Assembly (NCBI GenBank): GCA_965215555.1
Contig: OZ244071.1
Location: 2,517,647 to 2,581,646, forward strand
Length of the DNA: 64,000 bases
Source: Dehalococcoidia bacterium
GTDB lineage: Bacteria > Chloroflexota > Dehalococcoidia > Bin125
Direction of reading: 5' to 3'
Shown: positions 1-64,000 of the stretch, one piece after another
Position numbering within the stretch: the stretch's first letter is position 1
How the letters are laid out: every line of letters starts with the position of its first letter
Notes under the pieces: model-generated
The model's input: only the letters and a program-made list of their open reading frames with translations
Databases searched by the model: none
What the model was told of the DNA's origin: nothing
Program-made: the position numbers and the translations under genes

Positions 1-326
1 TGCGCCAGGGCTGAGTCGCCGCGTCCAATCCCCAGATACGCGCGACCGCCGCTCTCGGCCTGGATCGCCGCAATCGCCGAGGCGGTCACGGCAGGATGAC
101 GCGTGTAGGAGTTGGTCACCCCCGTGCCCAGCTTGAGCCTCGTCGTTGCATGCGCAGCGACGGTCAACGCGACGTAGCAGTCGCTCGCTCGGTTCTGGCT
201 GTCGACGAACGTGATGCCGTCGTAACCCAGCTCCTCAGCGCGTTGTGCTTGGCGGGCCGAGGTGAATACGGAGGGATCTCCACTCGAGGCGCGCCCTCGG
301 CCTGCTGTCCAGAATTCCACTGCCAT
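1..326 (-). CDS. LLM-class (luciferase-like) flavin-dependent oxidoreductase, N-terminal part; the gene runs off the window start
   Basis: Minus-strand frame starts with ATG at 326-324 (MAVEFW...). DNA of 1-320 is clearly paralogous to 1080-1399, the N-terminus of the next gene. Confidence 0.65.
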   Translation of the reverse strand, partial: MAVEFWTAGRGRASSGDPSVFTSARQAQRAEELGYDGITFVDSQNRASDCYVALTVAAHATTRLKLGTGVTNSYTRHPAVTASAIAAIQAESGGRAYLGIGRGDSALA

Positions 327-328
327 GA

Positions 329-1399
329 CTACGAGCCCTTCAACTGCGGGATCACGTCCTGCGTGAAGCGGACGCTTGATTCGGTGTCGGGATCGTTCGG
401 ATCGAGCGGGGATCCGCGGAAGATGAAGCGGTCGATGCCGATATCAATCAACTCACCGAGACGCTGGACGCAATAGTCGGGCGAGCCAAAGACGCCAAAG
501 GAGCGCTCGAACTCGGTCGGGATCACCTCGGCCTGCGCGCTACCGGGACGGCCATGTCCGTGCATGTCGTAGGCGTCGTGGATGTCGGTCAGGACCCTGG
601 TCTGCTGCTCCGTCGCTGGGCCGACGACTTCGCCGTACATGTTGGAGAACCGAGCAAACAGCGACACCTGACCAGCGCCAATCCGCATCGCCTGTTCAGG
701 ATCGTCGTGAACGGCCAGCGGGATGTATGCAGCGAATGGGATCTCCGGGTCGAGTCCTGCTTCGTCGCGGGCTGTACGCGCTACGTCCATGCCCCAGCGG
801 GTGCGCTCCACGTCGGCGCCGACGTTGAAGCTGACCCGATCGGCGTGCCGAGCGGCAGCCTGGATCACGCGCGGTCCGGTCGCCGCGACGTCAACTGGCA
901 CTTTGGGACCCATGCGATTCATGTAGCGGATGTTGCTGGCCTGCGGCGTGTCGGCCAGGCCAAGCGCGCCGACATCGCTCTCGTCGAAGCCAACGCTCTC
1001 GCCGCGCAGGTATGCCTGGAGTTCCTCCAAGTAGCGCTCGAACGGGCCGACGCCATGGGGCGCCAGTCCGAGATGGGCCAACGCCGAGTCTCCCCGACCA
1101 ATACCCATGTGCGCCCGACCGCGACTCTCGGCCTGCACTGTGGCAATGCACGACGCTGTGATCGCAGCGTGTCGCGTATATGAATTGGTCACGCCGGTGC
1201 CCAGTTGGATGCGTGATGTCGCGTGGGCGGCCAGCGCCATTGAAATGTAACAATCGGGAGCGAGGTTCTGGCTATCGACCCAGACGATGCCGTCGTAGCC
1301 CATCTGCTCGGCCTGTACGGCCATCTGCACGCCATCGAATACGGCCGGATCATCGTTGGTCGGCACACCGGCACCCATGGTCCAGAATTCCACTGGCAT
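329..1399 (-). CDS. LLM-class flavin-dependent oxidoreductase (F420/FMN luciferase-like monooxygenase family)
   Basis: ORF 329..1486 with MPVEFWTMGAGVP... and typical LLM TIM-barrel motifs. Start chosen at ATG 1399, preceded by GAGGAG. Tandem paralog of the previous gene with a 2-nt gap. Confidence 0.8.
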   Translation of the reverse strand: MPVEFWTMGAGVPTNDDPAVFDGVQMAVQAEQMGYDGIVWVDSQNLAPDCYISMALAAHATSRIQLGTGVTNSYTRHAAITASCIATVQAESRGRAHMGIGRGDSALAHLGLAPHGVGPFERYLEELQAYLRGESVGFDESDVGALGLADTPQASNIRYMNRMGPKVPVDVAATGPRVIQAAARHADRVSFNVGADVERTRWGMDVARTARDEAGLDPEIPFAAYIPLAVHDDPEQAMRIGAGQVSLFARFSNMYGEVVGPATEQQTRVLTDIHDAYDMHGHGRPGSAQAEVIPTEFERSFGVFGSPDYCVQRLGELIDIGIDRFIFRGSPLDPNDPDTESSVRFTQDVIPQLKGS

Positions 1400-1591
1400 C
1401 TGAGATCTCCTCAACTTGACCGCTGTTGGTGATTGGCTGGAGGGTAGCTCCTCTCCATGGCAGGTCGCCATTGCAGGACGACGCATCTACGGCCGAGTGG
1501 AAGGACAGACGCAATGAAACCGCCTACCGACCATCGCTGAGAGCGTCGGCCCGAGCCGGCGTCGGCGCGGCCAGCTGCGGTTGCTCGGCGG

Positions 1592-1687
1592 ATGGGCGTG
1601 GATGACAGCGTCGCCTTCCACTACGGACGAGGCAAGCTCACGGTCCGCGAGCGGATTAGCCGGCGGGAAGATCGAGAAGCCTCCTGA
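1592..1687 (+). pseudogene. Short duplicated fragment of the acyl-CoA carboxyltransferase N-terminus (gene remnant)
   Basis: MGVDDSVAFHYGRGKLTVRERI... matches residues around ADSVAFHHGRGKLTVRERIELL of the gene at 4133..5695. About 60 nt of near-identity (1604-1665 vs 4205-4265), then a stop. Confidence 0.5.
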
Positions 1688-1708
1688 CTCGCTGCTAGTC
1701 TGTCGCCA

Positions 1709-4060
1709 ATGAATTGGATCGGCGGGATTCCTCGATGTGCCCCACACACTGAGACGACTTCGCGACATCACCTGTTGACCGTGTTCCTGGTGATCTTTGC
1801 GATCGCCGTCGCGATGAGCATCGCGACATCCGTCGCTCAAGCCGCCGATTCGGACACTGAGACGATCGAACTTGAACCAGGTGACAATTTCATCGGCTGG
1901 GTGGCGGAGCCGATCGCGGTCGCAGACATCTTCAAAGCGATCCCGCAGGCGGCTCTGATTTATCGCTGGGACGCCGACTCGCGGAAGTATCAACATGCGA
2001 TCCGCGAGATCGGCGGCAGTCTGGAAACGCTCCAGCCCGGCATGGCCGCGAATATACGTATCGAGGGCCAAGAGAGTGTCAAGTGGGAACGGCCGCTGAC
2101 GCCTGCCAAGGGCATGGTGCCGCTGTACTCGGGCGTGAACTGGGTCGCCTGGAACGGCCGCGATGACTGGCCGCTCGACCAGGTCGCGAGAGGTATCGGC
2201 AAGTCATTAGTCAGCATCGAAGTACGAGGTAATATCTACGAGCCTGATACTGAGTCCAACATCCCATCAATCCGTCGCGGCGACGCGCTCCGAGTCACCG
2301 TCAACCGAGACCTGCGCTGGCTGCAGCCAACGGGCATGATGCCCAAGGTGGTATTGGTCGGGGACATCCCGGAGTCACTTAACGATGAGATCATGGCTGA
2401 TATTAGAAGCGTTATGGAGTTCCTGTCCGAAACGTTCGCAATCGAGACGGATTTCTCAGGGACGACCATATTGCTGTATAGCGATATCGATGCAGCAGTC
2501 GACCACGCAGAGTCCAGCGCAGAACCGCATCTTGGCTATTCTCCAGACAGGCTTCGCGGAACCTTGGCATCCGGTCGGATTGCACAAGCACATCCATGGG
2601 GGTTTTTCATGTCTGCTTGTGGCTGGCTGACGCCGAGTCCGCCGCCATGCTACGGCCGGACGACAGAGACAATCGCTCATGAGTGGTTCCATGTGTTGCA
2701 AAGTCAGCTGTCTGCGAAGCAACGTGTGCGTAAGTCACCGGTGTGGATGGATGAGGGAGGTGCTACATGGGCAGAATGGCAATTGCCGAGCGAATTGCGT
2801 AAAGCGTCGAGTGAAGGCTCCAGACAGTGGAGACTCGATCGTGTCGCAGGAACAACTGAACCGCTAGAGAGCGCGGAAGCCGCCTACCACGGTTGGGAAT
2901 ACGATCTGGGCTCGTTGGCAGCCGATCGGTTGGTCAACCTGAGTGGCGCAGATTCACTGCTTGAGTTCTACCGCCAGCTGCATCCACAAATCATTGGCGA
3001 TGAGCGTCTCTGGGTGCGTGACCCATCTTGGCGCGAAGCGTTTGACGATGTATTCGGGCTGACCGCCGACCAGTTCTATGCGGATTATGCAGCCTGGCGG
3101 CAAACGCTGCCGAGACCTGCTCAACGGGTCAACTACGATCCAAACGACGTGAAACTCTCCGGGACAATCGAGCAAAGCGACGGCTCCCCTGCCACGGGGT
3201 TCATCTTCGTCGCCGAAGCGTATGATGGCGAGATTTCCGTCGGCATTCAGAATGCCGCGATCGTTGATGAAGCTGGGAACTTCTCTGTTTGGCTCGAGCC
3301 AGACACGATACACCGGGTCTGGGTGACACATGACAGCTGCACACTCTGGCCTACCGACAGCGGGCTGACAACTGTGCTCCCACAGCCGGGACAATACCGC
3401 GATCTCGACACTCGCAACCTACCGAGTCTGAATTTGAAGTTGCCTGAAGGCGCATGCGAGAACATACTGCGCGCTACCATCACTAGCTTGCGTGATGATC
3501 CACGCTACCTCGATGTGCTACTCATCGATGACGAGACACACAAATGGACACATGTACGGCGTCAAATCGGCGGCGCACATGTTGGTCATGCGCCACAGCC
3601 CGGGAAGTATCTGTTGCGCGTCAGGATCGGTGACTGCGGAGTGTACTACGCCAATGATGGTATGGTCGCCTTTAGACATGATGCCGATGTCCTGGAGATT
3701 GGCAAAGCCCCCGTTTCGATTGACTTCCGTGTACCGAAAAACATGTGCGTGCGACAGATTAGCGGCCGGCTTCTCAACGAAGATGGGGTGGCGGTCGGAG
3801 GAGTGTGGCTGAGCGCTTGGTACAATGGAGCCGAAAGTGGTGGCCAAACATCTGCGTCCGGAGACTTCAGCATCACCGTTCCCGAATCAGGACACTACAA
3901 GCTCCATATCTGGACCAGAGTTGCAGGATGTTACGTCAACTATGCAAATGCAGGCGCTACCACCGACTCGCGCCGAGCAACTCAAATCACTGTCGCCGAT
4001 GAGGATGTGACCGGTATCGAGTTCGTCGTGCCCAACGACCCTGCGAGCCTCTGCGAGTGA
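1709..4060 (+). CDS. Secreted HExxH zinc-metallopeptidase-like protein with C-terminal beta-sandwich (carboxypeptidase-regulatory-like) domains
   Basis: N-terminal signal/TM LLTVFLVIFAIAVAMSIATSVAQA. HEWFH (HExxH) followed about 20 aa later by MDEGG (gluzincin-like E). C-terminal SGRLLNEDGVAVGGVWL... repeats. GC about 52-58%, far below the flanks. Confidence 0.5.
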   Translation: MNWIGGIPRCAPHTETTSRHHLLTVFLVIFAIAVAMSIATSVAQAADSDTETIELEPGDNFIGWVAEPIAVADIFKAIPQAALIYRWDADSRKYQHAIREIGGSLETLQPGMAANIRIEGQESVKWERPLTPAKGMVPLYSGVNWVAWNGRDDWPLDQVARGIGKSLVSIEVRGNIYEPDTESNIPSIRRGDALRVTVNRDLRWLQPTGMMPKVVLVGDIPESLNDEIMADIRSVMEFLSETFAIETDFSGTTILLYSDIDAAVDHAESSAEPHLGYSPDRLRGTLASGRIAQAHPWGFFMSACGWLTPSPPPCYGRTTETIAHEWFHVLQSQLSAKQRVRKSPVWMDEGGATWAEWQLPSELRKASSEGSRQWRLDRVAGTTEPLESAEAAYHGWEYDLGSLAADRLVNLSGADSLLEFYRQLHPQIIGDERLWVRDPSWREAFDDVFGLTADQFYADYAAWRQTLPRPAQRVNYDPNDVKLSGTIEQSDGSPATGFIFVAEAYDGEISVGIQNAAIVDEAGNFSVWLEPDTIHRVWVTHDSCTLWPTDSGLTTVLPQPGQYRDLDTRNLPSLNLKLPEGACENILRATITSLRDDPRYLDVLLIDDETHKWTHVRRQIGGAHVGHAPQPGKYLLRVRIGDCGVYYANDGMVAFRHDADVLEIGKAPVSIDFRVPKNMCVRQISGRLLNEDGVAVGGVWLSAWYNGAESGGQTSASGDFSITVPESGHYKLHIWTRVAGCYVNYANAGATTDSRRATQITVADEDVTGIEFVVPNDPASLCE

Positions 4061-4132
4061 GACGGATGCAGCCCGACCGGTCGCTTCGTATCATCGTCCG
4101 TGACGCTTTCCGTCACTACGAGGGAGCAGCCA

Positions 4133-5695
4133 ATGAGCTGGCAGCCTGAGTTGGATGAGATGGAACGGCGGGCTGCGCTGGCTCGGCAGATGGGTGGGGC
4201 GGACAGCGTCGCCTTCCACCATGGACGAGGCAAACTCACGGTCCGTGAGCGGATTGAGCTGCTGATCGATCCTGGCGAGTTCCAGGAGACCGGCGTGCTG
4301 GCCGGCAACCCTCAATGGGATGGCAACGAACTTTCCGGCCTGACGCCTGCCAATGCCGTGGTGGGTGTGGCCAAGATCAACGGACGCAAAGTCGCAGTCC
4401 AGGGCGACGACTTCACCATTCGCGGCGGTTCGGCCGACGGCATGATCGGGACCAAGAACGGCTGGGCGATGCGCCACGCCTACATGAACCGGATCCCGTA
4501 CGTGCGTCTGCTCGACGCCACCGGCGGCAGCGTCAAGCACTTCGAGCAGCTCGGCCGCACCTACGTCGTCGGACCGGAGGTCGGCGGCGGTACCGGAGTC
4601 GACGACTTCCTCTGGTACATGCCGCTTGTCAATGTCGTGCTTGGCTCAGTCGCCGGCGCGCCGGCGGTGATCGCCTGCGACGGACATTTCAACGTGATGG
4701 TCAAAGGGACAAGCCAGCTATTCGTCGGTGGACCGCCGGTGGTCAAGGCGAGCCGCGGACTGGACATCTCCAAGGAAGAACTGGGTGGTGAGGATGTTCA
4801 TGTCTACGGCAACGGAGTCGTGCAGAACCTCGCCGAGACTGAGGAAGATGCGATGCACCAGGTCCGCCGCTTCCTGAGCTACCTACCGCAAAACGTCTGG
4901 GAAATGCCGCCACGGCTGGAACCGACCGATGACCCAGAGCGTCGCGAAGAGCGACTGCTCTCAGTCATCCCTCGCAACATGCGCAGGATCTACAACGTTC
5001 GCAAGATCTTGGATTGGGTGCTCGACAAAGACTCCTTCTTCGAGATCCAACCACATTGGGGCAAGTCGAGGATCACGGGACTCGCACGCGTTGACGGCTA
5101 CCCGGTTGGCGTGATGATCAACAACCCGCGCGAGAATGGCGGCTCGCCGAACAAGGACACGTCTGAGAAGATCATGCGCATGATCTCGCTCTGCGACACC
5201 TTCCACCTGCCGCTGGTCTATTTCTGCGACGAGCCCGGATTCTCGGTCGGTCCGGCCGACGAACAGTCCGGTCTCGTTCGCACAGGCGCGCGATTGATGT
5301 TGACCAGCCGGCTCTCGCAGATGCCCTACCTCGTCTTCATCACACGACAGGCGTACGGCGTCGCCGGAGGACTGCAGTACCGGCGAGGCAACGCGCTCTA
5401 CCGTCGCTACGCCTGGCCGTCGGCGCACTGGGGATCGATGCACATCGAGGGTGGTGTGACCGCCGCCTACCGTCGTGAAATCCGCGAGTCGGACGATCCG
5501 GAGGCCAAGCGCCTGGAGATCGAGGGGAGGCTCAACGAGATCCGCTCACCCATGAGAACCGCGCACGCATTCGGCATCGAGGACATGATCGATCCCAGAG
5601 AAACACGCCCGCTGCTAGTCGATTTCGTCCGCGACGCACAGTCCTACATCGCGCAACACCTCGGTCCAACGACTCGTATTCCTTACATGCCGTAG
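4133..5695 (+). CDS. Acyl-CoA carboxylase carboxyltransferase subunit (propionyl-CoA carboxylase beta / methylmalonyl-CoA carboxyltransferase family)
   Basis: ORF 4100..5695. Conserved GGADSVAFHHGRGKLTVRERIELLIDPGEF and the two crotonase-like CT halves. Start placed at ATG 4133, after GAGGGAG. Confidence 0.85.
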   Translation: MSWQPELDEMERRAALARQMGGADSVAFHHGRGKLTVRERIELLIDPGEFQETGVLAGNPQWDGNELSGLTPANAVVGVAKINGRKVAVQGDDFTIRGGSADGMIGTKNGWAMRHAYMNRIPYVRLLDATGGSVKHFEQLGRTYVVGPEVGGGTGVDDFLWYMPLVNVVLGSVAGAPAVIACDGHFNVMVKGTSQLFVGGPPVVKASRGLDISKEELGGEDVHVYGNGVVQNLAETEEDAMHQVRRFLSYLPQNVWEMPPRLEPTDDPERREERLLSVIPRNMRRIYNVRKILDWVLDKDSFFEIQPHWGKSRITGLARVDGYPVGVMINNPRENGGSPNKDTSEKIMRMISLCDTFHLPLVYFCDEPGFSVGPADEQSGLVRTGARLMLTSRLSQMPYLVFITRQAYGVAGGLQYRRGNALYRRYAWPSAHWGSMHIEGGVTAAYRREIRESDDPEAKRLEIEGRLNEIRSPMRTAHAFGIEDMIDPRETRPLLVDFVRDAQSYIAQHLGPTTRIPYMP

Positions 5696-6012
5696 TGGGG
5701 AAGTGCAGGCCCCGCGATAGACTGACAGCAAGCAATGGACGGTGGAGCAGGACCATGCGCGGACGAAGCGTCTTGAGGCCGCGAGTCAATCGCTACATTG
5801 AGATTTCGCGACCTCGGCGTTCATTTTGGACAGGCGCGGCGCGCCTCTGGGACTTTTCGGGCGCGTTGACTCCTCGGGTCAAGGTCAGGCGGTCGTTGTC
5901 AACCAAGACTGCGGCGGAAGCTCTAGCGGGGGACTGGGCCGTTGTCGGAAGAGATCTCCGAGAGGCCATGTCTTCGCAAGGCGAGTCAAGTGACCGGAAC
6001 GTCGTCTGAGCG

Positions 6013-6513
6013 ATGGCACGCTCGGAGCAGGACTACGAGGCATCGGCTGTCGAACCGCTGGAGTCGAATCGTTCGTTAGGCGCCGTCGTTCGCACCGAAT
6101 CCTCAGCCCTGCATGCAGGACCGTTGCCGCATCCTGACCAGTTTCGCCAATACGAGGAGACACTTCCAGGTGCAGCCGACCGTATTCTGACAATGGCCGA
6201 ACAGGAGTCGCAGCATCGACAGCTCATGGAGCGGAGCGTTCTGGACCTGGAAGAAGCGAGCATTGAGCTTCAGCGAGAGGTCACCCGAGAAGAGATTGCG
6301 CAATCGCGTTTAGGTCTCGTCATCGGGGCGTTTATCTCCGTCATTCTGGTTGTCACTGCGTTGGTCGTTGCCGTGATCGGCCACCCTTGGCCAGCCGTTG
6401 TGATAGGTACAGCGGACATCGTCGCTTTGGCCAGCATCTTCGTTTACGGCGCACGCACACGTAGCATCGACCAAGACTCCCCAGAAATTGTCGGCGAAGG
6501 CAATGAGGAGTGA
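6013..6513 (+). CDS. Membrane protein, DUF2335-like
   Basis: N-terminal PLPHPDQFRQYEETLPGAADRIL motif followed by two TM helices. Family assignment is from memory of the motif. Confidence 0.45.
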   Translation: MARSEQDYEASAVEPLESNRSLGAVVRTESSALHAGPLPHPDQFRQYEETLPGAADRILTMAEQESQHRQLMERSVLDLEEASIELQREVTREEIAQSRLGLVIGAFISVILVVTALVVAVIGHPWPAVVIGTADIVALASIFVYGARTRSIDQDSPEIVGEGNEE

Positions 6514-6580
6514 GATTGCCGCCGGCATCTAATGTGCCGATGGCCATTGATGGTATTCCTAAGTCGGTGAAGCGGCACGC

Positions 6581-7816
6581 CTAGAACGGTGGAGCCTTGT
6601 GCGACTCGACTTCCCCGATCGAGTCCGCGTCATAACCAAGTTCCCTCATCACTTCTGACGTGTGTTGGCCCAGGTCGGAGAACGAGTTCTTTGGCTCTCC
6701 CGGAGTACGGCTCATCCGGATCGGGATGCCGGCGACTCGACGCCGACCGACGTGGGGGATGTCCTTCTCCACGATGTAGCCGTTGACTAGCGCTTGCTCG
6801 TCGTTGAGCACCTCTTCGTAGTTCTGCACCCGTTGGGCAGTGATGCCGTCGGGGTGAATCTCAAAGAACGCTTGCCATGCTTCACTGGTTCGGCTCTTGA
6901 TCATTTCGGCGACGAATGGGCGTACGTCTTTGGCGGAGTCCATTGCCTGCTGGTCTCGGTAGGGATCACGCCCCTCGCGATGGTTCCATCGCGGATCGTC
7001 GGCGAGTTGAGGATTGCCGCCAAACTCGCAGAACTCGCGCCAGGTCTCGTCGTCACGGATGCCCATGCAGAATGCGACGCCGTCGGAGGCCTCGTAGATC
7101 CCGGTCATCGCCGAGACGACGGGATGAAAGCCGCCGTCCCTGGTTGGCAAGCGCCCGGTCGCTGAGGTGTGGTTGATCTCCCAGGCCTGCATCCAGATCA
7201 TCGCTCCGTATGACGAAGTCTGCACTTTCTGGCCGAGCCCGTCGCGTTGACGTGCGACCAGCGCCGTCAGCACACCCATGGCGAGCGCCATCGCGCCGCC
7301 GGTGTCGGCGATGATCGTGCCCGGAATGAGCTGCGGATCATCGGGTGTGCCTGTGACGCCGGATATGCCGCTGCGCGCTTGGGCGAACTGGTCGCTCATT
7401 CGGTTCTCACGCGCTGGGCCGTCCGGACCGAAGCCGTTAGCGACGGCGTAGACCAGTCCGGGATTGCGCGCCGACAGTCGCTCGTAGCCCATCCCCATCC
7501 GCTCCAGCGCCGGTTCTCGATAGTTGCTCAGAAACACGTCGGCCGTGTCGACCAGCTTGTCGACCAACTCCAGCCCGATTTCGGTGTGGATGTCGACGCA
7601 GACCGAGCGCTTGCCGTGCGATGCGCCGATGAACTGCGTGCCCACCGACTCATACGGCAGGTCGTTGTTTGCGCCGCGGTACCAACGATTGGCGTCGCCG
7701 ACGGGAGGTTCGACCTTGATCACATCGGCGCCCATATCGGACAGGAATCCGCCTGCGGCCGGACCCTGTACGGCAATCGTCAGCTCCACAACCCGAATGC
7801 CCTCAAGCGCTTCCAT
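6581..7816 (-). CDS. CoA-transferase family III (CaiB/BaiF-like)
   Basis: GIRVVELTIAVQGPAAGGFLSDMGADVIKVEPP hallmark. Length is 411 aa. Confidence 0.85.
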   Translation of the reverse strand: MEALEGIRVVELTIAVQGPAAGGFLSDMGADVIKVEPPVGDANRWYRGANNDLPYESVGTQFIGASHGKRSVCVDIHTEIGLELVDKLVDTADVFLSNYREPALERMGMGYERLSARNPGLVYAVANGFGPDGPARENRMSDQFAQARSGISGVTGTPDDPQLIPGTIIADTGGAMALAMGVLTALVARQRDGLGQKVQTSSYGAMIWMQAWEINHTSATGRLPTRDGGFHPVVSAMTGIYEASDGVAFCMGIRDDETWREFCEFGGNPQLADDPRWNHREGRDPYRDQQAMDSAKDVRPFVAEMIKSRTSEAWQAFFEIHPDGITAQRVQNYEEVLNDEQALVNGYIVEKDIPHVGRRRVAGIPIRMSRTPGEPKNSFSDLGQHTSEVMRELGYDADSIGEVESHKAPPF

Positions 7817-7963
7817 CCTGCTCCTCCTTCATCGCTGGCTGCCATCGCCGGCTGCCGCTCATCCTGCGGCCAATCGCTAGTATGGCGGAGGCCGCAACCT
7901 CTCGCGTTGGATGGCATGCGGCGGACGAGTAAAGGGCCGTGTGTTGGGAGTCGGGATCCAGCC

Positions 7964-10360
7964 ATGACGCTTCCGCTACATGATGTCCGAGTCCTCGACC
8001 TCTCCGACCATCGAGCGGCGCTGGGCTCGCGAATGCTGGCCGACCTCGGCGCCGAGGTCACGATGGTCGAGCCGCCGGGCGGCAACTCCATCCGCCATCA
8101 GGCACCCTATGTGGACGATCAGCCTTCGCCCGAACGCAGCTACCAGCATCTCTATTTCAACGTCAACAAGCGGTCGCTGGTGCTCGACTGGCGCAGCACC
8201 GAGGGACTTGACCGGCTGCTCGAACTGGCAACGTCGGCCGACATCTTGATCGAGTCGAACCAGCCCGGCGATTTCCCGGTTGACAGTCTGCGCGAAGCAA
8301 ATCCGCACCTGATCGTGGTCTCGGCGACGCCATACGGACAGCGCGGCCCCAGGTCGGACTGGCGAGCCACGGACCTGACGACCACTGCCGCAGGCGGACT
8401 GCTGCAAGTCAGCGGTGAACGAGCGGATCCGCCTGCGCATGGCGCGGCATTTCCGGGACACACGATGACCGGGCTGACCATCGCCTCGTCGGCAATGACC
8501 GCCCTGCATGGACGCGACCGCACGCCGGGCCGACCGGGTTGCCAGATCGATATCTCGATGCAAGAAGCGACCTCATTTCAGGTCGTCCAGACCTCGAATC
8601 CAAACACCTGGCGCTGGCGAGGAGAAGCGCCCTACCGGCCGGCGCTCTCGCAGGTGATCCGCTGCGCCGATGATCGCTGGATGGGCTGCAACATCTCGCC
8701 CAACAAACTGCCCGAGTTCATCGCGATGCTGGACGAGGCGGGCGTCGAGCATGATCTCGACGCGGACAACTGGGAAGTGATCCATCGCGGTGACCGAGCC
8801 GCCTGGCAATACCTCGAGAATCCGCTACAGGATCTGGCCAAAGATCTGGCCGCCTGCTGGCCTCGGCAGAAACTGCTCGAGCGTCTCTGGGCCGCTGGCA
8901 TGCCAGCCATGCCGACCTTGCGGTTCAGCGAGTTTGCGGAGAGCGGTCACTATCCGAGCTCAGGCCAGTTCATCTCAGTCGAGACGCCAGCGGTCGGCAA
9001 GGCCTTGAGCTATTCGCGCAGCCCGCTCGATCCCGTGCAGTCGCCGCTGCCGATGCAAACTGCGCCAAGCTTGGGCGAGCACACGGACTCCTCATTCACA
9101 TCGCCTGCTGCCGGAGATAACGAAGGCCGCAGAGAGTCCGCTCCATTCCCGGACATGCCCCTCTCGGGAATTCGTGTGCTTGATCTGACCTGGGTGGCCG
9201 CGGGTCCGCTGACGACGCGTTTGATGGCCAACTTCGGCGCCGAAGTGATCAAGGTCGAGTCCAGCGGCGACCGGATGGATCCCGTGCGGGTGCAACCGGT
9301 CAAGGGCGAGTTTCAGTTCGATCTCGCCGACCTCTTCAATGAGGTCAACACGGGCAAGCAATCGCTCACTGTTAATCTCGCCGATGAACAGGGCAAGGAT
9401 CTGCTTCGCGAGCTGATTGGCCATTGCGATGTGTTGGTCAACAACTATTCTGGCGGCTCACTGGCTCGGATGGGTTTCCCCTGGGAAGACCTGCGCAAGA
9501 TCAATCCGCGATTGATCAGCGTCCACTTGCCCGGCGTCGGCGGAGATAGCCCTTGGCGACCGCTGCGCACGCTTGGCAATCTACTCAAGGCGGCAGCCGG
9601 TATGAACTTCCAGATGGGATACCCGCATCAGCCGCCGCGAGGCATGGGCGTCGCCTATCCCGATTTCACCTCACCGCATGTTGGCGTCACAGCGATCCTC
9701 GCGGCGCTGCGCGCACGCGAAGAGACAGGTGAGGGACGCGAAATCGAACTGAGCCAGCTCAGCGCGACAGTGGCGCTGCTTGGTGCGCAGTGGATGCAGT
9801 TCGACCAGCTCGGCGAAGACCTGCCGCGTCTCGGCAACTCCGATCCCAACATGTGTCCTCACGGGGTGTTTCCATCGGCGGGAGACGATCAGTGGGTCGC
9901 CATCGCGCTGGAATCGGACGATCAATGGCCGGCGTTTGCAGAGACCATCGGGCGACCGGAGTGGATCCGGGATGCATCGCTGCAGTCCGTGGCGGGTCGC
10001 AAATTGCGCAACGACGAGATCGAGGCGGCGATCAGCGAGTGGACATCGCAGCGCTCAAAGTGGGAAGCAGCCGAGGCATTGCAGACAGCCGGGATCGCAG
10101 CCAACGCCGTCGAGGATCTGCGCGACATGATGGACATCGATGAGCACTTCCGCGATCACTACCAGCGCGTTGAGCAGCCCTCGCATCCTGGATTTGGCAT
10201 CTGGATCGACGGCGCGCCGTGGGAGTTTGCGCACTTGGAAAAGCGCATGCTCGAACGTGCGCCAATGCTCGGCGAGCACAACGAGATAATTCTCAGCGGA
10301 CTGCTGGGCAAGAGCGAAGCTGCAATCGCCGAGTTGATCGCCGCTGGCGTCGTAGGCTGA
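7964..10360 (+). CDS. Tandem-domain CoA-transferase family III protein (two CaiB/BaiF modules fused)
   Basis: ATG at 7964 is in frame with ORF 7247..10360. Module 1: VRVLDLSDHRAALGSRMLADLGAEVTMVEPPGG. Module 2: GIRVLDLTWVAAGPLTTRLMANFGAEVIKVESSGD. The upstream ORF extension overlaps the divergent caiB-like gene and is rejected. Confidence 0.8.
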   Translation: MTLPLHDVRVLDLSDHRAALGSRMLADLGAEVTMVEPPGGNSIRHQAPYVDDQPSPERSYQHLYFNVNKRSLVLDWRSTEGLDRLLELATSADILIESNQPGDFPVDSLREANPHLIVVSATPYGQRGPRSDWRATDLTTTAAGGLLQVSGERADPPAHGAAFPGHTMTGLTIASSAMTALHGRDRTPGRPGCQIDISMQEATSFQVVQTSNPNTWRWRGEAPYRPALSQVIRCADDRWMGCNISPNKLPEFIAMLDEAGVEHDLDADNWEVIHRGDRAAWQYLENPLQDLAKDLAACWPRQKLLERLWAAGMPAMPTLRFSEFAESGHYPSSGQFISVETPAVGKALSYSRSPLDPVQSPLPMQTAPSLGEHTDSSFTSPAAGDNEGRRESAPFPDMPLSGIRVLDLTWVAAGPLTTRLMANFGAEVIKVESSGDRMDPVRVQPVKGEFQFDLADLFNEVNTGKQSLTVNLADEQGKDLLRELIGHCDVLVNNYSGGSLARMGFPWEDLRKINPRLISVHLPGVGGDSPWRPLRTLGNLLKAAAGMNFQMGYPHQPPRGMGVAYPDFTSPHVGVTAILAALRAREETGEGREIELSQLSATVALLGAQWMQFDQLGEDLPRLGNSDPNMCPHGVFPSAGDDQWVAIALESDDQWPAFAETIGRPEWIRDASLQSVAGRKLRNDEIEAAISEWTSQRSKWEAAEALQTAGIAANAVEDLRDMMDIDEHFRDHYQRVEQPSHPGFGIWIDGAPWEFAHLEKRMLERAPMLGEHNEIILSGLLGKSEAAIAELIAAGVVG

Positions 10361-10431
10361 GCGCGCAAGCTGAGCCGTGAAGCTCAGCCGACATGCTGAG
10401 CCTGAAGTTGGTCCGATCCTGAGGAGGAACC

Positions 10432-11394
10432 ATGCCCAAGTATGTGATGCTGCCGCCGATCGACGATGACATGCGCTTCTGGGCGCAGCAGATGCGTGAT
10501 GAGATTCCGGGGCTTGATGTCGTGGTGGTTGAGGACGAAGCAGATGGTCCGCAGGAACTGGCCGATGCCGACGGCGCATACGGCTGGGTTGCTCCGGATG
10601 TCCTGCCCAACACCGAGCGCCTGCGTTTGCTGCAAAATCCCTTCGCCGGGCCGCCGGTCGGTTGGTACTACCCCGAGTTGGCCGAGCATTCGGTCACGGT
10701 CAGCAATCCGCGAGGCATCTACTCCGATCACATCGCGCATCACATCATGATGTACATGCTGGCGCTCTCACGAGGACTGCCGTACTACAGCGCTGCCCAG
10801 GCAGAGGGTCGCTGGAACAAGAGTGCGCGCAAACGTGGCTACATCGATCTGACCACATCGACCGTGCTGATCAACGGGGTCGGTGGCATTGGATCTGAGG
10901 CGGCTCGGTTGTGCTCGGCATTTGGATGCCGAGTGATCGGTGTCGATCCGAGCCCGTACGGTGAGTTCGACGGTGAAATTGTCGCGCCTACGGAGTTAGA
11001 CGACCGCCTGCCCGAAGCCGACTTCGTTGTCACGACCGTGCCTCACACTCCCGAGACGGAGTTCATGTGGAACGCTGATCGCTTCACGGCGATGAAAAAC
11101 TCCGCCTACTTCATCAACATCGGCCGCGGGATGACCTGCAGGCTTGACGACCTGGTCACAGCACTCGACAACGGGGACATTGCTGGAGCCGGACTCGATG
11201 TGTTTGAGATCGAGCCGCTCCCCGAAGGACATCCGCTCTGGCAGATCGAGAACGTGATCATCACGCCGCACATCGCCGTCGCCGATGCGGAGAACATCCC
11301 CGAGCGACGCTTCGAGTTGATCCTCGAGAATGCACGACGACTGGTTGAGGGCCGTGATTTCGTTAACGTCGTCGACAAGGAGAAGTGGTACTGA
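10432..11394 (+). CDS. D-isomer-specific 2-hydroxyacid dehydrogenase family, NAD-binding
   Basis: GVGGIGSEAARL Rossmann motif, catalytic-domain motifs and GGAGGA RBS at 10420-10426. Confidence 0.85.
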   Translation: MPKYVMLPPIDDDMRFWAQQMRDEIPGLDVVVVEDEADGPQELADADGAYGWVAPDVLPNTERLRLLQNPFAGPPVGWYYPELAEHSVTVSNPRGIYSDHIAHHIMMYMLALSRGLPYYSAAQAEGRWNKSARKRGYIDLTTSTVLINGVGGIGSEAARLCSAFGCRVIGVDPSPYGEFDGEIVAPTELDDRLPEADFVVTTVPHTPETEFMWNADRFTAMKNSAYFINIGRGMTCRLDDLVTALDNGDIAGAGLDVFEIEPLPEGHPLWQIENVIITPHIAVADAENIPERRFELILENARRLVEGRDFVNVVDKEKWY

Positions 11395-11537
11395 CGCTTC
11401 TCGCGTCGTCCTCATCGACTGAAGGTCGGATCCGAAGCAGCTCAACACCAACCTCGCCAAATCCGCGCTTGTCGCGGATATCTCGCGGCATCCTCAACAC
11501 TGGCCGTGACCGCGCAGATGGCGCAGAGCGACACGAA

Positions 11538-14090
11538 CTATCGAATCACTTCCGAGATCATCAGATCCGTCATTTCGTCCTCGCTCAGCCCCAGCACCTG
11601 TCGGTAGACCTCTTCGTTGTGCTCTCCGAAGAATGGCGCGCGACGAATCGGCAGACGCTCGCCATTCCAGAGGAAGGGCTGATTCTGCGCCATGAACTTG
11701 ATCCCGATCGGATGATCGAACTCGTGGAAGAATCCGTCTAGCGACGGGTCTGATTCGACCAAGTCCTGGATGTCCTCATTAGGACCGGCCGGGATGCCCG
11801 CGGCTACCAATAGCTCCGTCGCTTCCCAGAGATCGAGACCGGAGGTCCAGGCAGTGACGGCCGATTCGATCTCCTCCTCGGCAGCCTGACGGCCGCTCAA
11901 TGTTCGTAGATCATCGCGGGCCGCAAGATCGTCTCGTCCTATGACGCGGCACAACTCCAGCCAATCGACAGTGTTGCGCACGTCGAGCGCCAGCCACTTG
12001 TCGTCGCCCGCGCACTGGAAGTTGCCGTGGGGCGACGACTCGGGTGATCGATTGCCACGTCGCGGCGGCGTCTCGCCGTTGGCCAGTTGCTCGATGAGTT
12101 CGGTGTCGAGCAGTTGGATGCCTGCCTCATACTGGGGAATCTCAACTTCCTGGCCGATGCCGGTGCGCTCGCGCTGGATCAGTGCCGAGACGATGGCCGT
12201 CACCGCTAACGGCGCGAGTGTGAAGTCGGTGTGCAGCAGCACGCCTGTTGGCTTCCGATCTGCTGGCCCAGTGTGCGCGGCTAGTCCGCAGAGTGCAACG
12301 ACGCTGTTGCCGATGCCCTTCCATGACGCTTTCGGACCCCAGGTGCCCATCACCGGGAAGCTGGCACACACAATCCGAGGGTTGATCTGCTTCAGATCGT
12401 CATAGCCCAGGCCGAGGCGCTTCATCACACCGCCGGTGAAGTTGTCGGTGACCACATCCGCATCGCGGATCAGGTCATAGGCGATGCGCAGGCCGTCAGG
12501 AGCGCTGAGATTGACATTGACGCTGCGCTTGTCGGTGTTGCAGTCCTGGAAGAACGCCCCGGTCTCAATTGAGGGTGGATCGTGAGCATTGAGCGCGACG
12601 CGCAGCGTGTCAATCCGCGCGTCCGACTCAATCTTGATCACATCCGCGCCCAGATTCGCCATCAGTTCGGTCGTGAGAGGACCCGCCGCCTGCCAGCAGA
12701 AGTCAATCACGCGAATGCCCTTGAGCGGCAGGTCATCGCGGTCGATTGCTCGGCCCGATTGCTTACCATTTTGCGCCTGATCTGTCGGGGCGCGACTGCT
12801 CCGCGCGATCCGCTCTTCCCCTCCCGAGCGAGGGGAGATGCCGAAAGCCTGCCCTGCACTTGATGCGGGGGCTGCAGGCGGTCCGACAACCAGTCCGCTT
12901 GCTGACATTCGCTCGTACTCGGCTTCGTCCACACCAAGCAACTCCACCAACACATCAGCCGAGGCCGCCCCCAGCGTCGGGGCCGGACGCCCGACCGGCT
13001 CGTATCCGGTCGAATGGACTGGCAATCGCGGCAGATCGATCGTCCGATCAAACTGCGGATGTTCGACCGGCAAGAATGCGCCACGTTCGTGGAGATGTGG
13101 ATCCTCGACAATGTCCTTGACCGAGTTCACAGGCACGACGAGGAAGCCTCGTGACTGTCCCTCGAAACACAGCTCGTCGCGTGGCAACGTGGCGCAGGCT
13201 CGTTGGAATGCCTGGTGCGTTTCGGTACCCCAATCAGGCATCCAGATGTCACCGGGACGCTCAGTCCCAATCAGCCCGTCGTAGCCGACTCGTTCGTTCA
13301 ACCACTCGGCGAACGCGGCGTAGCGCTGGTCGGTGGTCGGCACGAGCCCGAACGTCACCCAGTCGCCGTCCTGTGCCTGCACGAGGAAGGAAATGTGGCC
13401 ACCCGGCCGATAGGCCTTCTCGCCCATGTGAACCCACATGTTCTCGTTGGCGAAGTGGATCGTGGTCGAGAGCATCGCCTCCTGCAGCGAGATGTACGCG
13501 TGGTTGGCTTGGTCGCCGTTGCGACGGTCGTAGAGCATCGCCGTCGCCGTCGCCGCGGCGACCTGACTGGCCTGCTTGTAGGCCAGCCGCCCCGCCGGAT
13601 AGTCGGGCGCGACCTCAGGGAAGCCCAGACCCAGCATCAGTCCGCCACTGGCGACGCCGACAATGTCGGAGGCTGGCAGCGCTTCGCCACCGCGCCGCAT
13701 GACGGCGTCAACCACGCCCAGGTGGGGATGCAATCGCTGCAGCCGATCACGATCAAAGAAGCGGCGAGAGGAGGCAGACTTGTCCAGTGGGGCCAGCACG
13801 ACGTCGGCAGACGCCAACAGCCGATCAATCAGATCCCATGCGCCCGGCGCATCGAAGTTCAACGCCAGGCTGCGCTTGCCAGCGTTGTACAACAGGTGGC
13901 GCAGTCCGCTTTCCGGGTCGTTGCGACCCTCAAGATGCGGACCGGCAATGCGCAGAGCGTCGCCGGCTGCGGACTCAACGCGAATCACGTCGGCGCCAAA
14001 GTCGGACAGCCAGCGAGCGCCGAGCGCCAGGCACTCGTCGCTCAGATCAATGACAACTGAGCCGGCGAGCGGGAGGTCGGATACAGCCAT
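11538..14090 (-). CDS. Tandem-domain CoA-transferase family III protein (second paralog)
   Basis: Module 1: SVVIDLSDECLALGARWLSDFGADVIRVESAAGD. Module 2: GIRVIDFCWQAAGPLTTELMANLGADVIKIESD. Length is 850 aa. Confidence 0.8.
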   Translation of the reverse strand: MAVSDLPLAGSVVIDLSDECLALGARWLSDFGADVIRVESAAGDALRIAGPHLEGRNDPESGLRHLLYNAGKRSLALNFDAPGAWDLIDRLLASADVVLAPLDKSASSRRFFDRDRLQRLHPHLGVVDAVMRRGGEALPASDIVGVASGGLMLGLGFPEVAPDYPAGRLAYKQASQVAAATATAMLYDRRNGDQANHAYISLQEAMLSTTIHFANENMWVHMGEKAYRPGGHISFLVQAQDGDWVTFGLVPTTDQRYAAFAEWLNERVGYDGLIGTERPGDIWMPDWGTETHQAFQRACATLPRDELCFEGQSRGFLVVPVNSVKDIVEDPHLHERGAFLPVEHPQFDRTIDLPRLPVHSTGYEPVGRPAPTLGAASADVLVELLGVDEAEYERMSASGLVVGPPAAPASSAGQAFGISPRSGGEERIARSSRAPTDQAQNGKQSGRAIDRDDLPLKGIRVIDFCWQAAGPLTTELMANLGADVIKIESDARIDTLRVALNAHDPPSIETGAFFQDCNTDKRSVNVNLSAPDGLRIAYDLIRDADVVTDNFTGGVMKRLGLGYDDLKQINPRIVCASFPVMGTWGPKASWKGIGNSVVALCGLAAHTGPADRKPTGVLLHTDFTLAPLAVTAIVSALIQRERTGIGQEVEIPQYEAGIQLLDTELIEQLANGETPPRRGNRSPESSPHGNFQCAGDDKWLALDVRNTVDWLELCRVIGRDDLAARDDLRTLSGRQAAEEEIESAVTAWTSGLDLWEATELLVAAGIPAGPNEDIQDLVESDPSLDGFFHEFDHPIGIKFMAQNQPFLWNGERLPIRRAPFFGEHNEEVYRQVLGLSEDEMTDLMISEVIR

Positions 14091-14274
14091 GTGTGCACGT
14101 TAGGTTTATGCGGGTGTTGGCGGTAGAGGTCAGGGTAGGCTGGGTTGGGGCCAGCTCGTCGGGGCGTTGGCCTTGAGACTAGGGCGCGTGGACGGGGAAA
14201 CTTGGGACTGAACCTCGGGCTTCGGGACCATGGGCGTCACCACTCACAGGCTGTCGACCGTCTAAAGTGGATGT

Positions 14275-14484
14275 ATGACGACACCGCACACCCAGCCCGA
14301 GATCGAGGGGCGCCAGCAACGGACGCTAGAGGCGATCAGCAACCTGGCGGAGCAGATGATGATTCGGTTCGATGCGCTTGAGCAGAACATCGAGATACTG
14401 AGCGACGGTCAGCAGCGTCTCGAGAACCGCGTCGAGGACATCGCCCGGCATCTCGGAGTGCCGCCGCGCAACGGAACGACCTGA
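14275..14484 (+). CDS. Small hypothetical coiled-coil protein (69 aa)
   Basis: High third-position GC across the whole ORF. Overlaps a minus-strand ORF that loses coding signature here. Confidence 0.35.
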   Translation: MTTPHTQPEIEGRQQRTLEAISNLAEQMMIRFDALEQNIEILSDGQQRLENRVEDIARHLGVPPRNGTT

Positions 14485-14544
14485 GTACCATCCCGGATGG
14501 CAACTGCTGCGGAACGACTCACGATCTATAGGTAACCACGCTGC

Positions 14545-14652
14545 GCGGTGCTGAGCATTGAGGGCTTTGACGCGGATGTAGCCGGGGTTGTGTTCGGCGT
14601 AGCGTTGCCAGAGTCGGTCGATGGTGGTTCGGAGGTGGAAGCGGTTGGGCAT
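14545..14652 (-). pseudogene. N-terminal gene fragment (MPNRFHLRTTIDRLWQRYAEHNPGYIRVKALNAQHRAA), possibly a mobile-element remnant
   Basis: Good RBS (AAAGGGG) and strong codon bias for about 36 codons, then the coding signature collapses. Lies just outside the left direct repeat of the low-GC island. Confidence 0.25.
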
Positions 14653-14736
14653 GGCGGGCCCCTTTGGTCTTAGGAAGTATGTATGTTCTTAACACATCGG
14701 AGTCGGGTCTGACCAGGTTGTCTGAGGGGAGATCGC

Positions 14737-14830
14737 GTGGCGTCGGCTGAGGGACGGCTGGCGAGTGTCGCCGTTGATGGGCTTAGATGTTTCGTGATTC
14801 CTGCCTGCGCAGGAATGACGGAGGGAGGCA
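14737..14830. repeat. Left copy of an about 70-90 bp direct repeat flanking the low-GC island; contains hairpin TTCCTGC-CTGC-GCAGGAA and the AATGACGG motif
   Basis: gtgtcgccgttg..ttcgtgattcctgcctgcgcaggaatgacggaggga is shared with 16990-17075. Confidence 0.6.
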
Positions 14831-14873
14831 GGGAGCGGCAGTGGCGGAGCAGGAGGTCGGAACTCCAGGCCGC

Positions 14874-15743
14874 TCAGTCAGGCGAGCGCGTAACCCGAAC
14901 CCAAAGATTCTGCGGTGCCGTCTCGTGCGACAGGACGGACTCGTACACCATCGCAATCACCCAGCCAATGGCGCCGGCTGACCACTCTGGCATCGACACT
15001 TCGATTCCGGCAACTGCGCTCGTCCACTCGACCCAATGCAGATCTGGTCTCGTCGGGCGCTCGTTCGGTGGAATGATGGACGGGCCGAAACCGAACGGCT
15101 TAGCGTGTTCAGGAGGAAGCTTCTCGAAGGATTCCGGAGTAATGAGGTCACCTACCTGACCTGTCCCCAAAGTGACGACCGCTTGAATGCGCTCAGGTTC
15201 ACCACGGCTGAACCAGTCAGAAGCGCTATGCAGAGTCCACCAGTGAGGTCTCTGATTCGGGACAAGGCCGTATGCGAGGACCTCATATGCCGATATCTGA
15301 ACCTTGCCGAACAAGCGCAGAGAGTCGTCCACACATTGAACCAACGGCGGGATCGCCAGCGCCGCGTCAGCAGGCGGCCCCTGGTCGTCAGGGGTCGGAA
15401 ACGCTGAAGGCACCCATTCACCCTGGGACAGCTCCACGTCTGACCGGAGTTCATCAATGATCGGGTCATCTTCGATCGTGTATGTACCCGGGAAGTAATC
15501 GAGGCCCACCTGAACGAACCCGATCTCAGGTCCGTCATCGTTGGAGAACTCAGCCTCGTTCATGTTCCAGAGCAACGTCACCGCAGGCTCCTTCGACGAA
15601 CCCATTCTGGTCCAGCCCATGAGTTCAGACCGCGAGAGGAAGACGAAGTACAGGTCTGCCTCGCCGACCTCGCTGGACCGATGCCGATCGAATGTCATAT
15701 CGCCAAACGCCGTGACTATCAGAGTGCCTCCGGACACGGTCAC
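14874..15743 (-). CDS. Hypothetical protein (289 aa) in the low-GC island
   Basis: Normal protein-like composition. GTG start at 15743 overlaps the stop of an upstream small ORF (GTGA). Local GC about 55%. Confidence 0.5.
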   Translation of the reverse strand: MTVSGGTLIVTAFGDMTFDRHRSSEVGEADLYFVFLSRSELMGWTRMGSSKEPAVTLLWNMNEAEFSNDDGPEIGFVQVGLDYFPGTYTIEDDPIIDELRSDVELSQGEWVPSAFPTPDDQGPPADAALAIPPLVQCVDDSLRLFGKVQISAYEVLAYGLVPNQRPHWWTLHSASDWFSRGEPERIQAVVTLGTGQVGDLITPESFEKLPPEHAKPFGFGPSIIPPNERPTRPDLHWVEWTSAVAGIEVSMPEWSAGAIGWVIAMVYESVLSHETAPQNLWVRVTRSPD

Positions 15744-15879
15744 CTTCCTGAGAAACCCGCCAGGGTCTGAAAATCATCCGCAGCCCTGAATCCGACCTGC
15801 GCATCAGGGACGGGAGCCACGCGATCAGGAATCAGGATGAGGCGCCCGAATGCGTCAACATACAGTGTTGGATCCATGT
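15742..15879 (-). CDS. Small ORF (45 aa, MDPTLYVDAFGRLILIPDRVAPVPDAQVGFRAADDFQTLAGFSGR), translationally coupled to the downstream gene
   Basis: AAGGAAAGG RBS 9 nt upstream of ATG and an in-frame stop 6 codons upstream. TGA overlaps the GTG of the 289-aa gene. Confidence 0.3.
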
Positions 15880-16152
15880 CGGGCGCCTTTCCTTAGTCAG
15901 AACAAACAGACCGCATCAAGGATTGCACAATAGGTTACGCGGAGGGCTGTACCTCTGGTAAGGGGGATCGGAATGCCCGACTAGATCGACATCTACTTTC
16001 GACCGCCATCCAACCACAGCGGTAGCAGGTTTGCAGACGGTCCTGGCATTGACCTTTCTGCCTCCTTGATCCCAGGCTCGAACACGTTGCTTGTTGTAGG
16101 ACTCGGTCTGCCAGTAGCAATGTCCATCACGCGGCACTCTGCACCAATGCGA

Positions 16153-16743
16153 CTATAGCCACACCTTGACATCGGCATACTCTGGGCACGCTGAGGATGA
16201 ATCATCTTCCCACCAGCCGTGGGTTGACACGTCTCGACGATTGCGAGAGACATGCGCATAATCCACCCAAGAACTGAACACGCATCGACTCTGGCCGTAG
16301 GCGCCAGGCTGTTCAGATTCGACATACGTTGTACCATCTGACGGTTGCACATCAGACCCTTGATAGGCAGTCCAACTGCCTCCGGACCGATGGCCATCGC
16401 CAAAGTCAAGGTTGGCCGCAATAGCGACGGTGTCGCAGTCTCCAGACTCGGTGGAAGCCAAGTCGATGGCGTTGTCCGGCCTGATCGGGGTGACGGTAAC
16501 CGAGCAGCTCTTGGTGATGTCGGCGAGATTGTCTTCACTCGACACATCTCGCAGAGTCAATGACATCTCGCACTCGCGATTCGTAGAGTAGGAGTACTTG
16601 GTTAGCTCGCCCATTCTCTTCAGCGTCATGGTGTTGACGGACATCGTCAATGAGTAGAGGCCGTCGCAGACGATCTGCGCTGGCTGTTCCGTTTCCGGCT
16701 CCAGCTCCGACTCAGCCCGAACCTGACCAGGGGTGAACGCCAT
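16153..16743 (-). CDS. Hypothetical Cys-containing protein (196 aa), probably secreted or membrane-anchored
   Basis: Hydrophobic helix FKVGIGILGAVVPAVVLAIVAF is encoded in frame immediately upstream of the annotated Met, with no ATG before a stop. Ten Cys residues. Low-GC region. Confidence 0.45.
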   Translation of the reverse strand: MAFTPGQVRAESELEPETEQPAQIVCDGLYSLTMSVNTMTLKRMGELTKYSYSTNRECEMSLTLRDVSSEDNLADITKSCSVTVTPIRPDNAIDLASTESGDCDTVAIAANLDFGDGHRSGGSWTAYQGSDVQPSDGTTYVESEQPGAYGQSRCVFSSWVDYAHVSRNRRDVSTHGWWEDDSSSACPEYADVKVWL

Positions 16744-16989
16744 GAACGCGACGATCGCCAGGACGACCGCGGGAACAACCGCTCCCAGGATCCCAATCCC
16801 AACCTTGAACCGACCGCGATGAAGATGTAACGCAGCATCCTTTCATCGCCCGGCGAGACCTTCTCGTCGGGCGGTGCATAGTGTCACAGATTTGCCATCA
16901 GGTCACGCTCCGTCCTGCGGCACTGCCGACCGTTGGGCAATCGCCTGGACAATGGCTGCCACCGCGGATCGGGAGTGGCGACTGGGGTT

Positions 16990-17075
16990 GGGTGGGACGG
17001 ATGTTGGGTGTCGCCGTTGGAAGGCTTGGGTGGTTCGTGATTCCTGCCTGCGCAGGAATGACGGAGGGATGTCAG
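16990..17075. repeat. Right copy of the direct repeat flanking the low-GC island
   Basis: Shares about 70 bp with 14737-14830 and ends in a duplicated caggaatgacgg. Confidence 0.6.
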
Positions 17076-17207
17076 GAATGACGGGGTATTGGGTCGGGTG
17101 ATGACGGTGTGGGGGCTATGCGACCACTTGGCGAATTGTGTAGCTTGTGACACGCAGCGCCATGCGTCGAGTATGGCGTCGTTTCGGTACGGAATCAGAG
17201 GAACGAC

Positions 17208-18629
17208 ATGTCGGCCATTCAGTCGGAGAAGCAAGAGATCGCGCAGATGGCGCACCTGATGCGTCGGGCTGGGTTTGGCGCGTCGCGCGACGACCTGGAA
17301 CGGCTCGTGGAGCAGGGCTACGAGGAGACTGTCGAGCAACTGGTCGACCCACCTGCGCACGTTCCTCGAGCCGACCTCTACGAGCTCTTCCGCTACATGC
17401 CGTCGCTCGAGACCGGTGGTCCAGTCACCATTCCTGGCGCGGCCAACTGGCTCTACCACCTGATCAATTCGCAGCGGCCCTTGGAAGAGAAGATGGCGCT
17501 CTTCTGGCACGGCGTCTTTGCGGTCGGTAACTCCAAGGTCGACAACGACAATCACCTGATCGCGCAGATCGACATGTTCCGCGACCACGGAACGGGCAGC
17601 TACCGCGACTTGTTGATCATGCTGGCCCAGAACCCGGCCATGATTTACTGGCTCGACAACCATGAGAACCACAAGCGTTCGCCCAATGAGAACTGGGGCC
17701 GCGAGCTGCTCGAGCTGTTCTCGATGGGCGTCGGCAACTACACCGAGAAAGACGTCTTCGAGTGCGCCCGCGCCTTCACCGGCTGGACGTTGGGCCCGAA
17801 GATCCCGCGCGTGCCCAATCACCGCTTCTTCTTCCAGTTCGAGTTCCGTCCCGAGGAGCACGACTTTGGCGAGAAGGAGTTCCTTGGGCGCAAAGGCAAC
17901 TTCGACGGCCTCGACATCATCGACATCATCCTCGAGGAAGAAGCCTGCCCGCGCTTCATCGCCCGACACCTGTACAACTTCTTCGTCGCCGACGAGGCCC
18001 AGGTTCCCGCCTGGAACATCGAGCCGCCGAATGACCCCGAAGCGATCGATTACCTCGCAGGGGTGTTCAAGGACTCCAACTTCGAAATCAAGCCGGTCCT
18101 ACGGGCGCTGTTCAACTCCGACTTCTTCAAAGATGCGACCTTCCAGAAGGTCAAGAGTCCGGTCGAGACCGTCGTCGGCACGCTGCGCCTGACCGAGCAC
18201 ATGGCGGGTCCACAGCTCGACCTGATCAGCCTCGGCCAGGAGTCGGCCCACATGGGTCAGAGTCTGCACAACCCGCCTTCGGTCGAAGGCTGGCAAACCG
18301 GGCGCGACTGGATCAACTCTGGTGCCGTGGTCGGACGAATCAACTTCGTCGCCGACCGCGTCAGTAACACCGAGCTGCCGGGCGTTCAGAAGATCGTTAA
18401 GCGAGTCGCCGCTGCGAATGGCACCACGATGGAGCCGGCGGAGATGGTCGACCATTGCCTCGACCTGATCGGCCCGCTCAATGTGGCGGATGTCACCAGG
18501 CTCGAGTTGATCGAACACGCAACGGAGCAGGGCGACCTCTCCTGGAGCGACGACTACGACGGTTCCTCCGAGCGCGTCGGCGAGATGCTCGCCCTGATCG
18601 CGGCAACGACGGAGTACCAGTTTGGGTAG
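17208..18629 (+). CDS. DUF1800 family protein
   Basis: Characteristic MRRAGFGASRDDLERL..., WLDNHENHK..., ELFSMGVGNYTEKDV... architecture. Paired with DUF1501 downstream. Confidence 0.8.
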   Translation: MSAIQSEKQEIAQMAHLMRRAGFGASRDDLERLVEQGYEETVEQLVDPPAHVPRADLYELFRYMPSLETGGPVTIPGAANWLYHLINSQRPLEEKMALFWHGVFAVGNSKVDNDNHLIAQIDMFRDHGTGSYRDLLIMLAQNPAMIYWLDNHENHKRSPNENWGRELLELFSMGVGNYTEKDVFECARAFTGWTLGPKIPRVPNHRFFFQFEFRPEEHDFGEKEFLGRKGNFDGLDIIDIILEEEACPRFIARHLYNFFVADEAQVPAWNIEPPNDPEAIDYLAGVFKDSNFEIKPVLRALFNSDFFKDATFQKVKSPVETVVGTLRLTEHMAGPQLDLISLGQESAHMGQSLHNPPSVEGWQTGRDWINSGAVVGRINFVADRVSNTELPGVQKIVKRVAAANGTTMEPAEMVDHCLDLIGPLNVADVTRLELIEHATEQGDLSWSDDYDGSSERVGEMLALIAATTEYQFG

Positions 18630-18727
18630 GGCCGGTTTTTGGGGACCCTCACCCTAACCCTCTCCCAGAGGGAGAGGGGATCAGAGAATGTTGGTCTCCC
18701 TTCAATGGAAGAGGGGATCAGAAAGGT

Positions 18728-19885
18728 ATGGACATGACAACTGCCAGCAAGGATCCGGTTGTCGTCATCATTCAGTTGACCGGCGGCAACGATTACATGA
18801 ACAGCGTGGTGCCCTATGCCGATGGACACTACAACGACGCCCGCAACGGCGATCTCTGCATTGGCGAGGACGAGGTCCTCAAGATCAACGACCACTTCGG
18901 CCTGCACCCGACGATGGCTCCTCTCAAGGAGATCTACGACCAGGGTGAGATGGCGCTGATCCACGGCGTCGGGTATCCCAACTCGCCGCGATCGCACTTC
19001 CGCTCGATGGACATCTGGCACACCTGTGAGCCCAACAAGGTTGGTACCGAGGGCTGGGTCGGCCGTGCCATCCGCGACCTTGATCCGTCCGGCGAGAACC
19101 CGGTCACCGGGGTCCACATCGGACAGGGCCTGCCCCGCGCGCTGGTCTTACCAGGTGTGACTGTCGCATCTGTCGCCGACCTCTCGACGTACGGTCTCTT
19201 GACCGGCATCGAGCAGCAGCGCCAGCGCGAGAAGATGCTCGAGCGCTTCGTCAACATGTATGGCCGTGCGATCGGCACCGGAAACGTCAAGGAGTACCTC
19301 GGCCGCACCGGACTCGACGCACTCAAAGGCGCCGACATCCTCAAGGAAGGCCTCGGTCGCTACGAGACCTCCGTCGAATGGGGACCTGAGCAGATCTCGC
19401 GCAGTCTCAAGGACATCGCCACGATCCACTGCGCCGACCTCGGTACGCGCGTCTTCTACACGCAGCTCATCGGCTTTGACACCCACGCGAATCAGAAGCC
19501 GGTCTTCGAGAAGCTCTGGACCGACCTCTCGCGAGCCATCTCAGACTTCTGGGACGACGTCAAAGCGCACGACCGCGATGACAACGTGATCATGATGCTG
19601 TTCACCGAGTTCGGCCGCCGCGTGCGAGACAACGGCTCCGGTTCCGACCACGGCGCCGGCGGCGGAGTCTTCGTACTCGGCCCGCAGGTCAAGGGCGGCA
19701 TGCACGGCGAGTTCCCCAGCATCAATCCCAAACACCTCGAACAGGGCGACCTCGTCCCCAACCACGATTTCCGCGGTGTCTACTCGACGCTGCTTGAGGA
19801 CTGGATGGGTCTCGATGCCAAGCCGATCGTCGATGGTGAGTTCGAGAAACTGAGTTTCATCGAGCCGCTGATGGCGACTGCATGA
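18728..19885 (+). CDS. DUF1501 family protein (sulfatase/alkaline-phosphatase-like superfamily)
   Basis: VVIIQLTGGNDYMN..., HGVGYPNSPRSHFRSMDIWHT..., FTEFGRRVRDNGSGSDHG... ATG 18728 after GAAAGG. No obvious Tat signal. Confidence 0.8.
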   Translation: MDMTTASKDPVVVIIQLTGGNDYMNSVVPYADGHYNDARNGDLCIGEDEVLKINDHFGLHPTMAPLKEIYDQGEMALIHGVGYPNSPRSHFRSMDIWHTCEPNKVGTEGWVGRAIRDLDPSGENPVTGVHIGQGLPRALVLPGVTVASVADLSTYGLLTGIEQQRQREKMLERFVNMYGRAIGTGNVKEYLGRTGLDALKGADILKEGLGRYETSVEWGPEQISRSLKDIATIHCADLGTRVFYTQLIGFDTHANQKPVFEKLWTDLSRAISDFWDDVKAHDRDDNVIMMLFTEFGRRVRDNGSGSDHGAGGGVFVLGPQVKGGMHGEFPSINPKHLEQGDLVPNHDFRGVYSTLLEDWMGLDAKPIVDGEFEKLSFIEPLMATA

Positions 19886-19894
19886 GTAGACAAA

Positions 19895-19917
19895 CGGCCT
19901 CCCCTTGAGGGGGAGGC
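19895..19917 (+). terminator. GC-rich hairpin GGCCTCCCC-TTGA-GGGGAGGCC after the DUF1501 stop
   Basis: Perfect 9-bp stem 10 nt after the stop. Not followed by a clear U-tract. Confidence 0.35.
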
Positions 19918-19934
19918 CTTAAGGAGCTCCAGCC

Positions 19935-20960
19935 ATGTTGACTACAACCGTCGCCGGGCGGACCTGGCACTTTAGTCACTCCATTGGCCACTTCGTTGGG
20001 CCTCAGGGGTTCAACTATCCCAGCGCGATTGCGATGGCGCCGAATGGCACGATGCACGTTGCCGACCCGGGCTTGTCCGAGTACGGGGGCGCGAGCGGTG
20101 CGCTCAGTGCCAAAATCATCAAGCACCGGATCGAGGACGAGTTCCTCGGCGACATGGGCGCGGGCGACCTGACTTGGCCAGAGGGCCTCGCGCTCGCCCG
20201 CGACGGCACCGTCTGGTGCGCCGACGCGTATCACCATCGGATCTTCGGCTACGACGCCGAAGGCTCACCGGTCGGCGACTGGGGCGAGTTCGGCGACGGC
20301 GATGGTCAGTTCAATCGGCCCTCGGGAATGGCCTTCGACGCTGACGACAATCTGCATGTTGTCGACAGCCTGAACCATCGGGTACAGACGTTCACCAGAG
20401 ACGGCGAGTTTCTCGGTACATGGGGCAAGCACGGCTGCGCCGAGGGAGAGCTCAATCAACCCTGGGGCATGACCATCGACAACGAGGGCGCACTCTTCAT
20501 CGCCGACTGGGGCAACGACCGCGTGCAGAAGTTCACGCCCGAGGGAGAGTTCCTGGGCAACTTCGGCTCCCGATTTGAAGACATCGGCATCGACGATGGC
20601 GGCAGTCTCAAGCGTCCTGCGGATGTTGCGGTGGACAGCGACGGCGACGTGTACGTCTGCGACTGGGGCAACCGCCGAGTCCAGATCTACTACCCCGACG
20701 GCGACATCATCTGCAGTCTGCAGGGTGACGCGCACGAGTTCTCCAAGGCGGCGGCCAGCGTCATGGAGGTCAATCCCGAGTACCAACAAGCCTTCAGGCG
20801 CGTGACACCAGTCGAGCTGATCAAATTCGGCATCTTCGACCGTCCCCGTGGCATCGCGATTGATGCACAAGATCGAATCGCCATCGGCGACGGCGGCCGA
20901 GGGCGGGTACAGGTCTACCACAAGGATCACGACTACCTGGTCCCGCAGTTCAACGCCTAG
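19935..20960 (+). CDS. NHL-repeat beta-propeller protein
   Basis: Six repeats of the NRPSGMAFDADDNLHVVDSLNHRVQ / NQPWGMTIDNEGALFIADWGNDRVQ type. Confidence 0.8.
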   Translation: MLTTTVAGRTWHFSHSIGHFVGPQGFNYPSAIAMAPNGTMHVADPGLSEYGGASGALSAKIIKHRIEDEFLGDMGAGDLTWPEGLALARDGTVWCADAYHHRIFGYDAEGSPVGDWGEFGDGDGQFNRPSGMAFDADDNLHVVDSLNHRVQTFTRDGEFLGTWGKHGCAEGELNQPWGMTIDNEGALFIADWGNDRVQKFTPEGEFLGNFGSRFEDIGIDDGGSLKRPADVAVDSDGDVYVCDWGNRRVQIYYPDGDIICSLQGDAHEFSKAAASVMEVNPEYQQAFRRVTPVELIKFGIFDRPRGIAIDAQDRIAIGDGGRGRVQVYHKDHDYLVPQFNA

Positions 20961-21002
20961 GCGATTCGGCGAAGGGCGTATCGCAGCCGACGAGGACTCC
21001 AG

Positions 21003-21992
21003 ATGACTCTCCGCTTCGGCATCCTCGGAGCTTCCGCGATCACCCCGCGCGCGCTGCTCAAACCCGTCGCTGAGTTCCCTGATGTCGAAATCGTCAGCAT
21101 GGCCGCACGTGACCGCGACCGTGCCGAGACCTTCGCCGCCAGAGCCGGAATTCCTACGGTCCACGACACCTACGACGAAGTCGTCACCGACCCTGACGTG
21201 GACGCGATCTACAATCCGCTGGCGATCAGCGGGCACAAGGAATGGACGATCAAGGCGCTCAACGCAGGCAAACATGTGCTCTGTGAGAAGCCGTTCGCCA
21301 TGAACGAGGCCGAAGCGCGAGAGATGGCAGACTGCGCTCGCGAGTCCGGACTCATCTGCGCCGAGGCGTTTCACTACTACTATCACCCGTTCTCGATGCG
21401 GATGCGCGAGATCGTCCAGAGCGGCATCCTGGGCACGATCCGCTACGCCGACGCTCACTTCCAGAACACGGTCGCCGACGTGCCCAGCCAGATTCGGTAC
21501 CAGATCGAGCTCGGTGGCGGGGCGACGATGGACCTCGGCTGCTACCCCCTGCACTTTCTCCGCCACGCGTTTGAGGCAGAGCCGGAGGTCGTCTCGGCGA
21601 AGGCGGCAACGGTCCATGAACACATCGACATCGAGTTGAAGGCCGAGCTGCTCTTTGCCGGCAGGATCCCGGCCACGATCTGGTCACGGATGAATGCAGC
21701 CGGAGGCTTTTCCGCCGAGGTCAACGTCTATGGCGATCGGGGCAGGCTCAAAGTCGTGAATCCATTGGTGCCACACCGCGAGGTGCACCGAATCGAACTC
21801 GTGACGTCGTGGGGCACGCGCCGGGAAACGCTGAGCAGGAATCCGACGTTCAACTACCAACTGCGCGCATTCATGGACGCGATCGCCGGTGTTCGTCCAA
21901 TGCCGACCGACGCCGAAGACGGCGTGATCAGTATGCGCGTGATCGATAACGTCTACCGAGCCGCGGGAATGAAACCGCGCGGAGAGACATAG
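21003..21992 (+). CDS. Gfo/Idh/MocA family oxidoreductase
   Basis: N-terminal Rossmann LRFGILGASAITPRAL, EKP motif (HVLCEKPFA). Confidence 0.85.
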   Translation: MTLRFGILGASAITPRALLKPVAEFPDVEIVSMAARDRDRAETFAARAGIPTVHDTYDEVVTDPDVDAIYNPLAISGHKEWTIKALNAGKHVLCEKPFAMNEAEAREMADCARESGLICAEAFHYYYHPFSMRMREIVQSGILGTIRYADAHFQNTVADVPSQIRYQIELGGGATMDLGCYPLHFLRHAFEAEPEVVSAKAATVHEHIDIELKAELLFAGRIPATIWSRMNAAGGFSAEVNVYGDRGRLKVVNPLVPHREVHRIELVTSWGTRRETLSRNPTFNYQLRAFMDAIAGVRPMPTDAEDGVISMRVIDNVYRAAGMKPRGET

Positions 21993-22004
21993 ACTTCGTA
22001 CACT

Positions 22005-22820
22005 ATGACCGACCGCATTCGCGCTATCGATTCATTGATCAACTCCTCGTTCCTCGATCCCTCAGGCGACACTGCGTTGAGTTATCTGTTCAAGGACATT
22101 GAAGGACGCGGCGCGATCGAGACTGCCGAACAACTTCTGCAAGTGCTTGACCAGTCCGATATCGGCGCCGGTGTCGTTTCGATCATGCAGCCCGATCACG
22201 CCGAGTGGGTTGGCGATGCGCACAAGCAGTTTCCCGACAAGATCCTGCCCGCGATGATTGTCAATCCGCTCAACGGGTACGACGAAATCCGCAAGGTGGT
22301 CGATTACTACGAACGCTACGGAGTCCGCTGCCTGCGCATCCCGCCGTTCCGATACGAAATGCCGCCAACCGACCGCGTCTACTGGCCCTTCTACGTCAAG
22401 GCAATGGAACTTGACATCGCGGTCTCGATGAACGCTGGTATGCCTGGACCGCGTCGACCGGGATGGGTCCAGAACCCAATGCATTACGACGAGGTCGCCT
22501 ATCACTTCCCCGAGCTTCGCCTGATCATGACTCACTGCGGCCAACCGTGGATCGAGGAGACCATCTCAACCATCGCCCATTGGGATCATGTCTACATGTC
22601 CTGCACGTCGGTGGCGCCAAAGTACTGGCCACTCAACTTCGTCCAATTCATCAACACCCGGGGACGTCAGAAGATGATGTTCGGCACGGAGTACCCAACA
22701 ATCCCGTGGCCCAGGGCAAGAGACGAAATTGAGGCACTCCAACTTCGAGAAACAGTTGTAGACGACTTCTTCGTCGAGAACGCACGCCGAGCCTATCGCT
22801 GGAACGCTGACCCAAGCTAA
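22005..22820 (+). CDS. Amidohydrolase-2 (PF04909-like) family metal-dependent hydrolase
   Basis: TIM-barrel hydrolase motifs MTHCGQPW... and MFGTEYP. The N-terminal HxH is not obvious, so the family call is moderate. Confidence 0.55.
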   Translation: MTDRIRAIDSLINSSFLDPSGDTALSYLFKDIEGRGAIETAEQLLQVLDQSDIGAGVVSIMQPDHAEWVGDAHKQFPDKILPAMIVNPLNGYDEIRKVVDYYERYGVRCLRIPPFRYEMPPTDRVYWPFYVKAMELDIAVSMNAGMPGPRRPGWVQNPMHYDEVAYHFPELRLIMTHCGQPWIEETISTIAHWDHVYMSCTSVAPKYWPLNFVQFINTRGRQKMMFGTEYPTIPWPRARDEIEALQLRETVVDDFFVENARRAYRWNADPS

Positions 22821-22854
22821 ATCAACTTGAGTCCACAGACGCTGCGCAATCTGT

Positions 22855-23012
22855 GACTCCCCCTCGCATGGTGAGCCGCCGAACCATTTTCTTTGCTCCC
22901 CCTCGCAGGGGGAGCTGCCGAAGGCTGAGGGGGTCCCAGCAGCGTCGATCAGGAAGTGAGATGCCACCGCATCAAGTGCGGGGCAGGCTGCGACAAGCGC
23001 GGCAATGACGAG
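22855..23012. repeat. Composite REP/MITE-like intergenic repeat (ctccccc..gggggag hairpins plus gcgacaagcgcggcaatgacg module)
   Basis: ctccccctcgcagggggagctg and gagggggtccc are shared with 29619-29738 and 30765-30895. The terminal module is shared with 38608-38667 and 60217-60250. Confidence 0.55.
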
Positions 23013-23041
23013 GTAGATGAAGTCGTTTGCCGGGCGCCAAG

Positions 23042-23713
23042 CTACTCCGGCCAATGCGCATTCATCAATTGCACCCACGTGTGTCGAGTCAGCGAGTGCC
23101 GCTCACGCACGCTCTCCTGGAACAGCTTGAGTAGCTCCTCCGAGACTCCGGAACCTGGATCCTGCGGCGTCCGCGTCGCGTGCCAGTTGCCGACGCTGTG
23201 ATAGCCGGCCAGGTTGGTCACTTCCATGTCGTCGCTCAGCACGGCGTCATGGAAGTTGCCCAGCACCCGATGTCCCATCGCGTCCATCGCCGGCCAGACG
23301 CCGAACTCGGTCAGGTAGGAGAACCGCTCCCACGTAGCCGGATCGATCGTCCAGCGACGCAGACCATAAACGGCGCGACGGTCGGAGTCGGGAGTCTCCG
23401 CCAGTGGGCGGCCGCCGTAGGGAATCTTCGGCCGCGCCGTCTCATTCACAATCAACGCTCGACGAGCGTTGCGATAGGCGTCATCGCCCAGTCCGACTAG
23501 GATTTCCTGTCCATGTCGCCACTCGTCCCATGACGGCACGCCGATAAACGTGTGGACCTCCTCAGGCGTGCCGCCAATCAACGCATTGAGCAGACACAAA
23601 GGCCGGAATCCGGCCTCCACCAGACGAGGCCAGGTCTCCTCAAGGAAGAGTGAGCGGTACTCGGGAAAGCGCTTCGGCTCGATCATCGTGACGCGGTGCT
23701 CGTAGAGATCCAT
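23042..23713 (-). CDS. NIPSNAP-like tandem dimeric alpha+beta-barrel protein (tentative)
   Basis: Two internal repeats around W/F-rich cores. Start taken at MDLYEHRV (ATG 23713, after AGGACG). Confidence 0.4.
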   Translation of the reverse strand: MDLYEHRVTMIEPKRFPEYRSLFLEETWPRLVEAGFRPLCLLNALIGGTPEEVHTFIGVPSWDEWRHGQEILVGLGDDAYRNARRALIVNETARPKIPYGGRPLAETPDSDRRAVYGLRRWTIDPATWERFSYLTEFGVWPAMDAMGHRVLGNFHDAVLSDDMEVTNLAGYHSVGNWHATRTPQDPGSGVSEELLKLFQESVRERHSLTRHTWVQLMNAHWPE

Positions 23714-23887
23714 GGTTCGTCCTTGACAATCTGCGGTATCTATTGGCCCGCAGGCTAACTGTGTCTCAAGCGAACTCTTCATGAAGGGTAATTCGGTTAG
23801 GATGGGCTAACTACCTGAGTGCGATGCGGGGCATGGTCGTGCGCCCGGTCGCAGCAATTCATCGCAGAGAGAGCGAGATAGCACAGC

Positions 23888-25750
23888 ATGGCAAGAGACT
23901 ATTGGTCACGGATGAAGCGGCAACATCTGAGCCGCCGATCGCTGCTGCGGGCAAGCGCCCGAGCAGGTGTCGGCGCGGCCGGACTGGCATTGGTCGGTTG
24001 TGGTGGCGACGATGACGACGACGATGGTCAGCAGGCCATGCAGCAGGATCAGCAACAAGCGATGCAAGATCAGCAGCAACAGGCTGATCAGCAGGCCATG
24101 CAGCAGGATCAGCAGGAACAGACGACGGCTGACGCACAGTCAGAGCAGCAGGATCAGCAGCAGGCCGCCGCACAGCGGCAGGCGCAACAGCAGGACCAGC
24201 AGCAGATGGTCTCCGCGTCTGGTGGCGTCTGGAAGCGCGGCAACACGTCAACGCCAAACTTCATTCGCATCCCGCTCAACACCGCCGGCAACAACACCGC
24301 GATTAACCAGAATGGCGGACTGTTCAACCGACTCACCCGCTGGAGCGGTCCCGTCGGCCTGCAGGATGACATCGGCAACATGCAGCGAATGGTCGATCCG
24401 GACTTCTCGCCTTCTCCTGACTTGGCGACGTCGTGGGAGCAGCCGGACAACGTCACCTACATCTTCAACATCCGCGAAGGGGTCACTTACCACAGCGGTC
24501 GTGCCTTCTCGGCCGAGGACATCGCCTTCACCTATGAAGAGCTGAAAAATCCTGAGGTCGGTGGCGGAGGCTCGCCGCTGCATCTGATGTCGGCCAATCT
24601 GGAGTCGGCGACGGCGCCCGACGCCACGACCGCCACGCTCAAATTCAGCCAACCTACTGGCTACGTCTACACCCTCACCTCGTCGACCAACATCGCAGAC
24701 CGCGAGACACTCGACCAGGTGACCGACGGCGTCCTGGTCGGCACCGGCGCGTACTCCTTCGAGAACTACGACCCCAACCGTGGCTACGACTTGGTTGCGT
24801 TCGAGGACCATTGGAATGGCCGACCCATCATCGACAAGATCGAGTTCTCGATCTTCGCCGACAACCTGGCCATGGCTGCGGCCCTCGAAACCGGCGACAT
24901 CCACTCTCACTACGGCGTCCCGATCGGGAACCCCGAGGCGGAGGCTCGCCTGATCGATAGCTCCGACCATTACGGTCGCATTCACATCGGTGCCGGTGGC
25001 CGAGTCCTGCGATTCCGCGCAGATTCACCGCCATTCCACGACAAGCGTGCCCGCCAAGGCGTCTTCCTGCTGGTCGACGGCGAGCGGATCACCGAAGAGT
25101 TCGCTGGGACGTTCGACGTTGCTGGTCGCCTGCCCTGGCAGCCGGGATCGCCAGCCTTCGATGCCGAGTTGGACAAGCCGATCTACGATCCGGCCACCGC
25201 TCGACAGCTGCTTGACGCCGCCGGCCTGGTCGACTCCGATCAGACCTTGCGCGCCGACGTCCTGCCCGAGCGCGTCGACGCACCGGCCGTGGCCCAGTTG
25301 CTTCAGCAGGAGTTGCTCCAGCTTGGCATCAACATGGAAGTGACCAACCGTGAGTACACGGAGATGATCACGCTCCAGACCACGGGCACCTTCGATCACA
25401 TGATCATCGGGTTCGGCAACTGGGTGAAGCCTGGCGACCCCTCGGTTACGGTCCTCTTCGCCGATGCCTACGACGGCCGCATGAACGCCCCCGTTGGCGA
25501 CGGCGAGACGCCGCTGCGGGATCGCGAAGGTCTGCGTGAAGAGCTTGAGTGGCTCGACATGATCGAGGCCGCCAAGAACGGCACGTTCATCGACGAATAC
25601 GGCGACTGGCGCGTCTTCAACGAGAAGTACCTCGATGTCGCCTGGTCCAACGTCCTCTTCCGTCAGTACGCCGGAAGCTGGAACACCAACAATGTCGAAG
25701 TCGATTTCGACAGCGAAGGTTGGGTCTACGTCGAGTCGGCGCGCGTCTAG
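23888..25750 (+). CDS. ABC transporter substrate-binding lipoprotein, family 5 (DppA/OppA-like), with Tat-type signal and Q-rich linker
   Basis: SRRSLLRASARAGVGAAGLALVGCGG lipobox. 75-aa D/Q-rich low-complexity segment. SBP_bac_5-like body. Confidence 0.8.
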   Translation: MARDYWSRMKRQHLSRRSLLRASARAGVGAAGLALVGCGGDDDDDDGQQAMQQDQQQAMQDQQQQADQQAMQQDQQEQTTADAQSEQQDQQQAAAQRQAQQQDQQQMVSASGGVWKRGNTSTPNFIRIPLNTAGNNTAINQNGGLFNRLTRWSGPVGLQDDIGNMQRMVDPDFSPSPDLATSWEQPDNVTYIFNIREGVTYHSGRAFSAEDIAFTYEELKNPEVGGGGSPLHLMSANLESATAPDATTATLKFSQPTGYVYTLTSSTNIADRETLDQVTDGVLVGTGAYSFENYDPNRGYDLVAFEDHWNGRPIIDKIEFSIFADNLAMAAALETGDIHSHYGVPIGNPEAEARLIDSSDHYGRIHIGAGGRVLRFRADSPPFHDKRARQGVFLLVDGERITEEFAGTFDVAGRLPWQPGSPAFDAELDKPIYDPATARQLLDAAGLVDSDQTLRADVLPERVDAPAVAQLLQQELLQLGINMEVTNREYTEMITLQTTGTFDHMIIGFGNWVKPGDPSVTVLFADAYDGRMNAPVGDGETPLRDREGLREELEWLDMIEAAKNGTFIDEYGDWRVFNEKYLDVAWSNVLFRQYAGSWNTNNVEVDFDSEGWVYVESARV

Positions 25751-25849
25751 GACTCGCGCCTCCTGCCTCGCATTGCGACACTCACCGTGTGCCGCTCGGG
25801 CTAGCCCGAGCGGCACACGTGGGTGGACTCAGAATGTTGGCGCCCGTCG

Positions 25850-26809
25850 ATGCAGTACATCTTCACACGCCTGCTTACCCAGCTGATCCCGACGCTGCTC
25901 GTCGCCTCGTTGCTGATTTTCGGTGCGGTTCGGCTGATACCCGGCGACCCAGCCGTTGCTGCTTGCGGGGAGAATTCGGTCGGGACCGCGTGTCAGGACG
26001 ATCTGCGCGCGCGCTGGGGGCTCGACCAACCGTTCTTCGACCAATACATCAATTGGGTCGGCGGAATCTTTCAGGGCGACTTCGGCATTTCGAACAAGGG
26101 CATTGAGGTCTGGGAGGTCGTGGCGACGGCATTCCCGGCGTCGATGGAGCTCACCGTCTTCGCCACGATTATCGGCTTCGGGCTCGGGCTGCTGTTCGGC
26201 ATCCTCGCTGCGATCAATCGTGGCGGATTTTGGGACTACTTCGGTTCCGCCTGGGCAGGCTGGAACATCGGCGTCCCCTCGTTCATTGCGGGCTTCTTCT
26301 ATCTGATCATCTTTGCCGTCGCGCTCGACCTGCTGCCGTCATTTGGTCGAGTTCCGATCACCGAAGACTTTGGTCAAGCCCTACTTCACCTGATCATGCC
26401 TGGTCTGGCGCTTGGTGGGATTGTCGCGGCGCAGATTCTGCGATTCACCCGACAGTCGATGCTAGACACCCTGACTGAGGACTACATCCGCACTGCTCGC
26501 GCCAAGGGACTGCGACACTCGTTGGTGATTCTGCGTCACGCGCTGAAGCCGTCGTTGATCCCCGTGGTCACGATCATGGCGTTCAACTTTGCAGAAATTC
26601 TCGGCGGCACGCTGATCATTGAGTCGGTCTTTACCTGGCCGGGCATGGGCCGCGCACTCGCGACGGCTGTCCGCGATCGCGACTACGCCATCATCCAGAT
26701 CATCACCATGTTGATCGTGGCGATCTTCATGCTGGTCTACCTCCTGATCGACGTCGCCTATGTCTCGCTGGATCCTCGCATCCGCATCGGCGGACGGACG
26801 GAGGGCTGA
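25850..26809 (+). CDS. ABC transporter permease (DppB/OppB-like)
   Basis: MQYIFTRLLTQLIPTLLVASLLIFGAVRLIPGDPA and EAA-like loop. Confidence 0.85.
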   Translation: MQYIFTRLLTQLIPTLLVASLLIFGAVRLIPGDPAVAACGENSVGTACQDDLRARWGLDQPFFDQYINWVGGIFQGDFGISNKGIEVWEVVATAFPASMELTVFATIIGFGLGLLFGILAAINRGGFWDYFGSAWAGWNIGVPSFIAGFFYLIIFAVALDLLPSFGRVPITEDFGQALLHLIMPGLALGGIVAAQILRFTRQSMLDTLTEDYIRTARAKGLRHSLVILRHALKPSLIPVVTIMAFNFAEILGGTLIIESVFTWPGMGRALATAVRDRDYAIIQIITMLIVAIFMLVYLLIDVAYVSLDPRIRIGGRTEG

Positions 26810-26811
26810 GC

Positions 26812-27714
26812 ATGACGGCTCAATCTGCTCCGATCGAATTTGCCGAAGAGCGGACGGTGACCCGTGTTACCTCGGGGGTGTGGCGCGAACTGAAGGGGAT
26901 CGCTACGGAGCCTCGAGGAGCAATCGCGATCACGCTGCTCGGTGCGATCTTCTTCTTCGCCTTCATCTTTCCTCTGATCGATCCCACCGATCCAAACTGG
27001 TCCGAGCGAGGCGAAAAGTTGCTCGGGCCTTCGTGGGGACATCCCTTCGGTACTGACCAACTCTCGCGCGATCTGCTCGCTCGCGTCTCCGTCTCGGCAC
27101 GACGAACCATCCTCACCGGCTTCAGCGCCGTGATCGTTGGAATGTCAATTGGAATCACCATCGGGTACGTCGCCGGTTGGATGGGCCAATGGATCGACAC
27201 ACTCGTCATGCGCGCCCTCGACGTGCTGATGTCCTTCCCAGGACTCGTGCTCGCCATTGTGGTCTCAACGATTTTGGGCACGGGTCTGTTTTCGCTCGCT
27301 GTTGCGATCACGGTCTTCAACATCCCCGTGACCGCACGTCTCGCTCGGGCCGGTGTACTGCGAGAGCGCGAACGCGACTACGCCCTGGCAGCCCGCACGC
27401 TTGGAGCCTCGGGCCGACGCGTCCTCTTCCGCCACGTCGCGGTGAACACCTTCGGCGCCTTCGCAGTCCAGCTCCCGATCGCATTTGTCGCTTCGGTCCT
27501 CGCGATGGCAGCACTGAACTTCCTTGGCGTCGGGATTCAACTACCGAACGCAACGCTGGGGACGATGCTCCGCGAAGCGCAACAGTACATGCAGCCCGCT
27601 CCGCACTTCGTGATTTTCACTGCGCTCGTCTTGGCCGTGCTGATGATTGGTCTGAACTTCCTCTCCGACGTCCTCTCCGAGCGACTCGACCCCGTCCGGC
27701 GACGGCGTGTGTAG
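26812..27714 (+). CDS. ABC transporter permease (DppC/OppC-like)
   Basis: Typical N-terminal TM plus BPD_transp_1 motifs. Immediately follows the first permease. Confidence 0.85.
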   Translation: MTAQSAPIEFAEERTVTRVTSGVWRELKGIATEPRGAIAITLLGAIFFFAFIFPLIDPTDPNWSERGEKLLGPSWGHPFGTDQLSRDLLARVSVSARRTILTGFSAVIVGMSIGITIGYVAGWMGQWIDTLVMRALDVLMSFPGLVLAIVVSTILGTGLFSLAVAITVFNIPVTARLARAGVLRERERDYALAARTLGASGRRVLFRHVAVNTFGAFAVQLPIAFVASVLAMAALNFLGVGIQLPNATLGTMLREAQQYMQPAPHFVIFTALVLAVLMIGLNFLSDVLSERLDPVRRRRV

Positions 27715-27772
27715 CCCGCGTCTAACCTAGCCTCCGTATCAACTGCCGGATCCCAACCAAGGAGACCTACCT

Positions 27773-28579
27773 ATGGCTGTGCTTGCCAACACCTTTCGCG
27801 AGAAGCTCGACGCCGGTGAACCGACGATCGGCACCCATTTCCTCTTCAACGACCCTGACATCGCCGAGCTGATTGGCGACACCGGGCAGTTCGACTACGG
27901 CGAGTATGTGGCCGAGTACTCGACCTTCGACATGAAGACGCTGTACCACCTGGCGCGCGCGGCTCAGTGCGGCAATCTGCCCCTGATGATCAAGCTCGAC
28001 CAGGCCAACCAGACCTTCTGGGCTCAGGCCGCGCTTGGCGCGGGTTTCAAGTCGGTGCTCTACACCGACATCCGCACGCCCGACGATGTCGACGCAGCGC
28101 TACAGTCCATCCGCCCCGACAAGCCCGGCACGCTGGGCAATTTGGGCGGACACATGGGCGTCAAAACGCGACGACCGGCGCTCGCCGGCTACGCCGCCGG
28201 TAACTACGGCGCCGACCTCGACGGCATCGTCACGGTGATCATGATCGAGAAGCGCGTCGCCCTCGACGACATCGACGCCATCCTCGAGCGCGCCGCCGAA
28301 CTCGGCGTCGACATGACTCAGTGGGGTCCGAGCGATTACGGCTTCTCCTTCGACGAGCGACCCAGTCCGGACGAGATTCGCGCCGCGGAAGAGAAGACGA
28401 TCGCCAAGTCGATCGAGTATGGCGTCGCCCCACGTATCGAGATCGGCGCGGTTGAGCAAGCCCAGCGCTACCTCGACCTGGGCGTCAAGCACTTCTGCAT
28501 CGGCTGGGACCGCTTCCTGCTCAACCAGGGTTACACCGAGCTGGGCAAAGGCCTCCGGGCCCTGATCGACGACGCATAG
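27773..28579 (+). CDS. HpcH/HpaI aldolase / citrate-lyase family (2-keto-3-deoxy-acid aldolase)
   Basis: Family-typical pattern in the VIMIEKRVALDDIDAILE region. GGAGACC RBS. Confidence 0.75.
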   Translation: MAVLANTFREKLDAGEPTIGTHFLFNDPDIAELIGDTGQFDYGEYVAEYSTFDMKTLYHLARAAQCGNLPLMIKLDQANQTFWAQAALGAGFKSVLYTDIRTPDDVDAALQSIRPDKPGTLGNLGGHMGVKTRRPALAGYAAGNYGADLDGIVTVIMIEKRVALDDIDAILERAAELGVDMTQWGPSDYGFSFDERPSPDEIRAAEEKTIAKSIEYGVAPRIEIGAVEQAQRYLDLGVKHFCIGWDRFLLNQGYTELGKGLRALIDDA

Positions 28580-28588
28580 GAGTTCACC

Positions 28589-29602
28589 ATGGTCACCAAC
28601 AACTTCGACTGGCTCGCAACCAACCAGGAGCCTGCATTCGACCCCGACCAGAAAATCATCGACCCGCATCATCACCTCTGGGATGGTCGCGAGGACGGGC
28701 GCCTGCTGCGCTACTTCCTCGACCAACTGCTCGAGGACACGGCCGACCTCAATGTCCGCCAGACCGTCTTCATCGAGTGTGGAGCGATGTACAACGCTGA
28801 CGCGCCGAAGCCGATGGCGCCGGTCGGAGAGACCGAGTACGTCGCTGGCGTCTCGGCTCAGAGCGCCAGCGGCATCTATGGCGAGATGCGCGCCTGCACC
28901 GGTATCGTTTCGCATGCCGACTTGCTGCTCGGCGCGGCCGTCGGCGAGGTGCTCGACGCGCATATGGAGATGAGTTCCCGCTTCCGAGGCATCCGCCATC
29001 ACGCCAGCTGGGATCCGTCGCCCGACGTGCCCAACTCGCGGATCGTGGATCAGCCGCACATCTACCTCAATGACGCCTACCGCGAAGGCTTCGCCGAGCT
29101 GGGCAAGCGCAACCTCAGCTTCGAAGGCTGGCTCTACCATCCACAAATCCCTGAACTGACCGACCTCGCCCGCGCCTTCCCCGACACCACGATCATCCTC
29201 AACCACCTGGGCGGACCGCTTGGCATCGGTCCGTACGCGGGTCGCCACGACGAAGTCTTCGCCGAATGGCGAGAGACCATCAGCGAACTTGCCACCTGCG
29301 AGAACGTGGTCGCCAAGGTCGGTGGCATCCAGATGGTGATCAACGGTTTCGGCTGGCACGAACGGGAACGAGCGCCATCCTCGGACGAGCTGCTGCAAGC
29401 CAATCGCCGCTGGTACGAGCACACCATCCAGGTCTTCGGTCCGAACCGTTGCATGTTCGAGAGCAATTTCCCCGTCGACAAGGCCTCATGCAGCTACACG
29501 AACATGTACAACCAGTTCTTCAAGCTGGTCGTCGACTATCCCCAGGACGAAAAGGATCAGATGTTCCACGACACCGCACAGCGGGTGTATCGGCTCGACT
29601 AG
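28589..29602 (+). CDS. Amidohydrolase-2 family hydrolase (LigI/LigJ/ACMSD-like TIM barrel)
   Basis: IIDPHHHLWDG N-terminal metal motif and a C-terminal FESNFPVD-type motif. Confidence 0.75.
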   Translation: MVTNNFDWLATNQEPAFDPDQKIIDPHHHLWDGREDGRLLRYFLDQLLEDTADLNVRQTVFIECGAMYNADAPKPMAPVGETEYVAGVSAQSASGIYGEMRACTGIVSHADLLLGAAVGEVLDAHMEMSSRFRGIRHHASWDPSPDVPNSRIVDQPHIYLNDAYREGFAELGKRNLSFEGWLYHPQIPELTDLARAFPDTTIILNHLGGPLGIGPYAGRHDEVFAEWRETISELATCENVVAKVGGIQMVINGFGWHERERAPSSDELLQANRRWYEHTIQVFGPNRCMFESNFPVDKASCSYTNMYNQFFKLVVDYPQDEKDQMFHDTAQRVYRLD

Positions 29603-29618
29603 GTCCAACCGAATGAAA

Positions 29619-29738
29619 AAGAGCTCCCCCGTTGGGGGAGCTGGCCCGTAGGGTCTGAGGGGGCTCCCGGCAACCAGCACTGCTCGCCGAGCTGGCCCCC
29701 TCACCTGCTGCGCGGGAGCTCCCCCAACGGGGGAGCTC
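29619..29738. repeat. MITE-like element with terminal inverted repeats gagctcccccgttgggggagctggcc / ggagctcccccaacgggggagctc
   Basis: Inverted 24-26-bp ends, each itself a hairpin, flank about 65 bp containing gagggggctccc. Confidence 0.55.
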
Positions 29739-29792
29739 ATGGGATCTGTCCTACCATTCAGCCAGCCACTTCAACCAACGAAAGATCCAACC

Positions 29793-30752
29793 ATGCCGAC
29801 CATCGTCCAGGCCGTACCGATTGAAGACGAACTCCACGATATGCTCGCCGCCGCCGGCGATGTCCGCGTTGTCGATGGACGCGACCGGGGAGCGTTCATT
29901 GAAGCCGTCAAGGATGCTGATGGCGTGCTGCTCAATCCGCTCGTCAAGATTGATCAGCAGGTCGTTGACCTGGCGCCCAATCTCAAGGTCGTCGCCACCA
30001 CCTCGGTCGGCTTCGACGCCTTCGACGTGCCCTTTCTGACCAGTAACGGCATCGCCCTCTGCAACACGCCAGGCGTGCTCAGCGCCGCCGTCGCCGACTT
30101 GACCATGGCCTTCCTGCTGATGCTCTCGCGACAACTGATGGAGTTCGAGGCCTACAACCGCTCCGGCGGTTGGGGACGGCGCGAGCCCTATCCCGCGCTG
30201 GCCAACGATCCCCTGGGCAAGACGATTGGGATCGTCGGCTTCGGACGCATCGGTCAGGAAGTCGCCCGACGCGCAAACTTCGCCGGGATGAAGGTGATCT
30301 GGTACGACATCTACGACAACCCGCCCGCCGACGCTCCTGCGTCTGAGAAGCGGTCGCTCGACGAGCTGCTGGCCGAATCTGACTTCGTCAGCGTCCACAC
30401 CGACCTCAACCAGTCCTCACGACATATGATCGGTGCCCGCGAGATCGCGCTGATGAAGCCGACCGCTTACCTGATCAACACATCACGAGGCCCCGCGGTT
30501 GACCAGAAGGCGCTGCACGACGCTCTCGTCGCCAATCAGATTGCCGGCGCCGGTCTCGACGTGCTCGAAGATGAGCCTCCCGACCCTGACGAGCCCATCG
30601 TCAAGCTGCCCAACGTGATCAGCTTCCCTCACATCGGCACGGCCACCGAAGAAACCCGCTACGCCATGCGTGCCTTGGCGACCAGGAACGTCGTCAACGT
30701 CCTCAGCGGCAATCGGCCGGAGGCGATCGTCAATCCTGAGGTGCTTGGCTAG
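29793..30752 (+). CDS. D-isomer-specific 2-hydroxyacid dehydrogenase (second paralog)
   Basis: GIVGFGRIGQEVARRA Rossmann motif. ATG 29793 chosen, because the upstream ATG lies inside the repeat. Confidence 0.85.
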   Translation: MPTIVQAVPIEDELHDMLAAAGDVRVVDGRDRGAFIEAVKDADGVLLNPLVKIDQQVVDLAPNLKVVATTSVGFDAFDVPFLTSNGIALCNTPGVLSAAVADLTMAFLLMLSRQLMEFEAYNRSGGWGRREPYPALANDPLGKTIGIVGFGRIGQEVARRANFAGMKVIWYDIYDNPPADAPASEKRSLDELLAESDFVSVHTDLNQSSRHMIGAREIALMKPTAYLINTSRGPAVDQKALHDALVANQIAGAGLDVLEDEPPDPDEPIVKLPNVISFPHIGTATEETRYAMRALATRNVVNVLSGNRPEAIVNPEVLG

Positions 30753-30764
30753 CACAATGGTTGA

Positions 30765-30895
30765 GACCTCCCCCTCTGGGGGAGGTGCCCCGAAGGGGCG
30801 GAGGGGGCCTCTCCTCGGCTAGGGTCCTACTCATCAGCCTCGTCGATGACCGGCCCCCTCAGCCGCTCCGCGACAGCTCCCCCGAAGGGGGAGCC
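30765..30895. repeat. REP/MITE-like element with hairpins cctccccctctgggggagg and agctcccccgaagggggagc
   Basis: Same family as 22855-22960 and 29619-29738. Confidence 0.5.
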
Positions 30896-31000
30896 TTGAT
30901 CATCGAATTGGACGCGGCTGTCACTCCTTGATCTGCCGCCCAGCGAACACCGTTATCCTCAATCCCGTACGACCCCACACCCGATAGATCGGACCCAACC

Positions 31001-32251
31001 ATGTCCTGGCGACCCAAGCGCATGAAGTTTGGACTCTTCCTCGCCCCATTCCACAGCGTCGGCGAGCATCCTACCCTCGCGCTCCAGCGCGACGTTGAGC
31101 TGATCGAGCACCTCGACGACCTCGGCTACGACGAAGCCTGGATTGGCGAGCACCACTCGTTTGCTCGCGAGATCATCTCCAATCCGATGATCTTCATCGC
31201 CGCGCTGGCCGAGCGGACCAAGCACATCAAGCTGGGCACCGGTGTCGTCTCGCTGCCCTACCACAATCCCTTGATGATCGCCGACGACCTGCTCCAGCTT
31301 GACCACATGACGCGCGGTCGCGTGATGCTCGGCGTTGGTCCCGGCGCACTCACCTCGGACGCGGTACAGATGGGCATCGAGCCGACCAGCCAGCGCAAGC
31401 GCATGGCCGAGGCCTTCGACGCCATCGTCCAGCTCGCCCGCGACGAAGAGCCGGTCTCGATGGAGACGGACTGGTTCTCGCTGACGGAGGCTCGCCTGCA
31501 GATGGCCTGGTACTCCGACCCGCATCCTGAGCTGGCCGTCGCCGTGATCCTGACGCCGTCCGGACCACAGCTCGCCGGTAAGCACGGTGCGAGTCTGCTC
31601 TCCGTCGCCGGCGCTGACTCCGAAGGCATGAAGCAAGTCTGGGACTGGTACGAAGAGGCCGCGACCGAGAACGGCCACGAAGTTTCGCGCAAGAACTGGC
31701 GCGTCGTGACGGCGATCCACATCGCGGAATCCCGAGCCCAGGCAATCGAAGACGTGCGCGCCGGATTCCTCAAGCGTGCTTACGTCGGCGATGTCCGAGA
31801 TCCCGGACGCCGAGGCGGCATCGCGTTGCAGATGGCCGACACCATTGAAGAAGCGATCGACAAGAATATGGTCATCGTCGGTTCCCCCGAGGACGCCGTC
31901 GACCAGATCGAGGCAATGCACGACCGCTCGGGCGGCATCGGCGGGCTGCTTGGGATGCACCATGAGTGGGCCTCGACCGACGCCACCAAGCGCAGCTTCG
32001 AACTGCTGATGCGCTACGTCGCGCCCAAGTACCAGGGTCAGCTCGACCGCCTCGTCGCCTCGCGGGACTTCGTCGAAGACCGTCAGCTCGACATCTTTGG
32101 CGCAGGTCAGAAGGCCATGGCCAAGGCCTTCTCCGATGCCGGCAAGGAACTGCCCGACGCCTTCAAGCAAGCCGCAGCCGACCGAGCCGCTCTCTCCAGC
32201 AACGGCACCGAAGCCCCCGCCGAAGCCGAGGCAGAGCCAGTCGCCGACTAA
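31001..32251 (+). CDS. LLM-class flavin-dependent oxidoreductase (third paralog)
   Basis: MKFGLFLAPFH...LGYDEAWIGEHH...GTGVVSLPYHNP. Ends in an Ala/Glu/Pro-rich tail. Confidence 0.8.
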   Translation: MSWRPKRMKFGLFLAPFHSVGEHPTLALQRDVELIEHLDDLGYDEAWIGEHHSFAREIISNPMIFIAALAERTKHIKLGTGVVSLPYHNPLMIADDLLQLDHMTRGRVMLGVGPGALTSDAVQMGIEPTSQRKRMAEAFDAIVQLARDEEPVSMETDWFSLTEARLQMAWYSDPHPELAVAVILTPSGPQLAGKHGASLLSVAGADSEGMKQVWDWYEEAATENGHEVSRKNWRVVTAIHIAESRAQAIEDVRAGFLKRAYVGDVRDPGRRGGIALQMADTIEEAIDKNMVIVGSPEDAVDQIEAMHDRSGGIGGLLGMHHEWASTDATKRSFELLMRYVAPKYQGQLDRLVASRDFVEDRQLDIFGAGQKAMAKAFSDAGKELPDAFKQAAADRAALSSNGTEAPAEAEAEPVAD

Positions 32252-32344
32252 GCGCTCGATTGGGCGCTCCCCTGCTCTCTAAACCTCCCCCTCCGATCCC
32301 CTCTCCCTCTGGGAGAGGGTTAGGGTGAGGGCTCTGGACCAACC

Positions 32345-33010
32345 ATGCAAGCCGTCGTCGCGCTCGCGGGCGAAATCCACGATTCCCCCCTGGTCCGCAG
32401 CGCCCTGAACGGAGCAGGACTGATAGTCGCCGCCGATAGCGGGGCGCAACGGCTGGGACAGCTGGGCGTGTTGCCGCATGTGGTGATTGGCGACTTGGAC
32501 TCGTTGCCGGGCGACGAACTCTTCCGGCTCAAGTCCGTGGGCGTTGAGTTTGAACCGCATCCGCAGCCGGAGCAGCGCACCGATGGCGACGTCGCCATCG
32601 AGTACGCGCTCAAGCGAGGCGCAACAAGCATCATCATCGTCGGCCTGTTCGGAGGTCCACGCTACGACCACGCCGTCGCCAACCTCTACCTGCTCACGCA
32701 CCCAAGTCTCAAGCAAACTCCCACCTGGACCGTCGACGGCTGGACCGCCCTGACCGTCCTCAACGGAGACGGTGTATCGCAGGCCCACTTCCAGGGCCAA
32801 ATCGGCGACTACGTCACCATCACAGCCGTCAGCGAGACAGTTGAGGGGATCACCACCGTCGGTCTCAAATGGCCCCTCTCAAACGCCACCTTCACGCGAG
32901 GACTAAACGAAGGAACCTCAAACGAATTGATCAACAATCAAGCCATGATCCAGATCACCGGAGGCACCGCCTTCGCCGCGCATCACTTTCGCACCCAACG
33001 TCTACCGTAA
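32345..33010 (+). CDS. Thiamine pyrophosphokinase
   Basis: VVIGDLDSL motif and a C-terminal TPK B1-binding domain pattern. Confidence 0.7.
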   Translation: MQAVVALAGEIHDSPLVRSALNGAGLIVAADSGAQRLGQLGVLPHVVIGDLDSLPGDELFRLKSVGVEFEPHPQPEQRTDGDVAIEYALKRGATSIIIVGLFGGPRYDHAVANLYLLTHPSLKQTPTWTVDGWTALTVLNGDGVSQAHFQGQIGDYVTITAVSETVEGITTVGLKWPLSNATFTRGLNEGTSNELINNQAMIQITGGTAFAAHHFRTQRLP

Positions 33011-33017
33011 GTGCAAC

Positions 33018-34337
33018 ATGTTTCGTTTGACCGCCGCTATCGCGATCTCTCTGGCTCTTGGCATTGCCATCGGGTTTGGCATTGCATCATTGATTGATGA
33101 CACGATGTCAGAGCATGGCACCGCTCCGGCACAAGAGTCAGTACAAGTTCTGGAGGTGGACGAGCAGACGCACACTCCAGCAGATCCATTTTATGGATCG
33201 CATGTCCACGCTTGGCGGCTGACGATTCTCTCACTGCAATATGAGCAGGCGGTACGCACCGTGCGGCAGGAGGCCAACTGCTTGGGTATCGAGCGAAGCG
33301 AACCGTCGTCATCGAATTCGCGACTGATCGCAGAGGTCGCATTAGCCAAGGTTGACGCGATACTCGACCTCATGGCCGTGCAGGCCGAGCAGTTCGCGCC
33401 GGTTTGGGAGACACGAGCGAGCGAGCTGCGCACTGGCTACGACAAGCTCATGTCCGAGCCAGCGAGCCTTCCAGCATCCATCTGCGAGTCCGATTTCGCT
33501 CAGCAAGCTGACGCCTTGTTCGAGGAGCTGGCTCGCCGCACCAATTCAGAACCAACACACGTGTGGAGCACACCGGGCGCCTCACGGCCATACTATGACT
33601 TTGATGCAGTCAAGCATCTCTACGCCTTGAATCATGTACTCCTCTGGATGGAGACCTCGCTCTGGGCCAATTGCTATTACGATGCAGGCCCGATCGGTGA
33701 GGCTAAGCTGTTCGACTTTGCAAGCAGTCTGCAGAACGGAAGTGTAATCTCCGATTGGTTTTCGGAAGAGCTGTCGACACGGGTTCACGACCTCAGGCGA
33801 ATCGTGTCCAATTGGGTCCGGCGGGGTCGGGTCGGTCTACTGTCCGAGGTACCACACAACCCGTGTATTGAGTGGAGGCAAAGGCGCGTCCTAGGCGAGG
33901 ACTACCTGGTAGCAACTCTTTACAGCCAACCTGGTGCTAGTGATGTTAGCGCGTTAACAGTCATGCTCGAATACACGCCAGCCGCTGTGGGAGTTCGCAC
34001 AGTTGCCCTGCTCTCGGGCTGCGAAGCTACCTCCGGACTGCAACATGTTGATGAGCTCTCCGCTGACCAACTCCTCGCGGTCAGGCACACCCTATTTCAC
34101 ATCCGCGACATCCTCAATGGCTTCCGCCATTCAGTGGACCAGAAACCGGAGCAATTGGCGCGTTTGGCCGGAAAAACTCGAAGGGTGATAGATCAGTGGG
34201 TTGGTAGCGAACTCACGAAGCTGCAGAATCCAGAAGGGGGGCATGAATTGTTGCTGTGTTCCGATGAGGTCAGCACGGCGGTCAACTTGCTACTCACGGA
34301 GGCCGGCAAGTACCTGGTACCCGTCTATATCAGCTGA
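33018..34337 (+). CDS. Hypothetical membrane-anchored protein (439 aa), low-GC insertion
   Basis: N-terminal TM AAIAISLALGIAIGFGIASLI. GC about 52-55% vs 68% flanks. No recognisable domain. Confidence 0.5.
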   Translation: MFRLTAAIAISLALGIAIGFGIASLIDDTMSEHGTAPAQESVQVLEVDEQTHTPADPFYGSHVHAWRLTILSLQYEQAVRTVRQEANCLGIERSEPSSSNSRLIAEVALAKVDAILDLMAVQAEQFAPVWETRASELRTGYDKLMSEPASLPASICESDFAQQADALFEELARRTNSEPTHVWSTPGASRPYYDFDAVKHLYALNHVLLWMETSLWANCYYDAGPIGEAKLFDFASSLQNGSVISDWFSEELSTRVHDLRRIVSNWVRRGRVGLLSEVPHNPCIEWRQRRVLGEDYLVATLYSQPGASDVSALTVMLEYTPAAVGVRTVALLSGCEATSGLQHVDELSADQLLAVRHTLFHIRDILNGFRHSVDQKPEQLARLAGKTRRVIDQWVGSELTKLQNPEGGHELLLCSDEVSTAVNLLLTEAGKYLVPVYIS

Positions 34338-34398
34338 GGAACGTACGCGGCAGCCAATGGAGTTGCCTTTTCTCGTCATGCACTTCGGCATTTTGCCA

Positions 34399-35706
34399 CT
34401 ACGGATTAAACACGTCCCGCTTGCCACTTCGACTGCTGGACGCCGCGAACGCGAAGATACCCCGCGCCATTGATGAATCTTGTTCCGCCGCCCGTGCGTC
34501 GTAGATCTCCGACCTCAGCTCGTGCACATCGGGACTGTTCGGCGCGGCGAGGGCAGCACCCTCGATCAGGTGACAGGCCATCTGCAGGTTGCCGTTCTGC
34601 ATATGTGCGCGAGCACGCTCCAAGACCGGCTCCAGACCTCCGGCCAGCGTTACCCACTCAGCCGCTTCAGCCGACCTGGGCGCGGGCAACAGCCGATCCG
34701 GCTCCCCCTCGTACCAGCCGCCGAAGTAGCGCCAAATGCTGTGCACGATGAATTCCGGATGGTCGTAGGCCGAGCGCAGCCAGGGCTTGTCCAACAGATG
34801 CTGTGGCATCTCAATCGAGTGCAGCACCCGGTCCAGCGTGTAGCCCTCATTCATCAGCGCCAGTGTCTGACTCTCGATGTCATCCAGCAGGTCGGCAGTA
34901 TCGTTCAACGCCTCCGCGACGCGGTCGGCGCCGAAAATCGGGAATCCGTGTCCGGGACTCATGAGCTCTGCGCCCTTGGCGGCCATCTGTCGCAGCCCGG
35001 TCGCCCATTCGCCGACCCAGCGCTGTACCTTCTGCGGATTCCCAGCGTTCGGCACGGCCCAAATGAACAGGTCGCCAGGAAACAGCCATTTCTTTTCTGG
35101 GATCCAGGTCCAGGCTGCGTCCTCCGTCTCGCCGCGAGTGTGCGTGACCTCAAACGTCAAGTCACCAACCGAGAACCGTACCGCGTCGTCGAACGTCACA
35201 TCGGGATAGCGGAATGCGGACGGCCAGGGCAGGCGCACCGTCGACGCGTCCATCCCCGGTCGGATGAACTGCCGAGAATTGATCGCCGTGTTGTAGCCAA
35301 CAGTCCGCTTGTACCGATCAAAGTGAGCCGGAATGTGCCGCTGCCCATACACCGTCGGACGCGCCTGACCCTTACTGGCCGCTTCCTCGTCGAACTTGTT
35401 CACGCCAAAGATGTGATCGACGTGATGGTGCGAGAACACCGCCGCTCGCAACGGAGTATCAGGGCGCCAATCGCGCACCGCTGAGAACAGCCCCTCGGCG
35501 TCCCGGGCCGTTCCCGTATCCAGCATCACCAGACCGTCGCCGGTGTCAATCGTGTTCATCGACGCCGCGGACTTGATGTAGAGGAAGTCGTCGCCAATCT
35601 CCTCCGGCTCACGGTTGTTCCACGGCGACGTCACCGGGTGCGCCTCGGTGATCGTGTCGATCTCACCACGCCACAGTCGATCACAGTAGTCACGGATGTC
35701 GGGCAT
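34399..35706 (-). CDS. MBL-fold metallo-hydrolase (alkyl-sulfatase-like N-terminal domain type)
   Basis: AVFSHHHVDHIFG motif (HxHxDH). Confidence 0.6.
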   Translation of the reverse strand: MPDIRDYCDRLWRGEIDTITEAHPVTSPWNNREPEEIGDDFLYIKSAASMNTIDTGDGLVMLDTGTARDAEGLFSAVRDWRPDTPLRAAVFSHHHVDHIFGVNKFDEEAASKGQARPTVYGQRHIPAHFDRYKRTVGYNTAINSRQFIRPGMDASTVRLPWPSAFRYPDVTFDDAVRFSVGDLTFEVTHTRGETEDAAWTWIPEKKWLFPGDLFIWAVPNAGNPQKVQRWVGEWATGLRQMAAKGAELMSPGHGFPIFGADRVAEALNDTADLLDDIESQTLALMNEGYTLDRVLHSIEMPQHLLDKPWLRSAYDHPEFIVHSIWRYFGGWYEGEPDRLLPAPRSAEAAEWVTLAGGLEPVLERARAHMQNGNLQMACHLIEGAALAAPNSPDVHELRSEIYDARAAEQDSSMARGIFAFAASSSRSGKRDVFNP

Positions 35707-35813
35707 TTGGCTGCTCCCTGTTCACTACACCGCGTCGGTGCCGCGGGTCACGGTCGTAAGATATGACCCAACGACCGATCACTGCTCAACATCCTCTAGG
35801 GAGGAAACCCGTT

Positions 35814-36122
35814 ATGCCGATGTACGAGTACAAGTGCCCCAGCTGCACCAACGTCTTTGATGTCCTGGCCAAGATGGGGCAGGCCCCAGAGTCACCCGAC
35901 TGCCCAGCCTGCGACGACGGAGTCGGCGACCGCGTCTTCGGCGCCGGCGTTGCGATCCACACCGGTTCCGGCGGATCCTCGTTTGACGACTTCGACATGG
36001 GAGCCATGGGAGACATGGGCATGCCCGACATGGGCGGCATGGGCATGGGAGGCCACGGTCACGACCACGGCCATAGCCACGACGACTTCGGCATGGGCGA
36101 CTTCGGCATGGACGATTTCTAG
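35814..36122 (+). CDS. FmdB-family zinc-ribbon protein with G/M/H/D-rich C-terminal tail
   Basis: MPMYEYKCPSC...CPAC zinc ribbon. GGGAGG RBS at 35798-35803. Tail GMGMGGHGHDHGHSHDDFGMGDFGMDDF. Confidence 0.7.
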   Translation: MPMYEYKCPSCTNVFDVLAKMGQAPESPDCPACDDGVGDRVFGAGVAIHTGSGGSSFDDFDMGAMGDMGMPDMGGMGMGGHGHDHGHSHDDFGMGDFGMDDF

Positions 36123-36216
36123 CCCAATCACTATCGCACAACAAACGTCCGTCATTCCCACGCTTGCCGTTGAGCCTGCCCAGGCCTGACAGGATGTCTC
36201 AGAAGTCAACTTTCCA

Positions 36217-36313
36217 GTCCCCGCTTTACGCGGGGACCTGCTCCCTTCCTGTAGGGGACTTCACCGCCAGCTATACCGTGCTGCCAGAGCGGGTCCCCGC
36301 GTAAAGCGGGGAC
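36217..36313. repeat. Structured about 97-bp element with 30-nt inverted arms (GTCCCCGC-TTTAC-GCGGGGAC / GTCCCCGC-GTAAA-GCGGGGAC), copy 1
   Basis: Near-identical arms recur at 54795-54891 with a divergent centre. Confidence 0.6.
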
Positions 36314-36405
36314 TGGGATTCAACTAACCAATGGGACGTCTGAGACACCCTCTGACGCGGGGGCAGAGAGGGTCCCGCTCGCTCCCAGCGATTGGGACGC
36401 CATAG

Positions 36406-36705
36406 ATGATCTACTTCCTCCGAGTCCAGGGCGATTCCATGTCTCCCACCCTGCAGGACGGTGATCGCCTCCTCGCACTCTCGACCAAGATGCTCTCCGT
36501 GAGACCGGGCCGCATTGTCGCCTTCCGCCGCAAGACCGACCTGTTCATCAAGCGCACCCTCAGCCGCGAGGGCGATGGCTGGTACGTCGTCGGCGACAAC
36601 CCAAGCCGCAGCACCGACAGCCGACGCTTCGGTGTTGTGCCCAACAGCCAACTGCGAGCGGTCGCGCTGCTCAAGCTCCTGCCCATGCCCCGGCTGCTTC
36701 TCTGA
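36406..36705 (+). CDS. Mini S26/S24-type serine peptidase (signal-peptidase-like; SodX-like size)
   Basis: VQGDSMSPTL...GDN...STDSR...FG motifs of the Ser/Lys-dyad peptidase fold. 99 aa. Confidence 0.5.
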   Translation: MIYFLRVQGDSMSPTLQDGDRLLALSTKMLSVRPGRIVAFRRKTDLFIKRTLSREGDGWYVVGDNPSRSTDSRRFGVVPNSQLRAVALLKLLPMPRLLL

Positions 36706-36838
36706 CAGGCTCTCTGGGCGCCTCCGCAATCGTGTCGTTGTAGCCGATTTAACAGCGCCCATGCGCAGCCGACAGAGCACGAAACGATAACGCCCGCACC
36801 ACTTGCACTGGCGCAACAAATTCGACACAATACACGCG

Positions 36839-36865
36839 TTGGCACTCTCGCTATGCGAGTGCTAG
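36839..36865 (+). promoter_or_regulatory. CIRCE (HrcA operator) upstream of groEL
   Basis: TTGGCACTC-N9-GAGTGCTAG vs consensus TTAGCACTC-N9-GAGTGCTAA. Lies 50 nt upstream of the groEL start. Confidence 0.6.
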
Positions 36866-36896
36866 GAATACAAACTCCAGCCGCAAGACTCCATGA

Positions 36897-38525
<1,629 letters not shown>

Positions 38526-38607
38526 GTCCAACCAACGGCAACCAACAAACGGGCCGCTCCCCAGGGAGCGGCCCGTTTTGTGTGCCCTGGACCTCTCCCC
38601 CTTTGTG

Positions 38608-38667
38608 GTGAGATTGCCCCCGCATCAGGTGCGGGGCAGGCTGGGCCCGGACGCGGCAATGACGGAG
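38608..38667. repeat. REP-like element (cccccgc-atcaggt-gcggggc hairpin plus gacgcggcaatgacgg module)
   Basis: Shared modules with 22959-23012 and 60217-60250. Confidence 0.45.
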
Positions 38668-38717
38668 TTAACCGTTCCGCTATCGGCATAAGCTGAACAG
38701 AAGCCAAACTGATCGAT

Positions 38718-40292
38718 GTGCAGATGACTTCCAGACGCCGTGCCAAGATTGTCGCCACCCTCGGTCCGGCCTCGAGCGATCCGGCGACAGTCCTTGAACT
38801 CGTCCACGCCGGCCTCGATGTCGCCAGGATCAACTTCTCACACGGGGATGAATCCTCTTGGACCCGCGCCGTCCAGACCGTCCGCCGTGCCCAGGCCGAG
38901 ACGGGCAAGCCGGTGGCCGTTCTCGGCGATCTGCAGGGACCGAAGATTCGAATCGGCTCCGTGCCCGACGGCACCGAAATCGCGCGTGGAGAGCGAGTCG
39001 ACATTCTCGCTGGAAGCGACGCTGAAGCCGAGTATGACGGCAACTGCCTGGTCCTCAGTTGCAACTACGCGGCCCTCGTTGACGAGGTCGAGACCGGCGG
39101 GCGCGTGTACCTGCGCGACGGCGAACTCGATCTATTGGTCGAGGAGATCGTCGGCAGTCGGATCCGCACCACAGTCCGCGGCGGCGGCCTGCTGACCGCT
39201 CGGGCCGGACTACATGCGCCCGGGGCCGGCAAACAGTTGCCCGCGGTGACGGCGCGCGATCGCGAGCACATCGGCTTTGCCGTCCGTCACGGCTTCGACT
39301 TCCTCGCGCTCTCCTTCGTGCGCAGCGGCCTCGATCTGGCTGAGGCCAGCGCTGCAGTCCACGAAGCAGGCGGTGAACTCCCCTTGATCGCCAAAATCGA
39401 AACCCTCTCCGCCATTCAGGACCTGCAGGAGATCATCGCCGTCTCCGACGGCGTCATGGTCGCGCGCGGTGACCTCGGGGTGGAAGTCGGACCAGCCGAA
39501 GTGCCAGTTCTGCAGCGACAGATCATCGAAGCCGCCGGACGCGCCCTGTTGCCGGTGATCATCGCCACCCAGATGCTTGAATCGATGGTCCAGCGCCAGC
39601 GACCGACACGTGCCGAAGCCTCCGATGTCGCCAACGCTGTCTGGGACGGCGCCGACGCCCTCATGCTCTCCGCCGAGACCGCTGTCGGCCGCCACCCAGT
39701 CGAGGTCGTCGACATGATGGACGACATCATCCGCCGCGCGGAGTCCAGCGACGCTGGACGTACCGCCGTCGCCCGGCCAATCGAGCTCAAAGCCGACACC
39801 GCTCGAACCGTTGCCGTCGCCGTTGCCGCTGCCGTCGAGCAGCACCCGCAGGTTCGTGCGGTGATCGTCTTCACCATCAGCGGACGCTCAGGACGCCTGA
39901 TCTCCCACGTTCGTCTGCCGGTGCCCGTGCTCGTGCTCGCTCCTGGAGACGCAACCCTCCAGCGACTCGCGCTCATGTGGGGCGTCGAACCGCGCCATTG
40001 CCAACCGCCCGACGACATTGAGCAGATGCTCAGAGAGGTCGAACAAGCCGCAGTTGAAGCCCTCGAACTCAATCCAGGCGACCAGGTCGTACTCACCGGC
40101 GGATTCCCCCTGAGTCAGGGAGAGCCAACCAACTTCCTCAAACTCCACCAGATCCCCCCAACCCCTTCAACTTCTGGTGAAGGTGATCCTCCAGCCCCCT
40201 CTCACTCTGGTGAAGTTGATCCTCCAGTCCCCTCTCCCTCTGGTGAAGTTGACCCTCCAATCCCCTCTCCCTCTGGGAGAGGGTTAGGGTGA
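38718..40292 (+). CDS. pyk: Pyruvate kinase; the last about 40 codons run through a tandemly amplified REP-derived repeat
   Basis: KIVATLGPAS..., IAKIETLSAIQ..., MVARGDLGVE. Reading frame continues through 3 x 33-bp repeats (SGEGDPPAPSH / SGEVDPPVPSP / SGEVDPPIPSP) to the TGA inside gggTGAggg. Confidence 0.85.
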   Translation: MQMTSRRRAKIVATLGPASSDPATVLELVHAGLDVARINFSHGDESSWTRAVQTVRRAQAETGKPVAVLGDLQGPKIRIGSVPDGTEIARGERVDILAGSDAEAEYDGNCLVLSCNYAALVDEVETGGRVYLRDGELDLLVEEIVGSRIRTTVRGGGLLTARAGLHAPGAGKQLPAVTARDREHIGFAVRHGFDFLALSFVRSGLDLAEASAAVHEAGGELPLIAKIETLSAIQDLQEIIAVSDGVMVARGDLGVEVGPAEVPVLQRQIIEAAGRALLPVIIATQMLESMVQRQRPTRAEASDVANAVWDGADALMLSAETAVGRHPVEVVDMMDDIIRRAESSDAGRTAVARPIELKADTARTVAVAVAAAVEQHPQVRAVIVFTISGRSGRLISHVRLPVPVLVLAPGDATLQRLALMWGVEPRHCQPPDDIEQMLREVEQAAVEALELNPGDQVVLTGGFPLSQGEPTNFLKLHQIPPTPSTSGEGDPPAPSHSGEVDPPVPSPSGEVDPPIPSPSGRGLG

Positions 40293-40297
40293 GGGCG
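40174..40297. repeat. Three tandem 33-bp units derived from the ccctctccc-tctg-ggagaggg REP family, ending in a complete copy (tctgggagagggttagggtgagggc)
   Basis: Units at 40174-40206, 40207-40239 and 40240-40272. The canonical copy is at 40273-40297. Confidence 0.7.
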
Positions 40298-40325
40298 TGG
40301 GTCCCAGCACAAGAAGGAACATGAC

Positions 40326-40733
40326 ATGACAGACAATGCAGTCAACGCACCAGAGCTCAACGTTCAGATCGGCGATGCATGCGAGATTGACCCCGCAGCA
40401 GGCCCCATTGAGGCCCGTGAGGCCGATCCCAACGCCGATCGCGACGTCCTGCTCTACATCACCGTCTGGTGCGGCGACTGCCGCCGAGCGGTGCGCTTTC
40501 TCGACGAATTCGAGATCCCATACCGAACCATCGACATCGAAGAAGACACAGAAGCCGCTCGAGCGGTCGAGATGCACAATGGTGGCAGCCGCTCAGTGCC
40601 TACCATCCTGATCGATGGAGAGCACGTCGCCACCGAGCCCAGCCGAGCAGAACTCGTCAACATCTTCGGCGTTGTAGAAGAGGAAGCGACCCGCGGCGGC
40701 CGGAGTCCGTTCAGTCTGCTTCGTCGTCGCTGA
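40326..40733 (+). CDS. Glutaredoxin-like protein (NrdH/mycoredoxin-type, CxxC = WCGDC) with N-terminal extension
   Basis: VLLYITVWCGDCRRAVRFL...RSVPTILIDGEHV thioredoxin-fold pattern. Confidence 0.6.
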   Translation: MTDNAVNAPELNVQIGDACEIDPAAGPIEAREADPNADRDVLLYITVWCGDCRRAVRFLDEFEIPYRTIDIEEDTEAARAVEMHNGGSRSVPTILIDGEHVATEPSRAELVNIFGVVEEEATRGGRSPFSLLRRR

Positions 40734-41814
40734 TCACATGCACGTCCGCCGGCGCAAACCTCGCGACGGCCGCGTCTCCAACCGACAGTCCCAGCTCATC
40801 CCACATCGTCACCGGAGTATCAACGGTCAGTTGTAGCCGGCCACTCGTCAGGTTGGCCCGAACCACCGGCCCTCGAGGCCTGACCGTTTGCACAAATGTA
40901 CGAAGCTGATTCTCTGTCCCTGCTTCGGAGGGAACGCTTCCGCCCCCGTCCTGTGTCAGCACAATCCGCTCCGGCCGGACGCAGAGCAGCGCCGGCGATC
41001 CTGGAGCAATCGACTTCGCTGTCGACGCCAGACGAATGCCTCCCGCCTCGTAGACGCCCGACTCCGAGCGTCGCCCATGCCACAGGTTTTCCATCCCCAC
41101 AAACTCAGCGACCGCGCGGTCGGCGGGCCGTTCAAAGACCTCCGAGGGACGACCAGTCTGCCGCAGTTGTCCATCAATCAACAGAGCCGCCTCGTCTCCA
41201 AGGCGCAATGCTTCATCGCGGTCGTGTGTGACCAGCACCGTGGTCGGACGTGTCTCGGAGAGATTCTCGGCGAAGTCCTCAATCAACCCCTCCCGAGTCG
41301 GCGCGTCGACTCCCGCAAACGGCTCGTCCAGCAACATCACTTCCGGCTGCGAGGCAAAGGCTCGCGCCAAACTGACCCGCTGAGCTTCCCCGCCCGACAA
41401 CTGTCGCGCATGGCGTTGGGCCAACGAGGCAATCCCAAATCGCTCCAGCCAATGCTCTGCTAGCTCGCGCCGCCTTCGTTTACCGACCCCGCGCAGCCTG
41501 AGCGGCAGTTCAACATTCGCCTGAACCGACATGCTCAGCAACAGGGGTTCCTGGAACGCCGCCGACATCCGCCGCCGCGTGGCGACCGGATCGGCATTCA
41601 TCGGTTCGCCATCAAGCATCAGTGTTCCCTGAGATGGATGAAGCACAAGCTGCAGCGCGCCCAGGAGCGTCGACTTACCCGATCCATTGGGACCAAGTAC
41701 CACGGTCACCAATCCGCGAGGGATGTCCAGTTTGTCGATTTCCAGCACCGTCACGCGGCCGCGCTGAACGGCAATGTCCCGGATCTCCAGATGAGCGTCA
41801 GGGCGCGTTGTCAT
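40711..41814 (-). CDS. ABC transporter ATP-binding protein with C-terminal TOBE domain (TupC/ModC-like)
   Basis: Walker A GPNGSGKST, signature LSGGEAQRVSLARA, Walker B LLDEP. C-terminal TOBE-like beta domain. Confidence 0.8.
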   Translation of the reverse strand: MTTRPDAHLEIRDIAVQRGRVTVLEIDKLDIPRGLVTVVLGPNGSGKSTLLGALQLVLHPSQGTLMLDGEPMNADPVATRRRMSAAFQEPLLLSMSVQANVELPLRLRGVGKRRRRELAEHWLERFGIASLAQRHARQLSGGEAQRVSLARAFASQPEVMLLDEPFAGVDAPTREGLIEDFAENLSETRPTTVLVTHDRDEALRLGDEAALLIDGQLRQTGRPSEVFERPADRAVAEFVGMENLWHGRRSESGVYEAGGIRLASTAKSIAPGSPALLCVRPERIVLTQDGGGSVPSEAGTENQLRTFVQTVRPRGPVVRANLTSGRLQLTVDTPVTMWDELGLSVGDAAVARFAPADVHVISDDEAD

Positions 41815-42509
41815 GTGATCGGCCGACGCTGCTGCACGGTCGTCAGCACCAGGTTGACGATGAACGCCAGCAGGACCAACACCAGCGACAGTGCAATCGC
41901 GACCTCAAAGTTGCCGCGGCCCGTCTCCAGCACCGTCGCGGTCGTCAGCACGCGAGTCTCGCCGGCGAGATTGCCGCCAACCTGCATCGATGCGCCCACC
42001 TCGGAAATCGCTGCCCCAAACCCGGCCATGACCGCCGCCAACAGGCCAAGCCGAGTCTCGCGCACGAGCAGCCACAGCACTTGCAACCGGTTCGCGCCCA
42101 TCGCCCACATCTGCCCAATCAATCGAGGATTTACCGACTGAATCGAAGCAAGCGAAAAGCCCACCACCATCGGCAGACTCAGCAACAACTGAGCCACCAC
42201 CATCGCCGTAGGCGTATAGATCAGGTTCAAGTCACCCAGGGGCCCGGTTCGCCAGAGGATCAGCGCGACCAACAAGCCAATCGCCACCGGAGGCATGCCC
42301 ATGCCCGTGTTGACTGCCGCAACGATCAATCCTCGTCCCCAGAAGCGCCGCAGAGCCAACACCGCGCCGAGCGGAATCCCAACGATCAATGCCAACGCCG
42401 TCGCCGAGGCGGAAATCGCCAGAGTCCGCAAGGTGATCTCAATGATCTCCCCATCGCCCGACCACCACAGCCGAGCCGCCTCACGAATCCCATCCCAGAT
42501 CAACTCCAT
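41811..42509 (-). CDS. ABC transporter permease, TupB-like (tungstate/molybdate-type)
   Basis: Five TM segments plus a GNFEVAIALSLVL-type C-terminus. Stop overlaps the ATPase start. Confidence 0.7.
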   Translation of the reverse strand: MELIWDGIREAARLWWSGDGEIIEITLRTLAISASATALALIVGIPLGAVLALRRFWGRGLIVAAVNTGMGMPPVAIGLLVALILWRTGPLGDLNLIYTPTAMVVAQLLLSLPMVVGFSLASIQSVNPRLIGQMWAMGANRLQVLWLLVRETRLGLLAAVMAGFGAAISEVGASMQVGGNLAGETRVLTTATVLETGRGNFEVAIALSLVLVLLAFIVNLVLTTVQQRRPIT

Positions 42510-42564
42510 GTCGCGATCCTACTTGCGGGCCCGTGCTACACCGTGCCAACGAGATTCATATCGT

Positions 42565-42668
42565 TCCGAGCTCGTGTAGGGGCGACCCTTGTGGTCGACC
42601 GCGTTGGGAGCCCTATCTGGTCTGTGTTGCCTTCGCCGACACGGGCGACCACAAGGGTCGCCCCTACG
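42565..42668. repeat. Perfect 22-bp inverted repeats (gtaggggcgacccttgtggtcg ... cgaccacaagggtcgcccctac) separated by about 45 nt, in the tupA-tupB intergenic region
   Basis: Direct reading of the sequence. Could form a long stem in the polycistronic mRNA. Confidence 0.55.
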
Positions 42669-42702
42669 GGGTGGTTGACACTGTGTCGCCAGGCACCAGC
42701 TC

Positions 42703-43596
42703 TCAGCCCGACGCCCCACTTCGAGCCGCTATCGACGCCTCAGTCTCGCCCGCAGCCGGGATGAACAACGGCCGACCGTACTCCTCGCGCAGATACTCGC
42801 CGATCATCGCCTGGATGTCCTCGCGCAGCAGGAACTCCTTGAATGCTGCTGCCCCGACCGTATTGATCCGCCCCTTCGCCCCATCGACCTCCATCACGCT
42901 GTAGAAGTTCAGCAATAGCGGATCTCCTTCGACCAGAGGAGTCAGCCCACCGATATCTTCGGACAGCGACAGGTACGTTCCACGGTCAGTCAAGGTGTAC
43001 GCGCCTCGTTGGTTGGCGACGGTCAGCGTCGCCGACATGCCCTGTCCCACTTCCAGGTACCACTCGTCGTTATCGACCGACGGCGACAACCCTGCCTCCT
43101 CCCACAGCGACCGCTCCTTCTTGTGAGTGCCGCTGTCATCTCCGCGCGACGCAAAGACTGCTTCCGCTCTCGCAATCTGGATCAACGCCTCGGACACATC
43201 GTCCATCCCCGCGACACCTGCCGGATCATCCAGCGGCCCGACAATCACAAAATCGTTGTACGCCACCAGGACCCGGCTCGTCACATCGCCCGCGTCGACC
43301 AGCATCTGCTCCGAGACGGGCGCGTGCGTCAACAGCACATCCGCATTGCCTTCGGCTCCCATCCGCAACGCAGCACCAGTGCCGACAGAGATGATCTTGA
43401 CCGTGATCCCCGCTTCGTCCTCGAAAATGGGCACCAGCTCGTCGAGCAGTCTCGAGTCGTTCAGCGATGTCGTTGTGGCGAGGATCAGCTCGTCCTCGTT
43501 GTAGCCAGTCTCACCGTCGCAGGCGGACGTCAGACCGACCGCCAGAGCGGCGAACAGCAACCACACGCCCAGTACGGGTACTCGGCTCATTCCCAC
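42703..43596 (-). CDS. Tungstate-type ABC transporter substrate-binding lipoprotein (TupA/WtpA-like)
   Basis: Signal plus lipobox LTSAC. TTTSLNDSRLLDELVPIFE...VGTGAALRMGAEGNADVLLTHAP closely resembles the TupA signature TTTSTxDSGLL...VGTGxAL..G..G.ADVLL.HA. Confidence 0.7.
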   Translation of the reverse strand: MGMSRVPVLGVWLLFAALAVGLTSACDGETGYNEDELILATTTSLNDSRLLDELVPIFEDEAGITVKIISVGTGAALRMGAEGNADVLLTHAPVSEQMLVDAGDVTSRVLVAYNDFVIVGPLDDPAGVAGMDDVSEALIQIARAEAVFASRGDDSGTHKKERSLWEEAGLSPSVDNDEWYLEVGQGMSATLTVANQRGAYTLTDRGTYLSLSEDIGGLTPLVEGDPLLLNFYSVMEVDGAKGRINTVGAAAFKEFLLREDIQAMIGEYLREEYGRPLFIPAAGETEASIAARSGASG

Positions 43597-43608
43597 TCCC
43601 CCGATGGA

Positions 43609-44922
43609 CTAGTCCCCGGAGGTGATCATCCCTGCGCCGACGGTGGCTGATGTCGCTTCATCGATCAGGATGAACGCCCCTGTTTCCCGCGACTCAGCGT
43701 ATGGGTCAACAGACAATGGAGCCATGAGCCGAAGCCGGACCCGACCGATCTCATTCAACGACAGTTGAGACGCGGTGAGGTCGTAATCGAGCGTGTTGAC
43801 ATCCAGGCGAGCGCCAACCTCTTCCACCATCGCACGAGTCGTCTGCGTCGTCTGCTTGACCACCAGCCGATCCCGCGTACGCAGAGGCACTCGATCACTC
43901 ATCCAGCAAATGTGAGCGTCAATCGAGGAAGCGGCGACCGGCGGATGCTCGGCCGACACGATCATCGACCCGCGCCGTACATCCAACTGATCGGCCAGTT
44001 GAACCGTGATCGCCATCGGAGGCGTGGCCTCCGCCAACTGCTGATCGAACGCATCTATGGCGGCAACCGTCGTCTCTGCGCCCGAAGGCATCACCTTCAC
44101 GCGGTCTCCAACTCTGAGCACGCCCGAGGCCATCGTCCCCGCATATCCGCGATAGTCGTGAAACTCGTCGCGCAACGGACGAATCACATACTGCACCGGA
44201 AACCGCGACGCATGATGTTGTGGCGGCTCCGACGCCTCCAGCGTCTCCAACAGTTCCAACAGCGGCGGACCGTCGTACCACGGCATTCGCTCCGACGGCT
44301 CCACGACCCAGTCGCCAAACTTCGCCGAGATCGGGATGGCGCGTACGTCAGTCACGCCCATGCGCGAGGCGAACCGAGTCAACTCCTCCGTAATCTCTGC
44401 AAACACCGCCTGATCCCAGCCGACCAGGTCCATCTTGTTCACGCAGACCACGAAGTGCCTGATGCCCAGCAGATTGGACAGATAGGCATGACGTCGGGTC
44501 TGTTCCAGCACCCCGCGCCGCGCATCAACCAGCAACAGCGCGGCGTCCGCCGTCGATGCGCCGGTGACCATGTTGCGCGTGTACTGCACGTGACCCGGCG
44601 TGTCGGCCAGAATGAATTTGCGACGGGGCGTGGAAAAGTATCGATACGCCACGTCGATCGTGATGCCCTGTTCGCGCTCCGAGCGAAGACCATCGGTCAG
44701 ATAGGCCAGGTTGACATCTTCCTCACCGCGAGTCCGCGATGTCCGCTCAATCGCCTCCATCTGGTCAATAAACGTCTGCTTGGAATCAAACAGCAGGCGA
44801 CCAATCAGCGTCGACTTGCCGTCGTCCACCGATCCCGCCGTCGCCAGACGCAGCAGCGTTCGCTGATCTGGTCCCAGGGGATCGGCAAGCGTGCCATTCA
44901 GGCTTGAGTGCTCAGTCGTCAC
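43609..44922 (-). CDS. cysN: Sulfate adenylyltransferase subunit 1 (CysN GTPase)
   Basis: GSVDDGKSTLIGRLL, DTPGH, NKMD GTPase motifs. CysN-specific C-terminal beta-barrels. Confidence 0.9.
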   Translation of the reverse strand: MTTEHSSLNGTLADPLGPDQRTLLRLATAGSVDDGKSTLIGRLLFDSKQTFIDQMEAIERTSRTRGEEDVNLAYLTDGLRSEREQGITIDVAYRYFSTPRRKFILADTPGHVQYTRNMVTGASTADAALLLVDARRGVLEQTRRHAYLSNLLGIRHFVVCVNKMDLVGWDQAVFAEITEELTRFASRMGVTDVRAIPISAKFGDWVVEPSERMPWYDGPPLLELLETLEASEPPQHHASRFPVQYVIRPLRDEFHDYRGYAGTMASGVLRVGDRVKVMPSGAETTVAAIDAFDQQLAEATPPMAITVQLADQLDVRRGSMIVSAEHPPVAASSIDAHICWMSDRVPLRTRDRLVVKQTTQTTRAMVEEVGARLDVNTLDYDLTASQLSLNEIGRVRLRLMAPLSVDPYAESRETGAFILIDEATSATVGAGMITSGD

Positions 44923-45845
44923 TAGAAATACCCCTCGCGCTTGCGATCTTCCATCGCCGCCTCCGAGAATCGGTCATCGGCCCGCGTCTCGCCGCGCTCG
45001 GTGATGCGCGTTGCCGCAATCTCTGCCACCACCGCGTCGAGCGTTTCAGCTTGGGACCGCACTCCGGCTGTACAGGTCATGTCGCCGACCGTACGAAACC
45101 GCACGCGCGCATCAAACGGATCTTCGTTGGGCAGGCGCGGCACAAAGTCGGAGACGGGAAAGATCATCCCGTCGCGTTCGAACATCGACCGGTTGTGCGC
45201 GTAGTAGATCGAAGGAATCTCCAGCCTCTCGCGCTTGATGTACTGCCAGACATCGAGCTCGGTCCAGTTGGACAGGGGAAACGCTCGGATGTGCTCGCCG
45301 CGAGTCAGGCGGCCGTTATACAGATTCCAGAGCTCGGGGCGTTGATTAGACGGGTCCCACTGCCCAAACGCATCGCGGAACGAGAAAATCCGTTCCTTCG
45401 CCCGCGCCTTCTCCTCGTCCCGCCGAGCGCCGCCAAAGAGCGCATCAAAGTTGTGCTCCAGCACAGCGTCCAGCAATGTGACGGTTTGCAAGCGGTTACG
45501 AGAAGCTCGCGGTCCTACCTCTTCGACCACCCGACCCTGGTCAATCGATTCCTGCACCGAGGCGACAATCAGCTCCAGTTCCAGCTCCGCCGCCCGCCGA
45601 TCGCGAAATTCAATCGCCTCGGGAAAGTTGTGGCCAGTGTCGACGTGCATCACGGGAAACGGAATCCGTGCCGGCCAGAACGCCTTCTCGGCCAGTCGCA
45701 GCATGACAATCGAGTCTTTGCCGCCCGAGAACAGCAGACACGGTCGCTCCAGTTCCGCCGCAACCTCGCGGATGATGTGGATTCCTTCTGCCTCCAGCCA
45801 GGACAGCGTGTCCAGGGAGGCAGGTCGGCTCGCAGTCGTGGTCAT
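44922..45845 (-). CDS. cysD: Sulfate adenylyltransferase subunit 2 (CysD)
   Basis: SGGKDS PP-loop and the HVDTGHNFPE motif. Start at ATG 45845 (MTTTASRP...). Confidence 0.9.
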   Translation of the reverse strand: MTTTASRPASLDTLSWLEAEGIHIIREVAAELERPCLLFSGGKDSIVMLRLAEKAFWPARIPFPVMHVDTGHNFPEAIEFRDRRAAELELELIVASVQESIDQGRVVEEVGPRASRNRLQTVTLLDAVLEHNFDALFGGARRDEEKARAKERIFSFRDAFGQWDPSNQRPELWNLYNGRLTRGEHIRAFPLSNWTELDVWQYIKRERLEIPSIYYAHNRSMFERDGMIFPVSDFVPRLPNEDPFDARVRFRTVGDMTCTAGVRSQAETLDAVVAEIAATRITERGETRADDRFSEAAMEDRKREGYF

Positions 45846-46015
45846 CTCGTCTTCACCGCATTCCCCGGTTCTCACCGCATTGCCAAGTCAATCTTGACAA
45901 ACATTACTAGATCACTCATATATGAATCCAGCGACTACCCTACTTGCCAGTGCAACGAATTACAGATCGGTAGCGAATCGACACCGATCGCGAAAAGACT
46001 CGACAAGAGGTGGGC

Positions 46016-46880
46016 AATGTCTGTAGGAACCGTGAGTCAGCTCTGGCGTTACCCGGTCAAGTCAATGGGCGGCGAACTGATCGAGTCAGCCCAGGTCGAC
46101 GGAAATGGCCTCGCCGGCGACCGCGGCTGGGCCATCCGCGAATCCGGAGAGACCCGGACTGCGCGCCAGATTCCGCAACTGCTGCAGTGCGCCGCGAGCT
46201 ACGACGAAGCGCCGACCGGCGACCGGCGCTCGCCGCGAATCACATTCAGGCTGCCCAACAACGAGTCGCTGCTCAGCGACGCCGCCGATATCAACCAGCG
46301 CCTCTCCGATGCTCTGGGCAAAGAGGTGGTGCTCACGGCGCTGCGCCCCGCTGAGGACCTTGAACACTATCGACGTCCGCCCGCAGACCCCAACGCCGAT
46401 CAGGTCGCCAACATCCGCGAAGTCTTCGGACTCGAAGCGGACGACCCGTTCCCCGACTTCGGCGACCTGCCCCTGGATGTCCTCGCGCAGTTCTCCACGC
46501 CCCCTGGCACCTATTTCGACGCTTTCCCCATTCACATCATGACCACCTCATCGCTCAACACCCTGGCGGACGCCGGTGGCGGCGATGAAGTCGACGTCCG
46601 CCGCTTCCGGCCCAACATCCTGATCGACACCGGCAACGCCGAGGGTCTGCTCGAAGTCGACTGGACCGGCAAGAAACTGCGCCTGGGAGAAGTCGTGATC
46701 GAAATGCGGACCACCACCGTGCGCTGCTCCATCCCCGCCCACGCCCAGAGAGACTTCGGCTCAAGCCGAGCCGTCGGCCGAGCCCTCATCGAGAAGACCA
46801 AGCAGCATCTGGGCAGCTACTGCAACGTCGTCGAAGGCGGTCAGGTCAACGTCGGCGACGAAGTCGAACTACTCGACTAG
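46016..46880 (+). CDS. MOSC domain protein (MOSC_N beta-barrel plus MOSC)
   Basis: LWRYPVKSMGGE N-terminal motif and a C-terminal conserved Cys in TTVRCSIP. Confidence 0.75.
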
Positions 46881-46906
46881 TTCCAGTTCCCGTTCGCCCA
46901 CATCAG

Positions 46907-47140
46907 CGATGCCGGACGCCCCGTGCTCGGCACGGGGCCCAGACCTCGTCGGCTGAGCGTCGATGAAACGTCACCATCAACTCACCTGCCGCGCGGGACA
47001 TCGAACATGATTCGACAGTGAACTGTCTCCCGATGCCCCGTGCTTGACACGGGGCCCAGACCTCGTCGGTTGTGCGTCGATGAAACCTCACCAACAACTC
47101 ATCTGCCGCGCGGGGCATCGAGCTTGACTCGAGTGCGCGT
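46907..47140. repeat. Two tandem copies of an about 115-bp structured repeat (each with hairpin gccccgtgc-NNN-gcacggggc and outer inverted ends gatgcc...ggcatc)
   Basis: Unit 1 at 46907-47030 and unit 2 at 47031-47140 are about 88% identical. Lies between convergent gene ends. Confidence 0.65.
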
Positions 47141-47145
47141 TGATC

Positions 47146-48684
47146 TCAACTGCCTTCGACAGACGCCAACGAGACCACCTCGGTGTCAGGATGGAACGCC
47201 TGCCAGGCGAACCAGAAATGGTCCGAGTGAATCACCCGAGTGAGCTGCGAACCTTCGAGCTCGCCCCGAATCCCACGTCCAAAGATGTCCCAGATCGTGC
47301 CGGTCTCGGCATCGACAAACGTCTGACCTGCTTCATCATCGGGATTGGGAGCAAAGGTCAACGACCGACCATCCAGCGACGATTCAAACACCGCCGTCGT
47401 TCCAACCTCTCGCCCATCGCGCAAGATTCCCGAATCGAGAATCGAGGTCGCGCCCGGCGTCCAGAACACGACCAGGTCGATGCCGTCGAACGAATCGTGA
47501 AGCACGCCCTGAGCCGACACCGCCGACCACGCATACGCGATCGCCGCCCCCGACCGTCCTTCGATGCTCACGACACGTTCCGCCGGAGGCAGCCGCTCAT
47601 CAATGCTGTCGCGGTCGAAGAAGAATGTGTAGGGACCGCCATTCTCGGGATCGTCATAGCCGCGGTACGGATTCTGACCGTACGACCGGGCCCAACCGGT
47701 ATCGCGAGACATCACCAACGCGTCGGGATAGGCGAATCGCAACTGACCCAGGGTGACCACCGTCGCCGGCACATAGCTGAGCCGCGCCCCAACCATCCGG
47801 CCGACAATCGCCCGACCCGATGACTGTTGCCACAGAGACTCGGTATTGCGGTCGTACATGACCAGGTCGGAATTGCGCAGCAGACCCGAGACGCCAAATT
47901 TGTAGACCTCTTCGCCAATCTGCGACTCAAACGCAATCGCCGTGTTGCACAGCGGACAGAAGGTCACCGTCACGGGCATGCCGCCAATGACATCGTTGAC
48001 GATCTCGTGCCAGGTCAGAATCTCCAGCGGGAACGCCCGCACATCGCCGTTGACGTTCACCTGCACCATCGGCACGTTGTCGGTGTAGTAGTCCGACGCC
48101 TCCAGGATCGACACATACAGCGGGCCGGAGATCGCTGGGATCGCGTCGCGACCAGCGCCCTGCGAAATCTCGGCGAAATCAACGATCCTGATCCCCCACG
48201 CCGTCCCCCAGTCGAGACCGAAGTACTGCGGCCGTTCGGAGTCGCGAATGATCGGGATGCCCTCTGGCGTCTCTGTCGCGTCCAGCGGCAAGTATGTGTC
48301 TGCCACCATCGCCTGATCAGCCGTCTGCTGCTGAGCGTCCTGTGGCTGGGCCTGACGCTGCTGATGCTGCTGCGCCTGCTGGCTCTGTTGATCTTGTGCG
48401 GACTGTTGTTGCGTGAGCTGCGAGCCTGCCTGCTCGGATTCCTCTACCGCCTGTGCAGCGGACGCTTGACGGCCCTGCTCATCCTGCTCACCTTGCGCAT
48501 CCTGCTCGACATCTTGCGCGACCTGGTTCTGTCGCTCTTCGGTGCCGCCCGCGGACTGTTGCTGAGCCATCTCCTCGATGTCGTCGCTGCACCCCACCAG
48601 CGTCAGTCCGACGACCGCGATGGCTATCCCCGCTGTACCGACCGTTCGCGCAAAGTTTCGTATGATTTCCATAGCCCTGAGCAT
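47146..48684 (-). CDS. DUF3179-domain lipoprotein with Q-rich linker
   Basis: Lipobox LTLVGCSD, then about 100 aa Q/E/A-rich. TVTFCPLCNTA (the PLCN hallmark of DUF3179). Confidence 0.7.
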   Translation of the reverse strand: MLRAMEIIRNFARTVGTAGIAIAVVGLTLVGCSDDIEEMAQQQSAGGTEERQNQVAQDVEQDAQGEQDEQGRQASAAQAVEESEQAGSQLTQQQSAQDQQSQQAQQHQQRQAQPQDAQQQTADQAMVADTYLPLDATETPEGIPIIRDSERPQYFGLDWGTAWGIRIVDFAEISQGAGRDAIPAISGPLYVSILEASDYYTDNVPMVQVNVNGDVRAFPLEILTWHEIVNDVIGGMPVTVTFCPLCNTAIAFESQIGEEVYKFGVSGLLRNSDLVMYDRNTESLWQQSSGRAIVGRMVGARLSYVPATVVTLGQLRFAYPDALVMSRDTGWARSYGQNPYRGYDDPENGGPYTFFFDRDSIDERLPPAERVVSIEGRSGAAIAYAWSAVSAQGVLHDSFDGIDLVVFWTPGATSILDSGILRDGREVGTTAVFESSLDGRSLTFAPNPDDEAGQTFVDAETGTIWDIFGRGIRGELEGSQLTRVIHSDHFWFAWQAFHPDTEVVSLASVEGS

Positions 48685-48763
48685 ACGCGCCGACCTAATG
48701 ATCAGCGACTCGCTCGGGGTTGGATTTGCAAGCTCACATCTCGCTCGAACTCGGAGCGCCCCT

Positions 48764-49198
48764 ATGTCTGCCGACGAATCGAGTCAAGACTCCTCCAACG
48801 ATCGCGGCGCCGTGCTCGAAGCCAATCGTGCGTTCTATGAGGCATTCAACGCTCGTGACATCGAAGCCATGGCCGACCTCTGGCAACGCGGCGACGACGT
48901 GACCTGCATTCACCCGCACCGCAACGTGACCAGGGGACATGCCGACATCCAACGCACCTGGCGCGCCATCCTGACGAACCCGGACCAGCCCAAGATTGTC
49001 TTCGCCGCTGAGGAAGCACGAGTCGTCGGCGATATTGGCATCGTCGCCGGACGCGAGGTCGTGGCCGGCGTGCCGATCGTCGCCACCAACATCTACCAAC
49101 GCTCGCAGAGCGCCGACCTGACCGACAACGCTGACACACCGGACAACACCTGGCTGCTAATCCATCATCACGGCAGCCCGGTCCTGCATACCGACTAA
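48764..49198 (+). CDS. NTF2-like / SnoaL-like small protein (DUF4440-type)
   Basis: LEANRAFYEAFNARDIEAMADLW typical of SnoaL-like folds. ATG 48764 is in frame within ORF 48578..49198. Confidence 0.55.
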   Translation: MSADESSQDSSNDRGAVLEANRAFYEAFNARDIEAMADLWQRGDDVTCIHPHRNVTRGHADIQRTWRAILTNPDQPKIVFAAEEARVVGDIGIVAGREVVAGVPIVATNIYQRSQSADLTDNADTPDNTWLLIHHHGSPVLHTD

Positions 49199-49247
49199 CC
49201 CCACCGCCCATCGCCAAAGAGCACGAACAAGCACGAAAGAGCACGCC

Positions 49248-49721
49248 ATGCCCGTCACTCTCGCCAAAGGCGACCAGGCGCCCGACTTCCAACTCCCCGA
49301 CCAGGACGGCAAGACGCACAAGCTTGCCGATTATGCCGGTCAGACCGTGGTCCTCTACTTCTATCCCCGCGACGACACCCCAGGTTGCACCAAGCAGGCC
49401 TGCTCCTTGCGCGACGACATGTCCGAGATCCAGGCCGAGGGAGCGGTCGTACTCGGCGTCTCAGCCGACGACGCCGACTCACACCAACAGTTCCGCGCCA
49501 AGTACGATCTCAACTTCCCGCTGCTGGTTGATTCCGATACAGAAGTCTCGACCAGTTACGGCGCCTGGGGGGAAAAGACGCTCTACGGGCGCAAGAGCAT
49601 AGGCATGACCCGTGCTACCTTCATCATCGGACCGGATGGCGTGCTGACGAAAGTCTGGAAACGCGCCAAGGCCGCCGATCATGGCCAAGCGGTCCTCAAG
49701 GCCTTGCGGGCAGGCCGTTAA
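49248..49721 (+). CDS. bcp: Peroxiredoxin Bcp (thioredoxin-dependent thiol peroxidase)
   Basis: GDQAPDFQLPDQDGKTHKLADYAGQTVVLYFYPRDDTPGCT. Confidence 0.85.
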   Translation: MPVTLAKGDQAPDFQLPDQDGKTHKLADYAGQTVVLYFYPRDDTPGCTKQACSLRDDMSEIQAEGAVVLGVSADDADSHQQFRAKYDLNFPLLVDSDTEVSTSYGAWGEKTLYGRKSIGMTRATFIIGPDGVLTKVWKRAKAADHGQAVLKALRAGR

Positions 49722-49754
49722 GTAACCACTCGTCCGCCTAGATCGAGTCCCCTC

Positions 49755-52175
49755 ATGACACGGTTCTTCAAACAGGCGCTCGGCGCCGGTCTTGCGTTGC
49801 TCGTGGCCGCGGCCATACTGATCGGCTGCTCGGACGATGATCAGGCTCAGCAGCAACAACAGCAACAGGAGCAGCAGTCGAGTACGGCTGCGTCGACTCC
49901 ATCGAGCTCGTCCCAGGATCAGGACCAGCAACAGCAGCAACAAGAACAACCGCAGCAGCAACAGCAGCAGCGGATGGTGTCAGGCGAGCCGCTCAAGATC
50001 GTCGTCTCGACCCAAGTGATCGCCGATTGGGTGCGCCAGGTCGGTGGCGAGAACGTCGAGGTCATTGCCCTCGTTCCCGCCGGCGCCGACGCACACACGA
50101 TCGAGCTGAGCGTCGCTGACATCCGTGCCGTCGCAGACGCCGACCTCGTGATCATCAACGGAGCCGGCCTCGAGGCCTCATACGAGGACGCCGTCCTCGA
50201 GAATGCCGACCACGTTCTCAACCTCGCCGAAGCGATCGAAGAGGCCGGCTTTGAGCTCGCACCGTTCGGTGCCACGGAGATGGCTCACGACGACCATGAT
50301 GACCACGACGACCACGACGACCACGGCGACGAAGAAATGCACGACGACGATCACGGTTCGGCCGAGGCCATCGGCAGACTGTTGATCGCTGACGCGATTG
50401 AGGCGCATCTCTCCGTCATCGACCTCTCACACGAGGAAGTCGACAGCGGACTGTTCTCGATTGCCGCCCCAGGCGCCCGAGTCTTGCCAAGTCCGACTCA
50501 CCGTTACGGCTTCGTCCTCGCGCGTGGACCTGAAGACAACGACGACCGCGTCCACATCTTCGACGGTGGCCTGTTCCTGGTTGAGCACGGAGACCACTTC
50601 GACCTGGTCCGGGAACCGGTCAGCCGCCACTCGCTCGAGATCGTCGAAGAGAACCCGATTCACTACGTCAACAGCCACGGCTGGACGGCGATCTTCGCCG
50701 ACACCAGCGGTCACGTGATCCTGATCAACGAAGCCGATCTGACCAGCGCCACGGGCGACTACGAGCCGATCGTGCTCGAGGCTGGACCGCACCACGGCGC
50801 AGCGCTGGTCATGACCGACGAACACGTTGTGGTCACGACCAAGAACACCGACGATCTGGAAGACGCACTGCCGTTCGGCGTCGAGGTTCGCACCTTCGAC
50901 GACGAGGTCGTCTACGACGCCAGCAACCGCTCTTGCCCAGGCATGCACGGCGAGTCGCACAACGAGCATGGAGCGGCCTTCGGCTGCATCGGCGGCGTGC
51001 TCTTCCTGCACGCTCACGATGGTGAGTACGAGCATGAGTTCATCGCCAATCCGCCCGAGATGCGCGAAGAGTCACGAATCGGCTCGGTCTACGGACACCA
51101 CCACGTCGAGCACTTCTTCGGCAAGGCCTCTTACTTCGATGGCCAGGGCTTCGCTGACGACGGCATCTGGCTGATAGACGTCGCCCACGGCGAAATGAGC
51201 CAGGTGTTCAGCGAACCGAGCGTTTCGGCGAAGTTCTCCAGCGATGGCGAAATGCTGTACGTGCTCGGCACTGACGGCATCCTCCATGCGCTCGACGCGC
51301 ATGACGGCGAGCTGCTCGACACCATGGAGCTGGTCGCGCCGGGCGAAGCTGGAAATCCCGCCATGATCATCGTTGGCGAGATGATGTACGTCGCCGACCC
51401 GAACAGCGGTCATGTCCTTGCCGTGCACCTCCACGACATGGAGATCGAAGAGGAATGGGAAGTCGGTGGCGCACCGTCGAGCTTGGCTTTCGTTGGCGTA
51501 GTTGATTCGCACGACTCGCCCGACGCCGGCCACGACGACCACGACGAAGAAGAGCACGAACAGGACGATCACGGCCACGACGACGAGGAAGATCACGAGC
51601 AGGATGATCACGGCCACGACGACGAGGACGATCACGAGCAGGATGATCACGGGCACGCCCACGATCATGGCGACGAGGATCCGCACTTCTGGTTCGACGC
51701 CGACCTGGCCGCTGTCGCCATTGAGGCAATCGCCGTAGAACTCAGCCACCTGAACCCGGGTGCCGCTGACACCTTCAGCGACCGTCTCGACCTCTACCTC
51801 GCCCAAATCGAGGAAGCCGACGCTGAAGTGCGTGCGCTGCTCGAAGGTGTGACCGACACCCAGCGTCTACTGGTCACGTTCCATGATGCATTCGGCTACT
51901 TCGCCCGCCGCTACGGCCTCGAGATCGCCGGCTTCGTTGTCGAGGGACCAGAGCAGGGGATTAGCGCAGGGGCGTTAACTGAGCTGATCGAACTCATCGA
52001 ACACGAAGGCGTGGAAACGGTCTTCCATGAGCCACAGTTCGACTCAGCGATCCTCGACACCGTCGCCGACGAAACTGGAGCTGGTCGCGGAATCATCTGG
52101 TCGCAGCCGACCGAAGACAACCCGACTTACATCGGCATCCTCGTTGGCAACGCGAAGGCCATCGCCGAGCAGTAA
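49755..52175 (+). CDS. ZnuA/TroA-like metal-binding lipoprotein (SBP family 9) carrying a roughly 400-aa insertion flanked by two His/Asp-rich tracts
   Basis: Lipobox LIGCSDDD plus a Q-rich linker. N-lobe KIVVSTQVIADWVRQVGGENVEVIALVP..DAHTIE. C-lobe DPHFWFD...FHDAFGYFARRYGLE...HEPQF. Between them, from the first His/Asp tract (50285-50345) to DPHFW, lie about 440 aa including a repeat-containing domain and the His-rich coding repeats at 51527-51690. Confidence 0.7.
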   Translation: MTRFFKQALGAGLALLVAAAILIGCSDDDQAQQQQQQQEQQSSTAASTPSSSSQDQDQQQQQQEQPQQQQQQRMVSGEPLKIVVSTQVIADWVRQVGGENVEVIALVPAGADAHTIELSVADIRAVADADLVIINGAGLEASYEDAVLENADHVLNLAEAIEEAGFELAPFGATEMAHDDHDDHDDHDDHGDEEMHDDDHGSAEAIGRLLIADAIEAHLSVIDLSHEEVDSGLFSIAAPGARVLPSPTHRYGFVLARGPEDNDDRVHIFDGGLFLVEHGDHFDLVREPVSRHSLEIVEENPIHYVNSHGWTAIFADTSGHVILINEADLTSATGDYEPIVLEAGPHHGAALVMTDEHVVVTTKNTDDLEDALPFGVEVRTFDDEVVYDASNRSCPGMHGESHNEHGAAFGCIGGVLFLHAHDGEYEHEFIANPPEMREESRIGSVYGHHHVEHFFGKASYFDGQGFADDGIWLIDVAHGEMSQVFSEPSVSAKFSSDGEMLYVLGTDGILHALDAHDGELLDTMELVAPGEAGNPAMIIVGEMMYVADPNSGHVLAVHLHDMEIEEEWEVGGAPSSLAFVGVVDSHDSPDAGHDDHDEEEHEQDDHGHDDEEDHEQDDHGHDDEDDHEQDDHGHAHDHGDEDPHFWFDADLAAVAIEAIAVELSHLNPGAADTFSDRLDLYLAQIEEADAEVRALLEGVTDTQRLLVTFHDAFGYFARRYGLEIAGFVVEGPEQGISAGALTELIELIEHEGVETVFHEPQFDSAILDTVADETGAGRGIIWSQPTEDNPTYIGILVGNAKAIAEQ

Positions 52176-52205
52176 GTCGACCATTGGCAGCTAGGCTGAA
52201 CAGCG

Positions 52206-52784
52206 ATGTCAGATCGACTCGCAACACCTCAGCCGAAGCAGTCCAAGCACAACATGGTCTGGATCGACCTCGAAATGACGGGGCTCGATCCAGGCCGTGA
52301 CGTGATCATCGAAGCCGCCGTCCTGATCACCGACGCCGAACTCAACATCATCGCTGACGGCCCAGACTTCGCGATTCAACGCAGCAAAGAAGAACTCAGC
52401 GTGATGAACGCCTGGAATCGGCGCACCCATTACGGCTCTGGGTTAATCAAGCGAGTCAACGCCTCCGATGTGACCATCGAGCAGGCTGAAGAGGAAATCC
52501 TCGAATTCGTCCGGCAGTGGACGACCGAAGGCGACGCGCCCCTCTGCGGTAACTCCGTCCATCAAGACAAGCGGTTCCTGTATCTGGAGATGCCGCGTCT
52601 GGTTGAGTGGCTCAACTACCGAATCGTCGATGTCTCGACCGTCAAAGAACTGGCCAAGCGTTGGTATCCGGACCTGGAGAAGTTCGTCAAGCAGGAACAA
52701 CACCGAGCCATGGATGACATCCGCGAGTCCATCGACGAATTGCGCTGGTATCGGCAGCAGATCTTCAAGAACGCTGAACAGTAA
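52206..52784 (+). CDS. orn: Oligoribonuclease
   Basis: MVWIDLEMTGLDP..., CGNSVHQDKRFL..., DEDI exonuclease motifs. Confidence 0.9.
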   Translation: MSDRLATPQPKQSKHNMVWIDLEMTGLDPGRDVIIEAAVLITDAELNIIADGPDFAIQRSKEELSVMNAWNRRTHYGSGLIKRVNASDVTIEQAEEEILEFVRQWTTEGDAPLCGNSVHQDKRFLYLEMPRLVEWLNYRIVDVSTVKELAKRWYPDLEKFVKQEQHRAMDDIRESIDELRWYRQQIFKNAEQ

Positions 52785-52801
52785 GCGCCGGCGTCTGCCG
52801 C

Positions 52802-53791
52802 CTACTCTCGCCAGGGTGCCAATCGGGAACCGACACGGCAACACGCACCCCAGCACACTCCCCCGAGTAGGCAGCACATCCCCCAACACACGCGAGGAGT
52901 GCGTTGCCATCCGGGAAAGTCTCCACCCTGGCCGACAGCCGCGCTCAGGCCGAAGTTGGGCAGCGCCTCGCGTAAGCCTCGTGGGCTGAGCACAAAGATG
53001 ATCCCCAGCAGCAAGACCGCAGTGAGCACGATCGAGGGTCCGGCCGCAAAGTCGAGGTGGAACGACGCATACAGGCCAAGCACCGTCGACACGATGCCGA
53101 TCAATGCCGCAAACAGCATCATTGTGGTCAACTGGCGGGAGATCAGCACCGATGCCGCGGCCGGAGTCACTAGCATCGCCACCGCCAGAATCACGCCGAC
53201 CAGCCGAAACGCGACCACGGTCGCCAGTGCGATCAGGACCAGTAGTCCGATCTGCATCAGTGTCACCGGCACGCCCGAGACCTCGGCCACCTCTGGGTCA
53301 TAGGCGGTAAACCGCAGCTCGGGCAGGAACGCCAACACCGCGATCAGCACCACGCCCGTCAGGATCGCCATCACGATCAGATCAGTCCACGACGCGCCCA
53401 GGATGTGCCCAACCAGCAACGAGCCCAGATCAACCGCGAACGTTCGCTGCCGAGAGATCAGCAGCACGCCCAGGGCGAAGAACCCGGCGAACATGATCCC
53501 AATCGCTGTGTCTTCTCGCAGCCGACCGCGAAGCGTCAGCAGCGCGACGCCCAGCGCTGTCAACACCGCCGCGATGCCCGCGCCGAGCGTAATCAGGACC
53601 GTGCCACCGCCCAGCACCAACGCCACCGCCGCACCGGCGAGTTGCGTATGAGCCACCGCGTCGCCCAGAAATGCCAGGCCGCGCAGGACGACAAACACGC
53701 CAACCATGCCCGCAGCCACCGACACCACGATGCCAGCCAACAGGGCGCGCTGCATGAATTCAAACGACCACGGGTCAGTCAGCCAGTCCAC
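52802..53791 (-). CDS. Metal ABC transporter permease, ABC-3 family (ZnuB/TroC-like), with unusual Cys-rich C-terminal tail
   Basis: Typical ABC-3 TM pattern (LAFLGDAVAHTQLAG...). Last about 45 aa (CWGMCCLLGGVCWGACC) lie beyond the usual family length. Confidence 0.75.
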   Translation of the reverse strand: MDWLTDPWSFEFMQRALLAGIVVSVAAGMVGVFVVLRGLAFLGDAVAHTQLAGAAVALVLGGGTVLITLGAGIAAVLTALGVALLTLRGRLREDTAIGIMFAGFFALGVLLISRQRTFAVDLGSLLVGHILGASWTDLIVMAILTGVVLIAVLAFLPELRFTAYDPEVAEVSGVPVTLMQIGLLVLIALATVVAFRLVGVILAVAMLVTPAAASVLISRQLTTMMLFAALIGIVSTVLGLYASFHLDFAAGPSIVLTAVLLLGIIFVLSPRGLREALPNFGLSAAVGQGGDFPGWQRTPRVCWGMCCLLGGVCWGACCRVGSRLAPWRE

Positions 53792-53872
53792 GCTAGCTCT
53801 TGCTAGGCCCCGGTCTGCATCTCGCCACTACCATCAGCGAAGGCAGGCAACATCTACGGCGGAGGCCTCTAC

Positions 53873-54769
53873 ATGGTACTTGAACAACAGGTCACACTGA
53901 TCACTGGCGCATCCCGCGGCTTCGGCCTCGCCGCTGCGGAAGAACTGATCGATCGCGGTCACCTGGTCATTGCCACCATGCGCAATCCCGATCGTGATCG
54001 CAACAACCTCTCCAACCTCGATCCAGCGGCCTACGAGATCGCCCAATGCGATGTCACCGATCCTGCCTCGATCGACGCCGCCGTCAGCGCGGGACTCAAA
54101 CGCTTCGGCCGCGTCGACGCGCTCTTCAACAACGCCGGCTACGGACTCTACGGCCCGGTCGAGGACATGTCCGACGACGAAGTCATGCGCCAGATGGACA
54201 CTAACTTCATCGGCCAGATTCGTATGGCCCGAGCTGTCTTGCCCGCGATGCGAGACCAACACCACGGCAAGATCATCAATGTCTCCTCGCTCGCCGGACG
54301 TATCGTCGCGCCGATGATGGGTCTCTACGCGGCCTCAAAGTGGGCCGTCGAAGCCATGTCCGAAGCGCTGCGCTACGAAGTCTCGCGCTGGAACGTCGAT
54401 GTCACGATCCTCGAACCAGGCATGTACGCCTCCGACTGGCAGACGACCAACCTCGATGTCGCCGAGGCCGTACGCGAGGGGCGCTCGCCGTACCAGGAAT
54501 CCGCCGAGCACGCGCTCAACACATTCCGCACCAGAGCGGCAACCCGCCCCGGCTCCCGCTCCGTCGCCACGGCCGTCGCCGACATCGTCGAACTCGAACA
54601 GCAACTCCCCATGCGCTGGCCCGTCGGAGAAGACACCATCCAAACCATCCGCCTCCGAGAAGCCATGACCGACCAGGAATGGGAAGCCCGAGTCCGAGGA
54701 GACACCAAGATCTACCGAGGAGCCTTCTTCCACGGAGTCGAGAATCCCATGGAAGACAAACCCCGCTGA
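53873..54769 (+). CDS. SDR family oxidoreductase
   Basis: TGASRGFGLAAA Rossmann motif, NNAG, YAASK catalytic motif. Confidence 0.85.
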   Translation: MVLEQQVTLITGASRGFGLAAAEELIDRGHLVIATMRNPDRDRNNLSNLDPAAYEIAQCDVTDPASIDAAVSAGLKRFGRVDALFNNAGYGLYGPVEDMSDDEVMRQMDTNFIGQIRMARAVLPAMRDQHHGKIINVSSLAGRIVAPMMGLYAASKWAVEAMSEALRYEVSRWNVDVTILEPGMYASDWQTTNLDVAEAVREGRSPYQESAEHALNTFRTRAATRPGSRSVATAVADIVELEQQLPMRWPVGEDTIQTIRLREAMTDQEWEARVRGDTKIYRGAFFHGVENPMEDKPR

Positions 54770-54794
54770 GGGTGTCTCACACGTCAGCACTCCC

Positions 54795-54891
54795 AGTCCC
54801 CGCTTCACGCGGGGACCTGCTCCTTCCCCGGTAAGATACCCACCACCAGATAGCCCGTACCGCCCGAGCGGGTCCCCGCGTGAAGCGGGGA
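54795..54891. repeat. Structured about 97-bp inverted-arm element, copy 2 (same family as 36217-36313)
   Basis: Arms agtccccgcttcacgcggggacctgctcc / gggtccccgcgtgaagcggggact. Single mirrored substitution relative to copy 1. Confidence 0.6.
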
Positions 54892-54996
54892 CTGTGTCTC
54901 ATCCAACTGGGTTAACTTGTGAGGCACCCTCCGCTGGGTCATCCTCCCCTACTTCCGTTCCTCTCGCCCCAAGGGAGAAGTACCCGACTCTCACTT

Positions 54997-55121
54997 CCAG
55001 TCCCCTCTCCCCGAGGGAGAGGGTTAGGGTGAGGGCCAGCCCAGGCCAAAGGGTGAATCCCACCAGGCAGACAGACAGAACGGGGAACCCTCACCCCAGC
55101 CCTCTCCCAGAGGGAGAGGGG
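54997..55121. repeat. Two inverted copies of the ccctctccc-NNNN-gggagaggg-ttagggtgaggg REP element
   Basis: Copy a at 54997-55035 (forward) and copy b at 55084-55121 (reverse complement). Other family members at 18644-18682 and 32297-32332, plus the tandem copies at 40174-40297. Confidence 0.6.
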
Positions 55122-55146
55122 GTTGTCAATTGGTCGCCCTCCGAAC

Positions 55147-55737
55147 CTACCCGTGCTTACCGACGCTCCAGCCCGCCTGCGCCAGGTGCGCATCCGAGAA
55201 CTCCACGGCGTCCGGCTCCAGCTCGTTCGCCAACGTGTCGTTGAACCGATTGAGGAATCCGAACATCGAGACCACGCTGACGATCTCAACGATCTCCGAC
55301 TCGCTCCAGTGCTTGGCCAATTCCTCGAACTGCTCATCGGTCGCTGCATTCGGGACGACGCCGGAGTCACGCGCCACGCGCAAGGCCGCGCGTTCGGCGT
55401 CGCTGAACAGATCTGACGTCTCAAACGACCAGACCGCCTCGACGCGGTCGTAGGTTTCGCCTGCCAGCGTGTGGGCGAAGTGACCGGTGTGCGCCTGGCA
55501 GTACAGACATCCCGCCGATCGCGAGACCACATGCGCGATGAGTTGCTTCAGTCCCGCCGGCACGTCGCCCTCACGCATGATCGAACCGAAGAACGGCTGA
55601 AACGCCTCAAGAATCTTCGGGCGTCGGCCGAGTACGTGGAACGAAGTTGGGATCGTGATCCCGGCCTCCTGCATCGGCGCCAGAAACGGCGCGGCCTCCA
55701 TCAGTTCGGCGCTAGTCAGTGGGGTCACGCGGTTCAT
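55147..55737 (-). CDS. Carboxymuconolactone-decarboxylase / AhpD-like peroxidase-related protein
   Basis: CLYCQAH (Cxx[CH]) core motif. 196 aa. Start overlaps the stop of the upstream methyltransferase (ATGA). Confidence 0.75.
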   Translation of the reverse strand: MNRVTPLTSAELMEAAPFLAPMQEAGITIPTSFHVLGRRPKILEAFQPFFGSIMREGDVPAGLKQLIAHVVSRSAGCLYCQAHTGHFAHTLAGETYDRVEAVWSFETSDLFSDAERAALRVARDSGVVPNAATDEQFEELAKHWSESEIVEIVSVVSMFGFLNRFNDTLANELEPDAVEFSDAHLAQAGWSVGKHG

Positions 55738-56597
55738 CGGGTCCTCCAGCGAATCAGTTGCTGTGTCGGTCGATCAGGAAGTGCCCAGCGACCATCTTCT
55801 TCGACCAGTATCGCGTCTATCGCCTCGCGCAGAAGAGGCAGCTTGGCCGAGTCCTCCGCCAACCACAAGCGCCGACGCCCCCACTGCAGCGCCTCATCGA
55901 ACGAGTCGAACGACCAGCGAACCCGCGTCGATCCAGCGATCGGCGACACATCGACCGTCGCACCGCGTGCCCGCAACAGCGCCACGAGGTCCTCCCCGCC
56001 TGGCAATTGGACATGTTCCTCGTCGTGCACCATCGGCCACGCCTGCCAAAACAGCGACCCCGGCGCGCGGTCAAACGTCAACGCCATACACTCACGCCGC
56101 GCCGACCGATCCAGCGTGTCCAGAAACTCGGCGATCTGCTCGATGTCATAACCGACGTGGGAAATCAGCGCCACATCGGCAATCTCGTCCAACGCAGGAT
56201 CGTCAGTCGGCCATCGCTCGTCACGGATATCGACCTTGAAGATGCCGTGCTCGGTCTGGAGCTGCGCCAGTTCGGCCCGCATCGCAGGTGATGGCTCGAC
56301 CGCGATCACGCGGGCGACATGCAGCGCCAACGGCAGCGCGAACCGTCCCGCGCCAGCACCGACGTCGAGCCAGACATCGGTCGGCTCAGACAGCGCGCGC
56401 AGCGCGTCGAGGGCAGGGTCATCGCTGCGACGCGGGTCAGCTCGAAACGCGCTCGCGAGCGGGCGATAATGATCGCCGCCGTCCGATTCTTCACGTAGAC
56501 GCTCAGCCTGCTCCCGATTCCCCGCGACACGCTCAGCCCACGTTTGCGTCAACCGTTGCGCCGTTTGACCGTTGGCGCTGGAGTAAACTTCGCTCAT
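55734..56597 (-). CDS. Class I SAM-dependent methyltransferase
   Basis: LDVGAGAGRFALPLA motif I. Start taken at ATG 56597 (MSEVYSS). The longer ORF would overlap PAC2 by 47 nt. Confidence 0.65.
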   Translation of the reverse strand: MSEVYSSANGQTAQRLTQTWAERVAGNREQAERLREESDGGDHYRPLASAFRADPRRSDDPALDALRALSEPTDVWLDVGAGAGRFALPLALHVARVIAVEPSPAMRAELAQLQTEHGIFKVDIRDERWPTDDPALDEIADVALISHVGYDIEQIAEFLDTLDRSARRECMALTFDRAPGSLFWQAWPMVHDEEHVQLPGGEDLVALLRARGATVDVSPIAGSTRVRWSFDSFDEALQWGRRRLWLAEDSAKLPLLREAIDAILVEEDGRWALPDRPTQQLIRWRTR

Positions 56598-57480
56598 GAC
56601 CACATCACCTGACCTCAATATCGAGGAACTGCCCAATCTCACCGACCCAGTCCTGATTCTGGCCTGGGAAGGCTGGAACGATGCCGGCGAGTCGGCCTCG
56701 ACCGCCGCCCAGTATCTGATTCAACAACTGGGCGCGAAGCCGTTTGCCACCATCGACCCAGAAGAATTCTACGACTTCACCGACGCGCGGCCCATGGCTC
56801 GTTACCAAAACGGTGAACGTTACATCGAATGGCCCGACACGCAGTTTGTTCACTTGCGCCCCTCATCGAGTGGACGCGACATCGTCGTCGGTATCGGCAT
56901 CGAGCCGCAGTATCGCTGGAAGCGTTACATGCTGGCCATGTCCGAACTCGTCGACGAGATAGGCGCCAAGCTGATTCTCTCGCTCGGCTCAGTCGCCGCC
57001 GGCACGGCGCACACACAGCCGGTTCATGTGCGAGGGTCGGCAAACAACTCCGAGCTCGCCCAGCGCTACAACATGCACCCATCGCGCTTCGAGGGACCCT
57101 CAGGCATGGTCGGCGTCTTCCACGACCACTGCCGACGCCGAGGCATCGCCGGAGTGTCGCTCTGGGCTTCAGTGCCGCACTACTTGCCGGGCATCACAAA
57201 CCCCGTTGGCGCGCAGGCGTTGTTGCGGGTCGTCAGTGACATGACCGGGCTGTCCTTCGACCTCGATCCACTCGAGCGCGGCATTCAACAGTTCCATTCA
57301 CAACTGGAAGAGGCGCTGCGAGACAACAATGAGCTGCGCGACTACGTCGCCCGACTTGAGGCGGCCAGCCCAGCGCCCCAGCAGCAACAACAACCGGAGG
57401 GCGAGCTACCCAGCGCTGATGCGCTCATCGCCGATCTGGAAGACTTCTTCCGACAAGGCGGCGACAGCGACAACAACTAG
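56596..57480 (+). CDS. PAC2 (proteasome assembly chaperone 2-like) family protein
   Basis: PVLILAWEGWNDAGESASTAAQYL N-terminal signature of bacterial PAC2 proteins. Confidence 0.7.
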   Translation: MTTSPDLNIEELPNLTDPVLILAWEGWNDAGESASTAAQYLIQQLGAKPFATIDPEEFYDFTDARPMARYQNGERYIEWPDTQFVHLRPSSSGRDIVVGIGIEPQYRWKRYMLAMSELVDEIGAKLILSLGSVAAGTAHTQPVHVRGSANNSELAQRYNMHPSRFEGPSGMVGVFHDHCRRRGIAGVSLWASVPHYLPGITNPVGAQALLRVVSDMTGLSFDLDPLERGIQQFHSQLEEALRDNNELRDYVARLEAASPAPQQQQQPEGELPSADALIADLEDFFRQGGDSDNN

Positions 57481-57578
57481 CTGCCAACGTGTCGCAGCGC
57501 CTCGCAGCGCCTCGCAGCGCCAGGTCGTAGAGTGAAGTTGCCGACCCAGGAGATATTCGGTTAGATGGGTGGAGCGCG

Positions 57579-58040
57579 ATGACAGATGTTGAACGAGTCA
57601 GTGACGACGATCTGCAACAGGCGTCCGAGAAGAATCTGAACAAGATGCGCAAGTTCGCGACCAACTTCGCGAACAAGAGCGGCTCCTACCTGCATCCACA
57701 GGAAGACATCACCGAGTTTTTGGTCATCGGACTGGCCAAGCACATCGACGACTACGGCCGTCCGCTCTGTCCCTGCAACTTCTACGAGGACAAGGCTGAA
57801 GAGGTCAAGGAATCCACCTGGATCTGTCCCTGCGAGGAAATGCAGCGTTGGAAGTACTGCCATTGACTGCTCTTCTGCGATGAGGAAGGTCTTCCCATCA
57901 CCGAGCACCTACCCAAAGATCACGAAGGCGTCCAGATCTACGGAATCCGCCCCGACCCCCATCCGGACAAGGGCCGAGCCCTCGGCCGCCTGGAAGAACA
58001 AAGCGGTCGCAAGATCGACAAACGCAAACGCCGCGACTAA
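57579..58040 (+). CDS. Ferredoxin:thioredoxin reductase catalytic-subunit-like protein with in-frame UGA at the third Cys of the CHC motif (candidate selenoprotein; alternatively a nonsense pseudogene)
   Basis: MRKFATNFANKSG...GRPLCPCNFYEDKAEEVKESTWICPCEEMQRWKYCH-TGA-LLFCDEEGLPITEH... aligns to FTRc CPC..CPC..CHC-LLF. 57 further in-frame codons (GC3 about 70%) run to TAA 58038-58040. Confidence 0.55.
57879..57899 (+). ncRNA. SECIS-like hairpin (GAUG-A-GGAA-GGUC-UUCC-CAUC) 12 nt downstream of the in-frame UGA
   Basis: 8-bp stem with one bulged A and a GGUC tetraloop. The GGUC loop and 5' bulge resemble E. coli fdhF bSECIS, offset by one codon. Confidence 0.3.
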
Positions 58041-58047
58041 CCCTACG

Positions 58048-58162
58048 CCCCGTCATTGCCGCGCTCCGACGCGGCAATCTCGCCGGAATCAGCGCTAACG
58101 CTTGCGGCTACGTGAGTTCTGGCTTCGGCGAGATACCCGCGGCATGCGCAGGTATGACGTTA
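58048..58162. repeat. REP-like element (attgccgcg-ctccga-cgcggcaat hairpin plus an inverted copy of the gtcatacc..gcgggtatctc module)
   Basis: 58128-58157 is the reverse complement (with about 2 mismatches) of 60155-60185. Confidence 0.5.
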
Positions 58163-58274
58163 TCTTGGCGCTGCTTCGCTACTCATGTGTGTGTGAAATC
58201 ATGGACTAGCCCGACCACTCCGATTGCCACTACGCTCACAACAGCAATTCAAGTGACCAACCACTGGACGACGC

Positions 58275-58577
58275 ATGGCCCGAACTTCGAATATCCATCG
58301 CGACCTCAAGCGCCGCGAAATGCACGCCAAGTACAAGGGCCGCCGCGAGGCGCTCAAGCAGCAGCTCAAAGAATCAAACAATCCGCGCGAGAAGCAGAAC
58401 ATCCAGTTCCAGCTCCAGGCATTACCGCGCAATAGCTCGCCCACGCGGATCAAGAATCGCTGCGCCGTGACCGGTCGCCCCCGCGCCTACATGCGCAAGT
58501 TCGGCCTCAGCCGCATTACCTTCCGCGAGATGGCCTCGCTCGGACTCCTGCCCGGCGTCCGCAAGAGCTCTTGGTAG
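58275..58577 (+). CDS. rpsN: 30S ribosomal protein S14, long non-zinc (C-) form, stand-alone copy
   Basis: [28 protein letters not shown]...[39 protein letters not shown]. Only one Cys, so not the Zn-ribbon type. Confidence 0.9.
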
Positions 58578-58600
58578 GCATCTGACGAGGCGTTGATCCC

Positions 58601-58650
58601 ATTTATTCAAAAACTTGCAATAAATGTAACATTGGTAAATAATCTTTCTG
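58601..58650 (+). promoter_or_regulatory. AT-rich island with TTGCAA -35-like box and 11-bp palindrome AATGTAACATT; candidate promoter/operator for the iron-type ABC transporter
   Basis: 50-nt stretch of about 25% GC in a 68% GC genome, 55 nt upstream of the fbpA-like start. The palindrome lies in the spacer region. Confidence 0.35.
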
Positions 58651-58705
58651 GCGGCGAAGTAAGGCGCGGATCGTCTGCGCTCGTCGGGTTGGAAGTCTCA
58701 CACCA

Positions 58706-60016
58706 ATGTCTGGACACCTCCTCTCCCTGAATCGCTTGCAAGTCTTACGGGGCCTCGTTGTTCCCCTAGCGCTTGTCCTCGCCGCTGTAATCGCGCTAAG
58801 CGCCTGCGCCACCGACGACACCGAAACAACCGAAGCCGCCGATCGAGCGGCACAGGCCGCCGAGCGAGCCGCCGACGCCGCGCAACGAGCGGCCGCCGCT
58901 GCCGAAGACTCGGGGCAGAGCGGTTCGCAGGCCGCCGATCGCGCTGCTGATGCAGCCACGGACGCTGCCCAGGCCGCCGGCGATGCCGCCGATGCTGCTT
59001 CCCAGGCCGCAGACCGAGCCGCTCAGGCCGCGCAGTCCGCATCGGCAGCCGCCAGCAGCACGGCACAGGACGAGCCGATGGAGGACGAGGATCCAGGCGA
59101 ACTCACCATCTACTCCGGTCGTGGCGAATCGCTCGTCGGCCCGATCATCGAGCGCTTCGAGGATCTGACCGGCATCAACGTCCGCGTTCGCTACGCCGGC
59201 ACCGCAGAACTGGCTGTGGCGATTCTCGAAGAGGGCGACCGGTCCCCAGCCGACATCTACTACGCACAAGACGCCGGTGCGCTCGCGGCACTCGCCGAGA
59301 ACGGCGCGCTGACCCAGCTCCCCGACGACATCGTCAGCAGCGTGGCAGCAGAGTTCGCCGACGCTTCCGGTCGCTGGGTCGCCACCTCAGGCCGAGCGCG
59401 AGTCCTGATCATCTCCCCCGACCGTGTACCGAACCCGCCGACGTCCGTCTTCGATCTTGTCGACCCTGAATGGCGTGGACGAGTCGGTTGGGCGCCGACC
59501 AATGGCAGCTTCCAGGCGTTCGTCACCGCTATGCGTCAGATTCACGGCGATGAAGCGACCGAAGAGTGGCTGCGCGGCATGATCGACAACGATGTCAGGG
59601 TCTATCCCAAGAACTCGCCCCAGGTCCAGGCGGTCCACGATGGCGAACTCGACATCGGACTGGTCAACCACTACTACCTGATTCGCCAGACGTCCGTCAA
59701 TTCCGACTGGCACGGCGTCAACCACTTCACCGATCCGGGCGAGGCGGGCGCGCTGATCAACATCGCCGGTGTCGCATTGCTCAACGCGTCCGACAACGAC
59801 GACAACGCGCTGCGCTTCGTTCGCTTCCTGCTCAGCGAGGAAGGTCAGACCTACTTCCGCGAGGAGACATTCGAATACCCGGTCGCGGCTGGCGTCGAGG
59901 CCTGGCCAACCCTGGTTCCACTGGATGAGCTCAACCCGCCGTCGCTGGCATTGACATCGCTCTCCGACCTCGAGGGCACGATCGCGCTGCTGGAAGAAGT
60001 CGGCGCGCTGCCCTAA
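58706..60016 (+). CDS. Iron(III)-type ABC transporter substrate-binding lipoprotein (FbpA/AfuA-like) with long Ala/Asp/Gln-rich linker
   Basis: Lipobox ALSACATDD. Roughly 90 aa of AADRAAQAAER... low complexity. LTIYSGRGESLVGPIIERFEDLTGINV...YYAQDAG SBP_bac_1 body. Confidence 0.75.
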   Translation: MSGHLLSLNRLQVLRGLVVPLALVLAAVIALSACATDDTETTEAADRAAQAAERAADAAQRAAAAAEDSGQSGSQAADRAADAATDAAQAAGDAADAASQAADRAAQAAQSASAAASSTAQDEPMEDEDPGELTIYSGRGESLVGPIIERFEDLTGINVRVRYAGTAELAVAILEEGDRSPADIYYAQDAGALAALAENGALTQLPDDIVSSVAAEFADASGRWVATSGRARVLIISPDRVPNPPTSVFDLVDPEWRGRVGWAPTNGSFQAFVTAMRQIHGDEATEEWLRGMIDNDVRVYPKNSPQVQAVHDGELDIGLVNHYYLIRQTSVNSDWHGVNHFTDPGEAGALINIAGVALLNASDNDDNALRFVRFLLSEEGQTYFREETFEYPVAAGVEAWPTLVPLDELNPPSLALTSLSDLEGTIALLEEVGALP

Positions 60017-60051
60017 GGCGTGTTCACATGGGGCCGCTCAGCCCAGGAGGT

Positions 60052-60250
60052 CCCGTCATACGCACTGAGATATCCGTCATACCCGCGCCAACAAGAGATT
60101 GTCATACACGCCCCAGCAAGCGATCGTCATACCCGCGCCAACAAGAGATCGTCATACCCGCGCTTGCCGCGGGTATCTCGCTGTATTCAGCACAACTGTC
60201 TGTGCAAGACTCGACGAGATTGCCGCGACAAGCGCGGCAATGACGGAATT
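60052..60250. repeat. Tandem array of about 25-bp units (gtcatacccgcgccaacaagagatc x4) ending in hairpins cccgcg-cttgc-cgcggg and attgccgcg-acaag-cgcggcaat, then the aatgacgg terminus
   Basis: Direct reading. Related modules occur at 58048-58162, 38608-38667 and 22959-23012. Confidence 0.6.
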
Positions 60251-60414
60251 CTGGTTAAGCGGATGGCTAGTGTGAACACGCACTAGCCGACTGCCGAAAG
60301 CTAGCCCCCACCCCACCCATCCAGAGCGTTCTGGAAGAGCACTGCCTCTCAGTAACACCAGAGCATGAAGGGACAGCACTCTTTCCCAGTGAAACACTCC
60401 GATAACCTCGCTCC

Positions 60415-62022
60415 ATGACCATCTTTGGCGGTACCGCCGAGCTCCCGGCTCGACTCCGCGTCAACATCCCCATCATTTGGATGCTCGCGTTGGCCGCAGC
60501 CGGCGCCGCCTGCATTCCCCTGGTCTATCTCATCATCCGCGCCGCCGAAGCCGACGCAGACGCATGGTCCAAGGTCGTCGCCGACAGCACATTACGACTG
60601 CTGCTGAACACCGCCGGGTTGGCGGCAGCCGTCACCGCCGCCTCCGCCGCGCTGGCGCTTCCAATGGCCTACCTCACCGAGCGCACCGACCTCCCCTTCG
60701 CCCGCGTCTGGCGAACCATCACCATCATGCCCCTGGCCATCCCCTCGTATGTGGGAGCATTCGCATTCATCATTGCCCTTGGCCCGTACGGTTCGCTGCA
60801 GGACCTGCTCGCACCGCTGGGCGTCGAGAATATTCCCAGCATCTACGGATTCGTCGGCGCCTGGCTGACCCTGACCCTGTTCACCTTCCCCTACCTGTTG
60901 TTGGTCGTCCGGGCCGGACTCCGCGACCTCGACCCGGCCATCGAGGAAGCGGCTCGCTCCCTCGGACAATCAGCCTGGGGTACATTCTGGCGCGTGACGG
61001 TACCGCAGCTCAGGGTTCCCATCGCCGGAGGATCTCTGCTGGTCGCGCTCTACGTCATATCCGACTTCGGCGCCGTCTCGATGATGCAGTTCGACACGTT
61101 CACCCGTGCAATCTACGTCCGCTTCGGATCGTCGTTCGACCGTTCCAGCGTGGCCGTCCTATCCCTCGTCCTGGTCGCGTTGGTCGCCCTGGTCCTGGCC
61201 ATCGACTGGTCCCAACGACGGAGCGCCAAATATCATCGATTGGGTACTGGCGCAGCGAGAACGCCAAGATTGGTCCCGTTGAGACGACTCCGTTGGCCGG
61301 CGTTGATCGGGCTATGCGCCGTCTCAGCCATCGCGCTGCTCGTCCCGATCGGCGTGCTGTTTCACTGGCTCTCGGTGGGCCTGCAAAACGGAGAGACATT
61401 CCCCGGTGTCTGGAGCGCAGCGCTCAACTCTGTCTACGCATCAGCACTGGCCGGCGCAGTGACGGTCGCGGTCTCGATTCCGATTGCCCTCGTCGTCGTC
61501 CGTCGACCTGGATTCCTCTCCCGGATCGTCGATCGAGCCGCCTACGTCGGCTACGCATTGCCAGGTGTGATCGTCGCATTCGCATTGATTTTCTTCACCT
61601 TGCGGGTCACACCGGGCCTCTACCAGACCATCGCCACGCTCGTTTTCGCCTATGCGGTGCTCTTTCTGCCGCAGGCGATTTCCGGTGTGCGCGCTTCAAT
61701 GGTCCGCGTGCAGCCAGGACTCGAGGAAGCGGCTCGTTCACTCAATCGCACTCCCTGGCAAACCTTCTACAGCATCACTCTGCCGCTCATCGCACCAGGC
61801 GTGCTGGCAGCGTTCGCCCTCGTCTTCCTGACGACCATGAAGGAGCTGCCCGCGACCCTGCTCCTCGCGCCGATCGAGTTCGACACCTTGGCGACTACCC
61901 TTTGGGGACACCAGGAAGACGTGTTCTTCGCCCGCGCCTCAGCCGCAGCATTGCTCCTGCTCGCCTGCGCCGCACTACCAATGATGATCCTGTTCGGACG
62001 CGACCGTGAACTCCGAGCCTAG
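60415..62022 (+). CDS. Iron(III) ABC transporter permease, fused two-domain (FbpB-like)
   Basis: 535 aa, two BPD_transp_1 halves each with an EAA loop (EEAARSLGQSAW / EEAARSLNRTPW). Confidence 0.85.
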   Translation: MTIFGGTAELPARLRVNIPIIWMLALAAAGAACIPLVYLIIRAAEADADAWSKVVADSTLRLLLNTAGLAAAVTAASAALALPMAYLTERTDLPFARVWRTITIMPLAIPSYVGAFAFIIALGPYGSLQDLLAPLGVENIPSIYGFVGAWLTLTLFTFPYLLLVVRAGLRDLDPAIEEAARSLGQSAWGTFWRVTVPQLRVPIAGGSLLVALYVISDFGAVSMMQFDTFTRAIYVRFGSSFDRSSVAVLSLVLVALVALVLAIDWSQRRSAKYHRLGTGAARTPRLVPLRRLRWPALIGLCAVSAIALLVPIGVLFHWLSVGLQNGETFPGVWSAALNSVYASALAGAVTVAVSIPIALVVVRRPGFLSRIVDRAAYVGYALPGVIVAFALIFFTLRVTPGLYQTIATLVFAYAVLFLPQAISGVRASMVRVQPGLEEAARSLNRTPWQTFYSITLPLIAPGVLAAFALVFLTTMKELPATLLLAPIEFDTLATTLWGHQEDVFFARASAAALLLLACAALPMMILFGRDRELRA

Positions 62023-63112
62023 CCAACCGGACACCACTCCCGCGCTAGTCGTGAGCGAGATCTCCAAGTCGTTCGACGGGACCGACGCCGTGAACGACGT
62101 CTCATTCGAGGTCGAACAGGGAGAGATTCTCGCCCTGCTTGGTCCCAGCGGCTGCGGCAAATCAACCACCCTGCGCGTCCTGGCCGGCTTCGAGCGTCCA
62201 AATCAGGGATTAGTCCAAATCAACGGCGAGACCGCAGTCGGTCCCGCTCTGTGGCGCTCACCCGAGCAGCGTCGGATCGGGATGGTCGCACAGGACTTCG
62301 CCCTGTTCCCTCACCTCAGCGTCGGCGAGAACATCGCCTTCGGCCTGCCCGATGGTCATCACGCCTGGTGGACCAGGCAGCTACGTCGACTTTCGCGGGC
62401 GGAAACACCGATTCGAGTCCGCCACATGCTTGAGCTGGTCGGACTCGACGGCTTCGCCGATCGCTATCCACACGAACTCTCCGGCGGCGAGGCGCAGCGA
62501 GTCGCGCTGGCCCGAGCGCTCGCCCCACAACCGGCCGCCGTCCTGCTCGACGAACCGTTCAGCAACCTCGACCAAAATCTCCGCGCCAATCTCCGACTCG
62601 CCATGCGCAACATCCTCAAACACGCCAATACCGCCGCAGTATTCGTCACCCACGACCGCGAGGAAGCCCTTTCCCTCGCCGACCGCGTCGCCGTCATGCG
62701 TAACGGCCGGATCGAGCAGATCGGCGCGCCCGATGACATCTACTACCGACCCGAAACCCGGTTCATCGGCACATTCGTCGGCGACGCCAACATCCTGCCC
62801 GGAGAACGGGTCCGCGGAGGCGCTGAGACTGAGCTAGGATTCGTCGTCGTGAACCCGGCGGAGGAGACGACGGGCAAGAGTATCGATGTGCTGCTGCGTC
62901 CCGAGCAAATCGCCCTCAGGCCATGCCGCTCCCCTGGGCCCGAATGTGCCAACGTCATCAGCAGCGAATATTACGGCCACGATCAAGTCGTTCGAGTGAG
63001 ATTGCAATCAGGCCAGGAAGTCGAAGCCAGACTCCGAACCGAAGTGGTCTGGCATCCCGACGATCCAGTCGACGTCATCGTCCTCGACGACGCCATCGCC
63101 TTCCCTCGCTAG
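62006..63112 (+). CDS. ABC transporter ATP-binding protein (FbpC/PotA-like) with C-terminal TOBE domain
   Basis: GPSGCGKST, LSGGEAQRVALARAL, LLDEP. Overlaps the permease by 17 nt. Confidence 0.85.
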   Translation: MNSEPSQPDTTPALVVSEISKSFDGTDAVNDVSFEVEQGEILALLGPSGCGKSTTLRVLAGFERPNQGLVQINGETAVGPALWRSPEQRRIGMVAQDFALFPHLSVGENIAFGLPDGHHAWWTRQLRRLSRAETPIRVRHMLELVGLDGFADRYPHELSGGEAQRVALARALAPQPAAVLLDEPFSNLDQNLRANLRLAMRNILKHANTAAVFVTHDREEALSLADRVAVMRNGRIEQIGAPDDIYYRPETRFIGTFVGDANILPGERVRGGAETELGFVVVNPAEETTGKSIDVLLRPEQIALRPCRSPGPECANVISSEYYGHDQVVRVRLQSGQEVEARLRTEVVWHPDDPVDVIVLDDAIAFPR

Positions 63113-63177
63113 CGCCGACTCCCCCTTACCATGCCAACACCGGCGCATCGCCGATGCGCGTGGCAGGAGTAGCACCA

Positions 63178-64000
63178 ATGCGCGTCGCCCTGATGGTCGA
63201 AGGACAGAACAATCTCACTTGGGAGCGATGGCGACACATTCTGCAACTCGCCGACCGGCTCGACTTCCCTTCCCTCTTCCGCAGCGACCACTACTTCACC
63301 GGACCGATCGAGACGAGCCAGCAGGACAGCCTCGAGTGCTTCCTCAGCTTCGTCATGGCCGCCGAGGAGACCTCCAACCTGCGCTTTGGACCAATGGTCA
63401 CACCGGTCACCTTTCGCCGCCCAGTCGACGTCGGGCGGATGGCAGCCCAGATTGACCACTTGTCGGGCGGCCGATTCGTCATGGGACTCGGAGCAGGCTG
63501 GAACAAACCCGAGCACGATGCCTACGGCCTCGATTTCCCTTCAACCCGCGAACGCTTCGACCGCCTCGAAGACGCAATCCTCATGATGCAGGCCCTCTGG
63601 AGCCCCGGACCGTCCAGCTACCACGGCGAGTACTACAAGCTCAACAATGCTGACTGCCTACCGATTCCCGACACAGGCCGCCCGCCAATCCTGATCGGCG
63701 GAGGTGGCGAGAAGCGCACGATTCCAATGGCCGCCAAGTACGCCAGCGAGTGGAATTGCGTCTCGCTCACTCCCGACGCTTACGGGCACAAGCGCGATGT
63801 CATGGCTCGCGCCTGCGACGCCATAGGTCGCGATCCCGACGAGATTGAACACTCAATGATGATGTTCCACGCTGTCGGCCCACCCGAGTTGGTCGAGGCC
63901 GGAGGCAGGTTCGCCCAAGGCATGTTCGGCCGACCCGGACAGCCGTTGGACGAATTTCTGACCGAGTTCAACGCAATGGGCAGACTCGTCGGCGGAGCCG
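63178..64000 (+). CDS. LLM-class F420-dependent oxidoreductase (fourth paralog), C-terminally truncated by the window end
   Basis: MRVALMVEGQNNLTWERWRHILQLADRLDFPSLFRSDHYF...GGRFVMGLGAGWNKPEHDAYG. AGGAG RBS. No stop before position 64000. Confidence 0.75.
   Translation, partial: MRVALMVEGQNNLTWERWRHILQLADRLDFPSLFRSDHYFTGPIETSQQDSLECFLSFVMAAEETSNLRFGPMVTPVTFRRPVDVGRMAAQIDHLSGGRFVMGLGAGWNKPEHDAYGLDFPSTRERFDRLEDAILMMQALWSPGPSSYHGEYYKLNNADCLPIPDTGRPPILIGGGGEKRTIPMAAKYASEWNCVSLTPDAYGHKRDVMARACDAIGRDPDEIEHSMMMFHAVGPPELVEAGGRFAQGMFGRPGQPLDEFLTEFNAMGRLVGGA

What the first reader, a model, noticed from the sequence alone, without database searches (positions are those of the whole stretch)
1590..4070. 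Lower-GC metallopeptidase-like gene inserted next to a duplicated N-terminal fragment of the carboxyltransferase gene
At 1604-1665 about 60 nt are near-identical to 4205-4265, the N-terminal coding region of the acyl-CoA carboxyltransferase. This reads as a 31-codon orphan fragment (MGVDDSVAFHYGRGKLTVRERI...stop). Between this fragment and the intact gene lies a 783-aa secreted HExxH protein whose GC (about 52-58%) is well below that of the surroundings. A target-site-like duplication plus foreign GC suggests the protease-like gene arrived by insertion or recombination into or next to the carboxyltransferase 5' end.
Basis: partly seen in the sequence, partly recalled or inferred. Interest (0 to 1): 0.55.

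Follow-up and report, generated by a model that had tools for sequence, protein, structure and literature searches.

The report
Old insertion scar beside a carboxyltransferase gene
In a sponge-associated Chloroflexi genome, a gene for a secreted zinc-protease-like protein was inserted long ago into the start of a carboxyltransferase gene, copying that start; later deletions left a dead fragment, so this is ordinary genome evolution that can be reconstructed in unusual detail.

Summary
Window 1568-1657 repeats 4166-4255, the codons 12-41 of the carboxyltransferase (CT) gene: 90 nt, 86% identical. A 783-aa HExxH ORF with lower GC lies between the two copies.

Thirty orthologous loci show the usual order: LLM-LLM-SBP-permease-permease-CT. 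Two sister genomes, L011 and L092, carry a homologue of the 783-aa gene between the second permease and CT. L092 keeps the other half of the duplicated CT start (codons 1-22), joined to the same 51-nt junction sequence as in the window.

So there was one old insertion that duplicated at least 123 nt of the CT 5' end, or about 145 nt if the 22 nt upstream are counted. Each lineage then lost a different piece. The window clade lost about 3.9 kb, the whole ABC transporter, leaving a 40-nt SBP island fused to CT codons 12-41.

The 31-codon ORF is a decaying composite pseudogene. No transposase, integrase, tRNA or terminal inverted repeats are present, so this is not a transposon target-site duplication.

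The low GC3 is a property of the whole family in every genome examined, so it does not show recent foreign arrival.

The gene belongs to a tandem-arrayed, mosaic family of secreted gluzincin-like proteins.

Interest is modest.

The parts
329..1399 (-). Luciferase-like monooxygenase gene (LLM1, 356 aa from the ATG at 1399). It is the conserved left anchor of the locus.
   Evidence: Bac_luciferase 142 bits. Orthologous in all related loci.
1400..1535 (+). Retained LLM-proximal part of the old LLM-SBP intergenic region. The ATG at 1514 is intergenic, not a gene start.
   Evidence: Window 1395-1535 is 88% identical to L074 5825-5963. The next ~130 nt of L074 are missing from the window. They hold a conserved TTATATTTCGCG motif, the RBS and SBP codons 1-18.
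1536..1575 (+). Remnant of the 5' end of the SBP_bac_5 ABC-transporter gene, from its Tat-type signal peptide: ..LRASARAGVGAA.
   Evidence: Frame 3 reads SLRASARAGVGAA, identical to the SBP N-termini of L003 and L004. Window 1527-1575 is 94% identical to L011 3636-3684 and 92% to L092 5935-5983.
1568..1657 (+). CT' remnant: a decaying copy of CT codons 12-41. This is the left arm of the duplication.
   Evidence: 86% identical to 4166-4255 and 91% to the L011 CT 5' end. Seven fragment-unique changes fall at codon positions 2,3,1,2,2,3,1. At five or six further sites the fragment keeps the ancestral state.
1592..1687 (+). The 31-codon 'orphan' ORF (MGVDDSVAFHYGRGKLTVRERISRREDREAS*). It is an accidental reading frame across CT' and the junction sequence.
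   Evidence: Its homologous region in L092 and L011 is deleted in different ways or read in another frame.
1658..1708 (+). Junction sequence X, 51 nt of unknown origin that arrived with the insert. It ends in GCCAATGA, which overlaps the ATG at 1709.
   Evidence: Homologous to L092 from 9917 onward, which follows that locus's own CT' remnant. The tail CTGA|CTCGCTGCTAGTCTG resembles the stop codon plus downstream spacer of an array member in L089; 1 of 200 shuffles scored as high.
1709..4060 (+). 783-aa gene ('p783'). It has an N-terminal signal or anchor helix (residues ~22-45, ..AQA|AD), an N-terminal beta domain, and a gluzincin-like catalytic domain (H324 E325 H328 E349). Three C-terminal CarboxypepD_reg-like beta-sandwich domains follow, then a conserved C-terminal ..VTGIEFVVPNDPASLCE. 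The true start may be the TTG at 1775.
4061..4110 (+). 50-nt spacer downstream of p783 that came with the insert.
   Evidence: About 82% identical to the spacer after the L011 and L092 genes. Not alignable to other family spacers.
4111..4132 (+). Native CT upstream region (GTCACTACGAGGGAGCAGCCA, includes the RBS). It is identical to the permease2-CT spacer of genomes without the insert.
   Evidence: 30/30 identity with L074 9979-10008.
4133..5695 (+). Intact acyl-CoA carboxyltransferase gene (520 aa). Positions 4166-4255 are the right arm of the duplication.
   Evidence: Carboxyl_trans 290 bits; mmdA-type subfamily hit far below its cut-off. Orthologues at 80-98% aa identity in about 30 Dehalococcoidia MAGs.

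Best explanation
The locus is the scar of one old insertion followed by lineage-specific deletions.

In the ancestor the order was LLM-LLM-SBP-permease1-permease2-CT-CoA transferase. A unit of about 2.5 kb was inserted at the 5' end of CT. The unit consisted of a 51-nt junction sequence, a leader, the p783 gene and a 50-nt spacer. I infer that it was cut from a tandem array of p783 paralogues.

The insertion left CT codons 1-41, and probably the 22 nt upstream, on both sides of the insert. That is a duplication of at least 123 nt and up to about 145 nt. The right copy stayed the working gene.

No mobile-element machinery is involved. The likely route (inferred) is recombination using short or partial homology. 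Examples are single-crossover integration of a circular piece, or homology-facilitated illegitimate recombination.

The left copy then decayed and was trimmed differently in each lineage, each time at a few bases of microhomology:
- L092 lost CT' codons ~23-41.
- L011 lost everything between GCCAATGAGCTGG (the CT' start) and GCCAATGAATTGG (the p783 leader). Its p783 now uses CT's old RBS and ATG.
- The window clade lost ~130 nt of SBP promoter and start, and ~3.9 kb running from SBP codon ~32 to CT' codon ~11. This removed the ABC transporter.

The 31-codon ORF is therefore a non-functional composite remnant.

p783 is an intact gene under selection. It encodes a secreted MA-clan (gluzincin-type) zinc-metallopeptidase-like protein with three C-terminal beta-sandwich domains. 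It comes from a family that sits in arrays of 6-8 copies in related sponge-symbiont Dehalococcoidia and evolves by exchange of segments between paralogues. Its low third-position GC is a trait of that family.
For: SHOWN
- The repeat is real.
- Synteny: about 25 orthologous loci have SBP-perm1-perm2 directly upstream of CT. These include L009, L010 and L074, whose CT is 98% identical in aa. L003 has LLM followed by 197 bp and then CT. Only the window-type strains (L001, L007, L008) and L011 carry p783, plus L092.
- L011 junction: perm2 stop, native spacer, ATGAGCTGG|ATCGACGGG... The window has ATGAATTGG|ATCGGCGGG..., the same joint.
- L092 junction: perm2 stop, native spacer, CT' codons 1-22, then the same X sequence and leader as window 1651 onward. 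Identity is 82.7% over 888 nt.
- The SBP remnant and the retained intergenic piece with its 130-nt deletion.
- Fragment decay. Seven unique changes are spread evenly over the codon positions. Five or six other differences are changes on the functional-copy lineage.
- The fragment is closest to the CT alleles of its own clade (91% to L011), not to the distant CT paralogues at about 55% aa.
- Age: CT dS is 0.30 between the window and L011 and 0.23 between the window and L074.
- No transposase, integrase, tRNA, Rfam hit or terminal inverted repeats.
- Family: 91 close homologues, several per contig. Arrays of 6-7 copies within the fetched stretches of L089 and L090.
- GC3 is 0.63-0.74 in all copies, against 0.72-0.89 in the non-family genes compared.
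- Mosaic structure: residues 1-100 are closest to the L011-site gene, 201-600 to P0002, and 651-750 to P0003.
- Protein: H324, E325, H328, E349, G350 and six Cys are invariant. CarboxypepD_reg hits 36 of 37 members.
- Structure: AF2 pLDDT 78.9. Foldseek finds M1 aminopeptidase N at E about 1e-7 and pilin/TIE/SdrD-B-type beta-sandwiches at about 1e-10.
- dN/dS is about 0.27 between strains.

INFERRED
- The recombination route of the original insertion.
- An array as the donor, which rests only on the weak match.
- The enzymatic activity.
Against: - Presence of the insert is patchy on local gene trees. L074 groups with the window clade, and L009 and L010 group with L011 and L092, yet all three lack it. 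One gain therefore needs two or three precise losses, or spread of the allele by homologous recombination. Neither was shown (one search was uninformative).
- A patch of about 45 nt around the CT start differs. The window has the native upstream sequence plus CAGCCTGAGTTG. L011 and L092 have a different upstream sequence plus CAAGCCGAACTG. So the extension of the duplication 22 nt upstream of the ATG rests on the window clade alone.
- The L092 assembly has a homopolymer run and fragmented gene calls, so single bases there are unreliable.
- No donor array matching X and the leader was found.
- Peptidase family scores are all below curated cut-offs, and whole-model TM-scores are low (about 0.2).
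Confidence: 0.77

Rival explanations
1. A mobile element or genomic island carrying the low-GC protease gene was recently acquired from outside, and its transposition or integration created a target-site duplication.
For: A direct repeat flanks the insert. The insert has lower GC than its flanks. Distant relatives lack it.
Against: - No transposase or integrase lies in or next to the insert.
- No tRNA and no terminal inverted repeats.
- The repeat is 90 nt or more and only 86% identical.
- The same joint occurs in lineages separated by dS of about 0.3.
- Low GC3 is a trait of the whole family in its resident arrays.
- Another dispersed copy (L002) has no flanking repeat.
Confidence: 0.03
2. 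Different p783 paralogues were inserted independently into a recombination hotspot at the CT start in the window clade, L011 and L092.
For: The window and L011 genes are only 57-58% identical in aa overall, while CT is 98% identical. Presence is patchy on gene trees.
Against: - All three share a unique leader (MSW/MNW-I-D/G-G-F/I-PRC...) not seen in other family members.
- The window and L011 share the same joint after ATGA..TGG.
- The window and L092 share the same X sequence and CT'|X joint.
- The 50-nt downstream spacer is shared.
- The first ~120 codons are 86-95% identical in nt.
- The low overall identity is explained by mosaic replacement of the 3' two-thirds of the gene.
Confidence: 0.06
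3. The duplication was not made at insertion. A larger segment, such as a whole CT gene or p783 plus the CT start, was duplicated in tandem. Deletion then removed most of the first copy, leaving CT' codons 1-41.
For: The end products look the same. Deletions at microhomology are clearly frequent at this locus, with at least four seen. The family forms tandem arrays.
Against: No genome with two full CT copies or two p783 copies at this locus was found among about 30 loci. This route needs more steps. The CT'|X joint is already shared by the window and L092, so any such history lies before their split and cannot be seen.
Confidence: 0.1
4. The fragment is functional: a small leader peptide or 5' regulatory region that controls p783 and CT expression.
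For: It lies directly upstream of p783, in the retained part of the old divergent promoter region. No terminator-like site separates p783 from CT. In L092 the equivalent ORF ends in an ATGA overlap with the p783 ATG.
Against: - Substitutions are spread over all codon positions.
- The reading frame and content differ among the window, L092 and L011.
- No RBS-like sequence lies before 1592 or 1709.
- No Rfam match.
Confidence: 0.04

Closest known systems
Single-crossover (Campbell-type) integration, or homology-facilitated illegitimate recombination of incoming DNA
   Same: The insert has no recombinase. It is flanked by a direct duplication of a stretch of the target gene more than 100 nt long. 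The joints sit at short homologies.
   Different: No donor molecule or donor genome was identified. The copies are now 86% identical. The mechanism is inferred from the end product only.
Transposon or IS target-site duplication
   Same: Direct repeats of target sequence lie on both sides of an inserted segment.
   Different: The repeat is 123-145 nt, not 2-14 bp. There is no transposase and there are no terminal inverted repeats. The repeat copies are diverged.
Microhomology-mediated deletion scars and gene remnants in host-associated bacterial genomes
   Same: Several independent deletions end at 4-13 nt of microhomology. They leave short, decaying pieces of the SBP and CT genes.
   Different: Three sister lineages each keep a different deletion derivative, so the ancestral structure can be rebuilt base by base.
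MA-clan gluzincin metallopeptidases (M1 aminopeptidase N, Peptidase_MA_2 PF13485, M9 collagenase)
   Same: HExxH is invariant, with an invariant Glu 21 residues after the second His, in a W..EG.A.W context. Foldseek matches the N-terminal beta domain plus catalytic domain to M1 enzymes.
   Different: There is no GxMEN exopeptidase motif. All curated family scores are below cut-off. The protein has its own ~240-aa N-terminal domain, three CarboxypepD_reg-like domains and a conserved Cys-containing C-terminus. Activity is untested.
Tandemly arrayed, recombining surface or secreted protein families (my own knowledge; not tested here)
   Same: Arrays of 6-8 paralogues. Similarity between copies is mosaic. 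The ends are conserved and the middle is variable.
   Different: No switching mechanism, silent cassettes or expression site is known. The copies appear to be full-length genes.

Membership tests
Transposon/IS insertion with target-site duplication | Transposase gene within the inserted segment | tested here: not met
   The only long ORF between the repeats is p783. Pfam shows no transposase domain.
Transposon/IS insertion with target-site duplication | Terminal inverted repeats at the insert ends | tested here: not met
   No inverted repeat at 1658/4110. The local alignment of the two ends scores below the shuffle mean.
Transposon/IS insertion with target-site duplication | Short (2-14 bp), initially identical direct repeats | tested here: not met
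   The repeat is 90 nt in the window and at least 123 nt when reconstructed, at 86% identity.
Integrase-mediated genomic island | Integrase gene and a tRNA/tmRNA or att-type site at the border | tested here: not met
   No tRNA in 1-12000. No integrase among the ORFs.
Horizontally acquired foreign gene, judged by composition | Composition deviates from the host genome and is not a property of the gene family itself | tested here: not met
   GC3 is 0.63-0.74 in every family copy in four other loci, against 0.72-0.89 in the non-family genes compared.
MA-clan gluzincin metallopeptidase | HExxH zinc-binding motif conserved across the family | tested here: met
   H324, E325 and H328 are invariant in 37 sequences.
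MA-clan gluzincin metallopeptidase | Third zinc ligand Glu about 18-25 residues after HExxH | tested here: met
   E349 and G350 are invariant, 21 residues after H328. HMMER aligns the stretch with the WLxEGxA of M1 enzymes.
MA-clan gluzincin metallopeptidase | Thermolysin-like catalytic fold | tested here: inconclusive
   Foldseek hits M1 aminopeptidases at E 1e-7 to 1e-5 and probability 1.0 over about 600 columns. TM is only about 0.2 for the whole multidomain model.
MA-clan gluzincin metallopeptidase | Score above a curated family cut-off | tested here: not met
   Peptidase_MA_2 scores 14 bits against a cut-off of 32.4. MXAN_6640_HExxH scores 19.9 against 140. Peptidase_M9 hits are weak and occur in 3 of 37 members.
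MA-clan gluzincin metallopeptidase | Zinc-dependent proteolytic activity | not testable with these tools
   Needs biochemistry.
M1 aminopeptidase | GxMEN exopeptidase motif upstream of HExxH | tested here: not met
   A regular-expression search finds no G.MEN in the protein.
CarboxypepD_reg (PF13620) domain proteins | Domain match above the Pfam gathering score | tested here: inconclusive
   The window protein scores 26.5 bits against 32.3. However, 36 of 37 family members match, with a best E of 4.9e-23. The model shows three beta-sandwich domains at 481-774.
Acyl-CoA carboxylase carboxyltransferase (Carboxyl_trans PF01039), for the neighbouring gene and the fragment | Full-length Carboxyl_trans domain | tested here: met
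   The 4133-5695 product scores 290 bits over residues 29-496. The fragment covers codons 12-41 only.

The most novel reading that the evidence does not exclude
p783 belongs to a family of secreted metalloprotease-like proteins that diversifies by shuffling segments between tandem-array copies and seeds new single-copy loci by short-homology recombination. This would serve interaction with the sponge host, for example its matrix, and the CT locus would be a dated example of such seeding. The family-wide low GC3 would then reflect fast turnover and recombination, not foreign origin.
Probability: 0.2. Interest if true: 0.5.

Novelty: new member of a known kind. Interest (0 to 1): 0.3.

Why it matters
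The finding itself is ordinary: an old insertion, a duplicated gene start and deletion scars. Its value lies in three lessons.

- Three sister lineages keep different deletion derivatives, so the ancestral joint can be rebuilt nearly base by base. This shows how often microhomology deletions reshape operons in these symbionts.
- A GC dip can be a property of a gene family and need not mark recent transfer.
- An orphan ORF next to an insert can be a composite of two dead genes.

The p783 family is not covered by any curated protein family for its full length. It is arrayed and mosaic, and the close homologues examined here come from Dehalococcoidia metagenome assemblies, several of them sponge-derived. 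It could be a useful target for work on how these bacteria deal with host proteins.

Tried and rejected
- Exact-sequence look-ups of the window's own p783 and CT proteins found nothing. The window is a strain not in the collection, and the nearest relatives are 97.6-98.6% identical in nt.
- I first read the ATG at 1514 as the start of CT or SBP. I rejected this because the region is the LLM-proximal intergenic sequence.
- I considered that homology to the CT start extends back to ~1537. I rejected this because that stretch is the SBP signal-peptide remnant.
- I compared X plus the leader with the array spacers. Only one weak 19-nt match was found.
- I looked for flanking repeats at another dispersed family copy, L002. 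None were found.
- I looked for a recombination switch in perm1-perm2 that would show lateral spread of the insert allele. There was no signal.
- Rfam, tRNA and promoter/terminator scans found nothing relevant.
- The PDB sequence search gave only E of about 0.1 against M1 enzymes.
- I considered a foreign, homeologous origin for the functional CT 5' end, because the fragment is closer to the L011 allele (91%) than to its own CT (86%). This is explained more simply by derived changes on the window CT lineage.
Full report
**1. Observation**

Window 1568-1657 matches 4166-4255 over 90 nt at 86% without gaps. BLASTN gives E = 2e-24. The similarity stops abruptly at 1657/4255.

The right copy is codons 12-41 of a 520-aa carboxyltransferase (CT). 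Its ATG is at 4133 and it scores 290 bits against Carboxyl_trans. The 31-codon ORF at 1592-1687 and the 783-aa ORF at 1709-4060 both exist.

The GC dip is real and lies mainly at third codon positions. The ORF has GC 0.572 and GC3 0.631. CT has 0.624 and 0.777, and the window overall has GC 0.619.

**2. Organism and relatives**

The window is not itself in the collections. Three contigs of one metagenome, L001, L007 and L008, have the same gene order. L001 is 97.6-98.6% identical to the window in nt.

A genome scan with CT returned about 30 orthologous loci in Dehalococcoidia/Chloroflexota MAGs. One of them is 'Chloroflexi bacterium bin125' from the sponge Aplysina aerophoba. That bin has 62.3% GC (PMC5649159).

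**3. Synteny**

The predominant order is LLM-LLM-SBP_bac_5-permease-permease-CT-CoA transferase. This holds even in L009, L010 and L074, whose CT is 98% identical in aa. L003 has LLM, then 197 bp, then CT.

Among these loci only the window-type strains and L011 carry the 783-aa gene, which I call p783. A look-up of a truncated homologue added L092. In L011 and L092 the transporter is still present and p783 lies between permease 2 and CT.

**4. The fragment is composite**

- Window 1395-1535 is the LLM-proximal part of the old LLM-SBP intergenic region, 88% identical to L074.
- Next, about 130 nt present in L074 are missing. They hold a conserved TTATATTTCGCG motif, the RBS and SBP codons 1-18.
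- Window 1536-1575 reads ..LRASARAGVGAA, the Tat-type signal peptide of the SBP. Window 1527-1575 is 94% identical in nt to L011.
- From 1568 the sequence switches to CT codons 12-41.

The window clade therefore lost about 3.9 kb, running from SBP codon ~32 to codon ~11 of a left-hand CT copy.

**5. One insertion, three deletion derivatives**

In L011 the native permease2-CT spacer and ATGAGCTGG (CT codons 1-3) run straight into ATCGACGGG..., the p783 leader. The window has ATGAATTGG|ATCGGCGGG..., the same joint.

L092 is the missing link. After the native spacer it has CT codons 1-22. These are followed by the same 51-nt junction sequence X, GCCAATGAATTGG and leader that follow CT codon 41 in the window.

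The leader, X and the 50-nt spacer after the stop codon occur only at this locus.

The ancestor therefore had this structure:

permease2 - spacer - CT'(1-41) - X - leader - p783 - 50 nt - [22 nt of native upstream] - CT

The later losses were as follows.
- L092 lost CT' codons ~23-41, at GCGGAT.
- L011 lost the stretch between GCCAATGAGCTGG and GCCAATGAATTGG.
- The window clade lost the two pieces described in section 4.

The original duplication was at least 123 nt. It was about 145 nt if the 22 upstream bases are counted, but these are seen only in the window clade.

**6. Age and decay**

Thirteen differences separate the fragment from the window's own CT. At five or six of them the fragment keeps the state found in L011, L074 and most relatives. 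Seven are unique to the fragment and fall at codon positions 2,3,1,2,2,3,1, which indicates relaxed constraint.

CT dS is 0.30 between the window and L011, 0.23 between the window and L074, and 0.10 between the window and L001. The 50-nt spacer is about 82% identical between the window and L011, of the order expected for unconstrained sequence at that distance.

The event is therefore old and predates the split of these lineages.

**7. No mobile-element machinery**

There is no transposase, integrase, tRNA, Rfam hit or terminal inverted repeat. Another dispersed family copy, L002, has no flanking repeat.

The mechanism of the first insertion is inferred. The best fit is recombination through short or partial homology, such as Campbell-type integration of a circle or homology-facilitated illegitimate recombination. 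The tail of X resembles the stop codon plus downstream spacer of an array member. This is a weak hint that the unit was cut from an array.

**8. The gene family**

- The word-indexed search found 91 close homologues, often several per contig.
- The fetched stretches of L089 and L090 hold arrays of 6-7 copies (up to 8 per contig), with short spacers or slightly overlapping ORFs between copies.
- A profile search of 1.84 billion representatives gives 482 clusters at E <= 1e-30, with variable architectures.
- GC3 is low (0.63-0.74) in every copy at every locus examined. Host genes at the same loci have 0.75-0.89. Composition therefore says nothing about recent arrival.
- The window gene is a mosaic. 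Residues 1-100 are closest to the L011-site gene (72% and 96% in the two 50-residue blocks; nt identity 86-95% over the first ~120 codons). Residues 201-600 are closest to P0002, from an array in another MAG. Residues 651-750 are closest to P0003.
- This mosaic explains why positional orthologues are only about 58% identical in aa.
- Between strains dN/dS is about 0.27, so the gene is maintained.

**9. The protein**

- The N-terminus has a hydrophobic helix followed by AQA|AD.
- H324, E325, H328, E349, G350 and six cysteines are invariant.
- There is no GxMEN motif.
- CarboxypepD_reg matches 36 of 37 members. Weak Peptidase_M9 and Peptidase_MA_2 hits occur in three members each. All peptidase scores are below curated cut-offs.
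- The AF2 model has pLDDT 78.9 and is poor for residues 1-133.
- Foldseek matches M1 aminopeptidase N over the N-terminal beta domain plus catalytic domain, at E of about 1e-7.
- It matches pilin, TIE and SdrD-B type beta-sandwiches for the three C-terminal domains, at E of about 1e-10.
- Whole-model TM-scores are low.

My reading is a secreted gluzincin-type endopeptidase-like protein. Activity is not shown.

**10. Open points**

- The insert is patchy on local gene trees. This needs either precise losses through the direct repeat or spread by homologous recombination. My test for the latter was uninformative.
- A patch of about 45 nt around the CT start differs between the window and L011/L092. 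This is unexplained.
- The true start codon of p783 is uncertain. The ATG at 1709 has no RBS, and the TTG at 1775 is an alternative.

**11. Verdict**

The gene was inserted at the CT 5' end, and that insertion duplicated the CT start. It was not a transposon-type target duplication and it was not recent. The GC argument does not hold.

This is ordinary genome rearrangement that can be reconstructed unusually well, involving an uncharacterised, arrayed, mosaic metalloprotease-like family.

Noticed in passing
window 5696-6580: The normal 137-nt CT-CoA transferase spacer of close strains is replaced, exactly between the two stop codons, by 885 nt. The new sequence carries a DUF2335 membrane-protein gene (6013-6513, GC3 0.62) and a 104-codon ORF. 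It matches nothing in any fetched locus.
   Followed up: partly
L001 13988-14124; L007 9564-9700; L074 ~11564-11700: The spacer that the window lacks holds a long GC-rich inverted repeat (TAGGGGCGCCCCTTGTGGGCGCCC ... GGGCACCCACAAGGGGCGCCCCTA) between convergent genes. It may be a bidirectional terminator or a repeat element.
   Followed up: no
L074 ~5990-6010; also L011, L003, L004 upstream of the SBP gene: A conserved TTATATTTCGCG-like motif lies upstream of the SBP gene in relatives. It may be a promoter or an operator. It is deleted in the window clade, so p783-CT there lack it.
   Followed up: no
window 1709-4060 against L001 10001-12352: p783 is 99.9% identical in nt between the window and L001, while the adjacent CT gene is only 97.3% identical (dS 0.096). 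This suggests recent recombination between strains within this locus.
   Followed up: no
window 4090-4160 against L011 9960-10030 and L092 12375-12445: A patch of about 45 nt around the CT start differs. The window has the native upstream sequence plus CAGCCTGAGTTG. L011 and L092 have GCTGCGACAAGGGTATCCGCTG plus CAAGCCGAACTG, which resembles alleles of more distant relatives. Gene conversion or allelic replacement is possible.
   Followed up: partly
window 1-326 and 329-1399: Two luciferase-like monooxygenase genes lie in tandem on the minus strand. They are about 65% identical in aa and share an identical 5' motif (GTCCAGAATTCCACTG.CAT). Some relatives (L003, L011, L092) show only one at this position.
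   Followed up: no
L004 19-1665; L092 1556-4162: Different restriction-modification-type genes (N6_N4_Mtase+Mrr_cat; N6_Mtase/MmeI-like/Eco57I) lie between the hydrolase gene and the LLM genes in two relatives. The window has an alcohol dehydrogenase gene there. This is another variable spot next to the locus.
   Followed up: no
L089 1605-2681 and 18497-19027: The p783 array on this contig is interrupted and flanked by IS-type genes (DDE_Tnp_1; IstB_IS21).
   Followed up: no
L011 ~3040-3560: The LLM-SBP intergenic region of L011 holds about 500 nt of lower-GC sequence with repeated GTCCAGATT-like motifs. L074 and the window lack it.
   Followed up: no
window 33018-34337 and 14874-15743: Two other ORFs have GC3 as low as p783 (0.63 and 0.68). 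They were not examined.
   Followed up: no
L090 10001-12391, 12388-14802; L092 ~9857-10020: Several family genes are called with long N-terminal extensions that read through the inter-copy spacer and overlap the previous stop codon (ATGA). True starts are probably internal, so annotated N-termini of the family are unreliable.
   Followed up: no

Follow-up and report, generated by a model that had tools for sequence, protein, structure and literature searches.

The locus lies in a window of 64,000 nucleotides (the whole stretch of DNA analysed) whose host is a marine Dehalococcoidia bacterium, probably associated with sponges. It consists of a variable segment (14133-17127, without strand) that is unlike the alternative allele of related genomes and whose gene families are rare and unannotated. 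The open reading frames of 289 aa (14874-15743), 45 aa (15740-15877) and 196 aa (16153-16743) are all placed on the minus strand, as a preliminary description of this DNA had stated, and are bracketed by two direct repeats of the same orientation. The flanks share about 91% nucleotide identity with two related genomes (L036 and L037) and this homology stops at 14132 and 17128; the island proposed earlier is real, but its limits are not the repeats, the differing unit being wider than the interval between them. The GC content is 58.3% between the repeats and 59.3% in 14133-17127, with respect to a window mean of 62.0% (SD for same-size windows, 1.6%). A GC this low is reached by about 3% of same-size windows, and the window contains two more stretches with values as low. 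The reported dip is present but modest, and the 55% and 68% given for it do not hold. The GC3 values (0.63-0.68 in the segment, 0.74-0.85 in the flanking genes) confirm an atypical composition, which, together with the presence of metabolic genes at the same site in close relatives, supports the accessory character attributed to the segment. A scan for sigma-70 promoters and terminators gave nothing above shuffles.

A Cys-rich exported-protein gene of about 300 aa occupies positions 15916-16830 of the minus strand and is, as read from its sequence, a pseudogene. Comparison with relatives revealed that the start codon TTG has become TTA (16828-16830), and an in-frame TAG is found at 16153-16155, where P0019 (97% identical) has Q; full-length relatives are represented by P0020-P0023. 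These two lesions speak against the functional protein that had been suggested here. The transmembrane helix described upstream of the 196-aa ORF is indeed in frame with it and lacks an ATG, GTG or TTG start, but that ORF contains 6 Cys and not 10, the latter number belonging to the whole 306-codon frame read through the TAG. The same lost start is seen in L001 together with a different nonsense codon, and the L019 copies carry other stops, as independent additional lesions. A frameshift at the beginning of the gene was rejected, the lesion being a TTG to TTA substitution, and so was recoding of the in-frame stops, since their kind and position vary between genomes. The predicted layout of the exported protein comprises a signal/TM anchor followed by two β-sandwich domains (AF2 model of P0021, pLDDT 72.5); the best Foldseek matches of the Cys-rich model in the PDB were not significant (E about 1e-3, TM about 0.2) and corresponded to cytokine-receptor and adhesin β-sandwiches. 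P0020-P0023 and P0028/P0030 have about 130-150 N-terminal residues in common and diverge afterwards, and at least two types of C-terminal half can be distinguished. One of them, the CysB-type domain, was found in four proteins of a single architecture and on no other scaffold.

The only intact gene of the module belongs to a family here called X (14874-15743, minus strand, 289 aa as an ORF), with its likely true start at the GTG at 15737, which is provided with a GGAAGG Shine-Dalgarno motif. Its dN/dS of 0.19-0.20 marks it as functional and under purifying selection. The protein is predicted to be cytoplasmic and formed by two ferredoxin-like α/β halves (AF2 model, pLDDT 72.6, pTM 0.79). No structural match below E = 1e-3 was obtained with Foldseek in the PDB or BFVD, the best ones (E about 1e-2, TM about 0.2) being chlorite dismutase or Cas6 double-ferredoxin folds. 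A HUH/RAYT-like nature was discarded, as no invariant His or Tyr is placed in the conserved columns. Seventeen homologues were found in 5.8 billion proteins, and exact record look-ups returned none for the X of the window, P0020 or P0028. The gene shares 89% nucleotide identity with that of L002 over 14871-15728 only, that is, over the gene body, the context being unrelated; this restricted identity indicates that X moves between contexts.

The 45-codon ORF (15740-15877, minus strand), whose TGA overlaps the GTG of the 289-aa ORF as previously noted, had been taken for a possible small regulator. Over its first 22 codons (15812-15877) it is 77% identical, in 22 aa, to the beginning of the X protein encoded in L003 right after the Cys-rich gene. 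At the nucleotide level, 15813-15898 matches L007, L019 and L003, the upstream RBS (to about 15898) included, and the 84 nt of 15729-15812 that form the remainder of the stub gave no match. Since the usual downstream neighbour of the Cys-rich gene begins with these codons, the small ORF is the 5' stub of the original cognate X gene, displaced by a different allele. The same X gene is present in L002 without the 45-aa ORF. A regulator/effector or type II toxin-antitoxin pair formed by the 45-aa and 289-aa proteins was rejected, the small ORF being no conserved independent gene. L004 contains another stub of independent origin, which a tandem duplication joined at a microhomology accounts for, and a site-specific mechanism for the stubs was discarded on this basis.

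Three further genes occur at this or related loci. The 69-aa gene (14275-14484, plus strand), coding for a small coiled-coil-like protein, goes with the module-bearing allele; it is a real gene, kept in L001, L102, L019 and L007, where most of the changes are synonymous (dN/dS 0.18 with respect to L102). On the minus strand, 14558-14652 contains about 31 codons from the 5' end of a 106-aa gene, of which L029 has the intact form (6746-7066), in agreement with the gene fragment reported before at 14545-14652. It shows 73% identity over 44 aa by tblastn; homology to L029 and L007 ends about 14558, and the open frame continues to 14326 as non-homologous read-through only. The third gene codes for a 153-aa protein with four transmembrane helices (4-TM), which follows the CysB-type C-terminus in L102, L019 and L015. 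In L007 it again immediately precedes X, where the locus ends, and in L002 a remnant of CysB (its last 18 codons) is followed by the 4-TM gene and X. Neither the Cys-rich proteins, nor X, nor the 69-aa, 106-aa and 153-aa proteins gave any significant family match in Pfam, NCBIfam, PADLOC or PHROGs, and PDB sequence-profile searches with the Cys-rich and X alignments were equally negative, consistent with the initial remark that no domain could be recognised in the three minus-strand ORFs.

The direct repeats observed at the outset form a pair of 76 nt (14751-14826 and 16994-17069) with 87% identity, the final 36 nt being identical. When delimited with the repeat-family profile (about 115 nt), in place of this pairwise alignment, the plus-strand copies extend over 14725-14840 (hairpin 14797-14816; nhmmer E = 7e-27) and 16971-17084 (hairpin 17040-17059; E = 6e-24). 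Each contains the palindrome ATTCCTGC-CTGC-GCAGGAAT, with an 8-bp stem extendable to about 12 bp. Exactly two copies of a 31-nt core are present in the window, where 0 are expected by chance. The recommended search for further copies located this core in 10 Dehalococcoidia/Chloroflexi assemblies, at 31 loci altogether; many of these are tandem arrays, which comprise 3-7 units and have a period of 108-124 nt. The carriers include the complete Dehalococcoidia MAG chromosomes OZ247431.1, OZ219805.1, OZ242281.1, OZ219765.1 and OZ244861.1. In diverged copies the stem is kept by compensatory changes, three of them carrying GTCCC/GGGAC, and wherever gene calls exist (L001, L102) the copies are intergenic. 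In several genomes the right-copy variant, together with its inner flank, is the conserved sequence that precedes the Cys-rich gene; with the flank 'CCACCGCGGATCGGGAGTGGCGAC' it is found in L001, L015 and twice in L019. In Rfam neither the repeat nor the island matched an RNA family, at the gathering threshold or at E ≤ 1. A CRISPR identity of the arrays was rejected, whole units being near-identical and without unique spacers. The integron attC is an imperfect palindrome across a whole 60-140-nt element, with R''/L''-L'/R' sites and one copy per promoterless ORF; in the present repeat only the short 3' hairpin is palindromic. An integron gene cassette was also discarded, as the repeats form ORF-free tandem arrays and the interval holds several genes.

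The preliminary description had interpreted the segment as a cassette integrated site-specifically, perhaps with a regulator plus effector or a toxin/immunity pair as cargo; in such a model the 76-nt repeats would be attL and attR. Such an arrangement would account for same-orientation repeats with an identical 36-nt core around a segment of lower GC, and for the absence of the segment from some close relatives. Since the same core is found at 31 loci, often in tandem (at least 13 loci in OZ247431.1), the repeat is rather a REP-like dispersed intergenic element of a genome-wide family, and its identity as an att site was ruled out. In addition, no recombinase or integrase was detected in any ORF of 14133-17127 (Pfam, NCBIfam, PADLOC, PHROGs) or beside the island, no tRNA exists within the window, and the breakpoints with the alternative allele (14132, 17128) are located outside the repeats. 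The comparison with related genomes that had been proposed as a check found no empty site with a single repeat, the relatives having modules or two metabolic genes instead, and the supposed regulator and the Cys-rich gene turned out to be a gene stub and a pseudogene. Site-specific integration is thus very unlikely.

Related genomes carry at this site either one or two modules or two metabolic genes, which identifies 14133-17127 as the true variable segment. Two modules are placed between the DUF1800 and CoA-transferase genes in L102/L019, and window positions 16740-17084 match both module leaders in L019. In L036, L037 and L032 an enoyl-CoA hydratase and an aldolase gene are found without the repeat or any module gene, the order of this alternative allele being CoA-transferase, enoyl-CoA hydratase, HpcH-like aldolase and DUF1800. 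In relatives of 66-74% identity the upstream gene content differs again, and these genomes do not polarise the module and metabolic-gene alleles. An intact module is composed of a REP-like repeat with a leader, the gene for the exported, disulfide-rich protein, an optional 4-TM gene, an X gene of about 280 aa and another repeat. In the complete Cys-rich loci examined (L003, L019/L102), X lies in the same orientation at 10-40 nt from the Cys-rich gene or after the 4-TM gene, and this close position in every one of them argues for a functional link. All repeat-bearing copies of the module belong to one orthologous site and the modules found elsewhere (L002-L004) are devoid of the repeat, so the role of the repeats in mobility is only putative.

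Considered as a whole, and including the effector/partner idea discussed below, the locus is reasonably likely to be a single degraded copy of an accessory module that recurs and recombines, placed between a CoA-transferase gene and a DUF1800 gene at a site that varies from strain to strain. Modules would be gained, duplicated and swapped through homologous or microhomology recombination, for which the conserved leader and N-domain, the conserved 3' end of X and the repeats could serve as substrates. The exported-protein gene of this copy is dead, having lost its start codon and acquired a nonsense codon, and a different X allele has replaced its original X partner, leaving the 22-codon 5' stub that now opens the 45-aa ORF. 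The orphan X may still rely on the old leader and the stub for its expression, through translational coupling.

As to the function, it can be tentatively proposed, by analogy, that the module exports a polymorphic effector or surface protein, whose cognate protective partners are the 4-TM protein and X. A toxin/immunity-like role fits several features of these loci, namely the conserved N-terminal half with alternative C-terminal halves, the dead exported genes beside intact partners, and the orphan arrays, as in L004, where three X genes are arranged in tandem with no exported gene. The CysB type is accompanied by the 4-TM gene (L102, L019, L015 and the L002 remnant); X is found after both C-terminal types, with no obvious co-variation with the putative toxin domain. 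Family and profile searches revealed no toxin, immunity, secretion-system or defence domain in any component, and the two modelled β-sandwich domains suggest binding or adhesion rather than enzymatic toxicity. A somewhat unlikely alternative is a host-interaction or adhesin module. In this case the exported protein would act at the surface, as an adhesin or receptor used on sponges or particles or as a receptor for phages, with X as its partner in the cytoplasm (a maturation factor or a regulator, for instance). Frequent pseudogenisation would then be the outcome of relaxed selection, or of phages or the host selecting against the surface protein. The Ig/FnIII-like fold predicted for both domains behind the signal/TM anchor agrees with it, as do the adhesins and receptor ectodomains among the weak structural neighbours, the failure to find a toxin domain, and the presence of the repeat family in a Chloroflexi bin of sponge origin (Aplysina aerophoba; PMC5649159), sponge symbionts being reported as rich in eukaryote-like and surface proteins (PMC6306507). 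The tandem X arrays of L004 are not readily explained in this way, and the close association between the CysB-type C-terminus and the 4-TM gene and the L002 orphan made of a 3' remnant, 4-TM and X are left without explanation.

It is also conceivable, with a quite low probability, that X is itself an active selfish or defence element, for instance anti-phage, spreading as a promoterless cassette, its link with the Cys-rich gene being incidental and due to a shared hot spot. In L002, L004 and L103-L105 X is present but the Cys-rich gene is not; X is alone in being kept intact, and belongs to a far larger family (382 cluster representatives in a profile search, versus about 18 Cys-rich proteins). 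Its neighbours include a HEPN/nucleotidyltransferase pair, a ResIII/methyltransferase system, a resolvase fragment and transposases, and a distant homologue adjoins a restriction-modification-like system and transposases. The absence of any PADLOC, PHROG or Pfam match for X and its constant position behind the Cys-rich gene in the complete loci examined stand against this possibility. Returning to the effector and partner proposal, its most ambitious form is unlikely: that the Cys-rich, 4-TM and X proteins make up an unrecognised polymorphic effector/immunity system, with new folds or families for effector and immunity alike and diversifying by cassette displacement, in a SAR202-like lineage of Dehalococcoidia that includes sponge symbionts, with the hairpin repeats of about 110 nt, a new REP/BIME-like family, marking and promoting the exchanges.

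If the proposed function were true, the locus would give a first handle on genes for inter-bacterial competition or protection, built from unannotated protein families, in an abundant uncultured lineage of marine and sponge-associated Chloroflexi. Even without a function, it illustrates that REP-like repeats can mimic att sites, that displaced gene stubs can pass for small regulatory ORFs, and that exported-protein genes can decay with their partner genes kept, all of which are cautions for the automated calling of islands and small ORFs.

The repeats resemble the repetitive extragenic palindromes (REP/BIME) of Enterobacteria and Pseudomonas, which Nunvar 2010 and Bertels & Rainey 2011 reportedly treat, in being short GC-rich imperfect palindromes that form a hairpin, lie outside genes and exist in many copies, singly or in tandem clusters, with a stem preserved through compensatory changes. 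They differ from them in the length of the unit (about 100-115 nt), in a long G-rich 5' part, by which subfamilies can be distinguished, in the 108-124 nt period of the arrays and in the host, a member of the Dehalococcoidia, from which, to our knowledge, no REP-like family has been described.

The module as a whole can be compared with the polymorphic toxin/immunity loci with orphan modules (CDI cdiA-CT/cdiI, Rhs) that Poole 2011 and Zhang & Aravind 2012 are said to cover. Common to both are an exported protein that is conserved in its N-terminal part and has C-terminal domains of alternative types, small partner genes directly downstream, 3' remnants followed by partner genes (L002), dead exported genes beside intact partners and displacement stubs. 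However, no toxin, immunity, pre-toxin or secretion-system domain is recognisable here, the exported protein is only about 300 aa long with β-sandwich domains, its C-terminal domain occurs on no other scaffold and X is placed behind both C-terminal types. The tandem paralogues without an effector (the three X genes of L004) and the neighbourhoods rich in mobile and defence genes recall the orphan immunity-gene arrays, or acquired interbacterial defence islands, reportedly treated by Ross et al. 2019, although neutralisation by X is only putative and the arrays examined had no recombinase beside them. Finally, flexible genomic islets are replacement hot spots between conserved core genes of marine bacteria, and the present site is similar to them in its alternative content between the same conserved flanks (about 90% identity) and in its atypical composition; it is distinguished by that content, a repeat-punctuated tandem module in the place of a glycosylation or transporter cluster.

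The locus holds a mosaic accessory module that is in decay; it lies at a replacement hot spot, between copies of a new family of REP-like repeats. The preliminary observations were partly confirmed. The direct repeat that the preliminary description had placed on either side of a low-GC island is present at 14751–14826 and 16994–17069 (76 nt, 87% identity), and the two copies agree at every position of their final 36 nt, which contain the palindrome ATTCCTGC-CTGC-GCAGGAAT; a profile built from family members lengthens the copies to 14725–14840 and 16971–17084. Chance alone would give no copy of the 31-nt core in the 64-kb window; there are exactly two. The further copies it had been proposed to look for were found in an exact scan of one genome per prokaryotic species, at 31 loci in 10 Dehalococcoidia/Chloroflexi assemblies, with at least 13 loci on the OZ247431.1 chromosome. 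One of these assemblies, MPNM01 'bin125', is a Chloroflexi bin of 62.3% GC from the sponge Aplysina aerophoba (PMC5649159). Tandem arrays of 3–7 near-identical head-to-tail units with a period of 108–124 nt could be seen at four loci (L008, 5968–6706; L007, 5302–5782; L027, 5273–5563; L035, 446–1092), with units joined via G-rich linkers and no ORFs or unique spacers within the arrays.

In an alignment of 53 copies, the 3' part (about 45 nt) is conserved and bears the hairpin, and the 5' part is G-rich, more variable and splits into subfamilies. Folding of the G-rich strand predicted a stem of 8–12 bp; in diverged copies most of the variation falls in the loop, and three of them carry a compensatory stem change (ATTCC/GGAAT to GTCCC/GGGAC). 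The copies are intergenic wherever gene calls exist, and an Rfam search gave no family match. Dispersal between genes, tandem clustering and a compensated hairpin are the properties of REP/BIME-type elements and not those of attachment-site duplications or attC, and on these grounds both of the latter identities were rejected.

The site, between a CoA-transferase gene and a DUF1800 gene, was compared among related genomes. A strain 97% identical over 9 kb (L001) has the same structure as the window. In L102 and L019, with flanks 88–93% identical, two modules lie between DUF1800 and CoA-transferase in the order repeat, CysA (a Cys-rich exported-protein gene, here with two stops), X (the family of the 289-aa gene), repeat, CysB (with an alternative C-terminal half), a 4-TM gene (153 aa), X, repeat and the fragment/69-aa gene; L007 and L015 are further variants. 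Four genomes with flanks about 91% identical (L036, L037, L032 and L063) carry instead an enoyl-CoA hydratase and an HpcH-like aldolase of native-like GC3 (0.74), and neither a repeat of this family nor module genes were seen at the site. The module is thus indeed absent from these relatives, but two metabolic genes take its place. Homology between the window and this alternative allele ends at 14132 and 17128; therefore the differing unit is 14133–17127 and the repeats lie inside it, not at its boundaries. With the core dispersed and arrayed, and homology breaking outside the repeats, the reading of the island as a site-specifically inserted cassette is not supported; the broader reading as accessory, mobile and possibly toxin/immunity-like survives.

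The alternative allele has a sister REP-type hairpin (…GCGGGTATGACGGAGG) near the right junction, so that both alleles have such hairpins at this intergenic position. Sister repeats of the ATACCCGC...GCGGGTATGACGGAGG type lie directly upstream of the DUF1800 promoter region (L036, ~9840–9900; L063, ~1040–1075). Relatives with 66–74% DUF1800 identity have different neighbours again and do not polarise the ancestral state. At other chromosomal sites (L002, L003, L004) modules show no association with the family repeat, which is therefore not intrinsic to the module. The modules at this site have in common the repeat, leader and N-terminal half of the Cys-rich gene on one side and the X 3' end and repeat on the other, segments that would offer ample substrate for homologous exchange.

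To the left of the left repeat, the gene fragment first described as 36 codons long is real, and corresponds to the 5' end of a 106-aa gene (intact in L029) whose homology stops at ~14558. Its truncated frame stays open for about 75 non-homologous codons (14326–14557), antisense to a real conserved 69-aa gene (14275–14484, plus strand; differences mostly synonymous, dN/dS 0.18), and this read-through gives a spurious 108-aa ORF called as a gene in one annotation (L102). In L029 the intact 106-aa gene and two repeat copies directly adjoin a stretch (6076–6460) whose ORF translations resemble by appearance read-through of tRNA genes. Further left, 6581–14090 is a dense acyl-CoA metabolism cluster adjoining the island. 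Two of its three CoA-transferase family III genes are fused double-domain forms (850 aa; a 775-aa gene call in L001), and it also has a 2-hydroxyacid dehydrogenase and a carboxyl transferase.

GC averages 62.0% over the window and 58.3% between the repeats. This is a real dip, if more modest than the reported fall from 68% to 55%: the SD among same-size windows is 1.6%, about 3% of them are as low, and GC drops equally far in two further parts of the window. The atypical composition is better appreciated from GC3, which is 0.68 in the 289-aa gene, 0.63 in the Cys-rich frame and 0.74–0.85 in the flanking genes. The lowest-GC stretch of the window (~57%) holds a 783-aa ORF (1709–4060) whose sole family match is a sub-threshold CarboxypepD_reg; it, too, may encode an accessory or surface protein.

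An ORF scan located the three minus-strand ORFs of the preliminary description, of 289, 45 and 196 aa, at 14874–15743, 15740–15877 and 16153–16743. The first, X, has only 17 relatives in a word-seeded search of 5.8 billion proteins and 382 cluster representatives in an exhaustive profile search, all of 250–300 aa and unannotated. Its dN/dS of 0.19–0.20 indicates purifying selection, less stringent than on the neighbouring DUF1800 gene (0.02–0.08). The AF2 model (pLDDT 72.6, pTM 0.79) predicts two ferredoxin-like α/β halves, with no significant structural neighbour in PDB or BFVD. The probable start is GTG at 15737, with its own Shine-Dalgarno (GGAAGG). The window gene shares 89% nucleotide identity with an L002 copy in an entirely different genomic context. 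In L002 (8382–9131 and 10864–11671) the 88%-identical X copy has on its flanks a fused nucleotidyltransferase-HEPN protein and, on the opposite strand, three small multi-TM ORFs of 77, 83 and 77 aa. A distant homologue (33% identity; L103–L105, ~1000–9600) sits in a defence-and-mobile-element island: a ResIII helicase/N6_N4 methyltransferase/DUF2513 cluster lies on one side of it, a resolvase fragment on the other, and DDE transposases are close by.

The 45-aa ORF is not an independent gene. Its residues 1–22 (MDPTLYVDAFGRLILIPDRVAP) share 77% identity with the N-terminus of an L003 X gene that directly follows an intact Cys-rich gene, which replaces the proposed small regulator with a displaced X 5' stub. 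In L007, L019 and L003, X genes have 5' ends that match the stub DNA including its RBS (15813–15898), and no homologue was found for the last 84 nt of the ORF. Together with the confinement of the L002 match to 14871–15728, this X-type N-terminus shows that the resident X gene was displaced by a different allele, its stub remaining. The stub stop codon falls between the Shine-Dalgarno and the probable GTG of the incoming X, an arrangement compatible with translational coupling. A second stub, in L004, has 20 codons identical to the next-but-one paralogue and is explained by tandem duplication with its junction at a microhomology; the stubs are thus scars of recombination.

The 196-aa ORF is part of a pseudogene. 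As described, a TM helix lies upstream in frame without an ATG, GTG or TTG start; the ORF itself has 6 Cys, ten being the total for the full 306-codon frame. Full-length relatives are ~300 aa, with a signal peptide or anchor at the N-terminus (MQLHRGRFKVGLGILGALVPAVVLA...QVRA/ESE) and a TTG start in intact copies (L003, L015, L019B); this position (16828–16830) is TTA in the window and L001. The in-frame TAG at 16153–16155 replaces a Gln of a 97%-identical relative (P0019), and the C-terminal 73 codons run on past it to 15916. L001 shares the lost start but has a nonsense codon of its own (Trp to stop) besides a deletion of two codons, and the L019/L102 stops differ again. The decay is thus real, progressive and recurrent. 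Sequencing artefact was rejected on the shared lost start and the different lesions, and recoding on the different stops in different genomes. In a second genome, the stretch L003 3473–16921, which may be an integrative element, holds an intact Cys-rich and X pair plus a degraded second pair among ORFans with helix-turn-helix-like N-termini, adjoining a UvrD-type helicase.

Family searches matched none of the module proteins, in line with the absence of recognised domains noted at the outset. The AF2 model of an intact Cys-rich protein (P0021, pLDDT 72.5) shows two β-sandwich domains behind an N-terminus that is disordered or TM, with only insignificant Ig/FnIII-like matches in a structural search; this predicted architecture suggests binding. 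Our confidence in the structural and evolutionary account is good. For function, an effector with a protective partner is the leading guess, a tentative and rather doubtful one, and its main rival is an adhesin or surface protein. Besides the suggestion of binding, it weighs against the effector reading that the CysB C-terminal domain is limited to four proteins of one architecture and that X follows both C-terminal types.

The module differs from polymorphic toxin/immunity loci in that no toxin or secretion domain was detected in its proteins. It resembles them in the exported Cys-rich protein, whose N-terminal half is conserved and whose C-terminal half has at least two unrelated forms, and in the pairing of the CysB-type C-terminus with the 4-TM 153-aa protein that follows it in L102, L019 and L015 (in L007 the 4-TM gene is again just upstream of X, at the locus edge). 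Further likenesses are the 'orphan' arrangement of L002, where the last 18 CysB codons are kept ahead of a 4-TM gene (63% identical) and X, the three tandem X genes of L004 without an exported gene, the distant X by a restriction-like system, and exported genes that are repeatedly dead beside an intact X.

Follow-up and report, generated by a model that had tools for sequence, protein, structure and literature searches.

A paired hairpin repeat of Dehalococcoidia as the probable partner of an Ssn-type GIY-YIG nuclease

The inverted pair of hairpins that occurs twice in the window (the whole 64,000-nucleotide stretch of Dehalococcoidia DNA analysed here) is likely to be a REP doublet that serves as the cognate repeat of an Ssn-family nuclease, and would then be a lineage-specific member, in Chloroflexota, of the NTS/SRM type of repeat. 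This assignment was reached by comparison of sequences. The element has a defined anatomy, is spread in many copies between genes, has been copied as a unit, and is associated with a small GIY-YIG gene with which it co-varies from lineage to lineage. By analogy with members of the Ssn family that have been purified, the cognate enzyme would be expected to bind and cut single-stranded DNA that carries the repeat.

All four hairpin units in the window are 21-mers with a perfect 8-bp stem and a 5-nt loop. The left hairpin of copy 1, GTCCCCGC-TTTAC-GCGGGGAC (36217..36237), has its REP sense on the + strand and stands between the conserved head (T)CCA and the tail CCTGCTC, while the right hairpin, GTCCCCGC-GTAAA-GCGGGGAC (36293..36313), has its REP sense on the - strand. 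The spacer between them (36238..36292, + strand) is asymmetric, contains the family motif CACCRCCAGMTA...CCGTGC.GCC and lends the element a polarity. Copy 2 has the same arrangement, with the left hairpin GTCCCCGC-TTCAC-GCGGGGAC at 54796..54816, a + strand spacer of the same polarity at 54817..54871 and the right hairpin GTCCCCGC-GTGAA-GCGGGGAC at 54872..54892. The pattern GTCCCCGCNNNNNGCGGGGAC occurs four times in the window (36217, 36293, 54796 and 54872) against 0.14 occurrences expected from dinucleotide-preserving shuffles, and both doublets are a feature that did not arise by chance. Inverted pairs of 21-mer hairpins in at least two copies had already been recognised in a sequence-only reading of this DNA, which placed copy 1 correctly at 36217-36313 and copy 2 at 54795-54891, one base off its actual position of 54796-54892. 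The same reading took the two arms to be reverse complements, which is true at 97% over 30 nt in copy 1 and at 97% over 29 nt in copy 2, the arms standing 43 nt apart. It also noticed a mirrored substitution in the loops, and the pairs TTTAC/GTAAA in copy 1 and TTCAC/GTGAA in copy 2 bear this out. A second mirrored change lies in the outer arms, which read CTCAGA on both sides of copy 1 and CTCACA on both sides of copy 2.

Other parts of that description have to be revised. The centre was said to have diverged completely, but 26 of 45 positions (58%) are identical between the copies, CACCNCCAGNTA...CCGTNCNGCC is common to both, and the motif recurs across the family; its length was put at about 35 nt, whereas the gap between the extended arms as they were written is about 45 nt. 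An extent of 97 bp also proves too short, as weaker outer inverted repeats make each copy a palindrome of 180-190 nt. The full long form of copy 1 occupies 36176..36366, with outer arms at 36176-36207/36335-36366 and inner arms at 36214-36243/36287-36316, and that of copy 2 occupies 54760..54939, with outer arms at 54760-54784/54915-54939 and inner arms at 54794-54822/54866-54894. The outer arms are 78% complementary in copy 1, around the core GGATGTCTCAGAAGTC/GACGTCTGAGACACCC, and 84% complementary in copy 2; GAGGGTGTCTCA is common to the outer arms of the two copies. Positions 36186-36356 of copy 1 (171 nt) fold as one long hairpin with -99 kcal/mol as RNA (z=-10.5), and the long form of copy 2 reaches -103 kcal/mol (z=-9.9). 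Whether taken as RNA or as DNA, and on both strands, stretches of 171-173 nt from the two copies form a single long hairpin, with z of about -9 to -10.5.

The window has a G+C content of 62% and is 97.7-98.7% identical to a long-read metagenome contig in ENA. Each copy follows the 3' end of a gene on the plus strand, as had been noted from the sequence. Copy 1 begins 95 nt past the stop codon of a gene for a Zn-ribbon (PF09723) protein with a tail rich in Gly, Met and His (35763..36122, +), and is followed by a gene for a 99-aa S24-like peptidase fragment (36406..36705, +) and then by groEL (36915-38525). Copy 2 begins 27 nt past the stop codon of a short-chain dehydrogenase gene (SDR, PF00106; 53873..54769, +), its left outer arm overlapping that stop codon, and faces a convergent gene for a CMD-family protein (PF02627; 55147..55737, -). 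Three loci from related strains (L001, L003 and L004) encode a GroEL identical to that of the window at a DNA identity of about 93-95%. In all three the intergenic spacer of copy 1 (36123-36405) is replaced by different hairpin repeats (at about 9275-9500), and no empty site for copy 1 was found among them. The boundaries of insertion are therefore not readable there, and the refilling of this spacer with other repeats indicates that intergenic repeats turn over quickly. A fourth strain with an identical GroEL carries the same copy 1 element with one SNP in the spacer. The exact protein beside copy 2 is carried by only two near-identical contigs.

The window contains further repeats. Two long perfect palindromes are present at 25786-25819 and 38547-38578, with stems of 15 bp and 14 bp. 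The second of these starts 22 nt past the groEL stop codon and has AAA/TTT at its flanks, features which make it probable that it is a bidirectional terminator. A direct repeat of about 117 nt is found at 46918-47095, and its units open with the hairpin GCCCCGTGCT(C/T)G(G/A)CACGGGGC followed by CCAGACCTCGTCGG.

Pairs of CCCCGC-N5-GCGGGG were sought in a scan of one genome per species. The family of CCAGTCCCCGC-TTYAC-GCGGGGACCYGCTC with an inverted partner proved to be multicopy in Dehalococcoidia/Chloroflexi MAGs. There are at least 10 loci in OZ253456.1 and at least seven in MPNM01, and among the matches listed OZ219805.1, OZ219765.1, OZ253471.1 and DAOUHS01 are carriers also; several of the carriers are chromosomes of Dehalococcoidia MAGs, and 'Chloroflexi bacterium bin125' is another. 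The scan also returned unrelated CCCCGC hairpin pairs and, from other phyla, CRISPR arrays with CCCCGC...GCGGGG repeats. The element itself was considered as a CRISPR array or remnant and rejected, there being only two units per site and these in inverted pairs. A pattern specific for the family gave 86 stretches in JGI metagenomes, among them 16 exact units on one 740-kb contig, and no match in IMG/VR viral contigs.

The family consensus consists of the head CCCA, the stem GTCCCCGC, the loop TTYAC and the tail CYGCTC, followed by the inverted partner. In an alignment of 24 copies the arms are 92-93% identical, the spacers 48% and the flanks 35-38%; the stem is invariant, and the head CCCA and tail C-Y-GCTC are invariant or nearly so. 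The spacer has a polarity, and within a single genome the spacers and outer arms of different loci can be recognised as homologous, which implies that the doublet together with its spacer is the unit of copying. Outer arms are present in about half of the copies, and the outer motif was never found without a doublet. The metagenome loci contain 41 doublets and 44 single units, 16 of the singles lying at the ends of loci; with about half of the units single, the doublet is not obligatory. By a rough gene call, nine copies lie between convergent, 11 between tandem and one between divergent genes, a distribution typical of REPs (Di Nocera 2013). The 536-aa ORFs beside two of these copies (L019 and L031) were considered as groEL, and they are not groEL.

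Agreement between the two arms is real but imperfect. When the 24 genome copies are oriented by their spacers, the third loop position combines U-A in 11 copies, C-G in eight, U-G in four and C-A in one. The arm loops therefore agree in 19/24 genome copies (Fisher p=0.009) and in 27/34 distinct metagenome doublets (p=0.03), although the copies are related sequences and covariation figures of this kind are suggestive and not probabilities. The tail behaves differently. At one position (alignment columns 61/122; window 36240/36290 and 54819/54869) one arm has T and the other C, giving T.G or C.A mismatches in 21/24 genome copies and heterotypic pairs in 25/34 metagenome copies. This consistent difference means that the doublets are heterodimeric, as are the BIMEs of E. 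coli with their Y and Z REPs. The sequence-only reading had proposed an alignment of all copies as a test of covariation; in that alignment agreement of the loops exceeds chance, and this tail position shows the opposite behaviour. RNAalifold missed the outer stem, and the full palindrome was then supplied as the structure for the 13 long-form copies. In these, 34 cells were changed on both sides compared with 22.3 +/- 4.0 after shuffling (2/500 shuffles reached this value), a result to be read with the same caution, and 81% of cells were paired compared with 32-44% when the partner was slid. The outermost 10-15 nt vary between copies and are complementary within each copy.

It had been proposed from the sequence that the element could be an RNA with pairing arms. 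As such it might be a small stable RNA, or it might act at the 3' UTR of a transcript as a stabiliser or terminator. The very stable fold on either strand (z ~ -10), the location of most copies downstream of genes and the nature of the discordant loops, which are U.G in four copies and C.A in one, would suit such a role. Against it, no Rfam family matched at the gathering score or at E<=1, the hairpins are not followed by a T-tract, and no terminator-like site was found at the element. The orientation of the spacer relative to the flanking genes is mixed (seven same, four opposite), the sequence folds equally well as DNA, and one tail position is mismatched in 21 of the 24 copies. In addition nearly all stem pairs are invariant and so yield no informative covariation. 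A primary function as structured RNA consequently seems hardly probable, and a secondary effect at the RNA level, such as mRNA protection, would be compatible with these observations.

The sequence-only reading also considered a MITE-like unit with symmetric ends. In so far as this meant an element copied as a unit, it is sustained by the recurrence of spacers and outer arms. A classical MITE, derived from a DDE-type insertion sequence and moved through its terminal inverted repeats, might likewise show 30-nt inverted ends, a size of roughly 100-190 bp, multiple copies and a variable centre. However, no target-site duplication was found at any boundary offset tested, which argues that the element is not of this class: duplications of k>=4 occurred in at most 2/25 copies, and these two may be one locus counted twice, since copy 1 of the window and locus L002 were both in the set. 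Furthermore, each arm is a perfect hairpin in its own right, arms also occur singly or in tandem arrays of single arms, and no transposase was seen next to any copy. An origin as a MITE must on these grounds be rated as extremely improbable.

Identification of the repeat as an Ssn partner comes from the genes that it surrounds in related strains. The 100-aa proteins P0001, P0002, P0061 and P0072 (85-95% identical) belong to the single-domain PF01541 type, PF01541 being the only domain found in P0001. At six loci (L029, L118 and L128-L131) the gene for this GIY-YIG protein (3448-3747 in L029, 4001-4303 in L118 and 2501-2803 in L128-L131) lies between an imuB-like gene (PF00817) and dnaE2, with the family repeat on both sides. 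The 100-aa ORF of L029 is surrounded by two doublets and several extra units, and downstream of the gene in L128 at least 20 single REP units follow one another in tandem every 60 bp (2821-3962), an array on which a 378-aa gene has been annotated that is almost certainly spurious. A seventh locus, on the independent metagenome contig L162, places a doublet 21 nt from a gene that is 96% identical, the other side being lost to the end of the contig. There is no ssn gene in the 64-kb window; the pairing of gene and repeat is seen in sister strains, among them contigs from the same ENA sample. That the gene in related strains is adjoined by exactly this repeat is the decisive evidence for an Ssn partnership.

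Placement of the gene in an error-prone polymerase cassette in six strains hints at some coupling to DNA-damage tolerance. One chromosome-length contig carries two ssn-like paralogues. In a further paralogue, P0018 (L124 3001-3309), which comes from the sample of the window's closest contig, Cys replaces the second GIY-YIG tyrosine, so that LYVG becomes LCVG. It has been reported for SsnA that mutation of the conserved GIY-YIG tyrosines abolishes cutting and leaves binding intact.

Among more distant homologues the sequence of the hairpin changes together with the protein. The homologue in L119, which stands in another context, is flanked by the hairpins GTCCCTGC/GCAGGGAC with head and tail unchanged. 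That in L123 is flanked by arrays of GCCCCTGA + GTCCCCGA heterodimers, those in L120-122 and L124 by the hairpin ACCCCCGC-ATGC-GCGGGGGA, and that in L125, from an alphaproteobacterium, by doublets of CGTC-ACTCCCGC-GAAA-GCGGGAGT-CCA, which match the published SRM motif. The protein of L125, P0027, shares 52% identity with P0001 (E=4e-21), and the catalytic Tyr, Arg, Glu and Asn of GIY-YIG enzymes are conserved across the homologue set. NCBIfam has no specific model for this nuclease, and the matches in the PDB are only distant UPF0213 GIY-YIG relatives. The 100-aa protein may thus be placed in the Ssn family by proxy, through P0027 and the SRM-matching flanks of its gene.

Small single-domain GIY-YIG proteins of the Ssn family (CDD cd10448) have been characterised as site-specific single-stranded DNA nucleases (Chenal et al. 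2025 Nat Commun, PMC11893778). Their genes are flanked by hairpin repeats of their own, the NTS CGTCATTCCCGCGMAVGCGGGAATCYRG in Neisseria and 'Ssn-related motifs' (SRMs) elsewhere, which can be scattered through a genome in as many as hundreds of copies. Four homologues were purified, and each cut single-stranded DNA a few nucleotides away from its own repeat, on the 5' side and in one orientation only; in N. meningitidis this cutting limits transformation by repeat-bearing DNA. The authors pointed to a likeness with RAYT/REP systems and left the matter of mobility open (PMC11893778). The Chloroflexota family resembles NTS/SRM-Ssn pairs in its 8-bp stem and 4-5-nt loop, in the non-palindromic flanks which orient the repeat, in its dispersed intergenic copies, in the enclosure of a GIY-YIG gene for about 100 aa by its own repeat on both sides, and in the co-variation of repeat and protein between lineages. 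The stem core xTxCCCGC and the tail C-TG resemble the NTS consensus CGTC-ATTCCCGC-GMAV-GCGGGAAT-CYRG. On the other hand, the head of the family is CCCA instead of CGTC, its host belongs to Chloroflexota, a phylum that the main text of PMC11893778 does not mention, and many of its copies form doublets around a conserved spacer, enclosed in turn by a longer palindrome. Its ssn gene, known here from sequence, lies within an imuB-dnaE2 cassette.

The published SRM search sequence, HGTCWYN(0-2)YYVSBRHN(0-5)WNVSBRGN(0-2)RNCYNB, matches the NTS consensus and the repeats of L125. Neither arm of the element matches it, the comparison failing at the W after GTC, and the mismatch is explained by the head CCCA in place of CGTC. 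This pattern also misses clear CGTC-tagged hairpins in the window, which shows it to be narrow, and a recognition motif that escapes the search probably means that Ssn-repeat pairs have been under-counted. The CGTC-tagged REPs for which Di Nocera, De Gregorio & Rocco found no dedicated transposase (2013, PMC3733652) offer a second comparison. They too have a stem of 8-9 bp, a 4-5-nt loop and a short tail; head-outward (HH) dimers, which tend to have conserved spacers, predominate among them, some dimers lie within longer palindromes, and most copies are found between tandem or convergent genes. They differ in having the unpaired tag CGTC (TGTC/CCTC), which the family lacks, the GTC of its ..AGTC.. 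being base-paired.

Likeness is also evident to REPINs and their RAYT transposases (Bertels & Rainey 2011, PMC3116915), in which two inverted REPs and a spacer form one hairpin, the doublet is what is copied, the arms agree at variable positions, and the repeats surround a nuclease gene that is present once and inherited vertically. It could be argued that the element is simply a classical REPIN, mobilised by a RAYT (an HUH-Y1 transposase) encoded elsewhere in the genome. Its inverted REPs stand about 76 nt apart and fold into one long hairpin, the loops agree, the copies are multiple and intergenic, and REPs of the GTAG type are known in Chloroflexi, from Thermomicrobium roseum (Di Nocera 2013, PMC3733652). 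Yet the gene embedded in the family repeat encodes a GIY-YIG nuclease and not a Y1 transposase, and PF01797 was not found among the called genes of the fetched loci. The tag GTAG (GYAG/GTRG) is likewise absent, the stem being preceded by the head (T/C)CCA. We therefore regard a RAYT-driven REPIN as improbable and favour recognition by an Ssn nuclease.

A model of such recognition can be suggested from the anatomy of the repeat. Each 21-mer would fold into its 8-bp/5-nt hairpin when the DNA becomes single-stranded. The small single-domain Ssn protein would then recognise the hairpin along with its flanking head CCCA and tail CYGCTC, and would do so in a single orientation, the predicted single-stranded target of a P0061/P0001-type protein being TCCCAGTCCCCGCTTTACGCGGGGACCTGCTC. 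By analogy with N. meningitidis SsnA, the single strand may be nicked a few nucleotides away from the hairpin, on its 5' side, and in a doublet each strand would contain one such recognisable site. Doublet and spacer, joined in roughly half of copies by the outer palindrome, would be duplicated around the genome as one unit, and the copies would settle mainly at the 3' ends of genes. As a head-outward doublet has only one cleavable hairpin per strand, simple excision of a single strand by Ssn is not obviously possible.

A bolder proposal, which we consider unlikely as things stand, is that the doublet, spacer and outer palindrome constitute a self-propagating, REPIN-like replicator that spreads by means of Ssn instead of an HUH transposase and is coupled to the SOS response. 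Copying through a fold-back single-strand intermediate would keep the arms complementary. Such an intermediate could explain both the mirrored substitutions and the outer arms that are specific to each copy and still complementary within it, and the location of ssn between imuB and dnaE2 might couple its activity to the SOS mutagenesis cassette. If the proposal is correct, it would represent a second and mechanistically independent route to elements of the REPIN type.

Recognition of the repeat as the probable partner of an Ssn enzyme would extend this association of nuclease and hairpin repeat to Chloroflexota. It would also suggest that REPIN-like doublets which evolve as units can arise around a nuclease that is not of the HUH class. 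The position of ssn in the imuB-dnaE2 cassette gives a hint that the enzyme may act on single-stranded DNA exposed during damage tolerance. At least four co-varying pairs of protein and hairpin can be considered candidate specificities for the development of single-strand DNA tools. For annotation, the repeat would account for hypervariable intergenic spacers as well as for the spurious 378-aa ORF on the array.

Several other hairpin families are present in the same region. Separate CGTC-tagged, NTS-like hairpins occur in the window at 14797-14816, 17040-17059, 58051-58085, about 58129-58165 and 60150-60245, with half-sites at 60075 and 60125 and CGTCATTCCCACG at 36150. Examples are CGTC-ATTCCTGC-GCAG-GCAGGAAT and CGTC-ATACCCGCG-CTTGC-CGCGGGTAT-CTCG. 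They include an inverted doublet (60150-60245) and an identical pair 2.2 kb apart, and these are the hairpins that the published SRM pattern misses. A different family has the form (A/G)GCTCCCCC-N3-GGGGGAGC(T/C) followed by GCC..GAAGG..GAGGGGG, and is found at 29622-29738, 30766-30894, 19896-19918 and 22895-22915. It too forms inverted doublets, the loops of the 29622/29716 pair being mirrored as GTT/AAC, and related units fill the copy 1 spacer in L001 and L004. A third family, CCCTCTCCC-N3-GGGAGAGGG followed by TTAGGGTGAGGG, lies at 18658-18678, 32299-32319, 40263-40283 and 55003-55120, with one inverted doublet directly beside copy 2 that begins with a leader, CACTTCCAGTCCCC, shared with the main repeat family. 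Alphaproteobacterial loci (L008, L033, L034, L040, L063, L084, L098 and L109 from Pannonibacter, and L069, L117 and L105) carry inverted doublets of GTCATCCCCGC-CTTGT-GCGGGGATC. These doublets probably represent a further CGTC-like repeat family of the Ssn type, and those 8-kb loci contain no GIY-YIG gene.

Follow-up and report, generated by a model that had tools for sequence, protein, structure and literature searches.

Gene and domain organization

The window analysed here, a 64-kb stretch of DNA from a Dehalococcoidia bacterium, carries at positions 49755..52175 of the forward strand one uninterrupted open reading frame of 806 codons plus a stop codon. According to Pfam and NCBIfam matches the gene encodes a lipoprotein in which an AztD-type domain is nested in a substrate-binding protein (SBP::AztD). 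It begins with a signal peptide (49755..49829, +; read from the sequence MTRFFKQALGAGLALLVAAAILIGC) containing the lipobox L-I-G-C. The lipobox Cys (Cys25) column was conserved at 90% or more in an alignment of homologs (A1), and from this motif we infer that the protein is a lipoprotein. Residues 26-75 (49830..49979, +) form a Gln/Ser/Asp-rich tether encoded by CAG/CAA repeats, with arrays detected by TRF at 49848-49877 and 49926-49971; structure prediction was run without this segment. The parts that follow, all encoded on the forward strand, are the N-lobe of the SBP (residues 76-177, 49980..50285) with the metal ligand His114 (GADAH), a His/Asp tract of 24 amino acids (tract 1, residues 178-201, 50286..50357), an AztD-type eight-bladed beta-propeller of 384 amino acids (residues 202-585, 50358..51509), a His/Asp/Glu tract of 56 amino acids (tract 2, residues 586-641, 51510..51677) defined by its sequence, its disorder in the model and its conservation, and the C-lobe (residues 642-806, 51678..52172). 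The C-lobe, delimited by Pfam, A1 and alignment with AztC of Paracoccus denitrificans (PdAztC), carries the ligands His644 (DPHFW) and His710 (TFHDAF). Approximately 0.6 kb downstream, in convergent orientation, there is a gene for an ABC-3 family, AztB-like metal permease (52802..53791, -). A conserved non-coding motif, GTCCGCCTAGATCG (49732..49745, +), ends 9 nt upstream of the SBP::AztD start codon.

The first-pass annotation of this DNA had described an insertion of roughly 400 amino acids, about 375 of them following the first His tract. The insertion was confirmed, but the material between the lobes is longer, approximately 465 amino acids (residues ~178-641), and consists of tract 1, the 384-residue folded domain and tract 2. 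Both His tracts were disordered in the predicted structure (pTM 0.57).

Because Pfam sees only ZnuA, the middle part of the protein looks anomalous, and an assembly or annotation artefact merging separate SBP and AztD genes, a possibility already raised in the first-pass annotation, had to be considered. The frame is open throughout. The same architecture was found in 173 full-length homologs retrieved and, as the same single ORF, in 80 genomes or more, some of them chromosome-level assemblies; in none of these homologs was the central region a separate ORF. Simple joining of two genes would not leave an SBP in two parts, one on either side of the insert, and is excluded. Nothing was found in favour of an artefact, and its probability is negligible.

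The substrate-binding scaffold

Assignment of the protein to the ZnuA/TroA class, originally based on an N-lobe (KIVVSTQV...DAHTIE) and a C-lobe (DPHFWFD...FHDAFGYFARRYGLE...HEPQF), was supported by a match to the ZnuA model PF01297 in two stretches (216.5 bits; cut-off 29); the best stretch comprised residues 621-805. The two alpha/beta lobes and a long rigid connecting helix make up one SBP fold. His114, His644 and His710 (the latter two numbered H569 and H635 in A1) were invariant among the 65 homologs of A1 and align with the ligand positions of PdAztC. In a sequence search of the PDB the best match for the C-lobe was 1pq4. The NCBIfam model of AztC (NF040870) scored 165 bits, under its curated cut-off of 350, and the best-scoring SBP model was that of Deinococcus MntC with 174 bits, a lead that is not meaningful because all SBP scores were below their own cut-offs. 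The fourth-ligand Asp of the LYSDALS motif, presumably Asp279 in PdAztC, aligns to Gln784 (IWSQP), so the SBP site is not AztC-like in detail. This position is occupied by Gly in the type-B relatives described below and by Asp in the P0138 clade; over the nested proteins the residues found were Gln (83), Gly (27), Asp (27), Glu (19) and His (10).

The MntC score, the replacement of the Asp ligand, the variation of this residue by clade and the lack of a Zur box in the window could indicate import of another metal, namely Mn, Fe, Ni or Co, with the propeller acting as its chaperone. However, His (FHDAF) and not Glu occupies the position of the third SBP ligand. His at this position is typical of zinc-type SBPs, Glu of manganese-type SBPs such as PsaA and MntC. 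The presence of three His ligands in the SBP, the conservation of all AztD zinc ligands, and the co-nested ZinT and the COG0523 and fur-family neighbours seen in relatives also argue for zinc as the probable substrate and make another metal quite improbable.

The inserted domain

With Pfam the insert gave only a sub-threshold match, to PQQ_2 (18.7 bits, cut-off 27.6). Its identity came from NCBIfam, where it matched the AztD model NF038015 with 134.6 bits, under the curated cut-off of 400. The propeller is approximately 20% identical to the AztD proteins of known structure and is thus a divergent homolog, but it has the eight-bladed fold of AztD. Residue roles were assigned by comparison with sites 1 and 2 of the Paracoccus protein (PMC6689063). 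The site 2 residues H278, D280, H281 and D283 are contained in the segment H278-G279-D280-H281-F282-D283; within this HGDHxD motif H278, H281 and D283 correspond to H99, H102 and D104 of the Paracoccus protein, and the Gly100 turn is also present. The three pore histidines of site 1, H303, H347 and H398, correspond to H124, H167 and H218, and the disulfide pair C394-C411 to C214-C231. All these ligands and the Cys pair were invariant in the 65 homologs. Over a set of about 223 domains their conservation was 97% or higher; the site 2 positions were His, His, and Asp or His, each in 222 of the 223. Judged by these sequence comparisons, the insert is a whole AztD zinc metallochaperone, nested in the SBP chain rather than free-standing and secreted, and not an expansion of the His loop.

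This agrees with the proposal of the first-pass annotation that a metal-capturing module had been grafted onto the SBP, and the internal peptides quoted there are present in the protein. It also considered, as a weak fold assignment, that repeat-like segments might form a beta-propeller-like domain. The propeller exists, but the segments are blades of one domain and not sequence repeats. Its further view, that the insertion was an expanded His loop, conflicts with the NCBIfam match, the predicted structure and the alignment. Amplification of a native His-rich loop into a new repeat domain, constituting a contingency (phase-variable) locus, would fit the junction tracts, with their tandem-repeat coding sequences and strain-to-strain differences in length. 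The 384-residue core, however, is homologous to stand-alone AztD in both sequence and fold, and TRF detected no internal DNA repeats in it. Such an origin is refuted for the core domain, and this reading as a whole is very improbable.

Insertion point and His-rich tracts

The insertion point was located with the help of a sister clade for which PdAztC is the best PDB match (E=1.3e-58). There the insert lies between GHYHYI and HAGAHDPH, inside the D-loop, in agreement with the earlier placement at the position of the His-rich loop. The D-loop of AztC is essential for transfer from AztD (PMC7463823). Tract 1 (HDDHDDHDDHDDHGDEEMHDDDHG, residues 178-201) aligns to the GGGHYHYI segment of AztC and, on the basis of this alignment, is the N-side half of the AztC D-loop together with the equivalent of the N-terminal DHDHDHE motif of AztD. 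Tract 2 carries a near-invariant G592-H593-D594, then variable 13-residue repeats and, directly before DPH, a conserved H-x-H-x-H-G motif (H634, H636, H638). As noted in the first-pass annotation, this second acidic His tract, GHDDHDEEEHEQDDHG...HAHDHGDE (residues 592-641), closes the insertion directly before DPHFW. D-loop histidines are present on both sides of the insert: AHDDH... precedes it, and HGHAHDHG, which includes the invariant residues H636 and H638, follows it. The loop itself is split by the 384-residue domain.

Both tracts are encoded by tandem repeats. Tract 1 contains a 9-bp unit repeated five times (TRF, 50286-50330), which had escaped the first annotation. The repeats reported in tract 2 were found (51541..51664, +; 3.2 copies, 90% matches, TRF score 192), but their period is 39 bp (13 amino acids) and not 36 bp; they are in frame and comprise two near-perfect 39-bp copies and a diverged 45-bp copy. 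HDD occurs four times in tract 1 of the window gene and three times in the 98%-identical alleles L002 and L010. In the comparison between alleles tract 2 measured 62 amino acids in the window gene, 65 in L001, 75 in L010 and 78 in L002, with a range of 24-78 among orthologs. The repeat periods were multiples of 3 in all cases, in the window gene (9 and 39 bp) as well as in 63 orthologs, which rules out on/off switching of the gene by frameshifts in the repeats. Of the suggested contingency-type, length-variable locus, length variation between strains was thus retained and frame or phase switching was not: the change in tract length is an in-frame polymorphism, and the locus is a contingency locus only in a weak sense.

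Relatives and neighbouring genes

The nested SBP::AztD architecture appears to be common in sponge-associated and marine Chloroflexota; judging from bin names, many of the related genomes look sponge-derived. A literature search found no description of an AztD nested in an SBP. The synteny seen in the window, with the AztB-like permease kept, was shared by the 26 type-A loci. The permease encoded in the window matched the Pfam ABC-3 family with E=3.7e-65 and the NCBIfam AztB model with 219.5 bits, below the cut-off of 280, and is the probable membrane partner of SBP::AztD. Approximately 35 type-B loci have the order fur-family gene, SBP::AztD, AztA-like ATPase and AztB-like permease, and in 12 of them the palindrome TGATAnnnnnTATCA was found upstream. 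Of the partners of a cluster A-I SBP, the 64-kb window contains the ABC-3 permease (52802..53791, -) and no ZnuC/AztA-type ATPase; in the type-B relatives both are adjacent to the SBP gene.

A clade-2 member adjoins a COG0523 (CobW) gene. Some relatives nest ZinT plus AztD, or two AztD modules, in one loop; P0148 is one that has ZinT. No match to ZinT (PF09223) was obtained with the window protein in Pfam or NCBIfam. A C-minus S14 paralog is encoded in the window 6 kb downstream of the SBP::AztD gene; together with the type-B gene order and palindrome and the COG0523 neighbour it makes up a zinc-type context. Some genomes possess additional, 'orphan' SBP::AztD copies with no transporter genes nearby, and several carry two or three such lipoproteins. 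Two of the proteins, P0001 and P0002, are encoded 2.45 Mb apart on one 4.9-Mb contig. They may be paralogs of one genome, or the contig may consist of two related genomes joined together.

Regulatory elements and ATPases in the window

The core of the upstream motif GTCCGCCTAGATCG, CGCCTAGA, was found in all 26 type-A loci, even at approximately 55% protein identity. The window contains a single exact copy of the motif and no second copy beyond chance expectation. The motif is a candidate promoter or operator element for SBP::AztD. The first-pass annotation had suggested checking for an upstream Zur box and, elsewhere in the genome, a znuC gene; the window yielded neither: there was no Zur-like box, Fur-family gene match or ZnuC/AztA-type ATPase in it. 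In particular, AT-rich palindromes of the Zur/Fur type were absent upstream of bcp/SBP, permease/SDR and S14, and the TGATAnnnnnTATCA palindrome had no match in the window, even with one mismatch allowed. A scan for sigma-70 promoters between 48600 and 54000 gave no hits, and terminator-like matches there were at chance level.

Only two ABC ATPases are encoded in the window, each of about 367 amino acids (40711..41814, -, and 62006..63112, +). With 28-31% identity each to an AztA-like query they were rejected as AztA partners. Their syntenic relatives carry a TOBE domain, and one of the two lies in an apparent sulfate/molybdate-type cluster. Since the window has no AztA-type ATPase, Fur/Zur gene or Zur-like palindrome, how this copy is regulated by zinc and which transporter components it works with were deduced from its relatives.

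A proposed model of intramolecular zinc transfer

We propose, with a probability of roughly 75%, that the protein is a membrane-tethered lipoprotein with a complete AztD nested in the D-loop of a cluster A-I SBP of the AztC/ZnuA class, and that zinc is handed over from the former to the latter within the molecule. The identities of the domains, the insertion point, the conservation of the ligands and of the architecture, and the zinc-type gene context of relatives were observed; zinc as the substrate, the direction of transfer, its intramolecular course and the roles of the tracts and of H593 belong to the proposal. Low-affinity collection of zinc would fall to the two His/Asp/Glu tracts, which are disordered and repeat-encoded and lie where the domains join. 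Zinc would then settle in the high-affinity sites of AztD, site 2 (H278/H281/D283), which is probably completed by H593 of tract 2, and site 1 (H303/H347/H398) in the pore. From site 2 it would move on, without leaving the chain, to the SBP site (H114/H644/H710), with the conserved HxHxH left over from the D-loop as the route. The loaded SBP would dock on the neighbouring ABC-3 permease, with the ATPase supplied from elsewhere in the genome. Fusion would replace the slow, rate-limiting bimolecular encounter of AztD and AztC with a 1:1 tethered hand-off, and would stop the chaperone from diffusing off the cell, which is assumed to be bounded by one membrane only and to lack a periplasm.

The AztD module could also be functional without feeding its own SBP, as a surface zinc store or buffer, as a donor in trans to other SBP molecules, or as a regulatory plug gating the cleft. 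The orphan copies are consistent with this, as is AztD site 1, which has no known role in transfer (PMC6689063). The long flexible tracts (24 and 56 amino acids) would permit reach in trans, and at pTM 0.57 the model defines neither an interdomain pose nor the position of site 2 relative to the SBP cleft. However, the insertion is exactly in the loop that mediates transfer, and the HxHxH beside the DPH ligand has been kept. Site 2 is formed by the N- and C-terminal strands of AztD (PMC6689063), the termini that join the SBP here, and would therefore lie directly at the SBP junction. Tethering at both ends would also create a very high local concentration in cis. We consider a module not serving its own SBP unlikely.

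Comparison with known systems

The closest known system is the zinc uptake system AztABCD of P. denitrificans (PDB 5w57, 6ck1, 6cmk). The two systems share both protein folds, AztD sites 1 and 2, the disulfide, the three SBP histidines, His-rich motifs at both ends of AztD, contact through the D-loop of AztC and the AztB-like permease; the AztA-like ATPase and the upstream fur-family gene are shared by relatives only. They differ in that AztD is free in Paracoccus, whereas here it is inside the D-loop of a single chain, a lipoprotein held by a long Gln-rich tether. In addition the His tracts are greatly lengthened and repeat-encoded, Asp279 is replaced by Gln, the scores are under the equivalog cut-offs, and no ATPase or regulator gene shares an operon with the window gene. 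In streptococcal AdcA a ZnuA-like SBP is likewise fused to a zinc-recruiting domain in a monoderm lipoprotein, with the same logic of intramolecular delivery, but the fusion is end-to-end and to C-terminal ZinT, a lipocalin-like domain, whereas here a beta-propeller is located inside an SBP loop. ZnuA proteins with long His loops (E. coli and Synechocystis; 2osv, 1pq4) have a three-His site without Asp and, in the corresponding place, a disordered loop that is acidic and rich in His, but their loops are about 20-40 amino acids long and contain no folded domain.

To our knowledge, direct transfer from AztD to AztC is transient and has so far been seen only in a docking model in which the D-loop is threaded through AztD. 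The natural fusion in SBP::AztD is a Rosetta-stone argument from evolution: it independently supports the view that AztC and AztD are partners and that the D-loop and site 2 have the roles assigned to them. As a stable single chain the protein also lends itself to structural capture of the transfer complex. With this family the SBP-ZinT principle of AdcA is extended to another type of chaperone and to fusions that are nested, some of them double. Because Pfam has no AztD model, such proteins are annotated simply as "ZnuA". Their apparent frequency in Chloroflexota abundant in sponges and the ocean suggests strong selection for zinc scavenging in these habitats.

Possible exchange of the AztD core

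Between some lineages the AztD core was 95-99.5% identical while the flanks were just 70-85% identical, and the mosaic breakpoints of the window allele coincided with the His tracts. These observations, and the relatives with doubled modules, would fit a tentative and rather doubtful further idea, that the His/Asp/Glu repeats, besides collecting metal, are recombination borders and AztD a swappable, duplicable cassette. If so, co-resident Chloroflexota would exchange and multiply metal-capture modules in a fixed SBP scaffold.

Architecture of the nested protein

The gene is an uninterrupted ORF encoding 806 aa (49755..52175, plus strand), and the peptides quoted in the first-pass annotation were all found in its product. 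The Pfam ZnuA model PF01297 matched this protein as two separated stretches (216.5 bits vs a cut-off of 29), the N- and C-lobes of a metal-binding protein (SBP), leaving an inter-lobe segment of about 465 aa (residues ~178-641). In NCBIfam, residues 258-580 matched NF038015, the zinc metallochaperone AztD (E 3.3e-39; profile positions 46-354 of 356), and the flanks gave split matches to AztC, MntC and ZnuA-type SBP models. Among PDB sequences the insert alone retrieved AztD only (6cmk, 8e-18; 6ck1, 9e-15). An AlphaFold2 model of residues 76-806, built from an alignment of 65 homologs (mean pLDDT 82.4, pTM 0.57), was confident for the SBP lobes and one all-beta domain, and disordered at model residues 98-128 and 510-564, which are the His tracts. 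The top nine Foldseek matches were AztD chains (E 1e-26 to 1e-21, target TM 0.83-0.86). The insert, for which a beta-propeller-like fold had been only weakly proposed, was identified as AztD by profile search and structure prediction alike. In the predicted structure the two SBP lobes reassemble around the nested domain.

More than 500 homologs came up in a word-indexed search; the best of them were ~800 aa long and 55-98% identical. In an exhaustive HMMER search covering 1.84 billion representatives, the complete nested architecture was recovered in ~15 clusters defined at 50% identity, with identities as low as 31-43% for some of them. The scan of GTDB species genomes left 80 loci, all from Chloroflexota (Dehalococcoidia and Caldilineaceae). 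Several of the assemblies are at chromosome level, a second copy is present in some genomes, and many of the bin names look sponge-derived. Among the proteins retrieved, the order N-lobe/AztD/C-lobe was found in 173, N-lobe/AztD/AztD/C-lobe in four (two tandem propellers in one SBP loop) and N-lobe/ZinT/AztD/C-lobe in five; AztD-AztD or ZinT-AztD proteins devoid of SBP lobes also occur. Architectural variants are P0018, P0003 and P0121 (loci L075, L080); P0148, P0281, P0297, P0304 and P0321 (L085); and P0083 and P0085. For P0148 the Pfam order ZnuA-ZinT-ZnuA was confirmed. An assembly artefact joining two genes, the refutation envisaged at first, has a negligible probability given the single open frame, the 173 proteins of the same architecture and the 80 GTDB loci: the nested architecture is no artefact and is widespread. 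Nested proteins are labelled ZnuA in the databases. In the searchable literature AztD is described solely as a free protein, and AdcA-ZinT is the sole SBP-chaperone fusion.

Insertion point, metal ligands and proposed zinc transfer

For a sister clade of nested proteins, exemplified by P0138, the best PDB match was Paracoccus denitrificans AztC (E=1.3e-58). In this clade the insert sits between AztC GHYHYI and HAGAHDPH, that is, inside the D-loop. The D-loop and its three His residues are needed for zinc transfer from AztD to AztC, and the loop was modelled as entering the AztD pore (PMC7463823, PMC6689063).

Residues of Paracoccus AztD, with ligand roles as assigned in PMC6689063, were mapped through the HMMER alignment. 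Site 2 (H99-G100-D101-H102-x-D104) corresponds to H278-G279-D280-H281-F282-D283, site 1 (H124, H167, H218) to H303, H347 and H398, and the disulfide C214-C231 to C394-C411. These positions were invariant or nearly so in the 65 homologs and at least 97% conserved in ~223 AztD domains. The fourth site 2 ligand of Paracoccus AztD is the C-terminal His408 (PMC6689063); the near-invariant G592-H593-D594, directly after the last strand, is a candidate source of its counterpart. The SBP residues H114, H644 and H710 were all invariant in the homolog alignment. The Asp ligand of AztC (in LYSDALS) aligned to Gln784, a position that varies by clade among the nested proteins (Q, G, D, E or H).

Site 2, the only transfer-competent site of AztD, is made of N- and C-terminal strands (PMC6689063). 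Since the domain is spliced in by two adjacent termini, site 2 would sit beside the opening of the SBP cleft. The best-supported explanation is that the protein is a lipoprotein loading itself with zinc. The tracts would gather zinc and hand it to AztD site 2; His residues of the D-loop would relay it from there to the three-His site of the SBP, and the ABC-3 permease would receive it last. For free AztD and AztC the bimolecular association step is slow (PMC6689063); covalent fusion would do away with it, and would also fit monoderm cells, a state assumed here. We consider it unlikely that the AztD module donates in trans or stores zinc.

Genomic context

The gene lies in a type A neighbourhood, an arrangement shared by 26 loci: DUF3179(-) / SnoaL / Bcp / SBP::AztD / Orn / ABC-3 permease(-) / SDR ... 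C-minus S14. A Zur box and znuC had been proposed as checks; no Zur-like palindrome, cognate ATPase or Fur-family gene was detected in the 64-kb window. Relatives 53-59% identical to the protein occur in a second arrangement (type B): fur-family / SBP::AztD / AztA-like ATPase / AztB-like permease. A perfect palindrome, TGATAnnnnnTATCA, precedes the fur-family gene or occupies the interval between that gene and SBP::AztD in 12 type B loci (L030 6600-6700 and 11 others); it is a candidate for the Chloroflexota Zur operator. A clade-2 member adjoins COG0523 CobW. Zinc is the probable substrate, as indicated by the gene contexts of the relatives, by the all-His site of the SBP and by the nesting of ZinT together with AztD; a different metal appears quite improbable.

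An isolated gene for a 100-aa ribosomal protein S14 (58275-58577, plus strand) lies 6 kb downstream. With its single Cys it represents the zinc-independent C-minus form, and it is syntenic in most type A loci. C-minus S14 paralogs often belong to zinc-limitation responses. Divergent to the locus, 47146-48684 (minus strand) encodes a 512-aa DUF3179 protein, which carries an N-terminal Gln/Glu-rich tether of its own. The gene is kept beside the locus in all type A relatives, and this constant linkage to a zinc SBP may be meaningful.

Length variation and mosaic structure

Tandem Repeats Finder detected a 9-bp x5 array coding for HDD (50286-50330), a 39-bp x3.2 array (51541-51664; 90% matches, score 192) and CAG/CAA arrays in the Gln-rich linker. 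In the 39-bp array, first read as having a 36-bp period, two copies are near-perfect and a third, diverged one is 45 bp long; the unit encodes 13 aa. In the gene and 63 orthologs, tract 1 (before the AztD core) ranged from ~10 to 70 aa and tract 2 (after it) from 24 to 78 aa, with repeat units differing between lineages. Nearly all tracts were encoded by DNA tandem repeats, every period found being a multiple of 3. Near-identical alleles were unequal (HDD x4 vs x3; tract 2 of 62, 65, 75 and 78 aa). The locus is thus length-polymorphic without frameshift phase variation: of the suggested contingency behaviour the length differences between strains stood and the switching did not, and a loop expansion or contingency locus is very improbable.

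The window and locus L001 were ~98% identical over 8 kb except at 49700-50300, which covers the signal peptide, linker, N-lobe and tract 1. Here identity fell to 67-88% with L001 and reached 95-98% with L002 and L010, while the C-lobe and the flanks stayed at about 98% with L001. All four shared the AztD core (50500-51500) at 95-99.5% identity, against no more than 70-85% in the flanks of L002 and L010. The breakpoints fell in the bcp-SBP spacer and both His-tract repeats. For the few sequences compared, the pattern suggests recombinational exchange of modules.

A stretch of the SDR gene (53900-54700) was at least 97% identical between the window and both L002 and L010, lineages otherwise 70-80% identical, which suggests frequent recombination in the neighbourhood. 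L001 and L002 share one contig (ENA ERZ25070917 ctg125758, 4,919,024 bp), where a 20-kb syntenic region occurs twice in the same orientation, 2.45 Mb (half of the contig) apart, at 70-99% identity. The cause is either an assembly that merged two related genomes or a duplication on a large scale.

Non-coding elements

The non-coding motif GTCCGCCTAGATCG (49732-49745), unique within the window in its exact form, lies 9 nt ahead of the start codon. Its core CGCCTAGA was present in 26/26 type A loci, though the proteins diverge down to ~55%. It might be the site of a regulator, or a -10-like element for a transcript that is nearly leaderless. Immediately ahead of the bcp start codon, a direct repeat of the AAGAGCACGA type (10 bp x3, 49216-49245) was found only in the window and in L001, the locus most closely related to it. 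Within the 62% GC window, the AT-rich CATTTATTCAAAAACTTGCAATAAATGTAACATTGGTAAATAATC (58600-58650) is conspicuous. An Fe(III)-type SBP/permease/ATPase cluster follows it (58706 onward), and the segment may be a promoter or an operator resembling a Fur box.
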